NCBI GenBank assembly: GCA_963753765.1 | Contig: CAVWDQ010000006.1 | Location: forward strand, 65,297 to 129,296 | Length of the DNA: 64,000 nt | Source of the DNA: an uncultured Bacteroidales bacterium | Lineage (GTDB): Bacteria > Bacteroidota > Bacteroidia > Bacteroidales > GCA-2748055 | Direction: 5' to 3' | Shown here: in pieces, positions 1-64,000 of the stretch | Layout of the letters: every line of letters begins with the position of its first letter | Numbering within the stretch: the first letter of the stretch is position 1 | Made by a program: the position numbers and the translations under genes | The notes under the pieces: generated by a model | What the model saw: the letters and a program-made list of their open reading frames with translations, nothing else | The model's database searches: none | What the model was told of the DNA's origin: nothing

Positions 1-1289
1 AAATCGCCTGTATATGGACTCATAAGTGCCAGGTGCCCGCTGCCCATGCAAAAAGAACCCGTGAGCTCAGCACCTGTACCAAGGATCCCTTCCAGATGAA
101 AGCCGGTCCGGATGGGTGAAGGAGCGTGGCCCCGTGCCCTTCTCAGCACCATGGGAACATCTCTGATAAGCGTACTTACAGAGTCATCCACCCTCATGAA
201 GATCTCCCGGTTATAGGTGATAATTCCATCCAGATAAGTACTAAACTGTTCCCTGGCTCTTTCATTGGATATAAGAATTGGCTCATCCGAAAAATTCCCG
301 CTGGTCATAACCAGGGCAGCGGTGTCAAGCTTTTCGAAAAGCAGGTGATGGAAGGGCATGTATGGAAGCATCACTCCAAGGCTGGCCAGATTATCAGCGA
401 TCCCCCTGGTGATATCCCTGGTCCTTTTAAGCAATACAATGGGTCTTCTCCAGGAACTTAGCTCTTCCTCTTCGGCCTCACCGATCTCAACATAGAGCCG
501 GGCCTCCTCAATGCTCCTGAACATCAGGGCAAAAGGTTTCCCGTCGCGTTTTTTCATGCTCCTGAGTTTCGAAACTCCCAACTCACTGAACGCATTGCAT
601 ACCAGGTGAAATCCACCTGTTCCTTTAATTGCCAGAAGTGCATTGCCGGAAAGGAGCTCAGCGCTCTTTGCAAGAATCTCCCTGAGATCTTCCGTAACTC
701 CTCCTGCATACTCAAGCCTGTAGACCGGGCCACAATTGTTGCATGCCACCGGCTGGGCATGAAACCTGCGATCATTCACATCCATGTATTCCGAGCGGCA
801 CGTGGGACACATCTCAAAAGCATCCATGGTGGTATTGGGACGATCGTAGGGGAGATCGCGGATAATGGTAAACCTGGGGCCACAATGGGTGCAGTTGATC
901 AGGGGGTAGCCGATGCGGTGTTCCTGATTTTTCAAATCATCCAGACATTCGCTGCATACTGCAATATCGGGACTGATCTCAGTAATTGATCCGTTTACAT
1001 CGCGGCTCTCCCTGATCTCAAAAGAATCGTAGGGCTTAAAGGCGACCTTCCACATCTCCACTGATTCAATGGAAGCTGCTGCCGGAGCCTGGCTCAGAAG
1101 CTGTTCCCTGAAGCGGATAAGCTCTTCCTGCTTAATATTTACCTCCACAAGCACCCCGTCATTTCGGTTTTCGACCCACCCTTTCAGCTCAAGATCTCTT
1201 GCTATCCTGAATACAAAAGGGCGAAAGCCCACACCCTGTACAAGACCCTTAATTCCGATGCGGAAGGTTTCGGAACGCTGCTTAATCAT
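1..1289 (-). CDS. hypF: [NiFe]-hydrogenase maturation carbamoyltransferase HypF, N-terminal ~430 aa (3' end runs off the window)
   Basis: Absent from the ORF track because it is open at position 1. Minus-strand translation from the ATG (complement of 1287-1289) gives MIKQRSETFRIGIKGLVQGVGFRPFVFRIA..., an acylphosphatase-like domain. Two zinc-finger pairs follow (CSECLDDL...INCTHCGPRF; CPTCRSEY...VACNNCGP), then a YrdC-like block (LAIKGTGGFHLVCNA). The + strand ORFs 126-461, 606-989 and 1069-1296 are shadows of this gene. Confidence 0.9.
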   Translation of the reverse strand, partial: MIKQRSETFRIGIKGLVQGVGFRPFVFRIARDLELKGWVENRNDGVLVEVNIKQEELIRFREQLLSQAPAAASIESVEMWKVAFKPYDSFEIRESRDVNGSITEISPDIAVCSECLDDLKNQEHRIGYPLINCTHCGPRFTIIRDLPYDRPNTTMDAFEMCPTCRSEYMDVNDRRFHAQPVACNNCGPVYRLEYAGGVTEDLREILAKSAELLSGNALLAIKGTGGFHLVCNAFSELGVSKLRSMKKRDGKPFALMFRSIEEARLYVEIGEAEEEELSSWRRPIVLLKRTRDITRGIADNLASLGVMLPYMPFHHLLFEKLDTAALVMTSGNFSDEPILISNERAREQFSTYLDGIITYNREIFMRVDDSVSTLIRDVPMVLRRARGHAPSPIRTGFHLEGILGTGAELTGSFCMGSGHLALMSPYTGD

Positions 1290-1311
1290 TCTGTAATTTA
1301 AAAAGAAATAT

Positions 1312-2001
1312 CTATTTCAAATAAGAAGTGAGTCCCGGATGATCCAGGATGTCTATCCTTTTACCTTCGGTGCGGATGATTCCTTCACGGTTCAATTCAC
1401 TTATGGCGCGGCCGATGGAAGGCCGGGCCACTCCGAAGAGCTCGGATAGCTGAAATTGGGAGTGAGGAAGTATAAAACTGTTGGAAGCAGATTGCCTGGA
1501 GAGATCCAGAAGATACTGGGCCATCTTGCCTTTAATGGTGGTAAATGAAAGGAATTTGATCTTGTTTGATAAGAACTGTCCCCTGCTGGAGACAGCGTTC
1601 ACAAAATTCTCAAGTACTTTTTCACTCTTTTGGAGCATGATCAGAAAGCGATCACGCGGGATGGAGAGTATCACTGAATCCTCTGCGGTGCTTATATTGA
1701 CCGGGTAGTTGTTCTGAGTGCCGAAGAGGAAGGCGGGAGCCAGTGGGCGAACGGGATGAATATCTTCAATCTTGATCACCTTTCCCGTATAATCGACCAT
1801 CTCACCTTTCACACTTCCCTTTAAAAGAATATGGAGAAAAGCCACCTCATCACCCGCCTGGGCAATTAGTGCATCCCGGGCATAACTATGGATCCTACCC
1901 ATATGGCCGGAAAGTGCCAGGGAGATTTCAGTGGGGCTCATTCCCTTAAAAAGTGTACACTCTCCCAGGAATTCGATTATCCGTTCTTCTGACATGGACA
2001 T
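1312..2001 (-). CDS. Crp/Fnr family transcriptional regulator
   Basis: 229-aa ORF with an N-terminal cNMP-binding-like barrel (LFKGMSPTEISLAL...EVAFLHILLKGSV). The C-terminus is a Crp-type HTH (LSELFGVARPSIGRAISELNREGIIRTEGKRIDILD). Only 22 nt separate it from hypF on the same strand. Confidence 0.85.
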   Translation of the reverse strand: MSMSEERIIEFLGECTLFKGMSPTEISLALSGHMGRIHSYARDALIAQAGDEVAFLHILLKGSVKGEMVDYTGKVIKIEDIHPVRPLAPAFLFGTQNNYPVNISTAEDSVILSIPRDRFLIMLQKSEKVLENFVNAVSSRGQFLSNKIKFLSFTTIKGKMAQYLLDLSRQSASNSFILPHSQFQLSELFGVARPSIGRAISELNREGIIRTEGKRIDILDHPGLTSYLK

Positions 2002-2064
2002 ATGGATATAACTCCCCCTGACAAAAAAAGTTTACTTCCAGACCCGATACAACGAAATGACTTT

Positions 2065-2072
2065 TATCTTTG
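2065..2072 (+). promoter_or_regulatory. Candidate Bacteroidota -7 promoter box (TAnnTTTG)
   Basis: TATCTTTG lies 27 nt upstream of the ATG at 2099. No convincing -33 TTTG was seen. Confidence 0.3.
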
Positions 2073-2098
2073 TCCACTTCAATAGCAGATTATAACTT

Positions 2099-4325
2099 AT
2101 GATTTATAGCAGATGGAGCTATACCCTCCTGGGAGCGCTTCTCTCTCTTTTTTTGTTTAACTCCGCCAGCCTGGCTCAGGAGAGCTCTCACTGGGAAACA
2201 GTTATTATTCCCGGCAGACAGTGTCATTACCTGGTTCCTGGATCGCCTTTAGATCCTGCCTGGACTACAATCGGTTTTGACGACTCGGGATGGACAACAG
2301 GTACCGGTGGAGTGGGCTATGGAGATGATGACGATAATACCACCATCGACCCGGCTATTTCTGTGTACTGCCGGTATAACTTCACCCTGTCCAGTCCGGA
2401 AATTATCACCCATCTGCTCCTTGATATGGACTTCGACGATGCTTTCGTGGCCTATCTCAACGGTGTGGAGCTGGCCCGGTTTAATATGGGAGACTCCCTG
2501 AGTGTTACTGGCTGGGACCAGGCGGCCGACACACTTCAGGAAGCATCAGTTTACCAGGGTTTGCTTCCTCCAAGATTTACATTTGCTGATTCGATCATCA
2601 ATCTGCTGGTATCGGGAAACAATACCTTTGCCTTGGAGGTCCACAATGAATCCATCTCCTCATCTGATCTAAGCTCCAATCCCTACCTGCATGCCAGAGT
2701 TGAAGCTTCAGGCACCTATTTCCACGGCACTCCCGAATGGTTTTATCCGCCATTTCCGGAAGACAGTACTTTGCTTCCCCTGGTAGTGATCAATACCGAT
2801 GGTCAGCCGATTCCCATGGAACCCCGGATCACTGCTTCCATGAAACTGGTAGATAATCCACCGGGAATCTACAACTTCCCAGACGATCCCGGGAACGGAT
2901 ACGATGGACAGATATCCATCGAAATCAGGGGGGAATCCTCGGCCTGGTACTCTCCTAAAAAATCCTACAGTCTGGAAACTCAGACCGATCTGGGAGAAAA
3001 CAACAATGTGTCGCTGCTGGATCTTCCTCAGGAGAATGACTGGATACTCTATGGCCCCTATTTAGATAAGAGCCTGATTCGTAATGTACTCAGCTATCGT
3101 TTATTCGAGGAGATGGGACATTATTCACCCCGGACCCGTTTTGTGGAAGTGATCCTCAACAACGATTATCAGGGCGTCTATATTCTGACTGAAAAGATCA
3201 AGCGGGATAAGAACCGGGTCGATATGGCCAAACTACTTCCCACGGATATAAGTGGTGATGAACTAACGGGGGGCTACCTGCTGCGGATCGATAAACTGAC
3301 CGGTATGACTCCCGAGGAATACTGGGTCTCCCCGGTCATTCCACCTTATTCGGAATACCAGCCGGTCATCTTACCAGTATTTTGATCCCAAACCGGAGGA
3401 GCTCAACGATCTGCAACGATCTTACATCAAGGAACATATGCGGAATTCGAATCGGCACTTATCCAAAGATACTTCAAAGATCCTGACAAGGGATACCGCG
3501 CCTACCTGGATATCCCTTCCTTTGTGGATATGATGATCCTGAACGAATTTACCAAGGAGGTGGACGCATTCAGGCTCAGCCACTACTTCTATAAGCAGAA
3601 GGACTCCGATGGCGGGTAAACTGGTTACCGGACCGCCCTGGGACTACAACCTGACCTTTGGAAACAGTGACTATTAGCGAAGATATTCACCTGACTTATA
3701 ACTGGATATATGACCAGTCCCATAACCAGTCTACTGGTGGGCCAGGGTGATGGAGGACTCCTGGTTCAGGAATCAGCTGAGATGCCGTTGGGATGAGCTC
3801 CAGCTGCGGTACTTAAGCAGTCAGCACCTCCATGGGATCATAGACAGTACCCTGATGGTGATGGGTGAATCGATCGACAATAATTTCGATCGATGGCCCA
3901 TTCTGGGCACCTATGTATGGCCCAATAGTTTCGTGGGAGAAACTTATAGTGAAGAGGAGTGGTTCCTGCGAAACTGGATCGACGAGCGGCTGGAGTGGTT
4001 AGATGGCAAGTGGGGTGGACAGTGCTGGCCACTCGCGGACGAGGCCGAAGAGCATATTTCACTTCCGGATGCCAAACGCATCTACCCAAATCCTTCAGAC
4101 CTTTCCGCTACCTATGTGGACCTGAATGGCTTTGTTGAAGCAGAGCTGGGATTCAGGGTATATGATATGAACGGGAGGGTGGTACACCAGGATATGGCCC
4201 ACTATTCAGGCAGCGAGTTCACCTATGCCTTACCCGATCTCTCCTACCTTCCCAATGGGCTTTATACCTTGGAAATTGGCAATTCCAGTCAGGGCAGATC
4301 GGTGTTCAAGCTAATCAAGCAATAA
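2099..4325 (+). pseudogene. CotH kinase-family protein with T9SS C-terminal sorting domain, interrupted by >=5 frameshifts (possibly sequencing artefacts)
   Basis: Fragments are 2099-3385 (428 aa) and 3747-4325 (192 aa). It has a signal peptide (LLSLFLFNSASLAQE) and a CotH-like core (KKSYSLETQ; GPYLDKSLIRNVLSYRLFEEMGHYSPRTRFVEVILNNDYQGVYILTEKIKRDKNRVD). The 3386-3746 'gap' still reads in shifting frames as QYFDPKPEELNDLQRSYIKEHM / AEFESALIQRYFKDPDKGYRAYLDIPSFVDMMILNEFTKEVDAFRLSHYFYKQKDSDGG / KLVTGPPWDYNLTFGNSDY / EDIHLTYNWIYDQS. The C-terminus (IYPNPSDLSATYVDLNG...LYTLEIGNSSQGRSVFKLIKQ) looks like a Por/T9SS CTD. Confidence 0.8.
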
Positions 4326-4329
4326 GGAT

Positions 4330-5019
4330 TCAGAAGCTATAGGAATAGCCCATGACCATTACATGTAGCTGAATCGGATTGACTACATTAAACTCATCTT
4401 CCATGATATAACGGAGGGAAAAGCGGGAAGTGAAATTCAGCGAATACCTTATTCCCGCGGAGTACCTCATGCCAAAGGTCTGCCATTGTGATTCAATACC
4501 GGATCCATGCCAGCTCTCCAGCGAAGCAAACCAGTCGAACTTTGTCCCAAAGACATGCCGGGCCACCTTCAGCCTGTTCCGGTTCACCAGGGAATTCAAG
4601 CGCAGGTATCTGAAAGCCATGATCTCATCAAATCCATACTGAAGCCGCACTCGCAGGGAGAGGTCGAATCCTGACAAATCATATCCTCCCATGGCATCGA
4701 AATGCATCCTGTACCTGGTTCGTAGTTCCTGCTCCCCGTCCAAAGTAAAAATGATTCTGGCTCCTCCGGCCAGGCGAAGGTAATCCAGCAAATCATAGGA
4801 AGAGCCAAGGGTAATTAGTGTGCGACTGTACTGTGTACTATTGTTTTTGAAGCGCTGCTCAAGCTCTGCATTCAAATCCAGCTTTGCCGTAATCTTCTTG
4901 TCCATTTCCAGCTCCCACCAGGTCTGAAAATCCTGAAACTGCCCCTGAATATCATGGGTGACTAAGAAAAAGAAAAGAAAACAGCTAAGGGTATATTTGA
5001 GCCGGCTAATCGTCATCAT
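4330..5019 (-). CDS. Outer-membrane beta-barrel-like protein (DUF2490-like)
   Basis: The ORF is 4330-5154. The internal start MMTISRLKY... (5019) gives a signal peptide (LSCFLFFFLVTHDIQGQ). The sequence has an alternating amphipathic pattern and ends ...VMGYSYSF with a terminal Phe, typical of OM barrels. Family assignment is from memory of DUF2490 and is not verified. Confidence 0.5.
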   Translation of the reverse strand: MMTISRLKYTLSCFLFFFLVTHDIQGQFQDFQTWWELEMDKKITAKLDLNAELEQRFKNNSTQYSRTLITLGSSYDLLDYLRLAGGARIIFTLDGEQELRTRYRMHFDAMGGYDLSGFDLSLRVRLQYGFDEIMAFRYLRLNSLVNRNRLKVARHVFGTKFDWFASLESWHGSGIESQWQTFGMRYSAGIRYSLNFTSRFSLRYIMEDEFNVVNPIQLHVMVMGYSYSF

Positions 5020-5659
5020 CACCGCTCTGGTAGCCACTACCAGTATTCCTCCAATCCTGCTCAAAATAGAAGATATAGACCCTGGCTGCATCCCGCAGGT
5101 AATCGATCCGCTCAATCTCAATACGGTGGATGGGCAGACCGGTCCGCTCCACAAGATCCGCTATCATCTCGTCTCTCCTCTCGGGTTTGATCAGTTCAAT
5201 CTTTTCATAAAAGATCAGCTTCTTGCTCTCGGTCTTCAAAAGGTAGACCTTTTCAAGAAGGTAGGTGATAAGTACAATGGCTGCATTGGTAAGCAGAAGC
5301 TCTGCATAACTAACCCTCCTGTTGGCCAGGGAATTTATCACGGAAACACCGATTACCAGGAAAAGGTAGGTCATTTCACGGATGGGAATCTGCTGAGTTC
5401 TGTACCTGAGCATTCCGAATATGGCAAAGAGTCCCAGTGCAAATCCAATTTCAACACCCACATTTTCAAGCAGCATGATCATAAAGAACACGACTACACT
5501 TATGAGGATGTATGTGAAGAGGTACTCCTTTCTGGGAGTGATTCTGTAATAGAGAACCCTGACCAGGATCAGGACTACGAAGAGGTTAAATGTGGCGCGT
5601 ATAACCAGGTCCCAGAAATCCTCCCAGTTCATTAATTCGATATTCAGAAATTCAGGCAT
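5006..5659 (-). CDS. DUF4956-like polytopic membrane protein
   Basis: 217 aa with several TM helices (LFVVLILVRVLYY, YILISVVVFFMIMLL, IGFALGLFAIFGML). These are followed by a soluble tail (KIELIKPERRDEMIADLVERTGLPIHRIEIERIDYL). Its position directly downstream of a VTC-domain gene fits the known VTC/DUF4956 pairing. Confidence 0.6.
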   Translation of the reverse strand: MPEFLNIELMNWEDFWDLVIRATFNLFVVLILVRVLYYRITPRKEYLFTYILISVVVFFMIMLLENVGVEIGFALGLFAIFGMLRYRTQQIPIREMTYLFLVIGVSVINSLANRRVSYAELLLTNAAIVLITYLLEKVYLLKTESKKLIFYEKIELIKPERRDEMIADLVERTGLPIHRIEIERIDYLRDAARVYIFYFEQDWRNTGSGYQSGDDDD

Positions 5660-5666
5660 AATAGGT

Positions 5667-6460
5667 TTATTTTAGAGTTAGTTTGTACTGCTGGTTAAGC
5701 TGGTTGACCTTACGAACCTTACTTTTAAAGCGGTTCTGTTTTAGTCCGGAATGAAGCAGGGCCATGCCTATGGCATACTTACTGAAACGACTTGGTTTGA
5801 TGCGAAGCTTCCTCAGGGCTGCATGGAGAGATGAACCATGAAAGATGATCCTCATATTTGATTTCGGCAATGGCAACTCCCGGAAGGTCCAACTCTTCTC
5901 CATTCTCCTCACTTGCGAATTGCAACCCGTAATCAAGGGTTACGCGTTCAGTCTGGGCATAACTGACCAGGGTAATTCGCCGGAATTCATTTTGCATGGC
6001 CGAGTCTATTAAACTCCCTTCATAGGGAGAACAGGAGGCAAGAAATTCCTCCTCTTTCATCAGGATTTCCCGATCCATCCCGCTGGTTTTTACCCGCTTT
6101 TTAGTGGTAACTCCTTTTGCATTCTTCAATTTTACTTCCAGGAAATGAAGGGTTCCCGATCCATATCTCCGGATCCTGACCTTGTGCCGGTTTGCCAGGC
6201 CACGGTGATGCTTATGGTACATTTCCCGGCCATCGGTATCAAAGTAGCGGGTATGGTAATGCTGCGACCGGGATCCATCAATCTCCAGCACCCTGTAATC
6301 CTTACTTACCATTTCCAGGAGGGTAGACAAGATGCTCAATGCCGAACAGGTATTTTTTGTCCTTTCTGCGCATCAGACTGGCCCGGTTCACTTCCTCTAA
6401 GGTAATCCCTTCGAACTGATTCAGAATCTTTTCGAAATCAGTCCCGGTACTCATATTCAT
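5667..6460 (-). pseudogene. VTC-domain (CYTH/triphosphate-tunnel, 'polyphosphate polymerase domain') protein, two frameshifts
   Basis: The main fragment is 5779-6339 (YRVLEIDGSRSQHYHTRYFDTDGREMYHKHHRGLANRHKVRIRRYGSGTLHFLEVKLKNAKG). The N-terminus MNMSTGTDFEKILNQFEGITLEEVNRASLMRRKDKKYLFGIEHL is in another frame (6340-6460). The C-terminus ...LRKLRIKPSRFSKYAIGMAL is in the frame of ORF 5667-5936. Confidence 0.7.
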
Positions 6461-6863
6461 ATACTTTTCGCTTATAAAGCTTATCCCTGTTGTTAAAGTA
6501 CAGTTTCTCTACTTTTAAACCATCTGCATAGATGCTTTTTTCTGTTCTTTCAACTTTTCCTTTTTCATTCAGGAAAATCTCCTCCACAAGCCGGCCCTCT
6601 TCGTTATAGGCATATTTCTCCCACCTTTTCACCTCCCCCTTGCTATTGAACTCCTTAAGCTCGGTAAGATCGCCTCTATCATTGAATGCTTCGAAGGATT
6701 CAACCACAGGCTCGTCCATACCCTCTTCAATGAAATACTCCTGCACCGTCAGCGACGCGATCTTCTTTTCTTTAATGGTGGAAGTATTCTGTCCAGATAC
6801 AGTGGTGGCCATAATCAAAAACAAGGAGCACAAGAGGAATAATATCCTGGTTTTTATTTTCAT
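6438..6863 (-). CDS. Hypothetical secreted protein with short beta-hairpin-like repeats
   Basis: ORF 6438-6908. The start at MKIKTRILFLLCSLFLIMATTVSGQ gives a signal peptide. It contains repeated K/E-rich units (LKEFNSKGEVKRWEKYAYNEEGRLVEEIFLNEKGKVERTEKSIY). I recognise no family. Confidence 0.45.
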   Translation of the reverse strand: MKIKTRILFLLCSLFLIMATTVSGQNTSTIKEKKIASLTVQEYFIEEGMDEPVVESFEAFNDRGDLTELKEFNSKGEVKRWEKYAYNEEGRLVEEIFLNEKGKVERTEKSIYADGLKVEKLYFNNRDKLYKRKVYEYEYRD

Positions 6864-6873
6864 TGATCCAAAT

Positions 6874-7644
6874 TTATAGTTTTTGAATAACAATCTCACC
6901 AAGATCAACTACCTGATCCAGATCATTGATGCTTACTTCATACTCCATGGTCACTTTATCGGACTCTCCTGTTACATCATCGGAATAAAGAAATATCAGG
7001 TACTTACCCGGGATCAGTCCCCCGAATTCAAACACTCCCCCTGTCTGGGTACGAATGCGCTCGTCATAAAAAGTATGATTGTTATAGGTCAGGTAGATCT
7101 CCTGCTCGGTGGCATAATAGGTTTTCTCAATTACCAGGTTGGGGTAGGTGGAAGTATCCACATAGTCGATCACCTTCACCACTCCTTTGATCATGGCGGA
7201 TCCATCATCAAAATCCAGTGTGCTCAGCTTCTCCAGCTGGCCAAGCTTATGTTCCTCACCCCTGTCCAGTTCGACCTCATAGAGCTTTTCCTCATCCATA
7301 TTCAAAAGGGATGTTGAATCGTCCGAGATATAATATACCTGGTAAGACCCGGGATAGAGAAATTTGAACATGAATTGTCCCAGGTTATTGGTTCTCACCC
7401 TGGCCCCCAGATCCTCCTTGTTTCCGAACACAATAAAAATCTCCTCATCCACAGCAGGCTTCTCGTAGATCAATATGGAATAATCATCATTGTAAAACTG
7501 CTCCATAAGCGTACCGGAAATAGATCCGGTTCCACCCAGGCCCTCACTCTTTTCGCAGGAAAATGAAAGAAGAACAACTATAAATGATAAGGCTAATATG
7601 CGGAGACAGGAAACAGACTGTTTCCTCCTTATTTGATACAACAT
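6874..7644 (-). CDS. Hypothetical lipoprotein (carboxypeptidase-regulatory-like beta-sandwich suspected)
   Basis: ORF 6874-7725. The start at MLYQIRRKQSVSCLRILALSFIVVLLSFSC gives a lipobox. Segments such as NNLGQFMFKFLYPGSYQVYY and GGVFEFGGLIPGKYLIFLY resemble CarbopepD_reg-type folds. Confidence 0.45.
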   Translation of the reverse strand: MLYQIRRKQSVSCLRILALSFIVVLLSFSCEKSEGLGGTGSISGTLMEQFYNDDYSILIYEKPAVDEEIFIVFGNKEDLGARVRTNNLGQFMFKFLYPGSYQVYYISDDSTSLLNMDEEKLYEVELDRGEEHKLGQLEKLSTLDFDDGSAMIKGVVKVIDYVDTSTYPNLVIEKTYYATEQEIYLTYNNHTFYDERIRTQTGGVFEFGGLIPGKYLIFLYSDDVTGESDKVTMEYEVSINDLDQVVDLGEIVIQKL

Positions 7645-7765
7645 TCTCAGATTATTATTATACAACAGTTTCAAATATAACAAATTCCATAGCGCAATAA
7701 TGTCTGCTGTAACATATGTTACCAAATCTTAAGCTCCTTTAAGTGCATCTTTGTATTAGAAACCT

Positions 7766-8692
7766 ATGAATTTGATAGCTATGATACGAGAAATGGTCAA
7801 AATAGATGAGGACTTATGTGACGGATGCGGAGCCTGTATTCCCAATTGCCACGAAGGTGCATTGCAAATGATTGATGGAAAGGCCAGGCTGATCAGCGAC
7901 CTGATGTGCGACGGACTGGGTGCCTGCCTGGGCCATTGCCCCCAGGGTGCAATTACCATAGAAAAGAGAGAGGCAGAGCCCTATAATGAGACAAAGGTTA
8001 TGGAGATCATGGTGGAGAAGGGCGAAAATACAGTTGTTGCCCACCTGCAGCACCTGAAGGAGCATAATGAAATGGAATTTCTGAAGGAGGGTGTCCAATA
8101 CCTGAAAGATCATCAGTCGGAACTGAGTTTCAGTGTGGAGAAGGTCATGAGCAGGGTGCATCACGCTAAGGTCGAAGAGGAGCAACTGGCATGTGGTTGC
8201 GCCGGTTCCGAGGCGCGCAGTTTCAGCCCGCAGTCCATGGCTGGAGCCGGTATTCCGGCTGCTGGAACATTTACACTGGCTGGAGCTGGAGGAACAGTGG
8301 ATGAGCAGCCTTCAGAACTAAGGCAGTGGCCGGTCCAGATGCACCTGATCAATCCCGGGGCATCATACTTCAGGCAAACAGACCTGGTTCTTGCAGCCGA
8401 TTGTGTTGCCTTCTCACTGGGAAATTTCCACTCCAAATGGCTAAAGGGAAAAACACTGGCCATTGCCTGTCCCAAACTCGATTCGGGAATGGAGACATAT
8501 GTGGAGAAGATTAAGTCTCTGATAGATCAGGCAGAAATTAATACATTAACAGTGATGATGATGCAGGTTCCATGCTGCGGTGGTCTTTTACAACTGGTCA
8601 ATATGGCCGCTGGTCAGGCCGTAAGAAAAGTCCCAATTAAAAAAGTCATTGTAGGAGTGGAAGGAGAGATTCTGAGTGAGGAATGGGTTTGA
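7766..8692 (+). CDS. 4Fe-4S dicluster-domain protein with Cys-rich C-terminal domain
   Basis: It has two ferredoxin motifs (CDGCGACIPNC; CDGLGACLGHCP). The C-terminal block is LVLAADCVAFSLGNF...LAIACPKLD...MMMQVPCCGGL. Confidence 0.7.
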   Translation: MNLIAMIREMVKIDEDLCDGCGACIPNCHEGALQMIDGKARLISDLMCDGLGACLGHCPQGAITIEKREAEPYNETKVMEIMVEKGENTVVAHLQHLKEHNEMEFLKEGVQYLKDHQSELSFSVEKVMSRVHHAKVEEEQLACGCAGSEARSFSPQSMAGAGIPAAGTFTLAGAGGTVDEQPSELRQWPVQMHLINPGASYFRQTDLVLAADCVAFSLGNFHSKWLKGKTLAIACPKLDSGMETYVEKIKSLIDQAEINTLTVMMMQVPCCGGLLQLVNMAAGQAVRKVPIKKVIVGVEGEILSEEWV

Positions 8693-8728
8693 TGGGGAAC
8701 TACTTGTAATGATAACCTGGGAAGAAGG

Positions 8729-9715
8729 ATGAGTGGAGTACAAAAAAAACAGTTGTGGCTTCCCATTTCCGTAAGCCTTTTTATTCTCCTGTTGCTGATT
8801 CCTGTCCAGTTAAAGGTGGAAAATCCCATGCTGCTCCTGGAACGTTTTGTTCCGGGGGGAGGGTGGTTTGAAATTGTCGCCATAGCCATCTACGGAGCCA
8901 TCCTGGCCTGGCATATGCAGGACCCGGCTAAGGTACAGGCATGGAGAAGGTATAGCTGGCTTGCCTTTTCAATCGTATTCTTCTCCCAGCTGATCCTGGG
9001 ACTGCTTGGATTTGAAAAATTCCTGATGACCGGAAAACTGCACCTGCCGGTTCCCATGATGATCCTTGCCGGCCCCATTTACCGGGGTCACCTTTCCGTG
9101 ATGAGCATCCTCTTTGTGAGCACCCTGGTACTATCGGGCCCTGCCTGGTGCAGTCACCTGTGTTACTTCGGGGCCATCGATTCAATCAGCGCCAGGGGAA
9201 AAACCAGACCCACACCCATACGAAACAAGTGGGCGCTGAAATCCACGGTGCTTCTCCTCGTTATTGCCGGAGCCATTGTTCTTCGTTGGATGAAAGTCCC
9301 GGTGCTAACCGCCACCCTGCTGGCCATTGGTTTTGGTGTTGTTGGACTGGGAGTAATTCTGATGCTGTCAAGAAAAGAGGGCCGGATGGTTCACTGCACA
9401 GCTTACTGTCCCATTGGCACTATTGTAAACCTGACCCGCTTTGTTAATCCTTTCCGCCTGTCCATTGATAAGGACAGCTGTACTGAATGCATGGCCTGTA
9501 CTTCCAAATGTAAATATGATGCACTGAACCGGAAGGATATTCTGGCCCGTAAGCCCGGGATAAGCTGCACCCTCTGTGGCGATTGTCTCTCTTCCTGCCA
9601 TGCAGGGTCCATTCACTACCGATTCCCGGGACTTTCAAGCCGCAGTGCAAGGGCCCTCTACCTGCTTATTACCATTTCGCTGCACGCTGCCACCATGGCC
9701 CTGGCCCGGATCTGA
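8729..9715 (+). CDS. Polytopic membrane 4Fe-4S-binding protein (NapH/MauN-like architecture)
   Basis: 328 aa with about 6 TM helices. Cys motifs are CSHLCYFG, HCTAYCPIG, CTECMACTSKC and CTLCGDCLSSC. Confidence 0.65.
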   Translation: MSGVQKKQLWLPISVSLFILLLLIPVQLKVENPMLLLERFVPGGGWFEIVAIAIYGAILAWHMQDPAKVQAWRRYSWLAFSIVFFSQLILGLLGFEKFLMTGKLHLPVPMMILAGPIYRGHLSVMSILFVSTLVLSGPAWCSHLCYFGAIDSISARGKTRPTPIRNKWALKSTVLLLVIAGAIVLRWMKVPVLTATLLAIGFGVVGLGVILMLSRKEGRMVHCTAYCPIGTIVNLTRFVNPFRLSIDKDSCTECMACTSKCKYDALNRKDILARKPGISCTLCGDCLSSCHAGSIHYRFPGLSSRSARALYLLITISLHAATMALARI

Positions 9716-9773
9716 AGACTCTTTCTGGTCTGGATAAATTTCACTATTTTACAGGGATAGAAGAGGGGAACAC

Positions 9774-10685
9774 ATGGACGAACTTTCAATCACGCTGGAA
9801 AAAACACTTGGTATCTCTCCTGAGAATCAGACGAAGATCCTCTATTCGGTATTGATACTGGTGGTGCTTGGCATAATCAGGTTTGCCATTCTTAAAATTG
9901 TGTGGAGGCTCAGCGAGGACCCTAAAATGCGCTATACCTGGAAACGTGTAGTCTCTTTTGTAATGGGGGTTCTGATGGTGATCCTGATCGGAAGCGTATG
10001 GGTCAGTGCCATTGGGAAGTTCGGGGCTTTCCTGGGACTGCTCAGTGCAGGTATTGCCATCGCCCTTAAAGATATGCTTACCAATGTTGCAGGGTGGATC
10101 TTCATCCTTACCCGAAAACCGTTTAGCATAGGCGACCGTGTTCAGATCGGAGAAAATTCAGGGGATGTAATTGACATCCGTCTTTTTCAGTTCTCCCTGA
10201 TGGAGATCGGAAACTGGGTAAATGCCGATCAGAGCACCGGGCGGATCATTCATATGCCCAACGGAATTGTTTTCACAAAGCCGCAGGCCAATTATAGCGC
10301 CGGTTTTAATTATATCTGGAACGAAATATCGGTTCTGGTCACTTTTGAGAGCCAGTGGGAGCGGGCCAAAACGATCCTGGAGAAGATCATCCACGAGCAC
10401 TCGGAAAACCTCTCATTAAATGCAGAGAAGAAGATCATCGAGGCATCAAAAAAATATATGATTTTTTACCAGTACCTCACCCCCATTGTCTATACTTCGG
10501 TCGAGCCCAGTGGTATATTGCTTACCATGCGGTTTATCTGTGATCCCCGGAAAAGGCGCTCCAACGAGCAGGAAGTTTGGGAAGAGGTGCTCAAGGAGTT
10601 TGCAAAGCACAAGGATATTGAATTCGCCTATCCCACACAGCGTTTCTATACCCGTCACGCCGAGAAAGACGATTCGCCTCTGTAG
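9774..10685 (+). CDS. Mechanosensitive ion channel (MscS family)
   Basis: It has three N-terminal TM helices. The MscS beta-domain signature follows (ILTRKPFSIGDRVQIGENSGDVIDIRLFQFSLMEIGN...GRIIHMPNGIV). Confidence 0.8.
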   Translation: MDELSITLEKTLGISPENQTKILYSVLILVVLGIIRFAILKIVWRLSEDPKMRYTWKRVVSFVMGVLMVILIGSVWVSAIGKFGAFLGLLSAGIAIALKDMLTNVAGWIFILTRKPFSIGDRVQIGENSGDVIDIRLFQFSLMEIGNWVNADQSTGRIIHMPNGIVFTKPQANYSAGFNYIWNEISVLVTFESQWERAKTILEKIIHEHSENLSLNAEKKIIEASKKYMIFYQYLTPIVYTSVEPSGILLTMRFICDPRKRRSNEQEVWEEVLKEFAKHKDIEFAYPTQRFYTRHAEKDDSPL

Positions 10686-10696
10686 GCCAATCCTTT

Positions 10697-12253
10697 TTAA
10701 TCCAGCTCAAGAACAATTACCGAGCGGGCCGGTACGCTTAACTGCAGTTTCCCGTTTTTGAAACGCGCACCATCGAACTTTACAGGCACCACCTCTACGG
10801 GGTTTTCGAAACTGTTGTGACTGTCCATCTTCTCAGAGCTCAGCAGGAGGCCCGTCACCCTGGCAGTAGATTTTCCCTCGAGCTCCACCTGCATATCCAC
10901 CGCATTTTGAGGATCGATGTTCACCAGGGAGAGATGAATCCGGCCCTCTTTATCCATGGAAGCACTTGCACTGATGGCCGGCAGTGCATCTGAACCCAGC
11001 ACATAATCCGGACCTTCCAGCGTTTGCGGGAGCAAGGTGGCATCATGATGAACCTTATACATCTTATAAATGTGATAGGTTGGGGTCAGCAGCATCTTTT
11101 CTCCTTCTGTAAAAATCAATGCCTGCAGTACATTGATAGTCTGCGCAATATTTGCCATACGAACCCGGTCACACCGTGCATTCAGATAGTTCAGGGTGAT
11201 GCCGGCCACCAGGGCATCCCGCATACTGTTCTGCTGGTAGAGGAATCCCGGGTTGGTGCCGGGCTCCACATCGTACCAGGTCCCCCACTCATCGAAAGCC
11301 AGGGCCACACGCTTATCCGGATCGTACTTGTCCATAATCTCCATATGCCGGTCAATGGTCTTTTCAATATGCAGGCACTTCTTCAGCACCTCGAAATAGT
11401 GATTCTCCCCAAAGCCGGTGGCAGGTCCTTTATTGCTCCAGTTGGTTGTATAGTAGTGGAGAGAGATCCCATTCATCATATGGTGAGGTATCTTTTGCAT
11501 CAGGGTTTCGGTCCACCCGAAGTCTTCCGAATTGGCCCCGCCAGCAATTTTAAACAGCCTGTTTTCCCCATAATTCCTGCAATAAGTTGCATATCTGCGG
11601 TACTGATCAGCATAGAAGTCGGCGGTCATATTGCCCCCGCATCCCCAGTTTTCATTACCCACATCCCAGTACTTCACTCCCCATGCACTCTCCCTGCCGT
11701 TGACCCGTCTTAGATCGGCCATGGGGCTGATTCCATCAAAGTTCAGATATTCCACCCAGGAAGACATCTCCTGGACCGTCCCACTTCCCACATTGCCACA
11801 GATAACCGGTTCAGTTCCCAGCTGCCCGCAAAGCTCCATAAATTCATGGGTCCCAAAACTATTGTCCTCGGTGACTCCGCCCCAGTGGGTATTGACCATT
11901 TTGGGGCGCTTTGCCGGATCGCCAATACCATCCATCCAGTGGTATTCATCGGCAAAACAGCCACCGGGCCATCGCAGGTTGGGTATATCAATGGCACGTA
12001 GGGCCTCCACCACATCGTTTCTGATCCCATTGGTATTGGGAATTTCAGAATCATATCCCACCCAGTACCCGCCATAAATGCAGTGACCCAGGTGCTCGGA
12101 GAAATGGCCGTAGATATGACGACTGATGGTTTCGGTGCCTCCTGTGGCATCGATTGTGAGATAGGCTGAGCTTCCACGGTTTCCATCCTGTGAAAGCAAT
12201 GGAATGCTAACAACGATGATCATCATCGCTGCAAGAAAGTAATGTGTTTTCAT
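10697..12253 (-). CDS. GH51 alpha-L-arabinofuranosidase
   Basis: ORF 10697-12289, with the likely start at [15 protein letters not shown] (signal peptide). It carries [14 protein letters not shown], the acid/base motif [10 protein letters not shown] and the nucleophile motif [10 protein letters not shown]. Confidence 0.85.
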
Positions 12254-12328
12254 CTGGTGAGCTATTGGTTTATAATTTACCAGATACAACTTACCACAAA
12301 ATTTTCTAAAAATCCATGGCCCCGGAAA

Positions 12329-13349
12329 CTATCTGTGGGTTTGAGTCATGTTCGAAGGAACAGCAATTATAAAGTCTGCTTTCCCCGTGGACTCCTCATC
12401 CAGGCTTTCAACATCGTCCTGACTCACCGTGGAGATGGTAACTATTTTCAGATCCGGCTTGTCCCTTTTCAGGAACCAGTTCATACTCTCAAAATCGTCG
12501 GAGTGGTAGGCCCCGTTATAGTGAATAAGAAGCATTCCGGGCTGCCAGTTCTCCAAAATAAAATACGACATGGTGGCATCCTTGATGGCCTGGGCGTCGG
12601 CCAGATTTGTACTCCCGTGCCCTCCCATGGGACTGGTACCAGCCATGGGCATTTTCGTTTCGCCCATGGGCATTTTAGCTGCGCCCAATGGACTGATGGC
12701 TGTCGGCCATAGAACTGATGCTGTCGCTCATTGGAGTTTTGGCCATTGGGCCCATATCCGATCCCAGGAGCTGCTTGTAGCAGTTAAGGGAAGTATCGTA
12801 TTCCAGGGGAAGCGGAGCTATGTAGGACTTTGCCTCATCACTGAGGCTATCCAGGGAGACCAGCCCCTTTTTAAAAACCATATTGGCATAACGCCTGGGA
12901 ATATTGCTTGCCACAAAAGTCAGCCCGTTTTCCCTGGCAATCAGCACCAGGGGCTTATAGTCCGTTTTATAATTCTTCCAGAGCCTGGCCTCTTCTTCAA
13001 ATTTTGCTTCAGTAATCTGACCAGCCAGGTATTCATCCATGATCAGCTGGTTATCGGCTTCAAACATCTCAGCTCCCAGAATCAATGCTTCTCCTTTTGC
13101 TTCAAAGAGATCGGTGGTGAGTTCCAGCTGAAGCCAGTGAGAGATTGGATTGGTATGGTATTCTCCGAATAACACGATATCGGCTCCTTCTGCAGCCTCC
13201 AGCATCTTTTCATATTTCACCTTCTTTCCATCCTCCCGGAACAAGCCATAGGCTGGTTTCTGAGCCATGGCCGTTATGACTGAAAATCCGGCTAAAAAAA
13301 ATAATATTACAGCTTTCCGGAAATATTTTTGGAAATTATTCATCTTCAT
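12329..13349 (-). pseudogene. ChaN-family (haem-binding/Tiki-like) lipoprotein with Met-rich insert, one frameshift
   Basis: Fragments are 12675-13349 (signal peptide; DIVLFGEYHTNPISHW; FVASNIPRRYANMV) and 12329-12688 (LIHYNGAYHSD). The junction is near 12690. Confidence 0.65.
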
Positions 13350-13413
13350 TATTATTTTAATTTGACAAAATTACGAGTTAATTGTTACTTGTAGATAACA
13401 AGCATTCGACCCA

Positions 13414-13980
13414 ATGGTTCCAAGAAATAAAATAGTGATCCTGGTTTTTCACCCCCTTTTACATAAAAGTCGGGTAAACAGCACCTTACTGAATGCGGTG
13501 AAAGGGCTCCAGGGAGTAAGCTTTCGCTATATGTATGACCTGTACCCCGATTATCAGATTAATATCAAGGAGGAACAGGAGGTTTTACTACAAAACGATA
13601 TTATTATCTGGCAGCACCCCTTATACTGGTACAGCTCACCATCCCTGCTGAAAGAGTGGCTCGACCTGGTGCTGGAACATGGTTTTGCCTATGGGAAATC
13701 CGGCAGGGCCGTGGAAGGGAAAAGTGTGATGTCGGCTATTTCCTCCGGGGGAAGAAGAGAAAACTATGGTTCTGAAGGCGGAGTGAGATTTTCCATTCGT
13801 CAATTGCTTGTCCCCTTTGAACAGACTGTTAACTTATGCAGAATGAGTTATTTACCACCTTTTGTGACCCATGGAACCCACCTGCTAAACATGCAGGAGA
13901 TCGAGAAGGCCGCTGAGGATTATAAGCGCATTATTACAGGACTTAGAGATGGATCCTTTCCCAGGGAGGATCTGAAGTAA
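13414..13980 (+). CDS. KefF/KefG-type NAD(P)H oxidoreductase (flavodoxin-like fold), K+ efflux ancillary protein
   Basis: It contains KIVILVFHPLLHKSRVNSTLL..., IIWQHPLYWYSSPSLLKEWLD and FAYG. It lies immediately upstream of a Kef-type antiporter. Confidence 0.8.
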   Translation: MVPRNKIVILVFHPLLHKSRVNSTLLNAVKGLQGVSFRYMYDLYPDYQINIKEEQEVLLQNDIIIWQHPLYWYSSPSLLKEWLDLVLEHGFAYGKSGRAVEGKSVMSAISSGGRRENYGSEGGVRFSIRQLLVPFEQTVNLCRMSYLPPFVTHGTHLLNMQEIEKAAEDYKRIITGLRDGSFPREDLK

Positions 13981-14014
13981 TGCAGAGTACATCAATGATT
14001 TAATATCCTGATTT

Positions 14015-15923
14015 ATGGATGAACAGAATTTTTTCCTGAATGCAATGGTCTATCTGCTGGCAGCAGTGATCTCGGTCCCTGTGGCCAAAAGGCTTAGGAT
14101 TCGGATCGGTCCTGGGCTACCTCCTTGCAGGTATGATTATTGGTCCCTTCGTTTTAGGCTTTATCGGGAGTGAAGGGGAAGATGTTATGCATTTTGCCGA
14201 ATTCGGCGTGGTTATGATGCTCTTTCTGATCGGTCTGGAACTAAAACCAAATCTTCTATGGGATATGCGGAGATCTATCTTTGGGCTGGGCGGATTACAG
14301 CTCCTGATCTCGGCCCTGGTAATAGGAGCTGTAGCTGTTATGCTGGGCCAAACCATCAGTGCCGGTGTCGCCATTGGCCTGACCCTGGGTCTCTCTTCCA
14401 CTGCCATCGTATTGCAGACCCTGGCCGAAAAAAACTTAATGAAACAGGCTTCCGGAAAGGCCTCCTTCTCGGTACTCCTGCTACAGGATATAGCGGTGGT
14501 CCCCATTCTGGCACTGATCCCCTTACTGGCTGGGAGTGCCCTGCCGGAGGGTAATGATATCCACCGGGAGGTACAGTATATTGCAGGAGTAGAGATAAGC
14601 GGATGGGTTCAGGTAGGTCTGATGCTAAGTGTTATTACCGCCATCGTGGTGGTTGGGCTCTACCTGGTGAAATACTTCTTCAGGATCATTGCACGTACAG
14701 GTATGAGGGAAATCTTTACTGCAGCAGCTTTGCTGCTGGTGATCTCCACAGCAGCTCTGATGGATCTGGTGGGACTTTCACCTGCACTGGGGGCCTTCCT
14801 GTCGGGTGTTGTGATGGCAAACAATGAGTACAGACATGAACTGGAGGCCGATATAGAGCCCTTCAAGGGACTCTTATTGGGACTCTTCTTTATTTCGGTG
14901 GGTGCCAGCATGGATTTCTCTTTGCTGGGTTCTGCTCCGGGTACGATACTCTCACTGCTGGTGGCTCTTATTGGTATCAAATTCGTGATCCTTTTTATCC
15001 TGGGAAGGGTGTTTGGGATCAGGGGAGGTCAGAATACCATGTTTGCCTTTTCCCTGGCTCAGGGAGGAGAATTTGCCTTTGTACTGGTCGCCTTCAGTGC
15101 TGAAAACGGGGTGCTGACTTCCGATACCTCTGCCATTCTCTTTCTGGTGGTTGCACTCTCCATGGCTGTAACACCGCTGCTCCTCTTACTCAATGATAAA
15201 GTGATCATGCCCCAGGTATTCAAAACGGAAAATACCAGGGAGGAAGATACCATCGATGATGAAGATACCCCGATGATTATTGCAGGCTTTGGAAGGTTTG
15301 GAGTGGTTATGGGAAGGTTCCTGATTGCCAATGGGATGCGTGCCACCATTCTGGATGATAATCCGGAAAATATTGATGTGTTAAGAAAATTTGGATTTAA
15401 GGTTTATTATGGGGATGCCTCCAGGGCCGATCTGCTGGCATCGGCAGGGGCTGACAAGGCTAAGGTGCTGATTGTGGCAGTGGATGATCCGCAAAAATCA
15501 CTAAAGATCATCGACCTGGCTCAACGCAACTACCCCCACCTGAAAATACTGGTCCGTTCGATCAACCAGGAACACTCCTATGAGCTGCTGGACCGCAAGG
15601 TGGATGCTTTTAAGCCCGAAACTTTTGAGTCATCGCTCCACCTGGGTATTGAAGCACTGACCCACCTGGGATATAACAGGTACCATGCCCACCGCCTGGC
15701 TCATACCTTCCGGAAACACAGCAACAAAGTGATTCACGAATTGCACAAGCATCACAGGGAGGATGAGAACAAATACCTGTCCGAAACCAAAAAGCATGCC
15801 CTGGAGTTGGAGGAGCTGTTCCGCGCTGAAAAAGAGGATATCGATCACATGACCGACGGATCCTGGGATGTCTCCTCACGTCGTGAAGAGGCAAAAGAGC
15901 AATGGCTTCCTAAAGAAGAATAG
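14015..15923 (+). pseudogene. KefB/KefC-type glutathione-gated K+ efflux antiporter (CPA2 + KTN domain), one N-terminal frameshift
   Basis: ATG at 14015 gives MDEQNFFLNAMVYLLAAVISVPVAK. The frame is lost in the A4 run 14087-14090, and removing one A gives ...GLGFGSVLGYLLAGMIIGPFVLGF, joining ORF 14133-15923. The KTN Rossmann motif is IIAGFGRFG. Confidence 0.85.
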
Positions 15924-18513
15924 AATTAAAAAGGAGCTTGTAGGAAGCCTGGGTGGAGGTCCTGAACTGGGGACCAAATCCAAACAACACATACTGCCCC
16001 TTTCCTTTTTCCATCCAGATCATGGCTGCCCTGTTTCCCATCTTTTCTTCCCCGGAGGCATATCCCGATATCAAAATATCCTTTTCGGGATAGGTCCCAA
16101 TCACCCGGCGATCCATATCAAATTTTGGAACCGAAGTAGTGAATACCGGACGGCCTCTCGAGAACACACCAATGCTTTCGGGCATGCCCAGTGTAAGCGG
16201 ATGATCCTGAATTAAATCGATCTTAACCAGGCTGCCCGGAATATATAAGCCTGCTTTTACCAGGTCCGGAGAGATATCCCGAAAGGGAAGATTGAACTCC
16301 TCTTCCTCTTCACCATGCTTAATTTTCAGCATGCCCTCAAAAAGGCTGGCCGACCTGCCCCAGGCCACAATCTTACCGCCTCCATCACTAAAGGTCATCA
16401 GCTTTTCCATACCTTCTTTGCCAATTCCCTTCACATACTCGGGAGGGTAGCTACCCATATAGTAGCTTTCTCCCGATTTCTGTTTACCGGTCATTAAAAT
16501 TTCCTTATCGTTATCAGGGAAGATGATTATATCAAATTTCTCTGACAGTTCGCTCTTGGCAAAATCACCAGGATGAATGACGGTAAAGGGAATGTGATAG
16601 CTGTCAAACAAAAAACGGGTCCACCCGGCATCCATATCATGAAACCAGGTCTCCACCAGTGCAATTCTTGGAAGCTTCAGCGCTGTGGTGGGCAAAGCCC
16701 TTTTATCGGTCAATTCGCCGGGCTGGAATGGAAGTGATGCAAGTAACTCATCCCATTGAACCTTTTTGGAGCCTTTGTATATAATAAAACTACCAGCACC
16801 ATATGTAAGTCCTGCCACATCTGTTTCGGACAGAAGGCGCTCCACTTTCATGCCCTGTTCCAGTGCCATAAATGCGGCACGGTAGGATTCATTGGATGTA
16901 ACCGGCAATACAATGGTGCCAGCTTCGACCTCTTTCCCTTTCAGGTCATATTCACCTTCAAGCAGGCTGAGATTTCCCTCAAGTGCCTTGCTGCGAACAT
17001 CAATTTCCTCGGATGCCACATAGCGATGAAGTGGCAGGGACCAGCTGGTAATATCGTAAGGCTTAATAAGCTCTCCGCCAGGAGTATAGTGACGTTCAGG
17101 GAATACCTGGGTTTCCATCACTTCCTTGATAAATGCTCTGAAGGGCTGAGCCATAGGGATGACCACATCACCCTCCGTATAAACCTTTCCATCCAGAATC
17201 ACTTGCTCATCGAGGGTATAAACATCCACACCCTGTTCCTTCATCAGGTTCACCAGGTTGACCAGTTCTCCCGGGTCGTGCTGCTTCTGAGGCATAATGT
17301 AGTAATAGGGAGCCTCACTTTTGCCCAGCGCCACCTGCTCCCGGCACATCCTGTTCCTGAAATCGAGGATATCCTTCCTGTACAGGGAGGCGGTTTTGAT
17401 AATGGAGGTGGTGGAAGATATCTCGTACTGAACGATATCACTCAATCGCCACCAGCCCCCTTCCCAGGGCAGCAACATATTAATACTCTTTTTATATTCG
17501 GAAAGTCCCTTCCCTCCAACCCTCAGCTCGGTGGGTTCAATATAGATAGGTGTAGCGGTTTGCACACTGGCAGCCTCGGTAAGGAAACCAATCACATTTT
17601 TCCAAATACAAGTCTCCGTGGCACCGGGCCAGTAATCATCAAAAATGTAGTGCTGGGATACACCGGCCAGTCCGTCAGCCGTCATATCTGTGGCCATATG
17701 CTGTCCGAATACCCCACCCCAGTGAAAGATCCCCGCAGGAACATTCTCTGCAATGGGATCATGGTTCGGGGGAACAAAGTAACGGGTACCGGTGGAACCC
17801 ATCTGGTGCTTTTCGACCATCACCTGTGGAAACCAGGTCTGGTTGTAAATACTGGCGATGGCCCTGGTATCTTCCTGGCTCAGAATTACAAAATCGCGGT
17901 TGTTATCATGACCCACGTATTTATGATATACGGCAGGAAGAGAGGCCCCTTCATACTTAGTGCCTTTGTACTTTAAATAGTTCTCCACGATCAGGTCCAT
18001 ACCATCGGGATTGTGAGGTACCAACATATAAACCACATTGTTAAGCCACTCCTCCTTCTCCGGATCTTCCGTGCTGGCAAAATCCCAGGCAATCAGGGGT
18101 GCGGCCTGCGCTGGCGCCACTTCAGATGCGTGCATGGAAAGTGTTGCCAGTACAAAGGTCTTGCCATCGCGGATCATCCCCTGAAGCTCATCCTCCTTAA
18201 GATTTGGATTCAGCGCCAGTTCCCTGTTGATCTTTTTCAACTCCTCCAGATTGGAGATATTTTCTGCACTGGAAATAAAGGCGATATACATGGGCTTTCC
18301 CATGGGTGACTTACCGATCTCCTCCAGGTAAATCCGGTCCGACTCAGCATCCAGCTTCTGCAGGTAGTCTATCAAGAGCTCATAGCTAAACAGGTTCCGG
18401 TCAGATCCCGGTTCAAAACCAAAAAAATCGGATGGCCTGGTATAAGAAGCATCCTGGGCCATCACTCCAAGAAGGGAGAAAATCATGGCCATAGTAAAAA
18501 GCACCTTTTTCAT
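15910..18513 (-). CDS. M14-family zinc metallocarboxypeptidase-like protein (large, secreted)
   Basis: ORF 15910-18543, with the likely start at MKKVLFTMAMIFSLLGVMAQ. M14 signatures are LSMHASEVA (HxxE), VPHNPDGMDL and GHDNNRDF. Confidence 0.75.
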   Translation of the reverse strand: MKKVLFTMAMIFSLLGVMAQDASYTRPSDFFGFEPGSDRNLFSYELLIDYLQKLDAESDRIYLEEIGKSPMGKPMYIAFISSAENISNLEELKKINRELALNPNLKEDELQGMIRDGKTFVLATLSMHASEVAPAQAAPLIAWDFASTEDPEKEEWLNNVVYMLVPHNPDGMDLIVENYLKYKGTKYEGASLPAVYHKYVGHDNNRDFVILSQEDTRAIASIYNQTWFPQVMVEKHQMGSTGTRYFVPPNHDPIAENVPAGIFHWGGVFGQHMATDMTADGLAGVSQHYIFDDYWPGATETCIWKNVIGFLTEAASVQTATPIYIEPTELRVGGKGLSEYKKSINMLLPWEGGWWRLSDIVQYEISSTTSIIKTASLYRKDILDFRNRMCREQVALGKSEAPYYYIMPQKQHDPGELVNLVNLMKEQGVDVYTLDEQVILDGKVYTEGDVVIPMAQPFRAFIKEVMETQVFPERHYTPGGELIKPYDITSWSLPLHRYVASEEIDVRSKALEGNLSLLEGEYDLKGKEVEAGTIVLPVTSNESYRAAFMALEQGMKVERLLSETDVAGLTYGAGSFIIYKGSKKVQWDELLASLPFQPGELTDKRALPTTALKLPRIALVETWFHDMDAGWTRFLFDSYHIPFTVIHPGDFAKSELSEKFDIIIFPDNDKEILMTGKQKSGESYYMGSYPPEYVKGIGKEGMEKLMTFSDGGGKIVAWGRSASLFEGMLKIKHGEEEEEFNLPFRDISPDLVKAGLYIPGSLVKIDLIQDHPLTLGMPESIGVFSRGRPVFTTSVPKFDMDRRVIGTYPEKDILISGYASGEEKMGNRAAMIWMEKGKGQYVLFGFGPQFRTSTQASYKLLFNSILL

Positions 18514-18539
18514 TTTATGATGATTAAGATTAGAATGGA

Positions 18540-19898
18540 TCAATCGATCCAGATTGTTTTAATATTGACAAATTCTTTGATGCCCTCTTTGGCAAGTTCA
18601 CGACCATATCCCGACTTTTTAGTTCCTCCAAAGGGAAGCCTTGGATCGGATTTCACCATGGCATTGACAAAAACGGCTCCCTCTTCCGCACCCCTGGTAA
18701 ATAGTTCGGCTGAGAGCTCGGATCCGGTGAACACCTGCATGCCGAGTCCGAAGTTCGATTTGTTTGAAAGTTCCAGGGCGTGTTCCGGTGAACTTGCTTC
18801 CATCACGGCAAATACTGGTCCGAACACCTCCTCATCGAAGACCGGCATTCCGGGTGTGACTTGCGAAAGGATGGTAGGCTGGTAGAATGCCCCCTTTCGC
18901 TCTCCACCCAGGAGTAATTTTGCTCCCATTTCCACCGATTTTTTAACCTGTTCCTCCACCTCCCTGGCTTGCTTGACTGAAACCAGTGGCCCCACCTGGG
19001 TCCCCTCCTCCATGGGATCGCCCACAACAAGATCAGCCACCCTGCTCACCAGGAGCGGAATGAAATCCTCTGCAATCCACGACTCCAGGATGAAGCGCTT
19101 GGCTGCAATGCAGCTCTGTCCACCGTTCTGCATCCTGGCCGGAATGGCCAGGGTAAGGGTAAGCTCCCGGTTGGCATCGTTTAATACCACAAAAGCATTA
19201 CTCCCTCCAAGTTCAAGCACACATTTTTTCAAATTCCTTCCAGCCTCCGAGGCCACAGCCATCCCTGCCGCTTCACTCCCGGTGAGGCTTACCGCCCTGA
19301 CATATTCACTGGCAATAACTCCTGCTACCCGGTCTGACCCGATGGCCAGGTTCTGAAAAATGCCCTCTTCAAATCCGGCCTCTTTAAATATCTCTTCGAT
19401 GACACCCGCACATCCCTGTACATTGGAAGCGTGTTTGAGAAGTACCGTATTTCCTGCCATCAGCGCAGGCGCGGCAAAGCGAAACACCTGCCAGAAAGGA
19501 AAGTTCCAGGGCATAACAGCCAGAACGGGTCCCAGGGGCTCAAAGATCACACGGCTCTCCTCAGCCTCAGTCGCCACCAACTTATCCTTAAGAAAACGGG
19601 CTGCATTCTCAGCATAATAATCACATACAAGGGCACACTTCCTTACTTCAGCCCTGGCCTCCGTCACCGGTTTCCCCATCTCCCCGGTAATCACCTCTGC
19701 AAACTCCCGGCTGCGCTCACGAAGCACAGAAGCCACCTTGTTCATCAAGGAAGCGCGTTCTTGAAAAGAACTATGGCGATAGGAGTTAAAGGTGGTTTGA
19801 GCACGTCCCAGACGAATTGCAAGATTCATATCCGAAAGCTGGGGATAGTTGATGATCCTGGAAGGATCATAAGGATTAATACTCTTCAGAACAGCCAT
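18540..19898 (-). CDS. NAD(P)-dependent aldehyde dehydrogenase (succinate-semialdehyde dehydrogenase-like)
   Basis: 452 aa with ALDH motifs LELGGSNAFVV (catalytic Glu) and GGQSCIAAKR (catalytic Cys), plus EEVFGPV. Confidence 0.85.
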   Translation of the reverse strand: MAVLKSINPYDPSRIINYPQLSDMNLAIRLGRAQTTFNSYRHSSFQERASLMNKVASVLRERSREFAEVITGEMGKPVTEARAEVRKCALVCDYYAENAARFLKDKLVATEAEESRVIFEPLGPVLAVMPWNFPFWQVFRFAAPALMAGNTVLLKHASNVQGCAGVIEEIFKEAGFEEGIFQNLAIGSDRVAGVIASEYVRAVSLTGSEAAGMAVASEAGRNLKKCVLELGGSNAFVVLNDANRELTLTLAIPARMQNGGQSCIAAKRFILESWIAEDFIPLLVSRVADLVVGDPMEEGTQVGPLVSVKQAREVEEQVKKSVEMGAKLLLGGERKGAFYQPTILSQVTPGMPVFDEEVFGPVFAVMEASSPEHALELSNKSNFGLGMQVFTGSELSAELFTRGAEEGAVFVNAMVKSDPRLPFGGTKKSGYGRELAKEGIKEFVNIKTIWID

Positions 19899-20074
19899 TT
19901 TGGTTTCTGTGAAATTAGGGCAAATCGCAATTTAGAAGAATCGATACGATTATCAAAAAATACGGCCCTTCAATGAGATCCACTTCTTCCTGTACAAAGG
20001 ATAAATACACGCATAAAAAGAGTAAAAATCAAAAATAATAATATTTTTACCCTCTGGAACTAACCTGAGTAAAA

Positions 20075-21187
20075 ATGATTCTCCGCACCCTGGCTGGTCT
20101 GGGTATTCTGATAATGATCCATGGGTGTAATCCCGGCCCTGAAACCTCTCCCACCTCAAGTCTGAGTGACCCCAAGGCCAGCTCCATGGCCACAGCCCTG
20201 TTCAACAATCTTCTAAGCATCTCGGCCGATCACATTCTGGTGGGCCACCAGGATGCCCTGGCCTACGGCATGGGTTGGAAAGGGGATGACTTCCGTACCG
20301 ATATTAACGATGTGCTGGGCGATCATCCGGCTGTATTTGGCTGGGACCTGGGACATATGGGAGATGAACTTAACATTGATGAAGTCCCCTTCGGGGATAT
20401 GAAGAAGTGGGCCATTGCCGTCTATGAAAAAGGAGGAGTAAACACCTTCAGCTGGCACATGCGTAATTATGCCATTGGAGGATCCAGCTGGGATAAAGAT
20501 TCCTGTGTGGAAGCTTGTCTTCCCGGGGGTGCCGTACATGAATTGTATCTGGAACGCCTGGATCAGGCTGCAGAGTTCTTCTCCAGCCTTAAGACAGAAA
20601 GCGGGGAACTGATCCCTGTGATTTTCCGTCCCTTCCATGAGATGACCGGATCCTGGTTCTGGTGGGGCCATGGCAATTGTTCGGCTGAGCAATATAAGGC
20701 CCTCTTCCGGTTTACAGTCGACTACTTCAGGAACAATAAGGGGCTGCACCAGCTGATCATCGCCTACTCCAGTGACCGCTTTAGCACAGCTGATCAGTAC
20801 ATGGACTTTTATCCGGGCGACGGCTACGTGGATGTGATGGCCTTTGATGACTATCACGGACTGGCCAGCAAGGAACGAACATCCGGGACCATCCATATGC
20901 TGGAGGTACTGGACTCGCTTTCCACACAGCATCAGAAAATAATGGCCATCTCCGAAACCGGGCTGGAGACCATCCCCAACGAGAAGTGGTTCACCGATGT
21001 GGTACTTCGCACCCTGGATGCCAATGAATCGACCCGGAAAGCAGCCTGGATCCTTTTCTGGCGAAATGGCCGGCCGGACCATTATTATGCGCCCTATCCG
21101 GGGCACCCCTCAGTCCCCGATTTCATTGAATTTATGAACCACGATCTGATGCTCTCCCTATCAGAGCTCCCCGATCTTTACCACTAA
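20075..21187 (+). CDS. GH26 endo-beta-1,4-mannanase, lipoprotein
   Basis: It has a lipobox (LIMIHGC). GH26 motifs are FRPFHEMTGSWFWWG (acid/base) and MAISETG (nucleophile). Confidence 0.85.
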   Translation: MILRTLAGLGILIMIHGCNPGPETSPTSSLSDPKASSMATALFNNLLSISADHILVGHQDALAYGMGWKGDDFRTDINDVLGDHPAVFGWDLGHMGDELNIDEVPFGDMKKWAIAVYEKGGVNTFSWHMRNYAIGGSSWDKDSCVEACLPGGAVHELYLERLDQAAEFFSSLKTESGELIPVIFRPFHEMTGSWFWWGHGNCSAEQYKALFRFTVDYFRNNKGLHQLIIAYSSDRFSTADQYMDFYPGDGYVDVMAFDDYHGLASKERTSGTIHMLEVLDSLSTQHQKIMAISETGLETIPNEKWFTDVVLRTLDANESTRKAAWILFWRNGRPDHYYAPYPGHPSVPDFIEFMNHDLMLSLSELPDLYH

Positions 21188-21212
21188 CTTACTAACCCAC
21201 TAACCTACTAAC
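21183..21212 (+). repeat. Four ACTAAC units at an exact 8-nt period in the GH26-symporter spacer
   Basis: The sequence is actaacTTactaacCCactaacCTactaac, with units at 21183, 21191, 21199 and 21207. The first unit contains the GH26 stop codon. The array ends 9 nt before the ATG at 21222. Confidence 0.9.
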
Positions 21213-21221
21213 CCTCCTCCT

Positions 21222-23045
21222 ATGCAACTCAAACTGATCGACATCCTGATTATCTGTGCCTACCTGGCCTCGACCATTGTCATTGGACTGGTCATGAAAA
21301 AGCGCGCCCAGGCAAATAAAGCCGCCTATATGCTTGGTGGAAACAAACTTCCCTGGTATATGCTCGGACTCAGCAATGCTTCAGGGATGTTCGATATCTC
21401 GGGAACCATGTGGCTGGTTACGCTTGCCTTTGTTTACGGACTGAAGTCCATCTGGATGCCCTGGCTCTGGCCGGTCTTTAACCAGATCTTCCTGATGGTT
21501 TTTCTTTCCATTTGGCTGAGGCGTTCCAACGCCACAACGGGCGCCGAATGGATCCGCTCCAGGTTTGGTTCAGGAAAGAGTGGTGTGCAATCGCACTGGA
21601 TTGTTGTGGTCTTTGCCCTGATCTCCTGTCTGGGTTTCCTCACCTATGGTTTTATCGGACTGGGAAAGTTTGTGGAAATTTTCATTCCCTGGGAGGTGAT
21701 TTCACCCTTTGTTCCCTTTGAGGTGGCACCGCAGTATGTGGCCCATGTGTACGGAATTGTCTTTACACTATTTGCCATGTTCTATGCCATCCTCGGTGGG
21801 ATGACCAGTATTGTTTGGGCCGATGTGATCCAGTATTCCATTATGACTATCTCTGCCATCGTGATCGGGGTGATAGCCATGAATGCACTTACCGACCATC
21901 CCCTGCTGGTACCCGAGGGCTGGATGAATCCATTCTTCAGAGCCAGGCTCGATATGGACTGGACAGGCATCATCGGTGAGGTAAATGAAAAAATTATCAG
22001 CGACGGTTACTCTCTCTTCGGGATTTTCTTCAGTATGATGCTCTTCAAGGGGGTGCTGGTGAGTCTGGCCGGGCCTGTTCCCAACTATGATATGCAGAAG
22101 ATCCTCTCCACCAAATCACCTAAAGAGGCAGCAAAAATGTCGGGCTTTGTATCCGTCATCCTGATGCCCACCAGGTACTTTATGATCGCAGGTTTTGCCG
22201 TGCTGGGACTGCTGTTTTATGACCAGCTGGACCTGATTGTTGGTAACAAGATTGATTTCGAACAGATCCTTCCCTCAGCCATCAGTCAGTTCGTGCCTGT
22301 TGGCTTCATGGGGCTCTTGTTGGCCGGACTGCTGGCTGCCTTTATGTCCACCTTTGCAGGAACCCTCAATGCGGCACAGGCCTATATCGTTAATGATATC
22401 TATCTCAAATACCTCAAGCCAGATGCTTCACGCAGACAGGTAAGTCGTACCAACTACCTTACCGGTATAACAGTTGTGGCCATCTCAGTGTTCTTTGGAT
22501 TCTTCGCCCAGGATGTGAACAGTGTATTGCAATGGATTGTATCCGCCCTATGGGGAGCCTACACGGTTTCCAATATCCTGAAATGGTACTGGTGGCGCTT
22601 TAACGGTTCCGGCTTCTTCTGGGGAATGCTTGTGGGAATGATCTCTGCACTAATTTGCAGCAGGATTTTTGACTTCCTGGACCTCTACTACTTCCCCATT
22701 ATCCTGGTTATATCGGCTATCGCAGCCATTATAGGCACCTATCAAAAACCTCCTACAGACGAGGAGACCCTGAAGAATTTCTATAAGAATGTGAAACCCT
22801 GGGGATTCTGGAAGCCCATCCATGAAAAGGTGGTAGCAGAAGATCCTTCCTTCGAAGGGAATAAGGATTTGGGCAGAGATATTTTTAACATTGTGATAGG
22901 AACCATTGCCCAGACGGCCCTGGTGATCTTCCCCATCTATATTGTGCTCAAAAAAGTGCTGCCACTGGGAATCGCACTTGCCATTATCGTAGTATGTTTT
23001 ATCATTATGAAGAAAACCTGGTGGGACAGACTGCCTGAAAAATAG
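21222..23045 (+). CDS. Sodium:solute symporter family transporter
   Basis: 607 aa with about 13-14 TM helices and an SSF-like N-terminus (YMLGGNKLPWYMLGLSNASGMFDISGTMW). Its position matches the symporter of the Bacteroides mannobiose pathway. Confidence 0.8.
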   Translation: MQLKLIDILIICAYLASTIVIGLVMKKRAQANKAAYMLGGNKLPWYMLGLSNASGMFDISGTMWLVTLAFVYGLKSIWMPWLWPVFNQIFLMVFLSIWLRRSNATTGAEWIRSRFGSGKSGVQSHWIVVVFALISCLGFLTYGFIGLGKFVEIFIPWEVISPFVPFEVAPQYVAHVYGIVFTLFAMFYAILGGMTSIVWADVIQYSIMTISAIVIGVIAMNALTDHPLLVPEGWMNPFFRARLDMDWTGIIGEVNEKIISDGYSLFGIFFSMMLFKGVLVSLAGPVPNYDMQKILSTKSPKEAAKMSGFVSVILMPTRYFMIAGFAVLGLLFYDQLDLIVGNKIDFEQILPSAISQFVPVGFMGLLLAGLLAAFMSTFAGTLNAAQAYIVNDIYLKYLKPDASRRQVSRTNYLTGITVVAISVFFGFFAQDVNSVLQWIVSALWGAYTVSNILKWYWWRFNGSGFFWGMLVGMISALICSRIFDFLDLYYFPIILVISAIAAIIGTYQKPPTDEETLKNFYKNVKPWGFWKPIHEKVVAEDPSFEGNKDLGRDIFNIVIGTIAQTALVIFPIYIVLKKVLPLGIALAIIVVCFIIMKKTWWDRLPEK

Positions 23046-23053
23046 CTTAGGGC

Positions 23054-24286
23054 ATGAGTATCAAAGGTCTGAAGGAATTACGTGAAGAACTGGAGCTTGA
23101 GTTGAAGGAAAACATCCTGTCCTGGTGGATGACTTATACACCCGACCGGGAACTTGGAGGTTTTTATGGCCATATCGACCATCAAAACCAGGTGGTGAAA
23201 GGAGCCGGGAAAGGATCGGTCCTGAACGCCCGGATACTCTGGACCTTCTCGGCTGCCTACAGGATGTATCAGCAGCCCGAATACCTGGAAACAGCCAGGA
23301 GGGCCTATGCCTATATCATCTCATATTTCACCGACAAGAAACACGGAGGGGTCTACTGGGAACTGGAGCCCGATGGGAAGGTACGCTCATCCCGCAAACA
23401 GATCTATGCCATTGCTTTTACCATCTATGGCCTGGTGGAATATCATCTGGCCACCGGAGATGATCAGGCTCTGAAGTATGCCATTGGTCTCTTCAGGGAC
23501 ATAGAAGGCCATGCCCTGGACCGTATGTATAATGGATATACCGAGGCGCTGACCAGGGATTGGAAAGAACTGGAGGATTTGCGGCTCAGTGAGAAGGACG
23601 ACAACGAAAGTAAGACCATGAATACCCACCTCCATATCCTGGAAGCCTATGGAAACCTGTACCGGGTATGGAAGGATCCTGCCCTGGAGAAGGCCCTGGA
23701 TAATTTAATCCGGCTCTTCCTGGAGAGGTTTGTGGACCCGGAACGCAAGCAACTGAACCTCTTTTTCGATGAGCAGTGGAAGTTGAAATCGACCCTGATT
23801 TCTTTTGGACATGATATTGAATGTTCATGGCTTCTCCATGAGGCAGCTGAGATCCTGGGAAAAGACGAGCTGGTCAAGGAAACAGCCAGGCTGGCTGTAA
23901 AAATGGCCAGGAAAAACATGAATGGTCTGGACCTTGACGGAGGACTAAGCTATGAGTATTTTCCGGAAACCCTGAAGTTAGACACTGATAAGCACTGGTG
24001 GCCGCAGGCAGAGGCTATGGTCGGATATTTCAATGCCTGGCAGGAGTCGGGAGACCAAAGCTTCCTTGAAAAATCCCTGGGAAGCTGGGAATTTATCAAG
24101 GCCTTCCTGGTTGATAAAAAAATGGGCGAATGGTACTGGAGCGTAAACCGGGACAGAGAACCCCAAACCGAAAAGGAGAAAGCCGGTTTCTGGAAATGCC
24201 CCTACCACAATGGCCGTTCCTGCCTGGAGTTAATCCGGAGAATTAAGGAAATTGATAACAAACTAGCCAAGACAGAAGAAGCATGA
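23054..24286 (+). CDS. AGE-family epimerase (cellobiose/mannobiose 2-epimerase)
   Basis: 410 aa with (alpha/alpha)6-barrel AGE motifs (GGFYGHID, NARILWTFSAAY, GGVYWEL, KTMNTHLHILEAY, FGHDIECSWLL, KCPYHNGR). Confidence 0.85.
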   Translation: MSIKGLKELREELELELKENILSWWMTYTPDRELGGFYGHIDHQNQVVKGAGKGSVLNARILWTFSAAYRMYQQPEYLETARRAYAYIISYFTDKKHGGVYWELEPDGKVRSSRKQIYAIAFTIYGLVEYHLATGDDQALKYAIGLFRDIEGHALDRMYNGYTEALTRDWKELEDLRLSEKDDNESKTMNTHLHILEAYGNLYRVWKDPALEKALDNLIRLFLERFVDPERKQLNLFFDEQWKLKSTLISFGHDIECSWLLHEAAEILGKDELVKETARLAVKMARKNMNGLDLDGGLSYEYFPETLKLDTDKHWWPQAEAMVGYFNAWQESGDQSFLEKSLGSWEFIKAFLVDKKMGEWYWSVNRDREPQTEKEKAGFWKCPYHNGRSCLELIRRIKEIDNKLAKTEEA

Positions 24287-25464
24287 GCACATTATTTGAA
24301 GAACGACTGAAGGTCATCCGACTGGAACATGAGGCACTGCTGTCCAGGAAAAACGAAAAACTCTATAGCACCAATGGCATCTTTCACCGCTATAAATTTC
24401 CCATTCTGACCCGCGACCATTTCCCCATGGAGTGGCGCTTTGATTTTAATCCGCAGACCAATCCCATGTTTATGGAGCGTATTAGTTTCAATGCAGCTTT
24501 TAATGCAGGAGCCATTAAATGGAAGGGGAAATACCTGCTTGCAGTGCGCGGAGAGGGCAACGACCGCAAATCCTTTTTTGCCATTGCCGAAAGTCCCAAT
24601 GGTATAGATAACTTCAGATTCTGGGAGCGGCCCATTAGCATGCCCGAAACCGAAGATCCGGATACCAATGTATATGACCTCAGGCTAAGCGCCCACGAGG
24701 ATGGATTTATCTACGGGGTTTTCTGCACCGAACGAAAGGATCCCCATGCAGCGGATGGAGATACCAGCAGTGCTGTAGCTGCAGCAGGAATAGCGCGAAC
24801 AAAGGACCTGGTGGAGTGGGAAAGACTTCCTGACCTTATAACATACGGGGGACAGCAGCGTAATGTGGTGCTTCACCCCGAATTTATCCAGGGAAAGTAC
24901 GGCTTCTACACCCGTCCCCAGGATGGATTTATCGATACAGGTTCAGGAGGGGGAATTGCCTTTGGACTCTCCGACTCCATGGTCAATGCCGAGGTAAAGG
25001 AAGAGAAGGTCCTGGATGCCAAAACTTACCACACCATCTACGAACTGAAAAACGGGCAGGGTCCCGCACCCTTAAAAACAGAGCATGGTTGGCTCAACCT
25101 GGCCCATGGGGTCAGAAACTGTGCGGCCGGGCTCCGCTACACCCTCTATATGTTTATGACGGCAGTTGACGATCCTACAAGAGTAATTCATAAGCCAGCC
25201 GGGCTCTTTATGGGCCCCCTTGGCGAGGAACGGGTGGGTGATGTATCCAATGTACTCTTCACCAATGGATGGATTGCCGATGACGATGGCAAAGTGTTTA
25301 TCTACTATGCTTCGTCCGATACCCGCATGCATGTGGCCACCTCCACCATAGACCAGCTGGTGGATTACTGCATGAATACGCCGGAAGACGGTCTCCGCTC
25401 AGCAGCCTCAGTGCAACTGATTAACAGCCTGATCGACCAAAACAAAGCTTATCTGAATTCCTAG
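24283..25464 (+). CDS. GH130 4-O-beta-D-mannosyl-D-glucose phosphorylase
   Basis: 393 aa. It contains YLLAVRGEGNDRKSFFAIAESPNGIDNFRFWERPI, DTNVYDLRL and IYYASSDTRMHVATS. There is a 4-nt start/stop overlap with the epimerase gene. Confidence 0.85.
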   Translation: MSTLFEERLKVIRLEHEALLSRKNEKLYSTNGIFHRYKFPILTRDHFPMEWRFDFNPQTNPMFMERISFNAAFNAGAIKWKGKYLLAVRGEGNDRKSFFAIAESPNGIDNFRFWERPISMPETEDPDTNVYDLRLSAHEDGFIYGVFCTERKDPHAADGDTSSAVAAAGIARTKDLVEWERLPDLITYGGQQRNVVLHPEFIQGKYGFYTRPQDGFIDTGSGGGIAFGLSDSMVNAEVKEEKVLDAKTYHTIYELKNGQGPAPLKTEHGWLNLAHGVRNCAAGLRYTLYMFMTAVDDPTRVIHKPAGLFMGPLGEERVGDVSNVLFTNGWIADDDGKVFIYYASSDTRMHVATSTIDQLVDYCMNTPEDGLRSAASVQLINSLIDQNKAYLNS

Positions 25465-25481
25465 TCCAGCCCATTGGGCTA

Positions 25482-25519
25482 TGATGCTATCAAATGAGTT
25501 AATGCATTTGATAGCATCA
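25482..25519. terminator. Bidirectional hairpin between convergent GH130 and GH94 genes
   Basis: A perfect 15-bp stem pairs tgatgctatcaaatg (25482-25496) with catttgatagcatca (25505-25519), around an 8-nt loop. There is no strong U-tract on either side. Confidence 0.6.
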
Positions 25520-25523
25520 GTCC

Positions 25524-27962
25524 CTAATTGCCCAGCACTACCTTTACCTGGTTCACACTGCCTGCTTCGCAGATGGGAACCAGGTTGCCTTCCAGTTTCT
25601 CACCATTGAGGATCAATTCCTTCAGACCGGATGACACATGACCGGGATTACTGACTTCGATGCGATAGGTGGCTCCCCTGAACTTCCGGGTCACCGTATA
25701 GCCATCCCAGCTGTCGGGTATAACCGGATTAATGAGAAGGCCGTCATGGTCGGCTCTGATGCCCAGGATATACTGCGAAATAGCATAAAAGTTCCAGGAA
25801 GCGGTTCCGGTTAGCCAGCTGTTTTTGGCTTCCCCTGGTTTAAAGGCATCCTTTCCCGCAATCATCTGGGAGTAGACATAGGGTTCGGTCTTATGCAGAT
25901 CGCTGATCTCCTCCAGGTAGGGAGGACAGATCTTCCGGAAGTAATCCCACGCCGCATTGCCGTTCCCTTCCAGGGTCTCGGCAATCATGATCCAGGGATT
26001 GTTATGGCAGAAGATGCCGGCATTCTCCTTATAGCCCTCAGGGTAGGTGCTGATCTCTCCATACTGCACATGGTAACGGGTGAAGGCCGGATTGTTGAGC
26101 ACAATTCCGTATTCACAGTCAAGGCGCTCTTTCACCGAATCAAGGGCTGTTCTGGCACGGCCATCCTCCAGTCCGATCCCGGCCATAATGCACATTCCCT
26201 GTGATTCAATAAAAATCTTTCCCTCTTCCCGCTCATCGCTTCCAATCTTTTCACCAAAATGGTCGTAGGCCCTGATAAACCACTTTCCATCCCAGCCATG
26301 CTCGTCCACCACCTTCTTCATATCTTCAATATGCCGGGCTGCCCGGTCAGCCTCAGCCTCCTTACCAAGCTTGTGGCAGAGCTTCACATAGGCATCTCCG
26401 TAGAGTACAAACATCCCTGCAATAAAGACCGATTCGGCCACTCCTCCTTCACGGTTTTCGGTGGTCTGAAAGGACTCTCCCGGAGTTTCCGAGAAACAAT
26501 TCAGGTTCAGGCAATCGTTCCAGTCGGCCCGACCGATCAGGGGAAGCTTATGGGGCCCCAGGTTGTTCACCACATGGTCGAAGGAACGCTTCAGGTGTTC
26601 AAAAAGGGTGGCCTTATTGGACTCATCATTATCGAAAGGAACCATCTCCTCAAGGATAGTCCAGTCGCCCGTCTCCTTGATATATTCATCGGTACCCAGG
26701 ATCAGCCAGAGGGGATCGTCGTTGAAGTTGCTCCCCACTGCATCGTTCCCCTTCTTGGTGAGGGGTTGGTACTGGTGATAGGCGCTGCCATCCTCGAACT
26801 GGGTGGAAGCAATATCTATGATTCTCTCACGCGCCCGCTCAGGCACCTGGTGTACAAATCCAATCAGGTCCTGGTTGGAATCCCGGAAACCCATTCCCCG
26901 CCCGATGCCCGATTCAAAGAATGAGGCACTGCGGCTAAAATTAAAGGTAACCATACACTGGTACTGGTTCCAGATATTCACGGCCCTGTTAAGCTCCTCC
27001 TCGGGATGCTCCAGCTGGTATACAGAGAGCAAATCGTTCCAGAATTTCCCCAGTTCATCAAAGGCACGATCCACATCTGCTGCTGTCTGGAATTTTGCCA
27101 TCATCTTCCCGGCAGGCACTTTGTTGATTACCTGATTCTCCACAAATTTTTCTGCCACGGGCACCTCCACATAACCCAGTACAAATACCAGCTGTTTCTC
27201 TTCTCCGGGTTCCAGCTCAATTTTAAGATGGTGGGAGGCTACGGGCGACCAGCCATGGGCATGAGAGTTGCGCGACTTGCACTCCATGACTGCATCGGGT
27301 GCGTCATAACCATTGTAAAGACCCAGAAAGGCCTCCCTGTCGCTATCCAGGCCTGCCACCTGCTCATTGACCGTGTAGAAGGCATAATGATCGCGCCGCT
27401 CCCTGTATTCTGTCTTGTGATAGATGGTCGAGTCCACTATCTCCACCTGTCCAGTGGAGAAGTTGCGCTGGAAGTTGGTATTGTCATCCAAAGCATCCCA
27501 GAGGCACCACTCCACATAGGAGAAGAGCGAAAAGGAGCGCTTCCTGTCGCTGTGGTTGGTCAGTTTAAGCCTTTGCACCTCGCCATGATATCCCAGCGGA
27601 ACCATATACAGCACCTCTGCTTCCAGCTGGTCCACTTCCCCGGTGATCTGAGTATACCCCATTCCATGTCTGCACTCGTAACGGTCCAGCTCGGTCTTCA
27701 CCGGCTTCCATCCGGGCGACCATACCTTTCCGTTCTCGTTGATATAGAAATACTTTCCCCCATCGTCCACCGGAACATTGTTGTACCTGTAACGGGTGAT
27801 CCTTCTAAGGCGGGCATCCTTATAGAAGCTGTACCCGCCGGCTGTATTGGTCACAATGGAGAAAAATTCCTCACATCCCAGGTAATTGATCCATGGATAA
27901 GGGGTGCGTGGATTGGTGATTACATACTCTTTTTTCTGATCGTCAAAATACCCGAATTTCAT
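25524..27962 (-). CDS. GH94 glycoside phosphorylase (cellobiose / cellobionate / chitobiose phosphorylase family)
   Basis: 812 aa beginning [29 protein letters not shown]. It carries the catalytic block [13 protein letters not shown]. Substrate cannot be assigned from sequence reading alone. Confidence 0.85.
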
Positions 27963-28037
27963 GTGGAAGTTTCTTTTTTATCGATTTGCGTGTGTTCATG
28001 CAATGTACTTAAATTTACAATTACTACATTTATCACA

Positions 28038-28519
28038 ATGCAAGAAAAAACAGATCACAAAGCCTTCCTGAAGTTAGCAGTTGATGAGGCCTTCACTGGT
28101 ATGAGAGCCGGAGAAGGAGGCCCCTTTGGCGCTGTCATCACCAGCAAGGGAAAGATCATTGGCAGCGGACACAATACTGTACTTGCATCCAGGGATCCCA
28201 CAGCACATGCAGAGGTGAATGCCATCCGGAATGCCTGCAAACATCTGGAGAGCCATCACCTGACGGGGCAGTCATCTACTCCAATTTTGAACCCTGTCCC
28301 ATGTGCCTTGCAGCCATATACTGGGCAGGAATACGCACCCTCTTCTTCTGTAACGATCGTTCCGATGCAGAGAGGATCGGCTTTATGGACAAACACCTTT
28401 ACCGGGAACTATCCCTGGACCAGGACAAAAGGGAAATCAGGACATCACAGCAGGCCCTGCCGGAGATGGAAGTACTTATTGAGGAATGGATGGGACTGGA
28501 AGGGAAACAACTATATTAA
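28038..28519 (+). pseudogene. CMP/dCMP-type zinc deaminase (guanine deaminase-like), one frameshift
   Basis: It begins MQEKTDHKAFLKLAVDEA...GGPFGAVI...PTAHAEVNAIR (HAE motif). The frame is lost in the G4 run 28265-28268. Adding one G gives HHLTGAVIYSNFEPCPMCLAAIYWAGI (PCxxC motif), joining ORF 28301-28519. Confidence 0.8.
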
Positions 28520-28566
28520 TATGCAATTATAATAAATCGAACATACTAACTAAACCAGATCAAATC

Positions 28567-29859
28567 ATGGACAGAAGAAATTTTATTGGAAAATCGGCTC
28601 TTGCCGCTGGTGCAGCAGCCATTATTCCAGGCCAGGCTATGGCTAAAGATTCAAAGAAATATATTGCCCCCAGTGACAAAATTAACCTGGGTTATATTGG
28701 GACGGGCAAACAAAGCCTGGGACTTTTAAGAAGTATTGCCGGTTGCCCGGAGACCATGGTGCTGGCTGCCTGTGATGTGGACAAAGTTAAACTGGATCGT
28801 TTCAAAAAAGCAGCTGAAAAAGCCAACTCTGTTAAACTGGATGGTGGCAACCAGGTGGTTGACACCTATGAAAATTACAGGGAACTCCTGGAAAGAAAGG
28901 ACATTGATGCGGTGGTGATCGCCACCCCCGATCACTGGCATGCCATGATTGCCATTGATGCTGCAAAAGCAGGGAAAGATATCTATTGTGAAAAACCCAT
29001 GGCACTTACCGTTGCTGAAGGCCGGGCCATGGTCTCTGCCACCAGGAAGTATGAGCGTGTGTTCCAAACCGGAAACATGCAACGGTCCTGGAGGAACTTC
29101 AGGCATGCCTGTGAGATGGTTTCCAACGGATATATCGGGGAGATCAAGGAAATAAATGTAAGCGTTGGAGATCCGGTTATGGCCTGTGAGCTTCCTGCTG
29201 TGCCGGTTCCGGAGAATCTGAACTGGGACCTCTGGGTGGGACCTTCCATGTTCAGGAATTACAACCCCGAGCTTGCCCCTCCTATCAACGACAATAGTTG
29301 GGCCAACTGGAGAGCCTACCGCGATTTTGGCGGCGGATTGATCACCGACTGGGGTGCCCATATGTTTGATATTGCCCAGTGGGCCATGGGTATGGATAAT
29401 TCAGGACCCATTGAGTTTATCCCACCGGAGCATGGAGCCAAAAGGGGAATGCAAATGAAATATGCCAATGGTGTAATCATGAATCACGTCGACTGGGGCG
29501 ATTTCAATGCCGTTCAGTTCCTGGGATCCGAAGGAAAAATAGAAGTGAGTCGGAGTTTTTACCGCTCCGATATTGAAGGGCTCACTGAAATTGAACTGAA
29601 GGACAGCGATACAGCGCTATATACAAGTGATAACCACTACCAGGACTGGGTGGATGCCATAAAGAAGAGAACACGTCCGGTTTCCGATGTGGAGACTGGT
29701 CACAGGACCGCTTCACTGTGCAATATCGTTAATATAGGCTATACACTGGAACGTACACTGAACTGGAAGCCCGCTCATGAGAAATTCATTGACGACGATG
29801 ATGCAAATGGTATGCTTACCAGGCCTTTCCGAGGATCGTGGGATTTTCATGACTTTTAA
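28567..29859 (+). CDS. Tat-exported Gfo/Idh/MocA-family oxidoreductase
   Basis: The twin-arginine leader is MDRRNFIGKSALAAGAAAIIPGQAMA. It has a Rossmann motif (INLGYIGTGKQS), DAVVIATPDHWHA and an EKP motif (YCEKPMALT). The track ORF starts earlier (28486), which I consider read-through. Confidence 0.85.
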   Translation: MDRRNFIGKSALAAGAAAIIPGQAMAKDSKKYIAPSDKINLGYIGTGKQSLGLLRSIAGCPETMVLAACDVDKVKLDRFKKAAEKANSVKLDGGNQVVDTYENYRELLERKDIDAVVIATPDHWHAMIAIDAAKAGKDIYCEKPMALTVAEGRAMVSATRKYERVFQTGNMQRSWRNFRHACEMVSNGYIGEIKEINVSVGDPVMACELPAVPVPENLNWDLWVGPSMFRNYNPELAPPINDNSWANWRAYRDFGGGLITDWGAHMFDIAQWAMGMDNSGPIEFIPPEHGAKRGMQMKYANGVIMNHVDWGDFNAVQFLGSEGKIEVSRSFYRSDIEGLTEIELKDSDTALYTSDNHYQDWVDAIKKRTRPVSDVETGHRTASLCNIVNIGYTLERTLNWKPAHEKFIDDDDANGMLTRPFRGSWDFHDF

Positions 29860-29896
29860 AATTTCAATCCTGACAGTCATACAAAACTCAAAAAAA

Positions 29897-31966
29897 ATGA
29901 TGATGAGATCCTATCTTGCCGCTCTGTTATCCCTGGCCATCCTCCTGGTCAATCCAAATCAGACAAAGGGACAGGACCCCCTTAGTCCGGAGGAACTCCT
30001 GAAATTAAAAACCATAAGTATGGTTCACCTGAGCCCTGTCAATCGCGAGGTGATCTACTCGGTCTCAACTCCCAGGGGAGCCAATGAAAAACCGGGTGGG
30101 GCCACCAGGAAATACTTCCGGGCCTCATTGACTGACTGGATACCCCTTCCCCTGTTTGAAAACCAGGTTGGGGTCAGCTCACCCCGCTATAGTCCCGATG
30201 GCAAATACATAGGCTTCCTCCATGCAAATGAGGATGAACCGCAACAGGTCTGGGTGATGAACAGCACGGGAGGGAAGATGAAGAAACTGACCAATGAACC
30301 TTCAGGAGTATCTCAGTTTAAATGGCAACCGGGAAAAAATGGAATTGCCTACCTGTCCAGGGAGCTGACAAGTGAACGCGAGAAGGAGCTGAAAGAGAGA
30401 GGTTACGATTTCATCTTTTACGAAGAGAATCTGAAAAACAGCAGCCTGCATATGGCATGGTTCGATGATGAGTGGAACCAGACCAGTGTGTGGCAGATGA
30501 CCCATGAAGGAAACACCTGGGATTTTGAATTTAACCAGCAGGGAGACCGCATTGCTGCAAGCATTTCACCCAAGAACCTGATCGACCAGCGTTATATGTT
30601 CAGAAAGATCTTCCTGATTGATCTTAAATCGGGCGAGATGAGACAGGTCTCTGAAAATGAAGGCAAGCTGGGCAACTATGCCTTTAGTCCCGATGGCAGG
30701 CACCTGGCCTATGCGGCTGCCCTGAATATCAATGATTCCCAGGTGAGCCAGGCCTATATAGTGAACCTGGCTTCCGGAGAAGTCTCCAAGCTGACACCTC
30801 CCGATTTCAGGGGACATATCAGCTGGGTAAACTGGAAGGACAGTGAGAACCTGCTCTACCTTGCCGGAGAGGGCGTCTATCCGACCCTCAGTGTGGTGCC
30901 TGTTTCGGGCGGAACAAGAGAGGTGATCCTGAATGCTGCCGATCATGGATTTATCTTTGGATCCCCGCTGTTTACTCCCAATTTCAGACATTTTGTTTTT
31001 TCTGCTTCGACCCCGGAAGACCGGAGCAATCTCTATTACTGGGATGGAAAAAGTAATCCCAGGAAGGTCACCACACAAAATCCCTGGCTGAAGGAAAAGG
31101 TGCTGGGTAAACAGGAACTTATTAGCTACAAGGCCAGAGATGGACAGAAGATTGAAGGTATATTAATTCACCCGGTGGATTATAAGAAGGGAAGTACCTA
31201 TCCGCTTATCGTATATGTACACGGTGGTCCCGAGTCCCATGAAAACAACGGTTGGATGAGCCGTTACTCCACTCCCGGTCAGGTCATGGCCGGCAAGGGT
31301 TACCTGGTACTCTACCTCAACTACAGGGCCAGTACAGGTTATGGGGTTGATTTTGCTATGGAAGGTTTTATGGATCCGGCCGGTAAGGAATTTGATGATA
31401 TTGCCGATGGCATTGAATGGGCCATACGGGAGAAAGGAGCCGACCCGGAGCGGGTTGGAATGGCGGGTGGATCATACGGAGGCTATGCTTCGGCGTGGTT
31501 TGCCACCTATTACACCCAATACGTGAAGGCGGTTTGCATGTTTGTGGGCATCAGCAACTCTATTAGTAAGCGGGGCACCACCGACATACCTTATGAGGAG
31601 CTTTATGTGCATTCTGGAAAAAAACTGGAGGAGCAATGGCAACTGGATCTGGAACGCAGTCCGGTTTACTGGGCCCACCAGAGTAAAACCGCGACGCTGA
31701 TCTATGGGGGTGCAGCCGATACCCGGGTTCATCCCTCCCAGAGTTTTGAACTCTATCGCAGGATGAAAATGAATGACCACCCGGCAGTCCGCCTGGTGCA
31801 GTACCCGGGCGAAGGGCACGGAAACCGGAAACAGGTGGGGCAGATCGATGTGCTTATGCGCCAGATTGAGTGGCTCGACTGGTATGTGAAAGACCTCCAT
31901 CCACTGGACGGGCCCATGCCACGGCTGGACATAAGTGACACCTACGGACTGGACTGGAATTTTTAA
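29897..31966 (+). CDS. S9-family serine peptidase (beta-propeller + alpha/beta hydrolase)
   Basis: Start at MMMRSYLAALLSLAILLV (signal peptide). The nucleophile motif is MAGGSYGGYASAW, and PGEGHG supplies the His. Confidence 0.85.
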   Translation: MMMRSYLAALLSLAILLVNPNQTKGQDPLSPEELLKLKTISMVHLSPVNREVIYSVSTPRGANEKPGGATRKYFRASLTDWIPLPLFENQVGVSSPRYSPDGKYIGFLHANEDEPQQVWVMNSTGGKMKKLTNEPSGVSQFKWQPGKNGIAYLSRELTSEREKELKERGYDFIFYEENLKNSSLHMAWFDDEWNQTSVWQMTHEGNTWDFEFNQQGDRIAASISPKNLIDQRYMFRKIFLIDLKSGEMRQVSENEGKLGNYAFSPDGRHLAYAAALNINDSQVSQAYIVNLASGEVSKLTPPDFRGHISWVNWKDSENLLYLAGEGVYPTLSVVPVSGGTREVILNAADHGFIFGSPLFTPNFRHFVFSASTPEDRSNLYYWDGKSNPRKVTTQNPWLKEKVLGKQELISYKARDGQKIEGILIHPVDYKKGSTYPLIVYVHGGPESHENNGWMSRYSTPGQVMAGKGYLVLYLNYRASTGYGVDFAMEGFMDPAGKEFDDIADGIEWAIREKGADPERVGMAGGSYGGYASAWFATYYTQYVKAVCMFVGISNSISKRGTTDIPYEELYVHSGKKLEEQWQLDLERSPVYWAHQSKTATLIYGGAADTRVHPSQSFELYRRMKMNDHPAVRLVQYPGEGHGNRKQVGQIDVLMRQIEWLDWYVKDLHPLDGPMPRLDISDTYGLDWNF

Positions 31967-31991
31967 GAATTAACACAAATAGCATACCCCA

Positions 31992-33006
31992 ATGAAACCC
32001 TCAGTTCATATTAGTCTAATGATCTCCATGATACTGATCCTCTTCCTGCTTCCTTCCTGTGAACAGGAAAATGCAAGCATGGGATGGATCAGCATAGAAG
32101 GGAATCACTTTGTGGATGACAGGGGTGCGACCATGATATTCCAGGGAGTAAACATCAGGGATCCGCACAACCTGGAGGAGGAAGGTCACTGGACCAGTTC
32201 CCATTTCCAGGAAGCCAAAGCATGGGGTGCCAATGTGATCAGGCTGCCCATCCACCCACCCTCCTGGAGAGCACGGGGTGAAGAAGGCTACATGGTTCTG
32301 ATCGATCAGGCAGTGGAGTGGGCCAGGGAGCTGGAACTCTACCTGATCCTTGACTGGCACTCCATCGGAAACCTGAAGATGGAGATGTTCCAGCACGAAA
32401 TGTACATCACCTCAGTGGAGGAGACCACCGCTTTCTGGAATGCTGTTTCCCTGAGGTATGCCAATGAACCGGTGGTACTTATGTACGAACTCTTATAATG
32501 AGCCAACTATATCGGGAGACAATTTCGGGGACATGAGCTGGGAGGAGTGGAAAGCAATCAATGAAGACCTCATTGCTGTCATCAGGAACAATCATCCCGG
32601 GTCGCTTATCGGGGTGGCAGGATTCAACTGGGCATATGACCTCGTTCCCATAGCAGAGTCACCCATCGAAGCGCCGGGTATCGCCTACATCTCTCACCCC
32701 TATCCCCAGAAGCGGGAGGCTCCCTGGGAAGAACAATGGGAAACTGACTGGGGTTATGTGGCGGAAAAATACCCGGTATTCCTGACAGAGGTGGGTTTTG
32801 CGCTGCCTGATGAGAAAGGGGCCCACATACCCGTAAAAGGAGATGAGACTTACGGGAAGGCCCTGGTAGAGTTCACCAGGGAGCGCGGCATCTCCTGGGT
32901 CGTCTGGTGTTTTGATCCCGACTGGTCACCATATATGTTCACCGACTGGGATTACACTCCCACGCGCCAGGGTACATTCTTCAAAAAGGTAATGAGCGGA
33001 GAATAG
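31992..33006 (+). pseudogene. GH5 endo-glucanase/mannanase-like lipoprotein, one frameshift
   Basis: Fragments are 31992-32498 and 32458-33006, with a lipobox (FLLPSC). It contains NVIRLPIH. Removing one T from TT 32493-32494 restores the acid/base motif YELYNEPT. The nucleophile motif is VFLTEVG. Confidence 0.8.
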
Positions 33007-33023
33007 GTAACTCAGATAAGGCT

Positions 33024-33887
33024 TCAGAGTTGTTTTTTCAGCTCTTCCAAGCCCCTGAGGTTACGTTCCAGGACCACCTTGATGTCCTCCCCTTCAGTAT
33101 GTCCGAGGATCCCGATGGATCCTGAGAATCCAGAATTCTGAATGATCCTAAGCATCTCCAGCTCCCGGTCTCCCTCACCCAGGGGAATGATCTTGGGCCC
33201 CTCAACCCGCATCCCGTTAATATTAATCGTGGATAGGTAAGGCAGCATCAAAGCGAGATTCTCCTGAAAATGATCTATCTGGTGATGTCCATGGTGGAAG
33301 TTATATACGATCCTGACCTTGTCCGATCCAAAAGATTCAACGACTTTGACCAGGTTAGCTGGTTCACCAAACCATCCCCCATGGTTATAGAGTGCAAGAG
33401 TACAACCAAGCTCCTCGCATTCCCGAAGGATGTCTTTTACCACCTCCACTGCTCTGGAAAGGCTCTCTTCATCTGAAAGTCCTTCAAAGGCATGATCTGG
33501 AAATCCCAGCCAGATTTCCGTCCGGGTACCGGTCTCCCTGAGGATATCCAGAATTTGCCTGCCAGCATTATTAAGCGGCTCTTCCCATTGTGGATCTACC
33601 CATAGCCAGACAGCACCCAGCATAATATGATGATCCTTTAATATTCCTATCTCCTCCCTGAATGAGGGAATATGTTCATCCCTGTAATCATAAGCGAAAT
33701 GCTTTAATCCCAAATCATCCAGCATCTCTGCTCTTTCGCCCGGAGTTCGGTTCTTAGCATCAAAAGGCACAATGCACCAGGCAACCAGGTTTTCTTTTTC
33801 AAAAAGTGCTTTTTCTCCTTCATGTGCTGAATTGCATCCCGCAAAAGCAATAGAAAATAGCATTGATATGACGATTATATTTTTCAT
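33024..33887 (-). CDS. Xylose-isomerase-like TIM-barrel protein (sugar phosphate isomerase/epimerase family), lipoprotein
   Basis: It has a lipobox (SIAFAGC). Metal-site-like segments are LALYNHGGWFGEP, NFHHGHH and SIGILGHTEGED. Confidence 0.7.
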   Translation of the reverse strand: MKNIIVISMLFSIAFAGCNSAHEGEKALFEKENLVAWCIVPFDAKNRTPGERAEMLDDLGLKHFAYDYRDEHIPSFREEIGILKDHHIMLGAVWLWVDPQWEEPLNNAGRQILDILRETGTRTEIWLGFPDHAFEGLSDEESLSRAVEVVKDILRECEELGCTLALYNHGGWFGEPANLVKVVESFGSDKVRIVYNFHHGHHQIDHFQENLALMLPYLSTININGMRVEGPKIIPLGEGDRELEMLRIIQNSGFSGSIGILGHTEGEDIKVVLERNLRGLEELKKQL

Positions 33888-35005
33888 CTGTCGTCGGCAA
33901 AATACCTGCCCAGTTCATTCACGATGGCCCTTTTCACTTCCAGGGGATCAATTAGCCCATTATGCCTGTATACCACTTTTCCTCCAGGTGCTACAAGCAT
34001 GGTATGGGGCAGGACAACCTGCCGGAGTGAATCTATGGTATTGAGAAATGCCTCTTGAACCTCCCCCTGATAAATGTAGTTGGGAAAAGCCGCCTGGTGT
34101 TCTACGAGAAAGGACTTAACATTTTCCTCCAGCGAGGGCTTGTCAATGCTAAGTGAAACCATTTCAAAATTTCTTTGTCCATACATTCTCTGTATGTTTA
34201 CAAATTCAGGAAACTCAATTATGCAAGGGCCGCACCAGGTAGCCCAAACATTAATAAGCCTGTACTTGTTGCTATTGTTTTCCAGCAGCTCCCTGACACC
34301 CTGAAGGTCTATTCCGCTTAATTGCACAGGTTTCTCTTTCCACCGTTCATCCAGGGTCTTTCTCCAGCTTACCTTCGATTTCCACTTCATGGAACAGCCA
34401 AAGACCCTGGTGGTTTCCACCGGAACGGGTTTTCCTTCCAGCAGTGCATCAATGGCATTTCGTGCATCCAGCTGAGTAGGTTTCTTGTAAGGATCTTCCA
34501 TGTCATCGATCCTCCCGCTGTATCGCAATTTTCGTTCCCGGTCAAAGATAAATACATGTGGAGTAGCTATTGCTCCGTAAGCCAGAGCTGCAGCCTGCTC
34601 CGCCCCATCAAAGAGGTAAGGAAAAGTAAAGGCTTTCTCCGAGGCCCGGATCTTAGTTTCATCATAGCTGTCACCCAGATCAGAATAGCCCAGTTCTTCC
34701 AGGCAAACAGCACCAGGATAGTTTGAAGAAATAGCTATGAGCTGCATTTCTTCGGCCTCATACGCCAAACTCAATTCTTGTATTCGTTCCTCATAGGCCT
34801 GGGCAGTGGGACAATGGTTGGCCGTAAATACAATGGTCAGTACAGCAGCCCTGTCAAAACTATCCAGAGTATACAAAATGCCATCGATCCCTTCAAGGAA
34901 AAATGGGGGTGCTTTCTGGCCGATGGCCAGAGTTTCAGGCTCATCAGCCAGCACCACGGTTCCCACCATCAACAGCAATCCAAAATATAGGCAACGATAT
35001 GTCAT
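33884..35005 (-). CDS. Two-domain thioredoxin-like/redoxin protein, secreted
   Basis: It has a signal peptide. The first redoxin domain has a single Cys (FTANHCPTAQAY). The second has the classical WATWCGPC motif. There is a 4-nt overlap with the downstream TIM-barrel gene. Confidence 0.8.
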   Translation of the reverse strand: MTYRCLYFGLLLMVGTVVLADEPETLAIGQKAPPFFLEGIDGILYTLDSFDRAAVLTIVFTANHCPTAQAYEERIQELSLAYEAEEMQLIAISSNYPGAVCLEELGYSDLGDSYDETKIRASEKAFTFPYLFDGAEQAAALAYGAIATPHVFIFDRERKLRYSGRIDDMEDPYKKPTQLDARNAIDALLEGKPVPVETTRVFGCSMKWKSKVSWRKTLDERWKEKPVQLSGIDLQGVRELLENNSNKYRLINVWATWCGPCIIEFPEFVNIQRMYGQRNFEMVSLSIDKPSLEENVKSFLVEHQAAFPNYIYQGEVQEAFLNTIDSLRQVVLPHTMLVAPGGKVVYRHNGLIDPLEVKRAIVNELGRYFADDR

Positions 35006-35026
35006 AATATGGTTTTTGATTCCCGC

Positions 35027-35934
35027 TTACAAGCCCAGGTATTTAGTCAGCAGTTCCTTGCCCTGGCGGATGGCATCCCTTCCGCTGGATTCAATGCCGT
35101 ACCAGCCTGTATAGCCCATCTTCTTGGACATCCGTATCATCCGTCCCGACAATTCTTCCGTCGGGCTGGTTCCGGTAAGACATGCCCTTGGCATAGGGAA
35201 GCATCTTTTCCAGGTAGGCCAGGTTATCAAACTCAGGTCCCGGCTGGCGCCAGTCGGGATAAGATCCAAAGAGCGGATGATCGACTGCCTCAAAGAGTTT
35301 ATCCATCCATGTCCGGGTCATTGGTTACCCCGCCATGGTTCTCGATCACCACATTGATTCCTGCCTCCGATGCATAGTCCAGCAGCATTTGATAAGAATC
35401 CACGGCCCATTCCAGGTTCTCCTCCGGTGTAGCCTCCTCAAGGCCTCTGCAGTTGGTCCGGATGCTATGGCATCCCAGGTAGTGGGCCACATCGATCCAT
35501 TTCCGGTGATTGATGGCATATTGCTTCCGCACCTTTGCATCGGGCGAACAGGGGTCCCCTTCCGCATCCACCATAATCAGCACCATGCTCACTCCATAGT
35601 CTTCTGCATTCTGTTTCAGCTGATTCAGGTAGTTCATATGCGGAACCTCGAAAAGTGTATTCACAAACTCAATCCCGTTGATATCAAACTCTTCCCTGGC
35701 CAGTTTGGGAAAATCCAGGGTGGTCCAAAGGCCCTGACGGATCTCATCCACCAGGGACCACTGGGCAATGGAAATATCATCAACGACAGGCATCACCGGT
35801 AAGTTGATAAGAGGTGCTGCAGCAGCTTTTTCTTCAGCATCTCCCTGGGATACACATGATCCCAGCAGGGAGGAAGCCACCATCCCGGTGGCTCCCACTC
35901 CTATTGACTTTTCAATAAATGATCTTCTTTTCAT
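35027..35934 (-). pseudogene. Tat-exported xylose-isomerase-like TIM-barrel lipoprotein, two frameshifts
   Basis: Tat leader plus lipobox: MKRRSFIEKSIGVGATGMVASSLLGSC. Fragments are 35299-35934, 35091-35321 and 35027-35293. The frame breaks coincide with GGG runs 35315-35317 and 35163-35165 on the + strand. The corrected reading is ...VVIENHGGVTNDRTWMDKLFEAVDHPLFG...NQPTEELSGRMIRMSKKMGYTGWYGIES. Confidence 0.75.
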
Positions 35935-35935
35935 A

Positions 35936-37448
35936 TTACAACTCCCATCCTTTCCTGTAAGTTCTGGTTAAAAATTCATTGGCTTCAGGCACATTGGTGA
36001 TCTCCACCTTCTCCGGATCATAATCCACCCTTTTCCCTGCCCTCAGGGCCACTCCTCCCAGGAGGATGGTCTGCGTGACCGGTGCAGCTTTCAGGAAGGT
36101 TCCGGGCGACTCTTCCCCTTTCTTAAAGGTCTCAATCCAGTCGCGATCGCTGCGTATGGTTTCCTCCTTCGGCGGTTTGTCTGATCCGGTAAGTTCTATC
36201 ATTCGTTTTTCCGGAATGATCTTTGGGCTCTCTCCACGGAAACCAGCCAGGATCTTCCCCTTGTCTCCCACAAACATCATCCCCTCTCGCGGCAGATCCT
36301 TGTCTTCGCCTTCCAGCTCTTCCGGGGTAAAGGGTTTCATGCCCCCATCGTACCAGTATAGTTTGAAGGCAGGCAGGGTCTCCTGCTCCGGGAAATCAAA
36401 TTTTACCATACTTGAATAGGGGAAGGCCACATTGTTGCGTACACCTTTACTCACGTGGTCCACTACTTCGCAGGTGGTGGTTCCGTAAGCTCTTGCACTC
36501 AAAGGTGCCGTGTTAATTCCAAGTTGAAGGAAGAGGGGCCATAGACTGTAGTGTCCCATATCGGCAATGGCTCCTGCTCCAAAGTCATACCAGCCCCGGA
36601 AAACCGCATGGGTATAATTCAGGTTATAAGGGCGGTCGGGCACTGGTCCCAGCCAGAGATCCCAGTCAAATCCATCGGGTATGGGCATCTCCTCTTTCGG
36701 ATTGGAGGTCCACTGCGGCCAGACGGGACGATTCGACCAGTTATGGATCTCGGTCAGATTTCCAATAACACCCTGCTTGATCCATTCCCTGGCCACATCC
36801 AGTCCGCTTCTCTGGCTCCAGGCCAAGAGGTGAGAACCCACGCCAGTTGTTCTTGGCGGTATCAATGCTTAGCAGGGCTTCCTTCATGCGGTTGGCAATG
36901 GGCTTATGAATCACCACAGGCTTTCCTTTTTTCAGAGAGGCGATGGAAACCGCTGCGTGCAGATGATCGGGTGTCATAATCTTCACCGCATCCACATCTG
37001 TCTCCTTCTCCAGCAGCTCCCGGTAATCGTTATAAGCCTTACAGCCATTGTAACTCCCCTGTCCACTCTTCAGGGCATAGTATTTATCCACGAATTCCTT
37101 CCCCAGATCACGCCCCCCGGGAATACCATCCAGACCGCTTCCCCATTCAGAATCTTCAAGGGTACGGCGGATGATGTTGCGAATGCCATTTAAAGACCAG
37201 TCCACATAGTCGGTAGTGAATTTATTGGGGTCGCATACGGAGGTAATCTGTATATCTTCCTCTTTGAGGAGGGGCGCCATCTCTCTGATACCCTGGGTCC
37301 CGCAACCTATGTAGGCGATATTCATTTTATCACTTGGTGCGGTAAAGCCAGCTCCTCCCAGCACATGCCTGGGAACAACAGTAAAAGCAGCTGCAGCAGC
37401 AGTTGTACCCACAAACTTTCTGCGGGTAATTTTTTTGGAATTTTTCAT
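35936..37448 (-). pseudogene. Tat-exported Gfo/Idh/MocA-family oxidoreductase, one frameshift
   Basis: The leader is MKNSKKITRRKFVGTTAAAAAFTVVP, with a Rossmann motif MNIAYIGCGTQG. Fragments are 36741-37502 and 35936-36865. The junction is near 36845-36856 (...LSIDTAK / TTGVGSHLLAWSQRSG). Confidence 0.8.
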
Positions 37449-37530
37449 GCTGGTCGTTTGGTTAGGATCACTAAATTTAGGAAATTCCGCCATAGCCTTC
37501 ACTCTGAAATGCCAGAAAAAAGTTTCTATG

Positions 37531-37543
37531 TGTAAAATTTACA
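37531..37543. promoter_or_regulatory. Palindrome TGTAAA-A-TTTACA in a divergent promoter region
   Basis: Perfect 6-bp arms lie between the divergently transcribed Gfo/Idh/MocA genes (starts at 37448 and 37650). It is a candidate operator and the regulator is unknown. Confidence 0.3.
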
Positions 37544-37649
37544 TAATCCGAAGCAATCGAACTTCAGAATTTTAACTATGGATTATTATTAGTAAATTAG
37601 AACGCGATTTTTCAACTTAGACAAAATACCTAACTTAAATTAAGCTATT

Positions 37650-39131
37650 ATGAGTAAAGAAAAAAAGGGTGGAGTTTCCCGTAGAGCATTTGTGGGAACT
37701 ACAGCCGCTGCAACTGCAGGATTTACCATTCTTCCAAGCAATGTGGTCAGCGGAATGGGACACATTGCCCCCAGCGATAAGATGAACATTGCTGCTGTGG
37801 GTGTCGGTGGAATGGGTGCTTCCAACCTCCGGAACATCAAGGACCAGAATATTGTGGCTCTTTGTGATGTGGACCATAAGTATGCTGCAGGAACATTTGA
37901 GAAATATCCGGATGCCAAGAAATTCTGGGACTGGAGAAAGATGTATGATAAGATGGGCAAAGATATCGATGGTGTTATTGTTGCCACAGCCGACCATACT
38001 CACGCACTGATTGCTGCCCATGGAATGACCATGGACAAGCATATGTATGTGCAAAAGCCTTTGACACACTCTGTTTATGAATCACGCTTGCTGACCAACC
38101 TGGCAGACAAGCATCAGCTGGCCACTCAAATGGGAAACCAGGGTTCTTCAGGCGAAGGTGTTAACCTGGTTTGTGAATGGCTCGCCAATGGCGAGATCGG
38201 CGAGGTTACAAAAGTTGAAGCCTTTACCGACCGTCCCATCTGGCCCCAGGGTCTGAATATACCCGAAGAAAAGCAAGAAGTACCCAAGACTCTTAACTGG
38301 GACCTCTTTACCGGTCCGGCCTCATTGAATGATTTCAATGAGATCTATCACCCCTGGAACTGGCGTGGCTGGTGGGACTATGGAACAGGTGCCCTTGGCG
38401 ATATGGCCTGTCATATCCTGCACCCGGTCTTTGTTGGTCTGAAATTGCAGTACCCCACCAAGGTACAGGGTAGTTCTACCCTCTTGCTGACCGAATGTGC
38501 TCCCAATGCACAGATGGTGAAGCTGACTTATCCTGCAAGGCCAAACATGCCCAATCTCGCTTTACCTGAAGTAGAAGTGACCTGGTTTGATGGCGGACTG
38601 CAGCCCATGAAGCCCGAAGGATGGCCAGAAGGTAAAAATATGAACGATCAGGGTGGTGGTGTTCTGTTCCACGGAACCAAGGATACCCTGGTTTGTGGTT
38701 GCTACGGTGTGAATCCCTGGTTGCTGTCAGGACGTGTGCCCGATGCTCCCAAGTTCAGGCGTCGCGTAGAGACCAGCCATGAAATGGACTGGGTAAGAGC
38801 ATGTAAGGAGAGTCCTGAAAGCCGTGTTCAGACTGCATCTCCCTTCAGCGAAGCCGGACCATTCAACGAAATGGTGGTTATGGGTGTTAATGCTGTACGT
38901 CTCCAGGGCCTGAACAAGGAGCTGGAATGGGATGGCGAAAAAATGGAGTTCACCAACATTGGCGAAAGCGAAGAGCTGCGCATGTGTATCAAGGACGGTT
39001 TTGAGATCCACGACGGACACCCAACCTTCAAGAAGGACTGGACCGACAAGTTCTCTGCCCTTGAGTTCTCCAGGGACCTGGTGAAGCACACTCCAAGAGA
39101 AGGTGGATGGGAACTTCCCCCCATGCCTTAG
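37650..39131 (+). CDS. Tat-exported Gfo/Idh/MocA-family oxidoreductase
   Basis: The leader is MSKEKKGGVSRRAFVGTTAAATAGFTILP, with a Rossmann motif MNIAAVGVGGMG. It also has DGVIVATADHTHA and YVQKPLTHS. It is a paralogue of the gene at 35936-37448. Confidence 0.85.
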   Translation: MSKEKKGGVSRRAFVGTTAAATAGFTILPSNVVSGMGHIAPSDKMNIAAVGVGGMGASNLRNIKDQNIVALCDVDHKYAAGTFEKYPDAKKFWDWRKMYDKMGKDIDGVIVATADHTHALIAAHGMTMDKHMYVQKPLTHSVYESRLLTNLADKHQLATQMGNQGSSGEGVNLVCEWLANGEIGEVTKVEAFTDRPIWPQGLNIPEEKQEVPKTLNWDLFTGPASLNDFNEIYHPWNWRGWWDYGTGALGDMACHILHPVFVGLKLQYPTKVQGSSTLLLTECAPNAQMVKLTYPARPNMPNLALPEVEVTWFDGGLQPMKPEGWPEGKNMNDQGGGVLFHGTKDTLVCGCYGVNPWLLSGRVPDAPKFRRRVETSHEMDWVRACKESPESRVQTASPFSEAGPFNEMVVMGVNAVRLQGLNKELEWDGEKMEFTNIGESEELRMCIKDGFEIHDGHPTFKKDWTDKFSALEFSRDLVKHTPREGGWELPPMP

Positions 39132-39160
39132 GACACATTATTAGTAAACTAACTTAACAT

Positions 39161-39196
39161 AAAAGAGGCCTTCCCAAAAACGGAAAGGCCTCTTTT
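39161..39196. terminator. Bidirectional intrinsic terminator
   Basis: A 12-bp stem pairs aaaagaggcctt (39161-39172) with aaggcctctttt (39185-39196). It is flanked by A- and T-runs and sits between convergent genes ending at 39131 and 39218. Confidence 0.75.
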
Positions 39197-39217
39197 CTTT
39201 TGTGTGCTTGAGATACC

Positions 39218-41541
39218 TTAAAGAACCACACCCTCCATGGATTTCTCCAGTTGACGTGCATTGGTCAGGAACTCTTCAACGCTCATTTCCTTGAAATAAA
39301 GGAGTCCGTTTGCTGACCTTGTTCGTGGATTCTTGCTCTGATAGAAGGTGTTCTTACCAACCAGCAATTGTATCTGCTTTAACTGCTCCACCCAGATACG
39401 CTTGGTCAGATCACTGAATTTGCCATCAAGCTGATAAGAAGGGAAAGAAGCATCCACCTGGCTCAGATAACTATTGGTGAATGCACCGTCCATAACACCC
39501 ATGGCATTCAGGGAGACCGGCGCTATGACATTGACTTCTGCCGGGTGGAAGCGATACCACACATTTCTGTATCCCCAGACCCTCAGCGCAGACGTATCCA
39601 CCTCTTCACTGTACAAACGCAAAGCCTCGGCAATCACCTGGAGCACCTTGTAGTGGGTATCGGGGCCACTGCCCTCGGGATCAAAGGCCAGGCTTACCAC
39701 GGTGGGTTTATATTTCCTGAGCTCTGCCAGTACCGGCTCTACATCTCTCTCCAGCTTGGGCTGCTCGGTAAATACCTCCCCGGTATAAAAGCCCAGCCTC
39801 AGGTGACTTACCCGGCTGGTTCTGAATCCAAAGTAGCCCCAGACCAGCTCTTCCTCAAATTCCCTGATCATCCCCTTCAGCTTCTGTATATCAGGTTGAT
39901 TAATTTCGCCGTCGTAACTCTTTTCCAGGATGTGAATGATGTTGTTAATCTGATCGCGAAGCTGATCCACACTTTTAAGCTTATAAAGACCCACCATATC
40001 CCGCACAATCCTGTGTGCCAGGCCCCGACGCAATTCGCTTTTCTCGCCCGAAGCAACCTTCAGCAGATAGTGATTCACATCTTTGTCACGCTTATGATTT
40101 ATATCCTTTTTCGAAAAAATCAGGATAGTGGGTCATTTGCATCTCTCCCTTGTCCAGGAAATACCTGGTATCCTCCAGGGCCTTGATCACAAAGTCATTG
40201 GTTACTGCAGTAAATCCGGAGGTATGTACTGAAAAATAACTGGTGTTGCTATCCTCCCGGGAAAGTCTGTGGACGTGGGGATTGATTCCCAGCATGATAT
40301 CGTCATGATGGGGCCCGGTATGGTAATATATCTGGTTCTTCTCTACGGCTGTCCCCTTTTCATATTTCTTCTCAATAGATTTGAATACTGTTGATATGGT
40401 GTTCTCATCCAGTCCGGGAATCATTTTACAGTACCTGTCCCCCTTCAGATCGCTCATGGTAAGGTGATGACCATACTTATTCAATCTGGAACAGAGGTCA
40501 ATGACGGCCCGGTCGGTTTTCTCCTGGGTCCAATCCCCTTCTTTGTAATATGCATCCACTGAGGATTGAAGACCGGCAGCTGCACCTGTAGTCAGATAGA
40601 AGCGGGCATTCTCCAGTTTATTCAGCACGCTGGCCGGATAAAGAACTGAGGCTTTATTTTCCAGGGCCTCCTTTACAACGGTGGCTTTGGCTTCCCCTGC
40701 AGCAAATATCAACGCCACTGCATCCGGATTATGGGTAATGGTATCGAGCCCTATGGTGATCACCAGCCGGTTGCGGGAAATCTCAATTCCTCCAAGGTCA
40801 CCTGCTGCCACAGCCTGAGTCTCAAAGTTTGTTTCAGTCAGCCTGGTCGTTGAGTAATGATCGGATCCCCTTACATTAAAAGCGATGTGGCCATCAGGAC
40901 CAATTCCTCCCAGGAAAAAACCAATACCTCCCTTATCTCTTATTTTCTGCTCATATTCTGAACACCAGTTATCGATGGCAAACACCGATTCCTGCTGCAT
41001 TTTCTCAAATTGGCTTTTGGGGTCCCGGTACCTCAGGGAGAGATCTACCTTGCTATCGGGAAATGCCTCGGAAAAATGGCAGGCACCTGATAGAGGAATC
41101 TCATCGGAATTGATCAGCAGGGCATTCTTTGGATCCAGACCAAAGCCCTTGATATAGTACTTCTGAACATAATTGTAAAAACTGTTGTGTTGGGATGAAC
41201 TGATGGGATAAAACTCATCGATCTGCACAAAATGGAGGTCCTTCAGAGAAGGCTTCTTCAAATCGGCCAGTCCATACTTGCTTCGAAGTTCCTTTATCTC
41301 TTTCTCATCCCAGTTTCTTCAGCAAATGAGTGGTCCACTTGATAAAATATTCCGGAGTCTTTCCGGTGGGAAGGCTGATGACTCCTTCGGGGTTCTCACT
41401 GACCCACTCCAGGAATCGGAGCGCGGTAAGTAAACCCATCAGTGGAAAGTTTTCCACCACAATGTAGGGAATGTTGGTAGTGATCTCCGGTTCGCCGGAA
41501 ATCTTATAAAAAGCTGATTCAACTTTTGATTTAAACTGCAT
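39218..41541 (-). pseudogene. nagB: Long-form glucosamine-6-phosphate deaminase (NagB-II type, ~770 aa when frames are joined), two frameshifts
   Basis: Fragments are 41305-41541, 40092-41261 and 39218-40078. Deaminase-core motifs are ISLPTGKTPEYF, FVQIDEFYP, FFLGGIGPDGHIAFN and VITIGL. The breaks lie in the TTT run 41314-41316 (adding one base gives LLKKNWDEKEIKEL) and in the T5/A6 runs 40117-40129. Confidence 0.8.
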
Positions 41542-41577
41542 GCTATGGTATTTTTAGTGCGTATAAAAAAGAGAAGA

Positions 41578-41585
41578 CAAAAGTA
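41578..41585 (-). promoter_or_regulatory. Candidate -7 promoter box (TACTTTTG) for nagB
   Basis: The minus strand reads TACTTTTG, a TAnnTTTG match, 37 nt upstream of the nagB ATG (41541). Confidence 0.3.
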
Positions 41586-41642
41586 TTCATTTTACAACTC
41601 TTTATCAATGAGATAAAGAAAAATAACAAGAAATTAATATGA

Positions 41643-42713
41643 TTACATTCCGGGTACCGGATCGTGACAATCGGTACAGAACATGGAGTGGATGTTGTTG
41701 GGACTCTCGCTGTTCTTATAGGTGGTGTTCATGGTCATCACATCCAAGCCACAGCTGGTAACTGCAGGGTGACAGGTCTTGCAGGCATTCCGGGGATCGT
41801 TGGAGTGTCCGCGGTGACAGGCCCGGCAGCTGATCCCTTCATGCACACCCACCGGGGTGCGGTCATCCTCGGTGCCCGCCTGGTGGGCCCAGTTGGGCGA
41901 ATGACACTGAATACAGATGAGCTGCAGCGGATCATCGGAAACCAGTACAGGAATCTCACCGTCATAGATGTCGGGCTTCCGGAGCTTATCGGCCCGAAGG
42001 TGCATTCGGTCGGCGCGAAGGTAAAGACCCGTGAGAGGATTACGCTCTTCCCGTTCATAAAAAATGGCGTAGGGATCGTCCATGGACTGCGGATGTGCCA
42101 TGGGTTCATTCTCCATATGGATGGGGTGACAGCTCAGACAGGGGATTACGGGATGGGAAGCTTTTTCCGGATCTTTCAACTTCCAGGGTCCGGTGGTGGA
42201 GATGGGTTCCACCAGGTCGGCGATGGTCCCGTCGTAATACATACCGTGACAGCGGAAACAATCGGGATAGGGCCGCTCCATGGAGTTGTGTTTTTCATTC
42301 AGAAAGATATCTGCATAGGTGGCAGAGTGTCCGCCTGCCTGCCACGAGCTATATTCGTCGCGGTGACAATTGATACAGGCCTCCATCACCTGGAGCACCC
42401 CCTCTTCGTCGAGGCTCACTCTCTGCTTTGCCGGCTCCTCACGGAAATGTGAAAAAAACATGCCCGCCTTCTCTTTCAGGCTGTGAAATCCGTTCCCCAG
42501 GGCACTTCCATGACAATCCACGCATTTCACATCCCTGTGCGCACTTTGTTGCCAGATTTCCAGGGAGGGAACAATCTCGTGGCAGGAAGCACAGGTACGT
42601 TCCGGGTTGGCAGAGTTCCAGCCTGCATAGCCGCCGAAGAGCACCAGCAATAATAATGCAAGGATTAAAACGGTGCCCAGAACTCTTTTTTGTTTTTTGT
42701 GCCTGATCATCAT
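41643..42713 (-). CDS. Membrane-anchored multihaem cytochrome c (nine CxxCH; NapC/NirT/NrfH-like N-terminus)
   Basis: It has an N-terminal TM helix (VLGTVLILALLLLVLFGGYAGW). The CxxCH motifs are CASCH, CVDCH, CINCH, CFRCH, CLSCH, CIQCH, CRACH, CKTCH and CTDCH. The first pair (CASCHEIVPSLEIWQQSAHRDVKCVDCHG) follows the NapC/NrfH pattern. There is an ATGA overlap with the upstream GMC gene. Confidence 0.85.
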   Translation of the reverse strand: MMIRHKKQKRVLGTVLILALLLLVLFGGYAGWNSANPERTCASCHEIVPSLEIWQQSAHRDVKCVDCHGSALGNGFHSLKEKAGMFFSHFREEPAKQRVSLDEEGVLQVMEACINCHRDEYSSWQAGGHSATYADIFLNEKHNSMERPYPDCFRCHGMYYDGTIADLVEPISTTGPWKLKDPEKASHPVIPCLSCHPIHMENEPMAHPQSMDDPYAIFYEREERNPLTGLYLRADRMHLRADKLRKPDIYDGEIPVLVSDDPLQLICIQCHSPNWAHQAGTEDDRTPVGVHEGISCRACHRGHSNDPRNACKTCHPAVTSCGLDVMTMNTTYKNSESPNNIHSMFCTDCHDPVPGM

Positions 42714-44365
42714 GACTTAAAATGGGTTCCGTTCCAGTTTCGGGTAATGTAATCCGACACCCAGTATCCCAGGGCCATGATGGTGAGGACCGGGTTAAAT
42801 CCTCCATTGGTCACACAGAGACTTCCGTCTGCCACAAAGAGGTTGTCGATGCCATGAACCTGACCATAGCGATTGCACACCGAGGTCTGCGGATCATTAC
42901 CCATACGAGCCGTTCCTGCCTGGTGCTGTCCCCCGCTGAGTCCGCGTCCCCCCACCCGCTGCCAGGTCTGAATGGCTCCGGCCTCTTTCAGGACCATCTC
43001 AGCTTTGGAGGAGAGAAATTTGCAATGTTCGTAATCGATGGAATGCCGGCTGCCGGACATGGCAACCACCGGAATGCCCCAATGATCGGTAACCGAGGGA
43101 TCCACTGTAATTCTGGATTCGAAATTGGGAATCTCCTGGATGGGCCCCTGGAGAACGGCCATCCGTTTGATATTTCTCATCTGGAAGTCTTTGTGCTCCT
43201 TTCCCCACCGCTTTGCCCCCGGGGGACGCGCGTTCGAAAAGAGATAAGGGAGGGGATTAAACTCGTTGGCCAGCATTCCACCTCCAACAATGCCTTCATT
43301 GTGGTGGTTAAAATCACAAAAAGCCAGGGAGGCACCCGGACCGGCAAAATCGGTGATTTCAAAATCGAAAAGTCCTGCGGCCCCGGTATAGGCATGTCCC
43401 TGCAGGTTGCGGCCTACCCAGTCGTAATTATTACCCAGTCCCTTTGGGAAAAGCTCCGATTTTGAATTCAACATCAAACGGGCAGTCTCCGTTGCAGAAG
43501 CAGCCAGGATCACCAGGTCGGCCGTCTGTATCTGTCCCTTATCTTTGCCATCAAAATATTTAATCCCTGTAACCCGGCCGGAAGCATCGCTCATCACCTC
43601 TGCCACCTGGCAGTGGGTCCTGACTTCACAGTTTCCTGTGGCCATGGCCGTGGGAATAACCGTATTGTGGGTACCGTTCTTTCCATCAACCGGACAGGCA
43701 AAACCCACACAGGTCCGGTTGCGGATGCAGGCAGGACGCCCGTTGTAGGGGACCGAATTCCTGAGCATGGGTATGGGAAAGGGATGAAGACCCAGTCTGC
43801 CGCCTGCTTCTGCCAGCACCCCTCCCTCCCGGGTGTATTCAAAGGGCGGCATGGGCTGTGGCTTTTTTCGTGGAGGAGCAAAGGGATTCTGGCTGTCGTC
43901 GCCCGATACCCCGATCTCCCATTCAGCTTTCTCATAATAGGGTTCAAGATCCTCATAGGAGATGGGCCAGTCGTCGAGGGTGGAAGCCTCCACCATACCG
44001 TAAGTAGATTTTAACTTAAAATCCTCCGGCATAAAACGCCATGCCATGGCCCCATAGGAAACGGTGCCCGATCCCACACAGGCAGCATTGTGACCATAGC
44101 CTCCGGTGATGGGTGTGACCACCCTTTTTGTTCCGTCCGGCTGGATACTTACCCGTGGATTCTTTCTGTGATCGGGCCCAAAGGCCGAACCCAGTACCTG
44201 GGTGCGCTGGGATATGAGTTCATCATTGATATGTGCATCATAGTCGGGCCAGCCGCCCCTTTCAAAGAGTACCACGGAAAGTCCGTGTTCTGCCAGCTCC
44301 TTGGCGACCACGCCCCCCCCTGCACCGGCTCCCACTATAATGGCATTCACATGTGTATTGGCCAT
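42710..44365 (-). CDS. GMC-family FAD-dependent sugar dehydrogenase, catalytic subunit
   Basis: It has an N-terminal FAD motif (AIIVGAGAGGGVVAKELAEHGLSVVLFERG) and a C-terminal GMC block (GTARMG...NLFVADGS). A Cys triad is present (PACIRNRTCVGFACP). There is no signal peptide. Confidence 0.85.
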   Translation of the reverse strand: MANTHVNAIIVGAGAGGGVVAKELAEHGLSVVLFERGGWPDYDAHINDELISQRTQVLGSAFGPDHRKNPRVSIQPDGTKRVVTPITGGYGHNAACVGSGTVSYGAMAWRFMPEDFKLKSTYGMVEASTLDDWPISYEDLEPYYEKAEWEIGVSGDDSQNPFAPPRKKPQPMPPFEYTREGGVLAEAGGRLGLHPFPIPMLRNSVPYNGRPACIRNRTCVGFACPVDGKNGTHNTVIPTAMATGNCEVRTHCQVAEVMSDASGRVTGIKYFDGKDKGQIQTADLVILAASATETARLMLNSKSELFPKGLGNNYDWVGRNLQGHAYTGAAGLFDFEITDFAGPGASLAFCDFNHHNEGIVGGGMLANEFNPLPYLFSNARPPGAKRWGKEHKDFQMRNIKRMAVLQGPIQEIPNFESRITVDPSVTDHWGIPVVAMSGSRHSIDYEHCKFLSSKAEMVLKEAGAIQTWQRVGGRGLSGGQHQAGTARMGNDPQTSVCNRYGQVHGIDNLFVADGSLCVTNGGFNPVLTIMALGYWVSDYITRNWNGTHFKS

Positions 44366-44371
44366 GGTCTG

Positions 44372-44926
44372 TCAGCTTAAATGTTCATAATGGTTGCGCC
44401 CCACCACCAAAGGATAATCCAGCCCCATCATTCGATAACTCATATAATCTTTGTTTCCTCCATGCCTGGGGGAACCATAAAATCCCTGCATGGTATGTGC
44501 AATAAGCAAAGAGAAAAAACGGCCCTGGTCCAGATCACCCCAGTGTTCTTCGGGAAGTGTCCTTTCCTCCATGCCTGTGCAAAGGGAGTACTGGCTTTCC
44601 TTATCCAGGTTTTCAAAACGCCTTCCATGAAGTTCCAGGCAGCTGTTCTGCAAAGCGGAAATACCCTGCTGGTAAATGAGCTGGTCATAGTTAAAAACTG
44701 CCACCAGCTGGCGGTCGATGTAGTGGATCACACCGGCCTCGGTGGCTCCTCCCCCGTGTTCATCCTCGGGGATAATCTGTTCGGCCAGGGCAATCACGCA
44801 GAGAGCTTCTTCATCCGAGAAAAACCGCCAGGAGGAGCTGGCCCTGGTCACACAGGAGGGCATGAGCAGGATACTTCCAAATCCGGCCACTCCTGTTCTC
44901 AGGAAGGCTCTTCGATTCATGTACAT
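44372..44926 (-). CDS. Tat-signal small subunit (gluconate 2-dehydrogenase subunit 3-like)
   Basis: The leader is M(YM)NRRAFLRTGVAGFGSILLMPSC. It is ~180 aa and lies 6 nt upstream of the GMC gene. The segment EDEHGGGATEAGVIHYIDRQL is typical of this family. Confidence 0.75.
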   Translation of the reverse strand: MYMNRRAFLRTGVAGFGSILLMPSCVTRASSSWRFFSDEEALCVIALAEQIIPEDEHGGGATEAGVIHYIDRQLVAVFNYDQLIYQQGISALQNSCLELHGRRFENLDKESQYSLCTGMEERTLPEEHWGDLDQGRFFSLLIAHTMQGFYGSPRHGGNKDYMSYRMMGLDYPLVVGRNHYEHLS

Positions 44927-44997
44927 GAAGTGGTAATAGTTAGGTTGGATAATTTTGCAATAAATCCCTTTAGAACAAAATTAAACTAAGCGGCCAC

Positions 44998-45759
44998 TCA
45001 TTTATAGAGCTCGGCATCTCCCGTTTCGGCCAGGGAAATAAAGAGCGCTGCAAGTTTTGCCGTGACCTCCCGGAAATAGAGCTCTCCTTTTTCCAGGGTG
45101 GCTTTGCGGGGATCGCCCACCCCGGTATCGTCGGTACACCGGGTCCATTTTCGTTCGGTCCAGGCCCAGGATTCATTTAGAGACTCCACACTGAACTTCT
45201 TTGCCTTTCCCGGTCCGGCCTGGTCCAGGGGTTTCACCAGCTTCGGATTTGTATACAACATCAGGCTGGTTTCCATTTCATCGGCATGTCCGCCGTCATT
45301 TTCAAAAATCTTACCCTGGTCCACCGACTGGAACCAGTTGCAGGTGGCCATAAGCAGGTCCGGGTAATTTGCCCCAACCTCCCGGAGGATCTGCCTGAAA
45401 TCGTTCCCGCCATGACCATTTACAATAAGAAGCTTCTCCACACCATAGCCATCCAGGCTTTCCACAACATCCTCCAGGATGGCTTGCTGGGTGGAGGGAT
45501 TCATATTCAGAGTCATGTAGATATCGGACTGACCTGTATTCACCCCCAGGGGAATGGTGGGCAAAACGATCACCTTCGCTCCCTTCTCCCATGCTATCCG
45601 GGCTGCTTCAAAAACAAGGGCCTCTGTTTCATAGTTATCGGTTCCATAGGGAAGGTGGAAATTATGTGCTTCGGTGGCCCCCCATGGAAGGATGGCCAGG
45701 TCGAATTCCTGTTCACTGACTTCTGACCAGTGGGTTTCTGAAAGAATGTATGGTCGCAT
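44998..45759 (-). CDS. Creatininase-family metal amidohydrolase
   Basis: 253 aa. Creatininase-fold metal ligands are present in LPWGATEAHNFHLPYGTD, VNGHGGN and GGHADEMETS. Confidence 0.75.
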   Translation of the reverse strand: MRPYILSETHWSEVSEQEFDLAILPWGATEAHNFHLPYGTDNYETEALVFEAARIAWEKGAKVIVLPTIPLGVNTGQSDIYMTLNMNPSTQQAILEDVVESLDGYGVEKLLIVNGHGGNDFRQILREVGANYPDLLMATCNWFQSVDQGKIFENDGGHADEMETSLMLYTNPKLVKPLDQAGPGKAKKFSVESLNESWAWTERKWTRCTDDTGVGDPRKATLEKGELYFREVTAKLAALFISLAETGDAELYK

Positions 45760-45778
45760 GAGATAAAAGTTTATATGG

Positions 45779-45814
45779 GTTAGTGTAGTTAGTTGTTAAT
45801 TGTTAGTAGTTATT
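45779..45814 (-). repeat. Array of five ACTAAC-like units (read on the minus strand) in the URO-D / creatininase spacer
   Basis: On the + strand: gttagt at 45779-45784, 45788-45793 and 45802-45807, gttaat at 45795-45800 and gttatt at 45809-45814. The period is 7-9 nt. The array lies 19 nt upstream of the ATG at 45759. Confidence 0.85.
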
Positions 45815-45816
45815 GC

Positions 45817-46791
45817 TTAATTCGTTTTTTGGGAGGCGGTGCGCATGGCCTTGAGGTGTTCAATGGGTGTGTTTACAGTGATCTCGCAGCCTCCGGACAG
45901 GATGAAGGGTCTTCCCTCCTCCTGCTTACACAGCGCTTCCGATTCCCGGACGATCGCTTCCGCACCCTGGTCCTGGATGACTGTCACCGGATCAAGGTTA
46001 CCGCAGCGGATAATTTCATCCCCCAGCTTCTCGTAGGCCTGGTCCATATCAACCATCCAGTCGATATCAACAATGTCGGGTTTTACATCTCTTATATCCT
46101 CCAAAAGGTGGGTGATGTTCCCGCAAATATGCAACTTAACCCTGGCGCCCAGCGACTGGATATATTCAAAAAGTTCCCGCTGTCTATCCTTTACTAAATC
46201 TCTGTAGTTCTCCACATCTATCTGGGAACATATGGCATCGCCCACTCCGATAATATCGCATCCTGCCTCCACCTGTGCCCTGGCAAAATCCTTGGCAGTA
46301 ATCATGACCTTATCCATAAGCCGCTTGATGAAATCGGGCTCCATATAGATCTTAAGCAGGATCTCACTGACCCCGGCCAGGTCACAGCTCTCGGCCAGGG
46401 GACCTTCGATCCAGCCAATAACCGGCACTTCATTCCCCAGCTGCTTTCTAAGCGCTTCAGCTCCCCTGATCCTGTCCAGGGTCCTCTCCTCTTTATATAC
46501 ATCAGGATTCTTCAAGAGTGCAATATCCTCCATGGAACGAACCAGGATCTCCATGCAACGCGGTACGGCTTCATGGGGGAAAGTGATCTTTGCCCCAAAG
46601 GCAGCAGTCTCCCTGTACGGGTCGGAAATTACTCCCACTGCATCCATCCCAAAATCGTCCCGGCACCGGAGGTTGCTATCCACCAGCGCCCTGAAATCGG
46701 AGGCAAACTGGCCATAGGTATATCCCGCATACCGGGCTGCAAAATGCATCAGGATAGGATGAAATAATGTATGATTGCTCATGCCACCCAA
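45817..46791 (-). CDS. Uroporphyrinogen-decarboxylase (URO-D) family protein (MtaA/CmuA-like)
   Basis: 324 aa of the URO-D-like TIM barrel type. Segments include FGMDAVGVISDPYRETAAFGAKITFP, WIEGPL, IIGVGDAICS and PFILSGGCEI. Confidence 0.65.
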   Translation of the reverse strand: MGGMSNHTLFHPILMHFAARYAGYTYGQFASDFRALVDSNLRCRDDFGMDAVGVISDPYRETAAFGAKITFPHEAVPRCMEILVRSMEDIALLKNPDVYKEERTLDRIRGAEALRKQLGNEVPVIGWIEGPLAESCDLAGVSEILLKIYMEPDFIKRLMDKVMITAKDFARAQVEAGCDIIGVGDAICSQIDVENYRDLVKDRQRELFEYIQSLGARVKLHICGNITHLLEDIRDVKPDIVDIDWMVDMDQAYEKLGDEIIRCGNLDPVTVIQDQGAEAIVRESEALCKQEEGRPFILSGGCEITVNTPIEHLKAMRTASQKTN

Positions 46792-46805
46792 GATAATGAA
46801 AATTC

Positions 46806-47945
46806 CTATTGGGCTTGTCTCGCGTCGTGGCGATCCAGGATTTCCAGGGTCCGGTCAAGAGGAAGTGCCTCCATATGATGCCCCTCATATCCGGTCATCT
46901 CTTCAGCCATAAACAGGGAGTTGTAGACTGCTTCCTCGGTGGCCTCCACCACTGCCAGGAAAAGAGGCGACATAAAGTCATTTTCAAGCCCGGGACTCTG
47001 CCGGATTATGCTGTCGCTCCGGTAAGGGATGCGGCAATCCTTATGGGTGGAAAATGCGATGGCATAATCGCCGCTTCCATTGGACATAAAGGAACCAACT
47101 CTCCCCAGGGCCAGAAAGGAGCGCTTTGCCAGTCGCTCCAGGTTCCGGGCAGAGAGGGGTGCATCGGTTGCAATTACAATCATACAGGAGCCATCAACTC
47201 TGTGCCCGCCACCATGTGCCAGGTAGTGCTTCTCCAGTTCCTGGCCCACCGGTGCTCCGTTAATGCTCAGGATGCCCCCGAAATTGGTTTGCACCAGTAC
47301 ACCCACTGTATAATATCCGCCGGACCCGTCCAACTTGCGGGAGGAGGTGCCTATCCCTCCCTTAAAGCCCAGACAAAGGGTACCGGTACCGGCTCCCACA
47401 TTGCCTTCTGCCACCGGGCCGGTTTTGGCTAAGGCCAGGGCTTCCAGAATATCTTCTTCCCCCACATGGCGGCCCCGGATATCATTGAGCCAGCCATCAT
47501 TAGTTTCCCCTGCCACCGGATTCACCGAGCGGACCTTTTCGTTTCCGGGCAGGGAGAGGGTATAGTCCACCAGGGCAGAAGCTGCAGTAAAAACATTCAG
47601 GGTATTGGTCAGGGCAATGGGGGTTTCCAGATTTCCAAGTTCCTGCACCTGTGTAAAACCCAGGGCTTTCCCAAAACCATTGCCCACAGAAACAGCTGCC
47701 GGAACCTTTTCCTGAAACAGGTTTCCTCCATGGGGTATAATTACTGTGACACCCGTTCGAACCGAATCTCCCATGATCAGGGTCTTGTGTCCCACCTGTA
47801 CGCCATCCACATCCGTAATGGCATTCCAGGCACCTGTCTCCAGTATGCCGGGTTCAATTCCCTTATCCCTGGCCCTGCCACGCTCCTGGGCAAAGGAGCT
47901 TATTGTAAGTATGGATACTGTGCAGAAGAGCAGTAGTTTTTTCAT
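46806..47945 (-). CDS. S58/P1 (DmpA-like) Ntn aminopeptidase, secreted
   Basis: It has a signal peptide (MKKLLLFCTVSILTISSFAQ). It contains ITDVDGVQVGH and NVGAGTGTLCLGFKGGIGTSS, which is like the self-processing region. Confidence 0.7.
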   Translation of the reverse strand: MKKLLLFCTVSILTISSFAQERGRARDKGIEPGILETGAWNAITDVDGVQVGHKTLIMGDSVRTGVTVIIPHGGNLFQEKVPAAVSVGNGFGKALGFTQVQELGNLETPIALTNTLNVFTAASALVDYTLSLPGNEKVRSVNPVAGETNDGWLNDIRGRHVGEEDILEALALAKTGPVAEGNVGAGTGTLCLGFKGGIGTSSRKLDGSGGYYTVGVLVQTNFGGILSINGAPVGQELEKHYLAHGGGHRVDGSCMIVIATDAPLSARNLERLAKRSFLALGRVGSFMSNGSGDYAIAFSTHKDCRIPYRSDSIIRQSPGLENDFMSPLFLAVVEATEEAVYNSLFMAEEMTGYEGHHMEALPLDRTLEILDRHDARQAQ

Positions 47946-47950
47946 ATATG

Positions 47951-48706
47951 TCAGTTGAAGGGTTTTAATTTTTCCGGAAAGCTTTCCCTGAGCAGGGCTC
48001 TGGCCAGGGCCACAGTTGGATCTATGCTAAGCATGCCCCGGACAGTGGCTTCGGGGTAGGCCAGGGGAATTTCGGTACATCCCAGGATTACCGCCCGGGC
48101 TCCCTGAGCGGCCAGCCAGGCAAATCCCTGGTCCAGGTTCTCCATGGCCTGTGGATGGATCCGGTCGGGCAGGGATTTAATTCCGTATTCCGGATCATAT
48201 ACAGCGGCATGAATCAATTTTTCCTGCATTTCAAAGGGGGGCAATATGGCCTCATGGCCCCTTGCGGCAAGTGCATCCCGGTAAATACCGGCCCTGTATG
48301 TCCCGGTAGTAGAGAGCACTCCCACATGCTTTACTCCGGGTGCCAGGGCCTCCAGAAAATCCATGCACTCCTCAAGCATGTTCAGAAGCCTGATGCGGCT
48401 CCCTTCTCTTTTTAGGATATCCAGGATCACATCATATATGGGCGGGGCATGTGCCGTATTGCAGGGGATCCCGGCAACCGTTGCACCAGCTTTTTCAAGC
48501 CTTATCAGAATTTCTGCCAGGGCCTTTCCCGGATTTTCCTCCACCTTTCCAAGGAGATACTCCGTGCGGTCATTAATGCCGGAAGGCAGTGAAAATAACA
48601 AGGCATCCACATGCTCCTGGTCCGATGCTGCCAGACTATTGTCAAAGACTTTTTTCATCAGGTCAAGACCGGCGTGGGGCCCGACACCTCCTACAATTCC
48701 AATCAT
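47951..48706 (-). CDS. Aspartate/glutamate racemase-family protein (aspartate racemase-like)
   Basis: It begins MIGIVGGVGP. The two catalytic Cys motifs are GIPCNTAHA and ILGCTEIPL. Confidence 0.8.
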   Translation of the reverse strand: MIGIVGGVGPHAGLDLMKKVFDNSLAASDQEHVDALLFSLPSGINDRTEYLLGKVEENPGKALAEILIRLEKAGATVAGIPCNTAHAPPIYDVILDILKREGSRIRLLNMLEECMDFLEALAPGVKHVGVLSTTGTYRAGIYRDALAARGHEAILPPFEMQEKLIHAAVYDPEYGIKSLPDRIHPQAMENLDQGFAWLAAQGARAVILGCTEIPLAYPEATVRGMLSIDPTVALARALLRESFPEKLKPFN

Positions 48707-48722
48707 GACCTTAAGATAAGGC

Positions 48723-49670
48723 TTAGCCCGAACATGAGCAAGATATCCGGGGGAGGATCTCCTGATCCAGGTTCATCCTCTCCAGCCTGTCCTTCCGGGA
48801 GACAAAGCAGCTCTCACATTGGCTGAAACGTTCCAGATCCCACAGATCGGCAAAAACCAGCCCCTTATTCAAAGCAATTCCATAGTCGAGCACCTGTTCC
48901 AGCGAATGGATAACCGGCTCCTGGAAATAGCCCTTAGCAGCCAGGAAATCCAGGGCCCCGTTCCCGGATCTGACCGGGATCACCGAGCAAATATCCACCC
49001 CGCAGGCAAAGGCAAAATCTACAGATCGGCAGGCCCACTCCACCCCTTCTTCCTCCGAGAGAAAGGGAGGGCGCAAAAGGATAAATGCACGAGTGGAGAT
49101 CCCGTTTCCCTTAAGAAATCCTACACTCTTCTTGAAGTTCTCCAGGCTCATCCCCTTGTTCAGGCGGGGCAGAATCTCCGGGTGGATAGTCTCCAGGCCG
49201 ATGGCCACCTGAAGCTGGCCGGAAAGCTTCCTGTCAAAATCAAGACATGACTCTCCGATAAAGGCCGTATGGCTTTCCACTAAAACGTTCTCAAAAGCAG
49301 ATAAAAGAGTTGCGATCTGCTGATAATCCTCCACGGGAATGGCCCCGGGATCAAAAAAGCTGCCACTGTTAAAAAGCTTCAGATAGCTTGCGGGCTTTAG
49401 TTTTTCAAGTGCATATTCAATCTGGGCCGCTATGGCTCCGGGAGGAACTGTCTCATCCGTGGTATGCTTCCAGAGATCACACATCAGGCAGCTGTAGGGA
49501 CATTCCCTGTTGGTCAGAAGTATGGCCGACACCTCTTTCACATTCCCTTCCGGGGAAGGCTCCTGTTCATTGAACCAGCCATAGGGTCTTAAGGGAACTA
49601 CCGGGGACTTATCTCCCCGCAAAGACCGGATCCAGCGGCCATCTGTACTGAATTCCGGGACCTTACTCAT
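48723..49670 (-). CDS. Radical SAM enzyme, family unassigned
   Basis: The CX3CX2C motif is NRECPYSCLMCDLW, followed by FNSGSFFD. A C-terminal Cys cluster is present (CESC...SCSCSG). The preferred start MSKVPEF (49670) overlaps the upstream stop by 8 nt; the track ORF extends to 49772. Confidence 0.75.
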   Translation of the reverse strand: MSKVPEFSTDGRWIRSLRGDKSPVVPLRPYGWFNEQEPSPEGNVKEVSAILLTNRECPYSCLMCDLWKHTTDETVPPGAIAAQIEYALEKLKPASYLKLFNSGSFFDPGAIPVEDYQQIATLLSAFENVLVESHTAFIGESCLDFDRKLSGQLQVAIGLETIHPEILPRLNKGMSLENFKKSVGFLKGNGISTRAFILLRPPFLSEEEGVEWACRSVDFAFACGVDICSVIPVRSGNGALDFLAAKGYFQEPVIHSLEQVLDYGIALNKGLVFADLWDLERFSQCESCFVSRKDRLERMNLDQEILPRISCSCSG

Positions 49671-50991
49671 AGATGGAGAGAAACTCCTTGCGATAGTCCA
49701 GCTCCTTTTCGGGGAAATGAGCCTGGAAAGCATCACCGGAGGCAGCTCCATGCTGGAAACGCCTCTTTTCAAATACGGGCATATCCATTCCTGTGATCGC
49801 CTTCACTCCACTTGCTACCACCTGTCCCTTAAGGGCATAGAGCTTTTCATGATCCCAATCGGTGAGATCGATAAAGGGAATCCCTTCGGCCACCTCTATC
49901 ACATTCTCCAGGGTATAAGGGCTGAAGCTGCTGAAGCCCAGGGTATCGGCCGTTGTATAGGTTCGCATATAGCCCCTGCTCAGCCCCCCGCTGTAAGTGA
50001 GAGAATGCTTCATCTTTCCAACACCCCATCCTTCGTGGTAAAGCATCAGGTTGTTAAGCACGCTGCGAATGGTCAGTTCCGGATTCTCCTCGATGGGATA
50101 GTCCTTCAGATTCTCGTCACCACCATCCCCATCTATCATGTGAACCCAGTCGGGGTAGCGCCTGCGGATCCCCTCCAGCAGCGCCAGGTTCATGGTGGCC
50201 GCCTGGATATCCAGGGGCTTATAGTCTTCCACCACCTTTACAGTCTTTTTCCAGTCAAGCCCCGATGCCTTCACCTCAATGGGTTCCAGGAAAACTTCCA
50301 GGTTCAGGGCTTTTAGGAACTCCCTGGCCTGCTTTAGATCCTCCCCGTCACCATCCACACTCAGGGTAAAGGCCTTCAGCCTGGAGGGACTCTCGCCCAG
50401 CTCCAGCAAGGCATGATAGGTAAGCAGAAATACGGAACCACTGTCAATCCCTGCTGAAAAAGAGACCCCGATGGGCCCGCTGGTGGCCTTATGCTTCAGC
50501 CACTTAAGGATCTCACCATATAGAGCAGTCATGTACTGCCTGCCTATCTCCTCCACCGGTGTTCCGGCAAAGCGGTTTCTTTCCGGGGTAAAAAAGCGCT
50601 GGTGAACCGGGCTGGGATCGGGACAGCCCAGAAGTTCAATGGTGGTGATATAGTGTGCCGGCGCCATGCGGGTATAAGAGGGATGAAACTGATCATCCAG
50701 TCCCTCCTTTTCCAGGTACTTATATATGGTATCGATGCGTTCTGCCAGTACCAGGCAGGGCCCGGCCTTTAATTTGGCAATAAAGAAACGAATCGGCCGC
50801 CCTATGGAACGGGCCATGCGTATGGTCTTTCCGTCCACGGCCACCAGGGCAAACTGTCCATCAATGCCCCGTACACCTTCAGTATCTCCGGCCTTTACAA
50901 GCTCCACAGCCTGCTCCATAGACATATTATAAATTGTATTCTTATCCGGATCTGTTAAATCCACCACGCGGTTCACATATTCCTGGTTCAT
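49663..50991 (-). CDS. Asparagine-synthetase-B-like PP-loop ATP pyrophosphatase lacking the N-terminal Cys nucleophile
   Basis: The PP-loop is VSFSAGIDSGSV, with a GDGGDENLKDY block. The N-terminus (MNQEYV...) has no Cys2 and only a remnant of the Ntn domain (IDGQFALVAVDGKTIRMARSIGRPIRFF). Confidence 0.75.
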   Translation of the reverse strand: MNQEYVNRVVDLTDPDKNTIYNMSMEQAVELVKAGDTEGVRGIDGQFALVAVDGKTIRMARSIGRPIRFFIAKLKAGPCLVLAERIDTIYKYLEKEGLDDQFHPSYTRMAPAHYITTIELLGCPDPSPVHQRFFTPERNRFAGTPVEEIGRQYMTALYGEILKWLKHKATSGPIGVSFSAGIDSGSVFLLTYHALLELGESPSRLKAFTLSVDGDGEDLKQAREFLKALNLEVFLEPIEVKASGLDWKKTVKVVEDYKPLDIQAATMNLALLEGIRRRYPDWVHMIDGDGGDENLKDYPIEENPELTIRSVLNNLMLYHEGWGVGKMKHSLTYSGGLSRGYMRTYTTADTLGFSSFSPYTLENVIEVAEGIPFIDLTDWDHEKLYALKGQVVASGVKAITGMDMPVFEKRRFQHGAASGDAFQAHFPEKELDYRKEFLSIYE

Positions 50992-51020
50992 TTTCTATCT
51001 GTTTAGTTTTGAACAAAATG

Positions 51021-51045
51021 GGGCGATATTCCCAGTATATCGCCC
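51021..51045 (-). promoter_or_regulatory. 5'-leader hairpin upstream of the AsnB-like operon
   Basis: A 9-bp stem pairs gggcgatat (51021-51029) with atatcgccc (51037-51045), around a 7-nt loop. It sits between a -7-like box and the ATG at 50991. On the minus strand it is followed by CAUUUUGUU. Confidence 0.45.
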
Positions 51046-51047
51046 TT

Positions 51048-51055
51048 CAAAGGTA
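51048..51055 (-). promoter_or_regulatory. Candidate -7 promoter box (TACCTTTG) for the AsnB-like operon
   Basis: The minus strand reads TACCTTTG, a TAnnTTTG match, 57 nt upstream of the ATG at 50991. Confidence 0.35.
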
Positions 51056-51238
51056 GTAAAATCAAGGCTTTTTTTACAATATGGAATGACTCTAAATAAG
51101 TCCTCAAGAGTATCAAAAGTGTTAAAAAACCTTAATTTCGTTATTGTACATATATGTATGTATGCACTCTTAAACTTAACAACGATCTAATTATTAGACA
51201 TTTTGTTATTCATTGCTAACTTTAAAACTACTTCAATT

Positions 51239-54222
51239 ATGCGAAATTCTGCATGGTGGAAAAGCGGCTTTTTGTCGCTAATCCTGTTTGGTTTTGCGAT
51301 CAGCTTAACCTTTGCCCAGGAGACAACAGTGACCGGTACGGTCTCTTCCGACATGGAAGGCCCGATTCCCGGTGTAAACATTGTGATCCAGGGAACCACA
51401 CAGGGGGCCGTGACCGACGTGGATGGTAATTATAGTATTACCGTTCCGGGTCCCGATGCCGTCCTGGTATTTACTTCTATTGGTTATGCTTCACAGAGTA
51501 TTACTGTGGGCAACCAGACCTCTATTAATGTTTCACTCGTGGAGGATGTCCAGGCTCTGGACGAAATTGTGGTTATCGGTTACGGTACCCAGAAAAAGAA
51601 AGAGCTGACCAGTGCCATCTCCAATGTGAAATCAGAAGAGTTCAACAAGGGTTCGGTGAACAGTCCAGCCGGACTGGTCCAGGGTAAAGTGGCCGGTCTC
51701 TCTATCTCCAAGCCGGGTGGCAACCCCAACCAGGGTTACACCATGCGTTTGCGTGGTATGAGTACCATTGGTGCCAACACCCAGCCCCTTGTTGTAATCG
51801 ACGGTGTGGTTGGTGCAGATCTCAACAACGTTGATCCCAACGACATTGAGTCCATGGACGTCCTGAAGGACGGTTCCGCTGCTGCCATTTACGGCACCAG
51901 GGGATCCAGTGGTGTAATCCTCGTGACTACCAAGAAAGGTAGAAGGGGAACTGCCCAGATCAATTACAATGGCATGGTAACTCTGGAAACCGTGGGTAAA
52001 TTTCCCAATGTGATGACTTCAGATCAGTGGCGCACCCTTTCAGCAGAGACAGGGACCGGAACGGATTTTGGATACGACACAGACTGGTTTGAGGAAACTA
52101 CCCAGAATGCTTTCCAGCAGACCCACAACCTGAGCTTATCAGGCGGTACCGATAAGACCACCTACATGGCCTCTTTCAACTACCGTGACGGAGATGGTAT
52201 AGCCATCAATACCGGGTATACCCAGTACAACGGAAGACTGAACCTGAGTCAGAAAGCCATTAACGACCGCCTGACTGTGGACCTGAATATCGGTGCCACC
52301 CAGCGCGAATGCTCAGTTGGGTTTTGACGAAGCATTCCGTTATGCCAGTATCTTTAATCCCACGGCTCCCGTAAGAAGCGATGATGCTGCATACGAGCAG
52401 TATGACGGGTACTTCCAGCAGGTACTTTATGATTACTACAATCCGGTGGCCATTCTGGAGCAGAATGTAAATGACAGAAAAGACCAGCGTGTAAATGTCG
52501 CACTGAAAGGTACCTTTGAAATTATAGATGGTCTGAAAGTAGATGCTTTCTACTCAATTCAGAATCAGAACGACAACAAAGGCAGCTACCGTGACAAAAA
52601 CAGCTACGGAACCGGTATGGACCGCAACGGTCTGGCCCGGAGATGGTATGATGAGAACTCATTCCAGCTGTTCGAATCAACCATCAACTACCTGACCGAT
52701 ATTAGCGGTGCCAGCCTCCAAATCCTGGGAGGATATTCCCACCAGAGCTTTAACTGGCAGGGATTTTCCGCAGAAGGTGGCGATTTCATCACCGATGCCT
52801 TTACCTATAACAACCTGGGCGCTTCCAAAGACTTTAATGAAGGAATTGGAAGATCTATACAGCTATCAGAATATGGGTACACTGATTGCTTTTTTTGGCC
52901 GGGTTAACCTGAATGTAACCGACAGCTGGTTCCTGATGCTGAGTGGACGTTATGAAGGATCCAGCCGTTTTGGTGAAGGTAACAAATGGGGTCTCTTCCC
53001 TGCCGTTGGTGGTGGGGTGGACCTGGCCAATGTGCTGGATATTTCCGCCATGGACAACCTGAAGCTGCGAGTCAGTTACGGAATCACCGGCAACCAGCCC
53101 CCGGATCCTTACTATGTCGCTTTTGCGCCTGAGTCCATCCGGAAACTTCTTTTATAACGGGGACTTTATTCCCGGTTACGCCCCTTCCAGCAATGCCAAC
53201 GCGGATCTGGGATGGGAGAAGAAAGGCGAATTTGACATGGGAATTCGACTTCTCACTGCTGGACGGAAGGTTGTATGGTTCATTTGACTTACTATACCAG
53301 GACCACCACCGACCTGCTTTTCGAATACGAGGTGCCGGTTCCTCCGAACCTTTATGCCACTGCCTGGATGAACCTGGGTGAGATAAAAAACAGCGGTCTG
53401 GAACTGACCCTGAGCTGGAATGCAGTGCAGTCAGGTGATTTCTCCTACAGTACCACCATTACGCCCACCTATTACCTGAAGAACGACCTGGTCTCCCTCT
53501 CCGGTACATTTAACGGTGCAGAGCTGACCTACGGTGTACGCGACCTGGGTGCCATGGGTGCCCCCGGACAGGCTGGTGTACCTCTTGGTTAGAGCCGAAG
53601 AAGGAGAACCCATCGGTCAGCTCTGGGCCCATACCTTCATGGAGGTAGGCCCTGATGGCGACCTGATCCTCCGTGATACCAACGAAGATGGTACCGTGGA
53701 TGAACTGGACCGCTCTGTGTAAGGAAACGGACTGCCCGATGCTGAATTCGGATGGGGCAACATGCTTCAAGTTCAAGAATTGGGAACTGAATATCTTCTT
53801 CCGCAGTGTACTTGGACACTGACCTGAACAACACCTTCCAGGGCATTCTATGAAGTGCCGGCAGATGATCACTTCTTATAACCTTCCGGTAACCGCCACC
53901 GATATGAGAAACGCTGAGACCGGAACCCTGCTGAACAACTCTTCAGGATGTGCTTTCGAGCTATCACATTGAGAATGCCTCATTCTTTGCACTGGACAAT
54001 ATGAGCACTGGCCTATAACTTTGATATGTCGGGAAGCAACGCTTTCAGGAACATCCGGGTCTTTTTAGCAGGCAACAACCTGTTCTACATCACCGGTTAC
54101 AAGGGGGTTGATCCCAGCTCCGGTATGACGACGGTGGCAATGTACTGATCCCCGGTATCGATAGAAGGAATACCTGGTTCAGGACCAGGTCTGTTTCACT
54201 GGGTGTAAGCCTCGGTTTCTAA
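51239..54222 (+). pseudogene. susC: SusC/RagA-type TonB-dependent receptor, many frameshifts
   Basis: It starts MRNSAWWKSGFLSLILFGFAISLTFAQ. A CarbopepD_reg domain follows (VTGTVSSDMEGPIPGVNIVIQGTTQGAVTDVDGNYSI), then a plug (DEIVVIGYGTQKKKELTSAIS; MDVLKDGSAAAIYGTRGSSGVILVTTKKG). Track fragments are 51203-52327, 52293-52907, 52708-53157, 53193-53381, 53275-53592 and 53534-53722, with further short pieces ending ...RSVSLGVSLGF (54222). Confidence 0.85.
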
Positions 54223-54264
54223 CCCTCTAAAAGCAGACGATATGAAAACAACAGAAAGATATAC

Positions 54265-55936
54265 ATGAGAAAATCACTTATTCTGGTTATGCCAGTTGTT
54301 GCTAGTCATGCTGGCAGCTACTTTTAACCAGTCATGTACCAACCTGGATGAAGAGTTATACGGTGAAGTAACACCGGAAAATTTCTTCAATACAGAGGAG
54401 GAGATCCTTGCCGCCCTGGGTGCTGCCTATACACAATTTGGTGGTTGGGCTTCCGGCGATCCCTGCAACATGCAATTGTGTTTCAACCGACGAAATGGTC
54501 GTACCCACCCGTGGATCGGACTGGGACGATGGTGGTGACTGGAGAAGGATGCATCTCCACGCCTGGACCCGGGAAGATGGAAATATGAATGGGGGATGGA
54601 ACTTTGGTTTTGGTGGCGTGAATACAGCCAACCGCCTGATCTACCAGTTCGAGGTCCTGGTGGAAGACGGATCCATGGACGCCAGATGTGGCCGCCGCAT
54701 TTATTGCCGAGCTAAGAGCCGTCAGAGGATTCTTTTACTGGCAACTGATCGAATGTATGGGAATGTTCCCCTGGTGACCGATTTTGCCAACGCTGAAGCC
54801 ACAGCCTGCTACTGTCCCAAGGGCAGATGTATATGCCTGGCTGGTAGCCGATCTTGAAGAGGCATGTACCCCTGCTACCCAAGGAAGTGGATGGAACTAC
54901 CTATGGACGGATGAACTACTATGCCGGTCAAGCACTGCTGGCCAAGCTGTATCTGAATGCTGAGGTATATACCGGTATTCCTGCATATGCTGCTGCAGAT
55001 AGCTGCTTGTAAGGATATCATTGATAATGGCGGATACAGCCTCACAGGCAACTATTTTGACAACTTCAGTGCAGGCAATACGGGTACCACTGAAATGATC
55101 TTTGCCATTCCTTACGATCAGGTATATTATGGTGGATTTAACATTGCCGTGCGCACCCTGCACTATGCCAGTCAGTATACCTACAACCTGACTGCCCAGC
55201 CCTGGAACGGATTCTGTACCCTGGAGGAGTTCTACAACTCCTACGAAGATACAGATCTTCGTAAAGGGGATGTAGGGACACGGATGGTCCTGCCATCAAA
55301 CGTGGTAATTTTATTGCCGGCTACCAGTACAACGCTGGACGGAACTCCGACCATGGATGATGGTGCAGATGCAGAATGATCCGGACGGGAAATACCTGAA
55401 CTTCGGTAACATTGGTACCGGGGAACCCCAGATCAATGAGCTGGGTCCCCAGGCCTGGCGCCAGTCCGGTGTTCGGATAGGTAAATGGGAAATCGAGTTG
55501 GGTGGCCATCCCGATGCCATGAATAACGACTATGCCGTTTTCCGTCTGGCCGATGTTCTCCTGATGAAGGCAGAAGCCCTCTGGAGACAGAATCCGGGTG
55601 ATGCCAATGTGCTTCCCCTGGTGAACCAGATCAGGCAGCGTGCTGGTGTGGATGACCTGACCACAGTTGATGGTCCTGTCAGTTTTGATATTGGCGGTCC
55701 GGTTATTCCGGGTGGAGAACTGTTCAACGAGATCGGCCGTGAGATGGCATTTGAGAACAGCAGGCGCCAGACCCTTATCCGCTGGGGATTGTTTGACGAT
55801 GTTGATCAAATGGGTACTTCCCTATAACAATCCAGGTGATATACTTGTGGATGGTGAGCATACTACGCTCTTCCCCATCCACAGGGACAAGATCGATGCC
55901 AACCCCAACCTGGTTCAGAATCCCGGGTATAATTAG
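54265..55936 (+). pseudogene. susD: SusD/RagB-type outer-membrane lipoprotein, many frameshifts
   Basis: ATG at 54265 (MRKSLILVM) is followed by a frame change into LLLVMLAATFNQSC (lipobox). Fragments are 54296-54538, 54408-54857, 54957-55379, 55357-55827 and 55667-55936. SusD-like motifs are FRLADVLLMKAEAL and EMAFENSRRQTLIRWGLF. Confidence 0.8.
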
Positions 55937-55966
55937 AAGTAGCAAATTGAATATATAGTATCTGCG

Positions 55967-56004
55967 GAGAGCAGGCAAATGCAAAATTGCCTGCTCTCTT
56001 TTTT
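55967..56004 (+). terminator. Rho-independent terminator after susD
   Basis: A 12-bp perfect stem pairs gagagcaggcaa (55967-55978) with ttgcctgctctc (55987-55998), around an 8-nt loop. A T6 run follows (55999-56004). Confidence 0.8.
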
Positions 56005-56017
56005 GTATCTTTCGCGC

Positions 56018-59000
56018 ATGTTTTCAAAGCAGATCAAATTACTCAATTCTGACAGGACTATCTATCACTCGCATGTTATCTTCTTCAGGCCTGCCATTCG
56101 AAAGACCTGAACCCGGATCCGGCTACCCGCTTTACCATGCTGGACCAAAAGCATACAGGGATCCGCTTCAGCAATGATGTGGAATACAGCGAAGAATATA
56201 ATACCTACACCTACCGGAACTTTTACAACGGTGCCGGCGTCGGCCTGGGTGATTTTAACCGGGATGGGCTCACGGATATCTATTTCTGCGGGAATATTGC
56301 TGACAACAGGCTCTATATCAACCAGGGGGAATTTCCGTTTTGAAGATATTACCGAAGAGGCCGGCGTGGCCTGCCAGGGAGTCTGGTCCACCGGAGTCAG
56401 CATTGCTGATGTGAACGGCGATGGATGGCCCGATATCTATGTGTGCAAATCCGGCCTGCCCGACACCCCGCACCGGAATAATGAGCTCTTTATTAATAAT
56501 GGTGACCTGACTTTTACGGAACAGGCCGGGGCCTATGGCCTTAATGATATGGGGCTCTCCACCCATGCCACTTTTTTTGATTACGACCGGGATGGGGATC
56601 TGGACTGCTACCTGCTTAACAATTCCTTTCAGTCGGTCACCGAATTTGACCTGGTGGAGGGGGGAAGATTGGTACGGGATACACTGGGTGCGAATAAACT
56701 GTACAGGAACGATGGAAATGTTTTTGTGGATGTAAGTGATGAAGCAGGTATTTATGGCAGCAAGATTGGCTTTGGTCTGGGGGTCAGTGTGGCCGACCTG
56801 AACCGCGACGGCTGGATGGATCTCTATGTAAGCAATGATTTTTTCGAACGGGATTATCTTTATATAAATATGCAGGACGGGACCTTTTCTGAAGTCCTGG
56901 ATCAGCAGCTGGGTGAAACCAGCCTTGGAGCCATGGGTGCAGATATTGCCGATATTAATAATGATGCCTGGCCCGATATTTTTGTCACCGAAATGACTGC
57001 CGAGGGCGATGCCCGCTTAAAAACCAAGGTATTGTTTGAAGACTGGGCAAGCTACAGGAACAAGGTGGATAAGGGCTACCACCGCCAGTTTGCCCGAAAT
57101 GTCCTGCAGCTGAATAATCGCAACGGCTCTTTCAGTGAGATTGGGAGGTACAGCGGAGTCGACGCCACCGACTGGAGCTGGGGAGCACTGATCATGGACC
57201 TGGATAATGACGGATGGAGGGACCTGTTTGTGGCCAATGGAATTTACAAGGATCTGCTGGACCGCGATTATCTCGACGTTTATTCCAACCCGGCCCTGAT
57301 GCGATCCATTATAGAGAGTGAGGAGCAGGCTATTTTGAGCATCATCGATCGCATTCCTTCCCAACGTGTTCCCAATTATGCCTTTCATAATAATGGCGAC
57401 CTGAGCTTCACCAACTATGCAGAAAAATGGGGTCTTGGCACCCCTTCCCACTCCAACGGGGCCGCCTATGGCGATCTGGATAATGACGGGGATCTTGGAC
57501 CTGGTAATTAATAATGTGAACATGCCCCCCTTTATCTATCGTAACAATACCAGGGATCAGGATCATTCCAACTTTCTTTCACTAAGTTTTACGGGGACCG
57601 GAGGAAATCAACATGCCATCGGTGCTGCAGCCAGTCTTTACTATGACGGAACGAAAAGCTACCAGGAACTGATCCCCATGCGAGGATTTAAGTCAGCCGT
57701 GGAATGCCGCCTTCATTTTGGACTCGGGGAAGTGATGCGAATCGATTCAATACATATCAGCTGGCCGGATGGTAGCTGCTCCACCTTGTATGATGTGGAA
57801 GCCAATCAGTTTCTGACCCTGAATCAGTCCAGTGCTCTTCCCTGCCGGGATATTTCTTCTCCTTCAATGGACAGGGTCTTTAGCAGGAGCGTTTCACCAC
57901 CCGGCCTTGATTACACGCACAGGGAGAATGATTTTGTGGATTTTCAAAGAGAGGCCCTGCTATTCCATATGCACTCCAATGAGGGTCCCCGAATGGCTGC
58001 CGGGGATGTGAATGGCGACAAAATGGATGATCTGTATATCTGCGGGGCCTCAGGTAGTGCGGGAGCCCTCTATATACAAAACAAAAATGGATCGTTTTCT
58101 TCCTCCAACAGAGCTCTTTTTGATAAGGATATCAACTCGGAAGAAACCGGGTGCGCCTTCTTTGATGCCGATGGGGATGGAGATCTGGACCTCTATGTAG
58201 CCTGTGGTGGAAATGAATTTTCCTCCAGTTCTTCATCACTATCCGACAGGCTTTACCTGAACAATGGCTCAGGCAATTTTACCAGATCCGAACAGATTTT
58301 ACCAGCAGGTCGCTATGAGAGCACTTCCTGCGTAAAGGCTTCCGATTTTGACAGGGACGGGGACATGGACCTTTTCGTGGGTATCCGTCTGCGCCCCTAT
58401 CTATATGGAATACCTGTGAATGGCTACCTGCTGCAGAACGACGGGCGGGGCAATTTCACCAATGTTTCAGATAAGGTGGCCCCCGAACTGAAGGAGCTGG
58501 GGATGATCACCGATATGGTCTGGACTGATGTTGACATGGATAAGGATCCCGATATGGTCATTGTGGGAGACTGGATGCCGGTAAAGGTGTTTATCAATGA
58601 AGGGGGCCAGTTTACGGACCGCTCCGACTCCTGGGGATTATCCGGAACCGAAGGGTGGTGGAACCGGGTCTCTGCCGGGGATCTGGACGGCGATGGTGAT
58701 ACGGATCTGGTGCTGGGCAACCATGGTTTGAATTCCCGCTTCCAAGCCACCTCTGAAAAACCGGTCACCATGTATGTGAACGATTTTGATCTGAACGGAA
58801 CAGTGGAACATATCATTTGCGTATTTAATGGTGACACAGCTTATCCCCTGGCCATGAAAGATGCCCTGGTGAGGCAGATTCCCGCCCTGGGAAGCAAGTA
58901 TGAAACCTTTAAGTCTTACAGCGGGCAGACCATCCAGGATATTTTCTCCGAGGAGATACTTGAGCGTTCGGTGGTGAAGCAGGTCAATATGCTGGAGAGT

Positions 59001-59354
59001 GTCGTGCTGACCAATGATGGGTCTGGCTCCTTTCAGGTTCATCCTCTCCCGTTGGAAAGTCAGCTATTTCCTGTTTATGCCATCATCACGGGAGATTTCG
59101 ATCAGGATGGACTTGGTGATATTCTTCTGGGCGGTAATCTGAGCCGGACCAAACCTGAAACAGGGATTTACTGTGCCGGGTACGGTTTATTCCTGAAAGG
59201 AAAAGGGTCTGGAGATTGGGCTGCTGTTCCTGCCGATAGTTCCGGATTCTTCACAAAGGGAGAAATTCGTGATTTTGAAATGATAAAAATTAATGGAAAG
59301 CAAGTGATTTCTGTTGCGAGAAACAATCAGAATTTACACTTTTACACTTTCTGA
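56018..59354 (+). pseudogene. FG-GAP/VCBS-repeat ASPIC/UnbV (CRTAC1-like) lipoprotein, paralogue 1, three frameshifts
   Basis: Fragments are 56018-56110 (MFSKQIKLL...), 56137-56343, 56174-57511 and 57417-59354. The breaks lie near 56067, in the G5 run 56325-56329 (correction gives NQGNFRFEDITEEAG) and in TT 57495-57496 (correction gives DGDLDLVINNVNMPPFIYRNN). It has repeated DxDGDGxxD FG-GAP Ca-binding motifs and an UnbV block (IGAAASLYYDGTKSYQELIPMRGFKS...ISWPDGS). Confidence 0.8.
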
Positions 59355-59367
59355 ATTTGGAATAAGA

Positions 59368-59967
59368 ATGGATAGGATGAATAGGATGAAATGGATGGTG
59401 CTGGTCGTCATGGCGACACTGATTGTGGGAGGATGCTCACCGGGAAAAACATACGAACGCAGGTTAAACAGGGAGCTGGCCAGCGGAGTCAGGTACGATT
59501 CCCTGTTTATGGGAATTTCGTTCGGGATGAGCTCAGAAGAGTTCTATGACGTTTGCTGGGGTTTGAACAGGGACAGTTTAGTTAAACAGGGATCCGCCAA
59601 CATGAGCGTTCAATACGATATAAATGAAGAATTGGCCTATCCGGCTACTATGAACTTCTACCCCGTTTTCTGGGAGAACCATATCGTTGAAATGCCGGTA
59701 CGTTTTATCTACAATGGCTGGGCTCCCTGGAACAAAGAGCTTTCAGCAAGTTCGCTGGCACTGGATGTGAAAGACTGGTACGAAGATATCTATGGCAAAG
59801 GATTTATTACCGTAAGCCACCCCATGAACGGTGATGCATATACCAAGATTGATGGAAACAGGAGGATCACCATTTACGTGGAGAACGACCTGTACGTCTG
59901 GGCCATATTTACCGATATGCTCCATAAAATGGAGAGTGATACGCTTTCAGCTGAAGTACAGAACTGA
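59368..59967 (+). CDS. Hypothetical lipoprotein
   Basis: MDRMNRMKWMVLVVMATLIVGGCSPGK gives a signal peptide plus lipobox. I recognise no family. It is sandwiched between VCBS paralogues 1 and 2. Confidence 0.5.
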   Translation: MDRMNRMKWMVLVVMATLIVGGCSPGKTYERRLNRELASGVRYDSLFMGISFGMSSEEFYDVCWGLNRDSLVKQGSANMSVQYDINEELAYPATMNFYPVFWENHIVEMPVRFIYNGWAPWNKELSASSLALDVKDWYEDIYGKGFITVSHPMNGDAYTKIDGNRRITIYVENDLYVWAIFTDMLHKMESDTLSAEVQN

Positions 59968-60008
59968 TATTCCAATGAAAATCCTGCTCACAAAAATCAC
60001 TCCCCGGT

Positions 60009-63000
60009 TTGCTTCTGGTGCCGGCTCTTCTGCTTAGCCTCTCCTGCGGCCGGAAAGTGGAACCAGGGTCTGAAGATCAACTCTTTACCCTGATGCCCGA
60101 ATCCTATACAGGGGCCGGATTTGTGAACCACCTGGACTATGATGAGCAGTTAAAGAAGAAATTCAATATTTACACCTACCGGAATTTCTACAATGGAGGA
60201 GGTGTGGCCCTGGGAGACATAAATCAAGATGGGCTCATAGACATTTTTCTTACCTCCAATATGGGACCCAATGTGCTCTACCTGAATAAGGGGGATCTCA
60301 AATTTGAGGATATCTCCGGGCAGGCCGGCATAAGCGGCCATGGAGAATGGTCCACAGGTGCCAGCCTGGCCGATGTGAATGGGGACGGGTGGACCGATAT
60401 TTACGTTTGTAATTCTGGAAATGTGGAGGGCGATGAGCGGCACAATGAGCTCTATATCAACAATGGGGACCTCACTTTTACAGAAAGCGCCGCTGAGTAT
60501 GGAATCGATGACCGGGGCTACTCCACCCACGGGGCCTTCTTCGATTATGACAGGGACGGGGACCTGGATCTCTATCTGCTGAATAACTCCTTCAAAGCCA
60601 TCGGAAGTTTTGACCAGAACGAGAGCCAGCGCCTGGTAAGAGATACCATCGGGGGTGATAAGCTGTTCCGGAACGATGATAATCATTTTACGGATGTAAG
60701 TGAAGCAGCAGGGATCTATACCAGCCTCATTGGATTCGGACTGGGGGTGACCGTTGGAGATATCGATCAGGATGGCTGGATGGACATCTACATTTCCAAT
60801 GACTTTTTTGAGCGGGACTATATTTATATGAACAATGGTGACGGAACCTTCCGGGAAACTCTCACTGAAATGATGCCCTGCATCTCTGCCGCATCCATGG
60901 GTGCCGATATGGCCGATCTTAATAACGATCACTACCCGGAGATCTTTGTAACCGATATGATCCCGGAGCATGATGCCAGGCTTAAAACCAAAACCACCTT
61001 CGATAGCTGGGACTCTTATAAGTCCAATTACGAAAACGGATACCATCACCAGTTTACCAGGAACATGCTGCAGCTGAACAATACCGATGGTACCTTCAGC
61101 GAAATTGGGCGGCTTGCAGGTGTTTATGCCACCGATTGGTCCTGGGGTGCCCTGATCATGGACCTGGATAACGATGGTTTGAAAGATATTTTTGTGGCCA
61201 ACGGGATCTACCAGGATCTGACCGACCAGGACTATATCCAGTACTTTTCCAATCGCGATATGGTGGCATCCATTATTTCAGGGAACAATGTGGACTACAA
61301 AACCCTGATCGATGCCATTCCCTCGGTAAAGCTTCCCAGTTATGCCTTCAAGAACATGGGGGGATACCAGTTCGAGAACAGGGCCCTTCCCTGGGGACTG
61401 GCCGAACCCAGCCACTCCAACGGCTCTGCTTACGGGGATCTGGACAATGATGGGGACCTGGACCTGGTGGTAAACAATGTAAACATGCCCATGTTCCTCT
61501 ACCGTAACGAAACCAGCGGAAAGCTACCCGACCATCACTATCTGAAGGTAATCCTGAAAGGTAAAGGGGCTAATACCGATGCCATTGGAAGCAAGGTTAC
61601 TGCCAGGCACCAGGGCCAGTCTTTCTACCTGGAACAAATGCCAATGCGCGGATTCAAATCAACCATGGACCCCCGCCCCAACCTGGGGGTGGGATCACTC
61701 ACCGTGGTCGATTCGCTGATTGTCCAGTGGCCCGACGGGACATATACCTTAATGAGAGATGTTCCCACCGACCAGACGCTCACCCTCTACCAGGAAGATG
61801 GGCTGCCCTCCCCTCCTCTCCAGGCAGGTAAAGAAGAGCAGGCAGCTTTTTGGTTCAATGAGATCACCGCTGACATATCTGTTGACTTCATTCACCGGGA
61901 GAATGATTATGATGATTTTCGCAGGGAAAGACTAATATACCAGATGCTGTCCACCGAAGGGCCACGCAGCGCTGTGGGGGATGTGAACGGGGATGGATTG
62001 GAAGACTTTTACATGGGAGGTGCCAGGGCCCAGGCTGGCAGGCTCCTTATCCAGCAGAAGGACGGTTCTTTTACCGGCTCCAATGAGCAGCTCTTTGAAA
62101 AAGACAAAGATGCTGAGGATACGGATTGTGCCCTTTTTGATGCAGATGGGGATGGCGACCTGGACCTCTATGTGGCCAGCGGGGGAAATGAATTCTCCAG
62201 TTCTTCGTCATCGCTTTCCGATCGCCTGTACCTGAACAATGGACGCGGACTTTACTCCAGGTCCACCCAGGTCCTTCCCGCCGGGCGCTATGAAAGTACC
62301 GCGTGTGTACGTGCGGCAGATTTTGATAAGGATGGTATTATGGAGCTTTTCGTTGGGATTCGCCTGCTTCCTTTCCTCTACGGGGTGCCTGTCAATGGCT
62401 ACCTGCTGGAAAATGACGGACAGGGACATTTTACCAATGTGACTGAGCAGCTTGCACCTGAACTGAAAGAAGTGGGGATGCTTCGCGATATGCAATGGGA
62501 AGATGTGGATGGTGACGGGGACCTGGATATGATCCTGGCGGGCGACTGGATGCCGGTGAAAATATTTTTGAATGAGAATGGAAGCTTCAGGGAAAACAAG
62601 GAGGCCTTTGGATCTTCTCAGACCACCGGCTGGTGGAACTGTATAGCCACAGGAGATTTTGACGGCGACGGAGATATTGATTTTGTTGCCGGGAACCACG
62701 GTCTTAACTCACGCTTCAAGGCAAGTGAAGAGCGGCCGGTCACCATGTATATAAACGATTTTGATCTGAATGGATCAGCCGAACAGGTCATCTGTGTCTA
62801 TGAGGGGGACAGCGCCTACCCCATGGCATTGAAACACGATCTGACCCGTCAGATTCCGGTTTTGCTAAAAAAGTATCCCAGATACGAGCTATACAAAGAA
62901 CAGACCATCACCGATATTTTTGCACCCGAACAGCTGGCCAATGCCATTAAGCTGGATGTTGCCCAGCTGGAATCTGCTTTGTTCTTCAATGATGGTTCGG

Positions 63001-63338
63001 GTCATTTTAGCATGCTAAATCTTCCGGTTGAGATCCAGTTCTCCACGATGATGGCAGCTGAGACAGGTGATTTCAACGGGGATGGCAAAGTCGACATCCT
63101 GCTGGGGGGCAATCTCTATCATGTTAAGCCGGAGGTGGGACGTTACGATGCCAGTTACGGACATCTCCTGGAAGGAGACGGAGCAGGAGGGTTCCGGGTG
63201 ATTCCTCCGAGCTCTTCCGGCTTTAAACTGGAAGGAGAGATCAGGGACATACAGGCCATCGAAACTCCCTCCGGTAAAATGCTGCTGATTGCACGCAGTA
63301 ACGATCGGCCACAGCTTTTCAGGGTACAGAAACAATGA
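60009..63338 (+). CDS. FG-GAP/VCBS-repeat ASPIC/UnbV (CRTAC1-like) lipoprotein, paralogue 2 (intact, 1109 aa)
   Basis: It has a lipobox (LLLSLSC). There are two propeller-like halves rich in VNGDGWTDIY / DYDRDGDLDLYLLNN / DLDNDGDLDLVVNN motifs. They are separated by an UnbV/ASPIC block (IGSKVTARHQGQSFYLEQMPMRGFKS...VQWPDGT). The track start is TTG at 60009. An ATG at 59975 (MKILLTKITP) is out of frame by one base, next to a C4 run. Confidence 0.85.
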   Translation: MLLVPALLLSLSCGRKVEPGSEDQLFTLMPESYTGAGFVNHLDYDEQLKKKFNIYTYRNFYNGGGVALGDINQDGLIDIFLTSNMGPNVLYLNKGDLKFEDISGQAGISGHGEWSTGASLADVNGDGWTDIYVCNSGNVEGDERHNELYINNGDLTFTESAAEYGIDDRGYSTHGAFFDYDRDGDLDLYLLNNSFKAIGSFDQNESQRLVRDTIGGDKLFRNDDNHFTDVSEAAGIYTSLIGFGLGVTVGDIDQDGWMDIYISNDFFERDYIYMNNGDGTFRETLTEMMPCISAASMGADMADLNNDHYPEIFVTDMIPEHDARLKTKTTFDSWDSYKSNYENGYHHQFTRNMLQLNNTDGTFSEIGRLAGVYATDWSWGALIMDLDNDGLKDIFVANGIYQDLTDQDYIQYFSNRDMVASIISGNNVDYKTLIDAIPSVKLPSYAFKNMGGYQFENRALPWGLAEPSHSNGSAYGDLDNDGDLDLVVNNVNMPMFLYRNETSGKLPDHHYLKVILKGKGANTDAIGSKVTARHQGQSFYLEQMPMRGFKSTMDPRPNLGVGSLTVVDSLIVQWPDGTYTLMRDVPTDQTLTLYQEDGLPSPPLQAGKEEQAAFWFNEITADISVDFIHRENDYDDFRRERLIYQMLSTEGPRSAVGDVNGDGLEDFYMGGARAQAGRLLIQQKDGSFTGSNEQLFEKDKDAEDTDCALFDADGDGDLDLYVASGGNEFSSSSSSLSDRLYLNNGRGLYSRSTQVLPAGRYESTACVRAADFDKDGIMELFVGIRLLPFLYGVPVNGYLLENDGQGHFTNVTEQLAPELKEVGMLRDMQWEDVDGDGDLDMILAGDWMPVKIFLNENGSFRENKEAFGSSQTTGWWNCIATGDFDGDGDIDFVAGNHGLNSRFKASEERPVTMYINDFDLNGSAEQVICVYEGDSAYPMALKHDLTRQIPVLLKKYPRYELYKEQTITDIFAPEQLANAIKLDVAQLESALFFNDGSGHFSMLNLPVEIQFSTMMAAETGDFNGDGKVDILLGGNLYHVKPEVGRYDASYGHLLEGDGAGGFRVIPPSSSGFKLEGEIRDIQAIETPSGKMLLIARSNDRPQLFRVQKQ

Positions 63339-64000
63339 TAATGAGAAAAACAGTATATACCTTTTTGCTTCTTTCACTGGCACTTTCATGTAAGCGCAAT
63401 GAAGGGAATACACTTTTTACTGCCCTCCCCGCCTCTTACACAGGCATCGATTTTGAGAACCGGCTTACAGAAAGCGAAGCTTTTAACATCATCGAATACC
63501 TCTATTTTAACAATGGTGCAGGAGTTGCCGCCGGCGATATTAATAAGGACGGACTGATGGATCTGTATTTCGCATCCAATCAGACCGGGAACAAGCTCTA
63601 TTTGAATAAAGGAGATCTGAAGTTTGAAGATATTACTGAAGAATCGGGGGTGAAGGGATCGGGCGACTGGAACACCGGGGTTACCATGGCCGATGTGAAC
63701 GGGGACGGATTCCTGGATATTCATGTTTGTAATGTGGGAGACTATAAGGGACTTAAAGGGCACAACCAGCTCTTTATCAACCAGGGCGACCTTAGTTTCA
63801 CCGAGGAATCTGCAGCATACGGACTGGATTTCACCGGTTTTTCAACACAGGCTGCCTTCTTCGATTATGACCTGGACGGGGACCTGGATATGTATTTACT
63901 GAATCACTCGGTACACACTTCCCGTTCATATGGCATGTCCGACCTGCGTAATGAGGTGGATGTACGGGCCGGAGACCGGCTATTCAGGAATGATATCACC
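63335..64000 (+). CDS. FG-GAP/VCBS-repeat ASPIC/UnbV-like lipoprotein, paralogue 3 (5' part; runs off the window)
   Basis: Absent from the track because it is open at 64000. The ATG at 63335 overlaps the paralogue 2 stop (ATGA). The translation is MIMRKTVYTFLLLSLALSCKRNEGNTLFTALPASYTGIDFENRL...INKDGLMDLYF...VNGDGFLDIHVCN...DYDLDGDLDMYLLNH. Confidence 0.8.
   Translation, partial: MIMRKTVYTFLLLSLALSCKRNEGNTLFTALPASYTGIDFENRLTESEAFNIIEYLYFNNGAGVAAGDINKDGLMDLYFASNQTGNKLYLNKGDLKFEDITEESGVKGSGDWNTGVTMADVNGDGFLDIHVCNVGDYKGLKGHNQLFINQGDLSFTEESAAYGLDFTGFSTQAAFFDYDLDGDLDMYLLNHSVHTSRSYGMSDLRNEVDVRAGDRLFRNDIT

Follow-up and report, generated by a model that had tools for sequence, protein, structure and literature searches.

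A GMC flavoprotein dehydrogenase gene trio with a nine-haem, NapC/NrfH-like cytochrome in place of the usual three-haem partner

Within a 64,000-nucleotide stretch of DNA (hereafter the window, meaning the whole of the stretch that was analysed), three adjacent genes encode a gluconate 2-dehydrogenase-type small subunit, a GMC flavoprotein and a membrane-anchored cytochrome c with nine haem motifs. The usual three-haem partner of the GMC dehydrogenase is replaced by this nine-haem cytochrome; a literature search found no published description of a dehydrogenase trio with a nine-haem cytochrome, in agreement with the first-pass annotation of this DNA, whose author was not aware of any. The observation made in that annotation is confirmed in each checkable detail, and its interpretation is supported. 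From the gene anatomy, homologies, motif conservation and linkage observed, we infer with moderate confidence that the three proteins form one periplasm-facing, membrane-bound dehydrogenase complex, in which electrons would pass from FAD via a 3Fe-4S cluster and a haem chain to menaquinone; complex formation, the cluster, the direction of flow, the menaquinone acceptor and the substrate class are all predictions of this kind.

Results

Gene organization

The trio spans positions 44926 to 41643 of the window on the minus strand, where all features described below also lie, and the open reading frames are called in the order small subunit (184 aa, 44372..44926), catalytic GMC flavoprotein (551 aa, 42710..44365) and cytochrome (356 aa, 41643..42713). 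The three packed minus-strand genes, the 6-nt gap and the ATGA overlap that had been proposed are borne out by direct reading of the junctions. Six nucleotides (cagacc) separate the TGA stop of the small-subunit gene from the ATG that starts the GMC gene. The 3' end of the latter (...AAG TCA TGA) shares the ATGA at 42710..42713 with the start of the cytochrome gene (ATG ATG ATC), so that stop and start overlap. An abutting or overlapping GMC/cytochrome junction is also found in most homologous loci. The 71-nt spacer 5' of the trio (44927..44997) contains TAATTTTG (44983-44976), which fits TAnnTTTG, the -7 promoter motif of Bacteroidota; since the window has 35 occurrences of this motif where 30.8 are expected, which is no enrichment, TAATTTTG is only a weak hint of a promoter.

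Small subunit

The first protein belongs to the Gluconate_2-dh3 family (Pfam PF13618, 1.1e-24), and its cluster mates are annotated 'gluconate 2-dehydrogenase gamma chain' in the source records. As originally proposed, it is of the gluconate 2-dehydrogenase subunit-3 type and carries a twin-arginine signal, NRRAFLR, which is followed by a lipobox-like ...MPS-C25 (44852..44926). Among 127 small-subunit homologues, R5, R6 and F8 of the signal are conserved in 99%, 98% and 98%, respectively, and Cys25 is kept in 100%, preceded by G, S or A in 92%; this pattern points to a small subunit lipidated at Cys25. The protein is a predicted Tat 'hitch-hiker' that would export the flavoprotein, a role documented for the small subunit of the Burkholderia cepacia FAD-glucose dehydrogenase (BcGDH; PMC6719666). 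In 124 of 125 informative loci, the GMC gene is preceded by the small-subunit gene.

GMC flavoprotein

The second protein matches the Pfam domains GMC_oxred_N (1.4e-12) and GMC_oxred_C (7.3e-20). Its N-terminus opens with the FAD-binding GxGxxG fold (MANTHVNAIIVGAGAGGG; GAGAGG at residues 12-17, 44315..44332, with Rossmann-type Pfam matches over residues 6-40) and therefore has no signal peptide; by Kyte-Doolittle analysis, no hydrophobic segment was found in the protein, the N-terminus included. The closest solved relatives are the large subunit of fructose dehydrogenase (FDH; 8xcm/7w2j, with 8xcm_A at 1.2e-50) and BcGDH alpha (6a2u_B at 3.9e-49), both matched at full length, over query residues 6-541 and 6-544.

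The cysteine triad, Cys213-x5-Cys219-x4-Cys224 (PACIRNRTCVGFACP, 43694..43729), aligns with 'PQCCGNNNCMP-ICP' of FDH, whose triad corresponds to the 3Fe-4S ligands Cys212/218/222 of BcGDH (PMC6719666). The earlier likening of the triad in this 551-aa protein to the Cys cluster of the Burkholderia enzyme is thereby upheld. The triad is invariant in all 135 GMC homologues, in the form C-x-R-x-R-x-C-x-G-F/Y-x-C, and Cys213, Cys219 and Cys224 are predicted to hold a 3Fe-4S cluster. The GMC active-site pair, His481 and Asn524 (42794..42925), is 100% conserved in the same 135 homologues, and in the alignment with FDH, His481 corresponds to the histidine that the H1147A entry names. The position of the covalent-FAD histidine (His105 in BcGDH) is occupied here by Ser103, and by Ser in 93% of the 135 homologues; the histidine characterises the solved members and is perhaps not a defining feature of the family.

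Nine-haem cytochrome

The third protein was described as a 356-aa cytochrome with one transmembrane anchor and nine CxxCH motifs, and the motif count and Kyte-Doolittle profile confirm it. The nine motifs lie at residues 41, 64, 113, 152, 192, 267, 296, 311 and 346, and the protein is the sole open reading frame with at least two CxxCH in the 64-kb window; no further cytochrome gene was found there. Of 157 homologues, 150 keep all nine, and the remaining seven are truncated at the N-terminus by ATG-only ORF calling. A single transmembrane helix at residues ~11-31 (42621..42683) is the only hydrophobic segment (Kyte-Doolittle maximum 2.57, at residues ~11-29); it is preceded by the basic N-terminus MMIRHKKQKR, and haem 1 begins about 10 residues past it. 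In the AlphaFold prediction the helix spans residues 5-34, and pLDDT there reaches 96. In databases, the cytochrome is labelled 'hypothetical' or 'cytochrome c3 family'.

The helix together with haems 1-4 (Cys41, 64, 113 and 152; 42246..42683) constitutes a NapC/NirT/NrfH-like module. It matches PF03264 (NapC/NirT) with 27.6 bits, above the cut-off of 24.1, in an alignment of residues 11-156 to profile positions 7-164 of 174, and the same family is matched by 18 of 20 members of the cytochrome family. Searched against the PDB, an N-terminal profile matches NrfH (2j7a_C) at 3.2e-7 over residues 15-115. The NapC/NirT/NrfH pattern reported in the first-pass annotation thus stands, but its division of the haems into two plus seven does not, and becomes four plus five. 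The NrfH model TIGR03153 is matched at 5.5e-14 but with 52.4 bits, far below its cut-off of 134.2, the NapC equivalog NF007906 gives 14.3 bits, far under its cut-off of 349, and the haem 1 sequence is CASCHEI as against CTSCHIM in NrfH, the NrfH-specific CxxCHxM being absent.

Haems 5-9 (Cys192, 267, 296, 311 and 346; 41646..42245) form a C-terminal extension. Pfam c3_2 (5e-14) and c7 (1e-7) match residues 265-315, haems 6-8 are c7/c3-like, akin to a trihaem domain of the c7 type, and a C-terminal profile matches the c7-type domain 1rwj at 6.6e-4. The DmsE/MtrA decahaem model TIGR03508 gives 2.3e-9 and 37.1 bits, over residues 262-352 only, and its cut-off of 192.2 is not reached. Likeness of the cytochrome to NrfA, HAO or MccA did not rise above noise, and a Foldseek search of the PDB with two haem-less AlphaFold models (pLDDT 65.1 and 70.8, with the haem 1-2 region below 50) gave no meaningful match.

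Outside the motifs, Cys321 and Met328 (100%) and Met158 and Lys82 (99%) are conserved. Lys82 lies in the segment between haem 2 and haem 3, the location of CymA Lys91, which is required for quinone interaction (PMC2762525, excerpt). In the profile alignment, however, NrfH Lys82 falls on His77 of the cytochrome and not on the conserved Lys82, so that equivalence of the quinone-site lysines gains no support from the alignment. The cytochrome has seven invariant or near-invariant free histidines and two methionines, which would be enough for six-coordination of all nine haems.

Conservation of the trio

Hundreds of genomes among the Bacteroidota, Ignavibacteriota and Acidobacteriota carry the trio. 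Of 154 informative loci, drawn from at least three phyla, 152 have the cytochrome gene immediately downstream of the GMC gene on the same strand; in the remaining two, the full set of three genes is nonetheless present. These loci, which come from Bacteroidota, Ignavibacteriota, one Puniceicoccaceae genome and Acidobacteriota-type metagenome contigs, fall into two deep branches, a Bacteroidota/Ignavibacteriota type and an Acidobacteriota type. The small subunit, the GMC protein and the cytochrome are the only gene content common to all loci. Pairwise identities of the three proteins are correlated (r = 0.94-0.95), and entire trios have been duplicated together within one genome. In the flanks of 162 loci, neither nrfA nor any other recurrent partner was found next to the cytochrome gene, and no c-type cytochrome or porin-cytochrome genes recur beside the trio, a single five-haem open reading frame (in locus L112) being the one instance. 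The survey suggested in the first-pass annotation accordingly finds a cytochrome that is neither tied to nrfA-like reductases nor peculiar to this genome.

The flanking genes differ from locus to locus and include varied glycan-degrading functions (GH29, GH95, GH5, GH3, GH94 and sulfatase). Genes like those of the PF06439 3-keto-disaccharide hydrolases occur near the trio in 12 loci, from both branches. The substrate is probably a sugar or glycoside, an assignment drawn only from homology and from these variable glycan-degrading neighbours.

Discussion

Proposed electron path and its alternatives

In the complex that we favour, the small subunit, with its Tat signal and lipobox cysteine, would bind the GMC flavoprotein, already folded and loaded with its cofactors, in the cytoplasm, and the flavoprotein would cross the membrane by hitch-hiking on it. 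The FAD would then oxidise a sugar or glycoside hydroxyl and pass its electrons to the predicted 3Fe-4S cluster at Cys213, Cys219 and Cys224, from which they could enter the C-terminal haems of the cytochrome and travel from haem to haem as far as the tetrahaem module of the NapC/NrfH type, at the membrane beside the single helix, where menaquinone would be reduced. With menaquinone reduced at this module, the complex would supply the respiratory chain as a substrate:menaquinone oxidoreductase, and its nine-haem protein stands where the ubiquinone-linked enzymes of Proteobacteria have a high-potential trihaem class-I cytochrome c. The host phyla, Bacteroidota, Ignavibacteriota and Acidobacteriota, use menaquinone. 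Besides the low NrfH and NapC equivalog scores, the offset of Lys82 in the NrfH alignment and the only moderately confident AlphaFold models, further points count against this reading: characterised NapC, NrfH and CymA proteins are mostly quinol oxidisers, opposite to the proposed flow; nine haems exceed the needs of a plain quinone link; and the cytochromes of the Acidobacteriota branch seldom reach the Pfam NapC/NirT match. For Fe(II) oxidisers, a role in quinone reduction has been proposed for multihaem inner-membrane cytochromes (PMC6295460), and in TorC, a NapC-type cytochrome, the extra haem domain anchors the enzyme partner (PMC11727998).

Alternatively, the same complex may have its nine-haem protein mainly as a periplasmic wire or electron store, serving non-quinone acceptors in the periplasm or outer membrane, with the helix as an anchor only. 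This possibility, already raised in the first-pass annotation, accords with the likeness of the five extra haems to c7/c3 and DmsE/MtrA-type modules; we nevertheless consider it unlikely, given that porin-cytochrome or other c-type cytochrome genes do not recur beside the trio in the 162 loci and that conservation extends to the NapC/NrfH-like module and to the placing of haem 1 close to the membrane. Electrons might also run in the opposite direction, the cytochrome acting as a menaquinol dehydrogenase and the flavoprotein as a terminal reductase in the periplasm that reduces, for instance, a keto-sugar or some other organic compound in oxidised form. Characterised members of the family of the N-terminal module do oxidise quinol, and the FAD and Fe-S layout of BcGDH has been likened to that of fumarate reductase (PMC6719666, Fig. 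6 legend). Against reversal, which we likewise hold to be unlikely, the nearest characterised flavoproteins, FDH and FAD-GDH, are dehydrogenases, and the GMC active-site residues His481 and Asn524 are invariant. Moreover, sugar hydroxyl oxidation has a potential below that of menaquinone, so that forward flow is favourable.

It is very improbable that the cytochrome is itself catalytic, with an unusually ligated haem acting on a small molecule and the flavoprotein donating the electrons. Cys321, Met328, Met158 and Lys82 could provide such ligation, whereas all nine motifs are CxxCH, the conserved ligands are enough for nine six-coordinate haems, and likeness to NrfA, HAO or MccA is not above noise. 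That the three genes are mere neighbours with no joint function is scarcely credible in view of their linkage in 152 of 154 loci across phyla despite changing surroundings, their overlapping or abutting junctions, their co-evolution (r ~0.95) and the duplication of whole trios.

We return to the menaquinone-linked dehydrogenase. Tentatively, and with somewhat less assurance than we attach to the proposed complex with its electron path, the cytochrome may be the first of the NapC/NrfH type to be dedicated to an organic-substrate dehydrogenase and run 'backwards' as a menaquinone reductase, with sugar oxidation as a direct respiratory donor and paralogous trios serving different glycans. If so, periplasmic oxidation of sugars or glycosides would directly feed respiration in menaquinone-based Bacteroidota, Ignavibacteriota and Acidobacteriota, and a genome could hold several paralogous trios, each for different glycans.

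Comparison with known systems

The closest systems are proteobacterial: BcGDH (gamma-alpha-beta, 6a2u/8grj), Gluconobacter FdhSCL (7w2j/8jej), gluconate 2-dehydrogenase, sorbitol dehydrogenase and 2-ketogluconate dehydrogenase. With the BcGDH/FDH type the trio shares a PF13618 small subunit with a Tat signal, encoded ahead of the catalytic subunit, a signal-less GMC catalytic subunit (E ~1e-50) with an aligned 3Fe-4S cysteine triad, and a membrane-associated c-type cytochrome as the third subunit. The trio differs in its cytochrome, a nine-haem protein with an N-terminal helix and a NapC/NrfH-type module where theirs is a trihaem class-I protein; in Ser103 at the covalent-FAD histidine position; in an Ile in place of Cys213 of BcGDH, which forms the inter-subunit disulfide there; in the invariant lipobox cysteine of its small subunit; and in its menaquinone-using hosts from Bacteroidota, Ignavibacteriota and Acidobacteriota. 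The classical partner cytochromes have three haems, which in FDH are high-potential (143, 259 and 545 mV; PMC6472588 and PMC5979317, excerpts).

Like NapC, NirT, NrfH (2j7a chain C) and CymA, the trio cytochrome has a single N-terminal helix with haem 1 near the membrane and four CxxCH within ~120 residues, and scores above the PF03264 cut-off. Unlike these four-haem proteins of about 160-200 aa, it is 356 aa long with five further haems, it is paired with a flavoprotein dehydrogenase instead of a reductase, and the proposed direction is that of quinone reduction; it is set apart from NrfH and NapC by the lack of CxxCHxM at haem 1 and by scores far below the equivalog cut-offs. Nitrosomonas cytochrome cM552 is a proposed route of periplasmic electrons into the quinone pool. 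Both cM552 and the Sideroxydans CymA homologue (ImoA) are of the NapC/NirT family, and CbcL/MtoC form a separate family. ImoA and CbcL/MtoC, too, are proposed to carry periplasmic electrons to the quinone pool (PMC6295460), as the trio cytochrome would. The donors of cM552, ImoA and CbcL/MtoC are inorganic-substrate enzymes or iron-oxidation pathways, and none of them lies beside a GMC flavoprotein gene. Geobacter ImcH, with seven haems, is another cytochrome of the inner membrane that exceeds four haems, and it interacts with menaquinone (PMC6295460); its homologues are set apart by description, having three helices, an atypical CX3CH and no GMC linkage, and ImcH was absent from the matches in family scans of the trio cytochrome.

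The wider NapC/NirT/NrfH family accepts extended members such as TorC, and the pentahaem TorC/DorC proteins resemble the trio cytochrome in joining a NapC-type module to a C-terminal haem extension that serves a dedicated enzyme (PMC11727998). In TorC/DorC that extension holds one extra haem, and quinol is the source of electrons for the partner, a molybdoenzyme reductase; in the trio the extension holds five haems, the partner is a GMC flavoprotein dehydrogenase and the proposed flow is from the enzyme to menaquinone.

Organization of the three genes

The trio occupies the minus strand of the window and consists of a small subunit gene (44926–44372, 184 aa; Pfam Gluconate_2-dh3, 1.1e-24), a GMC flavoprotein gene (44365–42710, 551 aa; Pfam GMC_oxred_N and GMC_oxred_C) and a nine-haem cytochrome gene (42713–41643, 356 aa; several multihaem Pfam families including NapC/NirT). 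Direct reading of the junctions gives a stop codon, six bases and an ATG between the small subunit and the flavoprotein, and an ATGA at 42713–42710 in which the flavoprotein stop overlaps the cytochrome start; the ORFs and junctions together confirm the packing of the three genes, with a 6-nt gap and an ATGA overlap, described in the first-pass annotation. All three genes are full length, unlike some split neighbour genes, and no ORF of the window other than the cytochrome gene contains more than one haem motif. The promoter motif TAnnTTTG is not enriched in the window (35 found, 30.8 expected), a terminator scan gave no convincing terminator 3' of the cytochrome gene, and a sigma-70 promoter scan is uninformative, its model being inapplicable to Bacteroidota.

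In the window (44998–46791, minus strand) and in about 10–11 close relatives, L001 among them, genes of the creatininase and URO-D families immediately precede the trio. Loci further removed lack them at this position, and in the window's clade the two genes may be an extension of the operon.

The catalytic core

The N-terminus of the small subunit, MYMNRRAFLRTG, carries a Tat signal whose twin arginines and following phenylalanine are 98–99% conserved among 127 homologues, which, with the Pfam match, bears out the description as a Tat-signal subunit of the Gluconate_2-dh3 type. Cys25 (window 44852–44854) is invariant (127/127) and is preceded by Gly, Ser or Ala in 92% of the same homologues, the usual contexts being AIGC, AVGC, LPGC and AVSC. 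A Tat signal ending in such a lipobox suggests that the small subunit is probably a Tat-exported lipoprotein. The lipobox cysteine, invariant in the trio small subunits, is not reported for the FAD-glucose dehydrogenase of B. cepacia (BcGDH) in PMC6719666; by analogy with that enzyme (PMC6719666), the small subunit would serve as the carrier in hitch-hiker export. Sequence comparison of the small subunit with the PDB gave no match at E up to 1, so the likeness to the BcGDH gamma subunit is drawn from Pfam. Databases name the protein 'gluconate 2-dehydrogenase gamma chain'.

The flavoprotein, listed in databases as 'choline dehydrogenase-like flavoprotein', enters the GxGxxG fold at once, without a signal peptide. 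Its closest solved relatives, both matched over the full length, are the large subunit of fructose dehydrogenase (FDH; 8xcm and 7w2j, ~1e-50) and the alpha subunit of BcGDH (6a2u_B, 4e-49). Alignment with these two enzymes substantiates the earlier description of a 551-aa GMC protein with a Cys triad like that of FAD-glucose dehydrogenase: PACIRNRTCVGFACP falls onto PQCCGNNNCMP-ICP of FDH, and Cys213, Cys219 and Cys224 occupy the positions of the 3Fe-4S ligands, which in BcGDH are Cys212, Cys218 and Cys222 (PMC6719666). The BcGDH residue Cys213, which forms the disulfide to the gamma subunit (PMC6719666), is in contrast replaced by isoleucine. Among 135 cytochrome-linked homologues the triad is invariant, within the motif C-x-R-x-R-x-C-x-G-F/Y-x-C, as are the GMC active-site residues His481 and Asn524. 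The histidine that binds FAD covalently in FDH and BcGDH aligns with Ser103 (serine in 93% of the 135), a substitution that points to a flavin that is probably not covalently bound. We note that Cys96 (window 44078–44080), which is 96% conserved in cytochrome-linked GMC proteins and is glycine in fructose dehydrogenase, sits in a loop that in BcGDH runs between the FAD and the cluster.

The nine-haem cytochrome

The cytochrome contains nine CxxCH motifs (residues 41, 64, 113, 152, 192, 267, 296, 311 and 346) and, following a basic N-terminus, only one hydrophobic segment, in agreement with the nine haems and one transmembrane anchor ascribed to the 356-aa protein at first reading. Residues 11–156 match the Pfam NapC/NirT family (PF03264; 27.6 bits against a cut-off of 24.1), as do 18 of 20 members of the cytochrome family, and residues 15–156 match the NrfH model TIGR03153 below its threshold (5.5e-14); both matches cover the helix and four haems. 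An N-terminal 170-residue profile, built from the Bacteroidota/Ignavibacteriota and the Acidobacteriota branches, matches NrfH (2j7a_C) at 3.2e-7 from the helix through haems 1–3. These spans define a module of four haems; the NapC/NrfH-like character proposed for the N-terminus thus holds, but its restriction to the first two haems does not. The first haem motif reads CASCHEI in the cytochrome and CTSCHIM in NrfH, so that the NrfH-specific methionine is absent, and in this one respect the module looks more like NapC or CymA.

The C-terminal profile matches the c7-type trihaem domain of 1rwj (6.6e-4) over haems 6–8, consistent with the Pfam c7, c3_2 and weak DmsE-family matches. Separate N- and C-terminal profiles were more informative against the PDB than a profile of the whole protein, which returned only weak matches, to NrfH (6e-4) and c552. 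The equivalog thresholds of NrfH, NapC and DmsE are not reached, and the protein matches NapC/NirT at the level of the domain; databases name it 'hypothetical protein', 'cytochrome c3 family protein' or 'multiheme c-type cytochrome'. Two AlphaFold2 models were moderately confident (pLDDT 65.1 from 51 sequences and 70.8 from 75 sequences), and with these a Foldseek search of the PDB returned nothing for the former and two meaningless matches (E > 5) for the latter.

All nine haem motifs are kept across 157 sequences, together with seven free histidines (59, 89, 129, 199, 291, 303 and 342). Outside the motifs, Lys82, Met158 (in a CHGM directly after haem 4), Cys321 and Met328 are 99–100% conserved in these homologues, and are candidates for unusual haem ligation or for a quinone site. 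Seven histidines and two methionines would be enough to make all nine haems six-coordinate. An equivalence of Lys82 with NrfH Lys82 or CymA Lys91 was considered and is unsupported, as the profile aligns NrfH Lys82 with His77; we retain it as a lead.

Spread and linkage of the trio

Clustered at 90% identity, relatives of the cytochrome form more than 1,259 groups. At 50% clustering, 671 clusters match with E ≤1e-3 and 90 with E ≤1e-30 (among 1.84 billion representatives), and the family is compact and isolated in sequence. Two relatives, P0168 (822 aa) and P0234 (667 aa), join cytochrome modules to glycoside-hydrolase-like regions with weak GH129/GH42 matches, and may be real fusions or read-through gene calls.

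A scan with one genome per species gave at least 576 matching stretches, the best 80 of which come from Bacteroidia, Prolixibacteraceae, Draconibacterium, Mariniphaga, Cytophagales, Ignavibacteriota and one Puniceicoccaceae genome, and include a cultured carrier, Draconibacterium mangrovi GM2-18, whose trio (L018) is located at about 532,302–535,618 of NZ_JAAAGB010000003.1. With distant cytochromes (36–43% identical to that of the window) as queries, a second scan found a second branch in at least 542 metagenome contigs; 80 of these, from peat and soil, were listed, and their named relatives are Terracidiphilus (Acidobacteriota). One contig labelled 'uncultured Anaerolinea sp.' (L039) is indistinguishable from a Prolixibacteraceae contig (L040) in the coordinates and identities of its match and is probably mis-binned, which makes an occurrence in Chloroflexota doubtful.

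The three proteins of the window were mapped by tblastn onto 162 loci. In 152 of the 154 informative loci the cytochrome gene is immediately preceded by the flavoprotein gene, and in 124 of 125 the small-subunit gene is found upstream; the pairing is hence not peculiar to the window's genome. Both exceptional loci retain all three genes, in the order small subunit, cytochrome, GMC in L028, and with a GH95 gene between the GMC and cytochrome genes in L041. Clustering of the flanking ORFs leaves the trio alone common to all loci, and the pairwise identities of its proteins are correlated (r = 0.94–0.95). Three complete trios (L058, L060 and L068) stand on contig CAXXEH010000003.1 of a single Prolixibacteraceae genome; two of them have their GMC genes in tandem, in the order small subunit, GMC, GMC, cytochrome, with the Cys triad in both copies. 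From this linkage, the correlated identities and the three trios in one genome, the trio behaves as one heritable module, and it is both widespread and conserved.

The possibility that the cytochrome is usually a partner of nrfA was rejected, given the GMC linkage in 152 of 154 loci and the absence of nrfA from the flanks of all 162. The sole additional multihaem ORF in these flanks (L112, 1802–3439, 545 aa) has five haem motifs with c7-like and MtrC-like matches and lies just upstream of an Acidobacteriota-type trio.

Gene neighbourhood and substrate

The homology of the flavoprotein is to sugar dehydrogenases, and the neighbours of the trio, which vary, are mostly glycan-related. Those in the window include a GH94 phosphorylase (25524–27962), several Tat-signal Gfo/Idh/MocA oxidoreductases, with three Gfo/Idh/MocA genes in this region (28486–29859; 35936–37502, minus strand, split into overlapping ORFs 35936–36865 and 36741–37502; and 37650–39131, whose N-terminus has a Tat-like RRAF), a xylose-isomerase-like TIM barrel (33024–33887) and, just downstream of the trio, a NagB-like gene (39218–41541, minus strand). 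Positions 25524–39131 of the window are rich in carbohydrate-related genes. The NagB-like gene, intact in L005 (773 aa), has two frameshifts in the window and is read there as three ORFs (~41541–41306, 41261–40092 and 40078–39218), reflecting either a pseudogene or assembly indels. A TonB-dependent receptor gene (51203–52907, plus strand) is also split, into overlapping ORFs (51203–52327 and 52293–52907), which, with the split Gfo/Idh/MocA gene, suggests assembly indel errors.

Neighbours at other loci include GH3, GH5, GH29, GH95, a sulfatase and a sugar-transporter-like MFS protein, and recurrent neighbours of the Acidobacteriota type resemble housekeeping genes when judged by eye. Flank clustering across all loci gave no shared gene beyond the trio from which a substrate could be read. 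Twelve loci, drawn from both branches, have a gene for a '3-keto-disaccharide hydrolase' (PF06439) beside the trio (L032, 8159–8890; L112, 7249–7992; L001, 12634–13425; and nine more), a hint that some trios at least may carry out chemistry of the glycoside 3-dehydrogenase kind.

Proposed electron route

Beyond the gene anatomy, the mechanism outlined here is inferred. If the complex works as BcGDH and FDH do, electrons would move from the substrate to FAD, to the 3Fe-4S cluster and on to the cytochrome subunit, where the five C-terminal haems would bridge the cluster to the tetrahaem module, the putative site of menaquinone reduction. An N-terminal helix anchor with a nearby first haem characterises the NapC/NrfH family, which reacts with quinones, and the first haem of the cytochrome lies about 10 residues past the helix; it is on this arrangement that the menaquinone-reducing route is proposed. 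The host phyla use menaquinone. The haems of FDH have potentials of 143, 259 and 545 mV (PMC6472588), classical trihaem subunits being high-potential, and a low-potential multihaem partner would be better suited to a menaquinone acceptor.

Less probable readings are that electrons are transferred onward to other acceptors, that they flow in reverse through the same complex, or that the cytochrome contains a catalytic haem. For reduction of menaquinone by the tetrahaem module there are parallels among multihaem cytochromes. Quinone reduction has been proposed for Nitrosomonas cM552. CbcL/MtoC and the CymA homologue of Sideroxydans, multihaem cytochromes of the inner membrane, have likewise been put forward as quinone reducers (PMC6295460), and in TorC a NapC-type module is extended by a further haem domain that serves the protein's own enzyme partner (PMC11727998).

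Major degraders of glycans in sediments, digesters, peat and soil are among the hosts, organisms that models usually show taking glycans up and fermenting them, or oxidising them in the cytoplasm. If menaquinone is reduced, they would gain a route, linked to respiration, by which sugars or glycosides are oxidised in the periplasm. The complex would then also be a second clear example of quinone reduction by a NapC/NrfH-type module, and would offer bioelectrochemistry a natural flavoenzyme that comes with its own nine-haem wire. Since D. mangrovi GM2-18 is in culture, the menaquinone question is directly testable.

Comparison with known dehydrogenases

A search of the full-text literature, incomplete in coverage and thus compatible with an earlier description, found no account of a GMC/small-subunit pair with a NapC/NrfH-like multihaem partner, and the architecture appears to be undescribed, as had been supposed. 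Sugar dehydrogenases of the membrane-bound flavoprotein type are familiar from textbooks as enzymes of aerobic Proteobacteria that use ubiquinone, and are the workhorses of direct-electron-transfer biosensors. The trio has the defining features of these FAD-dependent dehydrogenase complexes except for the type of its cytochrome subunit: a classical catalytic core is widespread in combination with a completely different electron-transfer subunit.

Follow-up and report, generated by a model that had tools for sequence, protein, structure and literature searches.

In this study, we describe a conserved two-gene module formed by a PP-loop enzyme of the AsnB superfamily (AsnBl) and a radical SAM enzyme of the RaSEA clade, found in a 64,000-nt stretch of DNA from an uncultured Bacteroidales bacterium (the window). 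Of the 135 loci that could be evaluated, 123 had the two genes next to each other (69/71 from genomes and 54/64 from metagenomes). Carriers of the pair belong to Bacteroidota, Chlorobiota, Acidobacteriota, Verrucomicrobiota, Gemmatimonadota, Balneolales and others, covering at least eight bacterial phyla. None of the curated families describes the module, nor was a description found in the literature on TIGR01210, bacterial RaSEA, AS-like enzymes with radical SAM enzymes, or UnbV/ASPIC with SusD.

The gene pair and its distribution

Both ORFs are real genes rather than chance ORFs; at E ≤ 1e-3, more than 8000 homologues of AsnBl and 6530 of the radical SAM protein were obtained, and AsnBl sequences are 52–93% identical across phyla. 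The sequence motifs named in the first-pass annotation (SFSAGIDSGS, GDGGDE, CPYSCLMC, NSGSFFD, CESC and SCSCSG) were each located (Table 1), while the length of the radical SAM protein, given there as about 316 aa, had to be corrected slightly to 315 aa plus stop. The reported 8-nt gene overlap was also recovered. Thereby, the start codon of the radical SAM gene lies inside the final codons and the stop of AsnBl, which from the sequence is an arrangement typical of translational coupling. The overlap is retained in 48 of 73 related loci, among them loci of Acidobacteriota and Chitinophagaceae, so that the earlier idea of a fixed and translationally coupled pair agrees with what is seen elsewhere.

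Table 1. Features of the gene pair and its surroundings in the window
Feature	Position	Strand	Remarks
Radical SAM CDS, RaSEA-like	48723..49670	-	ORF, 315 aa plus stop
C-terminal four-Cys motif CxxC...Cx(1-2)C (C285/C288/C311/C313)	48732..48818	-	CESC, residues 285-288; SCSCSG, residues 310-315
NSGSFFD segment			residues 101-107 of radical SAM protein
CPYSCLMC (CxxxCxxC: C57, C61, C64)	49479..49502	-	residues 57-64 of radical SAM protein
8-nt overlap ATGAGTAA, AsnBl / radical SAM	49663..49670	-	from sequence
AsnBl CDS, PP-loop adenylate-forming enzyme without glutaminase	49663..50991	-	ORF, 442 aa, starts MNQEY
KRRFQHG motif	49747..49767	-	K409 aligns to AsnB Lys449 (450 counting Met), hhalign
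GDGGDE block	50113..50130	-	AsnBl residues 288-293; counterpart of AsnB GEGSDE active-site loop
PP-loop SFSAGIDSGS, ATP pyrophosphatase motif	50434..50463	-	AsnBl residues 177-186
Remnant of second half of Ntn glutaminase domain	50572..50910	-	AsnBl residues ~28-140, hhalign
TACCTTTG, putative Bacteroidetes-type -7 promoter box (TAnnTTTG)	51048..51055	-	upstream of AsnBl
SusC-like and SusD-like genes	51203..55940	+	divergent from pair; broken here by several frame changes
Two FG-GAP/UnbV_ASPIC (CRTAC1-like) genes	56062..63338	+	56062-59354 frameshifted; 60009-63338 intact

Thousands of environmental sequences of the RaSEA-like clade come from sediment, soil, peat and water, and cultured carriers of the pair include Lutimonas vermicola IMCC1616 and L. 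saemankumensis (loci L036 and L055). A divergent AsnBl (P0401) has kept a radical SAM partner of 51% identity, and in one locus (L023) a SusC-SusD-FG-GAP block is inserted between the two genes, which bracket it on the same strand. AsnBl occurs alone, amid housekeeping genes, in 10 of 64 metagenome loci, and in CPR bacteria a distant AsnBl subfamily lies beside a TrmB-like gene, with the radical SAM gene missing. The 'GQGGDE' subfamily (alignment A4) gave no match in a metagenome scan. A plasmid search gave zero copies of AsnBl and, for the radical SAM protein, only distant Streptomyces relatives; the RaSEA-like protein encoded there scores 173 bits against TIGR01210, and its gene lies in a cluster with P450, SHMT, GT9, carbamoyltransferase and heptose genes.

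Properties of the two proteins

AsnBl is, as judged from its sequence, a member of the Asparagine synthase superfamily (PF00733, PP-loop ATP pyrophosphatase). It matched PF00733 with 36.9 bits, exceeding the gathering score of 21, and its family profile reached human ASNS (2e-14) and E. coli AsnB (5e-10). By hhalign, AsnBl residues 28–416 were aligned onto residues 103–457 of E. coli AsnB with 96.5% probability over 332 columns. A direct PDB sequence search with AsnBl and the radical SAM protein as queries gave no match, so the ASNS/AsnB structures were reached by AsnBl only via the family profile; by this profile, true asparagine synthetases are the closest solved structures. In the diverse alignment A3, invariant residues were S179, G181, D183 and S184 of the PP-loop (SAGIDS, residues 179–184), G288, G290, G291 and E293 of the GDGGDE block, and K409, R411, Q413 and G415 of the KRRFQHG motif. 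With AsnB and human ASNS, AsnBl therefore shares the synthetase fold, the PP-loop, the GxGxDE loop, the Lys449 equivalent and an alignable second half of the N-terminal domain.

These matches bear out the assignment as an adenylating enzyme of the AsnB superfamily without the glutaminase nucleophile. AsnBl has nothing that corresponds to the N-terminal ~100 residues of AsnB, among them Cys2 and the glutamine-binding residues, and the part of the Ntn domain that remains is about 100 aa long, as had been estimated; the hhalign match starts at AsnB residue 103. The loss described in the first-pass annotation is thus correct for the Cys nucleophile, although the N-domain is truncated and not just Cys-less. 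An upstream alternative start that would restore an N-terminal Cys is impossible because an in-frame stop is located two codons before the ATG, and no member of alignment A3 has an N-terminal Cys. Lacking the glutamine-hydrolysing half, AsnBl would be unable to make its own ammonia. Further differences from AsnB are an insertion following GDGGDE and the replacement of the TTIR segment, which has been implicated in binding of aspartate/β-aspartyl-AMP, by LDIQ (hhalign). The equivalog model of glutamine-hydrolysing asparagine synthetase (TIGR01536) gave 32.7 bits for AsnBl against a cut-off of 267.1, and its matches were weak for all 21 diverse members. An AF2 model of AsnBl from a shallow alignment had a pLDDT of 43.

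Cys-less AsnB relatives form lactams, peptide amides or nitriles (PMC13060819). Beta-lactam and carbapenam synthetases, AS-like peptide amidases, nitrile synthetases and lasso cyclases share with AsnBl the missing Cys and acyl-adenylation beyond asparagine synthesis. The kinship with beta-lactam/carbapenam synthetases and lasso cyclases drawn in the first-pass annotation was not upheld, however, since AsnBl is no closer to them than to true asparagine synthetases. Against the AsnBl profile, beta-lactam synthetase gave E = 0.0075 over 47 residues and CarA E = 0.018; the similarity to the beta-lactam synthetase/CarA/lasso class (E 0.0075–0.036) is confined to the PP-loop region, and no specific similarity to beta-lactam/carbapenam synthetase was found past it. 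The lasso/macrolactam cyclase models NF033535 and NF033561 matched 5/21 members (at E of at least 0.036) and 6/21 members, respectively, and the combination of model match, precursor peptide and B-protein was not found for AsnBl. The N-domain is full-length in these synthetases and cyclases, which have no RaSEA-like partner; in AsnBl it is truncated, and neither a precursor peptide nor a lasso B-protein is present.

For the radical SAM protein, the CxxxCxxC motif together with a partial TIM-barrel fold in the AF2 model (pLDDT 89) indicates membership of the radical SAM superfamily. C57, C61 and C64 are conserved 100% among 66 family members, and the PF04055 match (25.8 bits) is slightly under the gathering score of 29.5. 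Foldseek with the AF2 model found MgmA, Elp3, PFL-AE and LipA with probability 1.0. Among the family models, RaSEA is the sole specific relative; TIGR01210 was matched by the window protein with 113.5 bits (E = 1e-32) and by five relatives with 95–122 bits, all under the cut-off of 212.15. By sequence, the protein thus belongs to a sister clade of archaeal RaSEA, homologous to it and not orthologous, because the TIGR01210 score is under the cut-off. The earlier likening to RaSEA and Elp3 therefore stands as homology and fold, short of membership of the RaSEA family itself.

The C-terminal four-Cys motif, conserved 95–98% across phyla, is a putative second metal site for Zn or Fe-S. It had been called an extra cluster; it is present, but it is conserved family-wide and may not be extra, because the RaSEA-model match runs through it in two members (L036 and L029). 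In family-model searches, no RNA-binding domain was detected in AsnBl or the radical SAM protein, and both families are predicted to be acidic (median pI 5.9 for AsnBl and 5.7 for the radical SAM protein). PADLOC defence-protein models had zero matches for either protein, and an anti-phage defence role was dropped.

Gene neighbourhood and upstream region

Divergent from the pair in the window are SusC-like and SusD-like genes followed by FG-GAP/UnbV_ASPIC genes, of which a third begins at 63341 (Table 1). Across loci, SusC lies beside the pair in 18 and SusD in 15. The FG-GAP neighbour family, a family of secreted proteins to which Pfam FG-GAP_3 and UnbV_ASPIC were assigned, is found at 58/160 loci, in arrangements relative to the pair that differ between Bacteroidales, Flavobacteriia, Chitinophagia, Balneolales and Acidobacteriota. 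As a third gene, a QhpG/halogenase-like flavoprotein gene follows the pair in 43 loci; it is present in Mucilaginibacter and Terriglobus, for example, and absent from the window. The flavoprotein scored 78.6 bits for QhpG against a cut-off of 240, 71.5 for the CmlS halogenase and 56.3 for the GG-reductase family, and it also matched GoxB and LodB weakly. MauG-like di-haem genes lie near the pair in some lineages. The label 'hydrazine synthase-like' for two neighbour families was rejected, as their scores are far under the cut-offs; we treat them as generic beta-propeller and di-haem peroxidase proteins.

In the lineage of the window, the pair is followed on the same strand by genes for an Asp/Glu racemase, an S58 aminopeptidase and a creatininase-like amidohydrolase. 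Conservation of the downstream racemase, S58 peptidase, URO-D-like and creatininase-like genes is limited to close relatives (AsnBl at least 69% identical), and these genes were therefore left out of the module. Beyond the flavoprotein, FG-GAP and SusC/SusD, no other family was a recurrent neighbour across the 160 loci. This includes transporters, carrier proteins and other biosynthetic genes, leader peptidase, RRE, exporter, lasso B-protein and protease, as well as tgt, queC/D/E and arcS-like genes. No small ORF conserved across phyla was found beside the pair, and the idea of a precursor peptide was given up, as all small-ORF clusters shadow neighbouring large genes and are taxonomically narrow.

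Upstream of AsnBl, the box TACCTTTG is conserved in the leaders of loci L001–L011; its promoter role is presumed from the published Bacteroides promoter consensus. A terminator-like hairpin is located at 51021–51045 on the minus strand, 30 nt ahead of the AsnBl start codon. A riboswitch or attenuator as conserved regulator was rejected, since an Rfam search gave no match and conservation of the hairpin does not extend to close relatives.

Possible functions of the pair

By analogy, the proposed sequence of activation and subsequent radical step is a plausible mechanism for the pair. The analogy is to ArcS-RaSEA of Euryarchaeota, whose radical SAM subunit is homologous (TIGR01210, E = 1e-32). 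RaSEA has no activity outside its complex with ArcS; as ArcS is unable to use NH4+, Asn or Gln, it attaches lysine to supply the nitrogen, and RaSEA turns the lysine adduct into the amidine (PMC11298593). The systems are alike in having a small single-motif radical SAM enzyme and an obligate partner activating an electrophilic carbon for amine addition, and the gene overlap points to a stoichiometric complex. They differ in the partner, an AsnB-type PP-loop ATPase here and a TGT/PUA-type ArcS there, as well as in the bacterial hosts and the TIGR01210 scores (95–122 vs the cut-off of 212). Moreover, 7-deazaguanine genes are missing nearby, and the substrate here is probably not tRNA. To our knowledge, the RaSEA chemistry with lysine as disposable nitrogen donor has so far been described for one archaeal tRNA modification. 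There, RaSEA is encoded with ArcS/ArcTGT and acts on preQ0-Lys in tRNA, which accumulates with aerobic ArcS-RaSEA.

Our tentative proposal, possible though far from assured, is that the pair works as a 1:1 ArcS-RaSEA-like complex delivering nitrogen via a sacrificial amine to a non-aspartate substrate. AsnBl would adenylate a substrate oxygen, most likely that of a carboxylate, and the primary amine of the sacrificial donor (lysine in the archaeal system) would attack the adenylate. The radical SAM subunit would then cut the donor C–N bond and leave a plain –NH2, as amide or amidine, on the substrate, and would thereby stand in for the lost glutaminase as nitrogen source. In TilS, likewise of the PP-loop type, adenylation of an oxygen is followed by attack of the ε-amine of lysine; as an analogy only, this gives a lysine adduct exactly of the kind that RaSEA-type chemistry would trim, whereas TilS belongs to another PP-loop family, keeps the lysine on the product and has no radical SAM partner. 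The substrate would most likely be a metabolite that is either small and amino-acid-like or imported, and many lineages would handle it alongside the QhpG/halogenase-like flavoenzyme and the SusC/SusD plus FG-GAP surface system; the neighbouring Asp/Glu racemase, S58 aminopeptidase and creatininase-like genes fit such a small nitrogenous substrate.

The loss of the glutaminase need not mean that the amine donor is organic; the nitrogen could equally come from free NH3 or from an intramolecular amine, as in AsnA-type enzymes and beta-lactam synthetase. Because the radical SAM protein is under the RaSEA cut-off, its chemistry may also differ from that of RaSEA. The cost of one SAM and one ATP per nitrogen was counted against nitrogen donation, as were the solo AsnBl genes in 10/64 metagenome loci and the CPR subfamily without radical SAM gene. 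A wider reading, which we consider fairly unlikely, is a glutamine-independent nitrogen-transfer machine that carries the ArcS-RaSEA logic to a widespread bacterial pathway, with a metabolite or secreted FG-GAP/CRTAC1-like proteins as its target. In the case of a protein, the outcome could be allysine together with a protein-bound amide, or else a new cofactor derived from the protein and made with the QhpG-like flavoprotein.

Among the alternatives to nitrogen donation, the most probable one, though somewhat doubtful, is sequential action on one small molecule such as a cofactor, osmolyte, metallophore or salvage product. AsnBl would form an amide or lactam using free NH3, an internal amine or that of a second substrate, and the radical SAM enzyme would perform another radical step, e.g. 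C–C bond formation, rearrangement or oxidation. Synthesis of lactams and peptide amides or nitriles by Cys-less AsnB relatives (PMC13060819) is in line with this, as are the Streptomyces plasmid cluster, which resembles a small-molecule pathway, and the flavoenzyme gene following the pair in 43 loci. However, the sole characterised radical SAM relative performs C–N cleavage of an amine donor, and transporter, carrier protein and biosynthetic genes are not recurrent across the 160 loci.

That the pair is a cytoplasmic maturase of a protein or peptide, introducing an isopeptide or amide-derived modification or converting Lys to allysine, appears clearly unlikely. Its likely targets would be the secreted FG-GAP/UnbV_ASPIC proteins encoded nearby or an enzyme of the quinoprotein type, and the QhpG/LodB-like flavoprotein would assist. 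Peptide modification by AsnB-like enzymes is known (PMC13060819), and the third gene has its best curated match in QhpG and further matches in GoxB and LodB, which are protein-tryptophan-modifying maturases; its QhpG score is, however, far under 240, and the halogenase and geranylgeranyl-reductase models score comparably. FG-GAP genes adjoin the pair in 58 loci, one of them between both genes in L023, but at many loci they are missing within 6–8 kb of the pair, and as these phyla are rich in FG-GAP paralogues, some of the association may be background. The MauG-like genes nearby in some lineages would fit a maturase; the missing cross-phylum small ORF and the non-recurrence of leader peptidase, RRE and exporter speak against it. 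QhpD/QhpG and LodB/GoxB systems likewise have a radical SAM and/or flavin monooxygenase gene beside genes of secreted or periplasmic redox proteins; they differ in that scores here are far under the cut-offs, QhpD is SPASM-type and not RaSEA-like, no AsnB-like enzyme takes part, and the flavoprotein gene is missing from the window.

Modification of tRNA or rRNA, with TilS-like base-oxygen adenylation and amine attachment followed by RaSEA-like trimming as in archaeosine synthesis, seems decidedly improbable. Although tRNA is the target of RaSEA, Elp3 and many PP-loop enzymes, and the four-Cys spacing resembles a zinc ribbon, a fold that is often nucleic-acid-binding and would be present here by inference, both proteins are acidic and have no detected RNA-binding domain. 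The very high cross-phylum conservation (52–93%) and solo copies amid housekeeping genes, e.g. tRNA methyltransferase and RibBA, would suit an RNA substrate; the non-recurrence of tgt, queC/D/E and arcS-like genes, the patchy, accessory distribution and the linkage to SusC/SusD and secreted proteins would not. An ordinary ammonia-dependent asparagine synthetase beside a chance radical SAM gene is extremely improbable even with true asparagine synthetases as closest solved structures, given the low equivalog score, the replaced TTIR segment, and the adjacency and conserved overlap, which exclude coincidence.

The module ties a bacterial sister clade of RaSEA to an AsnB-type adenylating enzyme that would have no nitrogen source of its own. 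If the ArcS-RaSEA logic holds for the proposed complex, this would be a second general route to amide or amidine nitrogen and, if true, would provide a function for a large protein family currently labelled 'asparagine synthase'. The recurrent links to SusC/SusD, FG-GAP/UnbV_ASPIC and QhpG-like proteins suggest that Bacteroidota and Acidobacteriota have a system for uptake or maturation that has not been described so far, and with Lutimonas vermicola and L. saemankumensis as cultured carriers the pair is experimentally accessible.

The two overlapping genes and the AsnB-like protein

All motifs quoted in the first-pass annotation were found, namely SFSAGIDSGS (residues 177–186) and GDGGDE (288–293) in the AsnB-like protein (AsnBl), and CPYSCLMC (57–64), NSGSFFD (101–107), CESC (285–288) and SCSCSG (310–315) in the radical SAM protein. 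The claimed overlap of the two genes was also present. The described lack of an N-terminal Cys in AsnBl held when an alternative upstream start was checked, since an in-frame stop two codons before the ATG makes a longer form with this residue impossible. With >8000 (AsnBl) and 6530 (radical SAM protein) homologues at E ≤ 1e-3, both ORFs can be regarded as real genes.

Coordinates of the features in the window and of the Streptomyces radical SAM gene
Feature	Position	Strand	Details
AsnBl ORF	50991→49663	minus	442 aa, start MNQEY
Radical SAM ORF	49670→48723	minus	315 aa, start MSKVPEF
AsnBl/radical SAM overlap ATGAGTAA	49663–49670	minus	8 nt; radical SAM ATG within final AsnBl codons
Array 3′ of the pair	42710–48706	minus	tightly spaced, same strand
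Terminator-like hairpin	51021–51045	minus	9-bp GC-rich hairpin, then CATTTTGTT; 30 nt 5′ of AsnBl start codon
SusC-like, SusD-like and first FG-GAP genes	51203–59354	plus	several frame changes in each; about ten in all over 8 kb
Radical SAM gene of L167 (Streptomyces sp. F8 plasmid pFRL5, NC_023285.1)	322815–323930		173 bits to TIGR01210

The only Pfam match of AsnBl was PF00733 (36.9 bits, residues 169–305) and the only NCBIfam match the asparagine-synthase equivalog (32.7 bits vs. a cut-off of 267). NCBIfam holds no model for the family, and a PDB search with the single sequence gave no match. The family is compact, with 761 members at E ≤ 1e-3 and 173 at E ≤ 1e-30 among 1.84 billion 50%-identity representatives. 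For a structure-database search, a profile of 21 diverse members was used, which matched human ASNS (2e-14) and E. coli AsnB (5e-10) at profile positions 166–298 only and, far more weakly, LarE (0.004), beta-lactam synthetase (0.0075) and CarA (0.018). AsnBl has no specific kinship with beta-lactam or carbapenam synthetases or lasso cyclases, for which the same loss of the Cys had been pointed out.

Alignment of this profile with E. coli AsnB (locus L084) by hhalign placed AsnBl 28–416 onto AsnB 103–457 with a probability of 96.5%. AsnBl has no counterpart to the initial ~100 residues of this glutaminase domain, in which the nucleophilic Cys and the glutamine site (Arg49/Asn74/Glu76) are located, and IDGQFALVAVDGKTIRMARSIGRPIRFF is a remnant of AsnB LQGMFAFALYD...RDHLGIIPLYM. 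K409 pairs with AsnB Lys449 and GDGGDE with GEGSDE, while LDIQ stands at the AsnB TTIR segment, which is implicated in beta-aspartyl-AMP formation. Together, the lost residues, the retained K409 and GDGGDE, and LDIQ for TTIR mark AsnBl as an adenylate-forming AsnB relative without glutaminase, for which aspartate is probably not the substrate. By its sequence, AsnBl is thus a member of the AsnB superfamily, yet no asparagine synthetase.

The radical SAM protein and its linkage to AsnBl

The sole specific match of the radical SAM protein was TIGR01210, the model of archaeal RaSEA (113.5 bits, E = 1e-32, residues 40–275). The resemblance to RaSEA and Elp3 noticed earlier was upheld by this match and an Elp3-like fold, but the score lies below the RaSEA cut-off of 212. 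Five relatives in other phyla scored 95–122 bits, and in two of them the match extends to a few residues short of the C-terminus. AF2 gave a confident model (pLDDT 89), which Foldseek matched to MgmA, Elp3, PFL-activase, LipA and viperin at a TM of about 0.5; the modelled fold is a generic radical SAM barrel, closest to Elp3. C57, C61 and C64 are invariant in the family, and four C-terminal Cys (CxxC...Cx1-2C) are 95–98% conserved in 66 radical SAM sequences from all phyla. The protein belongs to a sister clade of RaSEA and is no ortholog.

A genome scan with one genome per species gave 80 loci, in which AsnBl is 52–93% identical to that of the window. Carriers were Bacteroidales, Prolixibacteraceae, Draconibacterium, Flavobacteriaceae (including the cultured Lutimonas vermicola and L. 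saemankumensis), Chitinophagaceae and Mucilaginibacter; further carriers were Chlorobiota, KSB1, Gemmatimonadota, Verrucomicrobiota, Acidobacteriota, Balneolales and Rhodothermaceae. Scanning JGI metagenomes independently added another 80 loci. Where at least 700 nt of sequence were available 3′ of AsnBl, a same-strand radical SAM gene followed directly in 69 of 71 genome and 54 of 64 metagenome loci, and the pair is therefore linked elsewhere too. Both genome exceptions retain the radical SAM gene within the locus; in L023, same-strand SusC, SusD and FG-GAP genes and a 252-aa ORF are inserted between the two. The 8-nt overlap, of a kind typical for translational coupling, is conserved: 48 of 73 loci retain it, Acidobacteriota and Chitinophagaceae included. 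The linkage extends to P0401, a divergent AsnBl whose gene still precedes a radical SAM gene with 51% identity to that of the window.

In ten metagenome loci AsnBl stands alone amid housekeeping genes, for instance RibBA, a chromate transporter and a gene resembling a tRNA U5-methyltransferase (L088, L089, L112, L128, L136, L138, L139, L147, L154, L161; AsnBl 51–62% identical). Their flanks hold no radical SAM gene, which may lie elsewhere in the genome. A distant AsnB-like subfamily with a GDGGNE motif and ~30% identity (L081, L082, L083, L085; one from Candidatus Kerfeldbacteria, CPR) always adjoins a divergent TrmB-family HTH gene, without a radical SAM gene. The predicted high-GC protein P0302 (761 aa) joins AsnB-like and radical-SAM-like sequence (ALETVHPEALPRL) with garbled stretches between; read-through of an adjoining pair after frameshifts is a more probable origin than a true fusion.

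Recurrent neighbours and surroundings of the pair

Clustering of all ORFs in the 160 loci showed that only four families recur besides the pair: CRTAC1-like secreted FG-GAP/UnbV_ASPIC proteins (58 loci), an FAD protein directly 3′ of the radical SAM gene (43), SusC (18) and SusD (15). The FAD protein in this position is the usual order outside Bacteroidales and Flavobacteriia; its top curated match is QhpG (78.6 bits vs. a cut-off of 240), and the models for CmlS halogenase, geranylgeranyl reductase, GoxB and LodB match it as well. FG-GAP genes lie beyond a divergent SusC/SusD pair in Bacteroidales, directly upstream in Flavobacteriia, directly downstream in Prolixibacteraceae and after the flavoprotein gene in Chitinophagia, while a Balneolales MAG (L058) has one co-directional array of AsnBl, radical SAM, FAD, SusC, SusD and FG-GAP. 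In the window, SusC, SusD and three FG-GAP genes are located divergently upstream of the pair, and no flavoprotein gene was found anywhere in its 64 kb. No small ORF conserved across phyla was found beside the pair, and no PADLOC defence model matched it.

Bacteroidota loci also share a gene set of varying order beside the FG-GAP genes, 3′ (L015, L018, L019, L024, L025, L027, L033, L114) or 5′ (L029, L032, L036, L037, L041, L055) of the pair. Its members are a TolB-like propeller whose middle domain is HZS_alpha, a fusion of a YVTN propeller with a di-haem MauG/CCP domain, and a LivK/UrtA-like periplasmic binding protein; 'hydrazine synthase' models score these proteins far below their cut-offs.

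The genes flanking the frame-changed SusC/SusD/FG-GAP region of the window are all intact. In marine-sediment and salt-marsh metagenomes, Illumina contigs of related strains differ from the window by 1-nt indels at the frame changes, with no listed indel within 48723–50991. The frame changes could stem either from real decay of the genes or from assembly errors confined to this region, which would then be strain-variable. Rfam gave no match for the hairpin upstream of AsnBl, and close relatives do not conserve it, in contrast to the TACCTTTG box beside it and the 3′ leader CCATTTT..ACTAAACAGATAGAAAATG. The array 3′ of the pair encodes an Asp/Glu racemase, an S58 (DmpA-like) aminopeptidase, a URO-D-like protein, a creatininase-like amidohydrolase, a gluconate-dehydrogenase-subunit-3-like protein and a GMC oxidoreductase. 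The array is kept only among close relatives (AsnBl at least 69% identical) and could be a hint that the substrate in the window's lineage resembles an amino acid or a peptide.

Candidate mechanism and alternatives

As judged from the sequences, the adenylation site of AsnBl is intact, an internal ammonia source is absent and the partner is RaSEA-like. ArcS, for which NH4+, Asn and Gln do not serve as donors, joins a lysine amine to preQ0, only in complex with RaSEA; the latter then turns this adduct into the free amidine (PMC11298593). For the pair, we tentatively propose that AsnBl would adenylate an oxygen, most likely of a carboxylate, that an amine donor would attack the adenylate, and that the radical SAM subunit would remove the donor's carbon skeleton.

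An ordinary two-step small-molecule pathway with other radical chemistry is nearly as likely, and is supported by a RaSEA-like radical SAM gene in a Streptomyces P450/SHMT/heptose cluster (L167). The encoded protein is nearer to RaSEA than that of the window, and the co-directional cluster, with P450, SHMT, GT9, carbamoyltransferase, GDSL esterase, RfaE2 (heptose), epimerase, HAD hydrolase and C-N hydrolase genes, looks like an uncharacterised natural-product pathway using RaSEA-type chemistry. That the pair matures a quinone-type cofactor or the secreted proteins encoded nearby is improbable. A role in RNA modification is quite improbable and is weakened by the acidic pI of both proteins and their lack of an RNA-binding domain. 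A plain asparagine synthetase adjoining an unrelated gene can hardly be credited.

Among known systems, the pair would work most like ArcS-RaSEA, from which it differs in its partner protein, its bacterial hosts and a TIGR01210 score below the cut-off. The AsnBl/radical SAM module, of which no description was found in the literature, is well defined in anatomy and distribution. Under the proposed donor-removal mechanism, the radical SAM enzyme would in effect replace the lost glutaminase.
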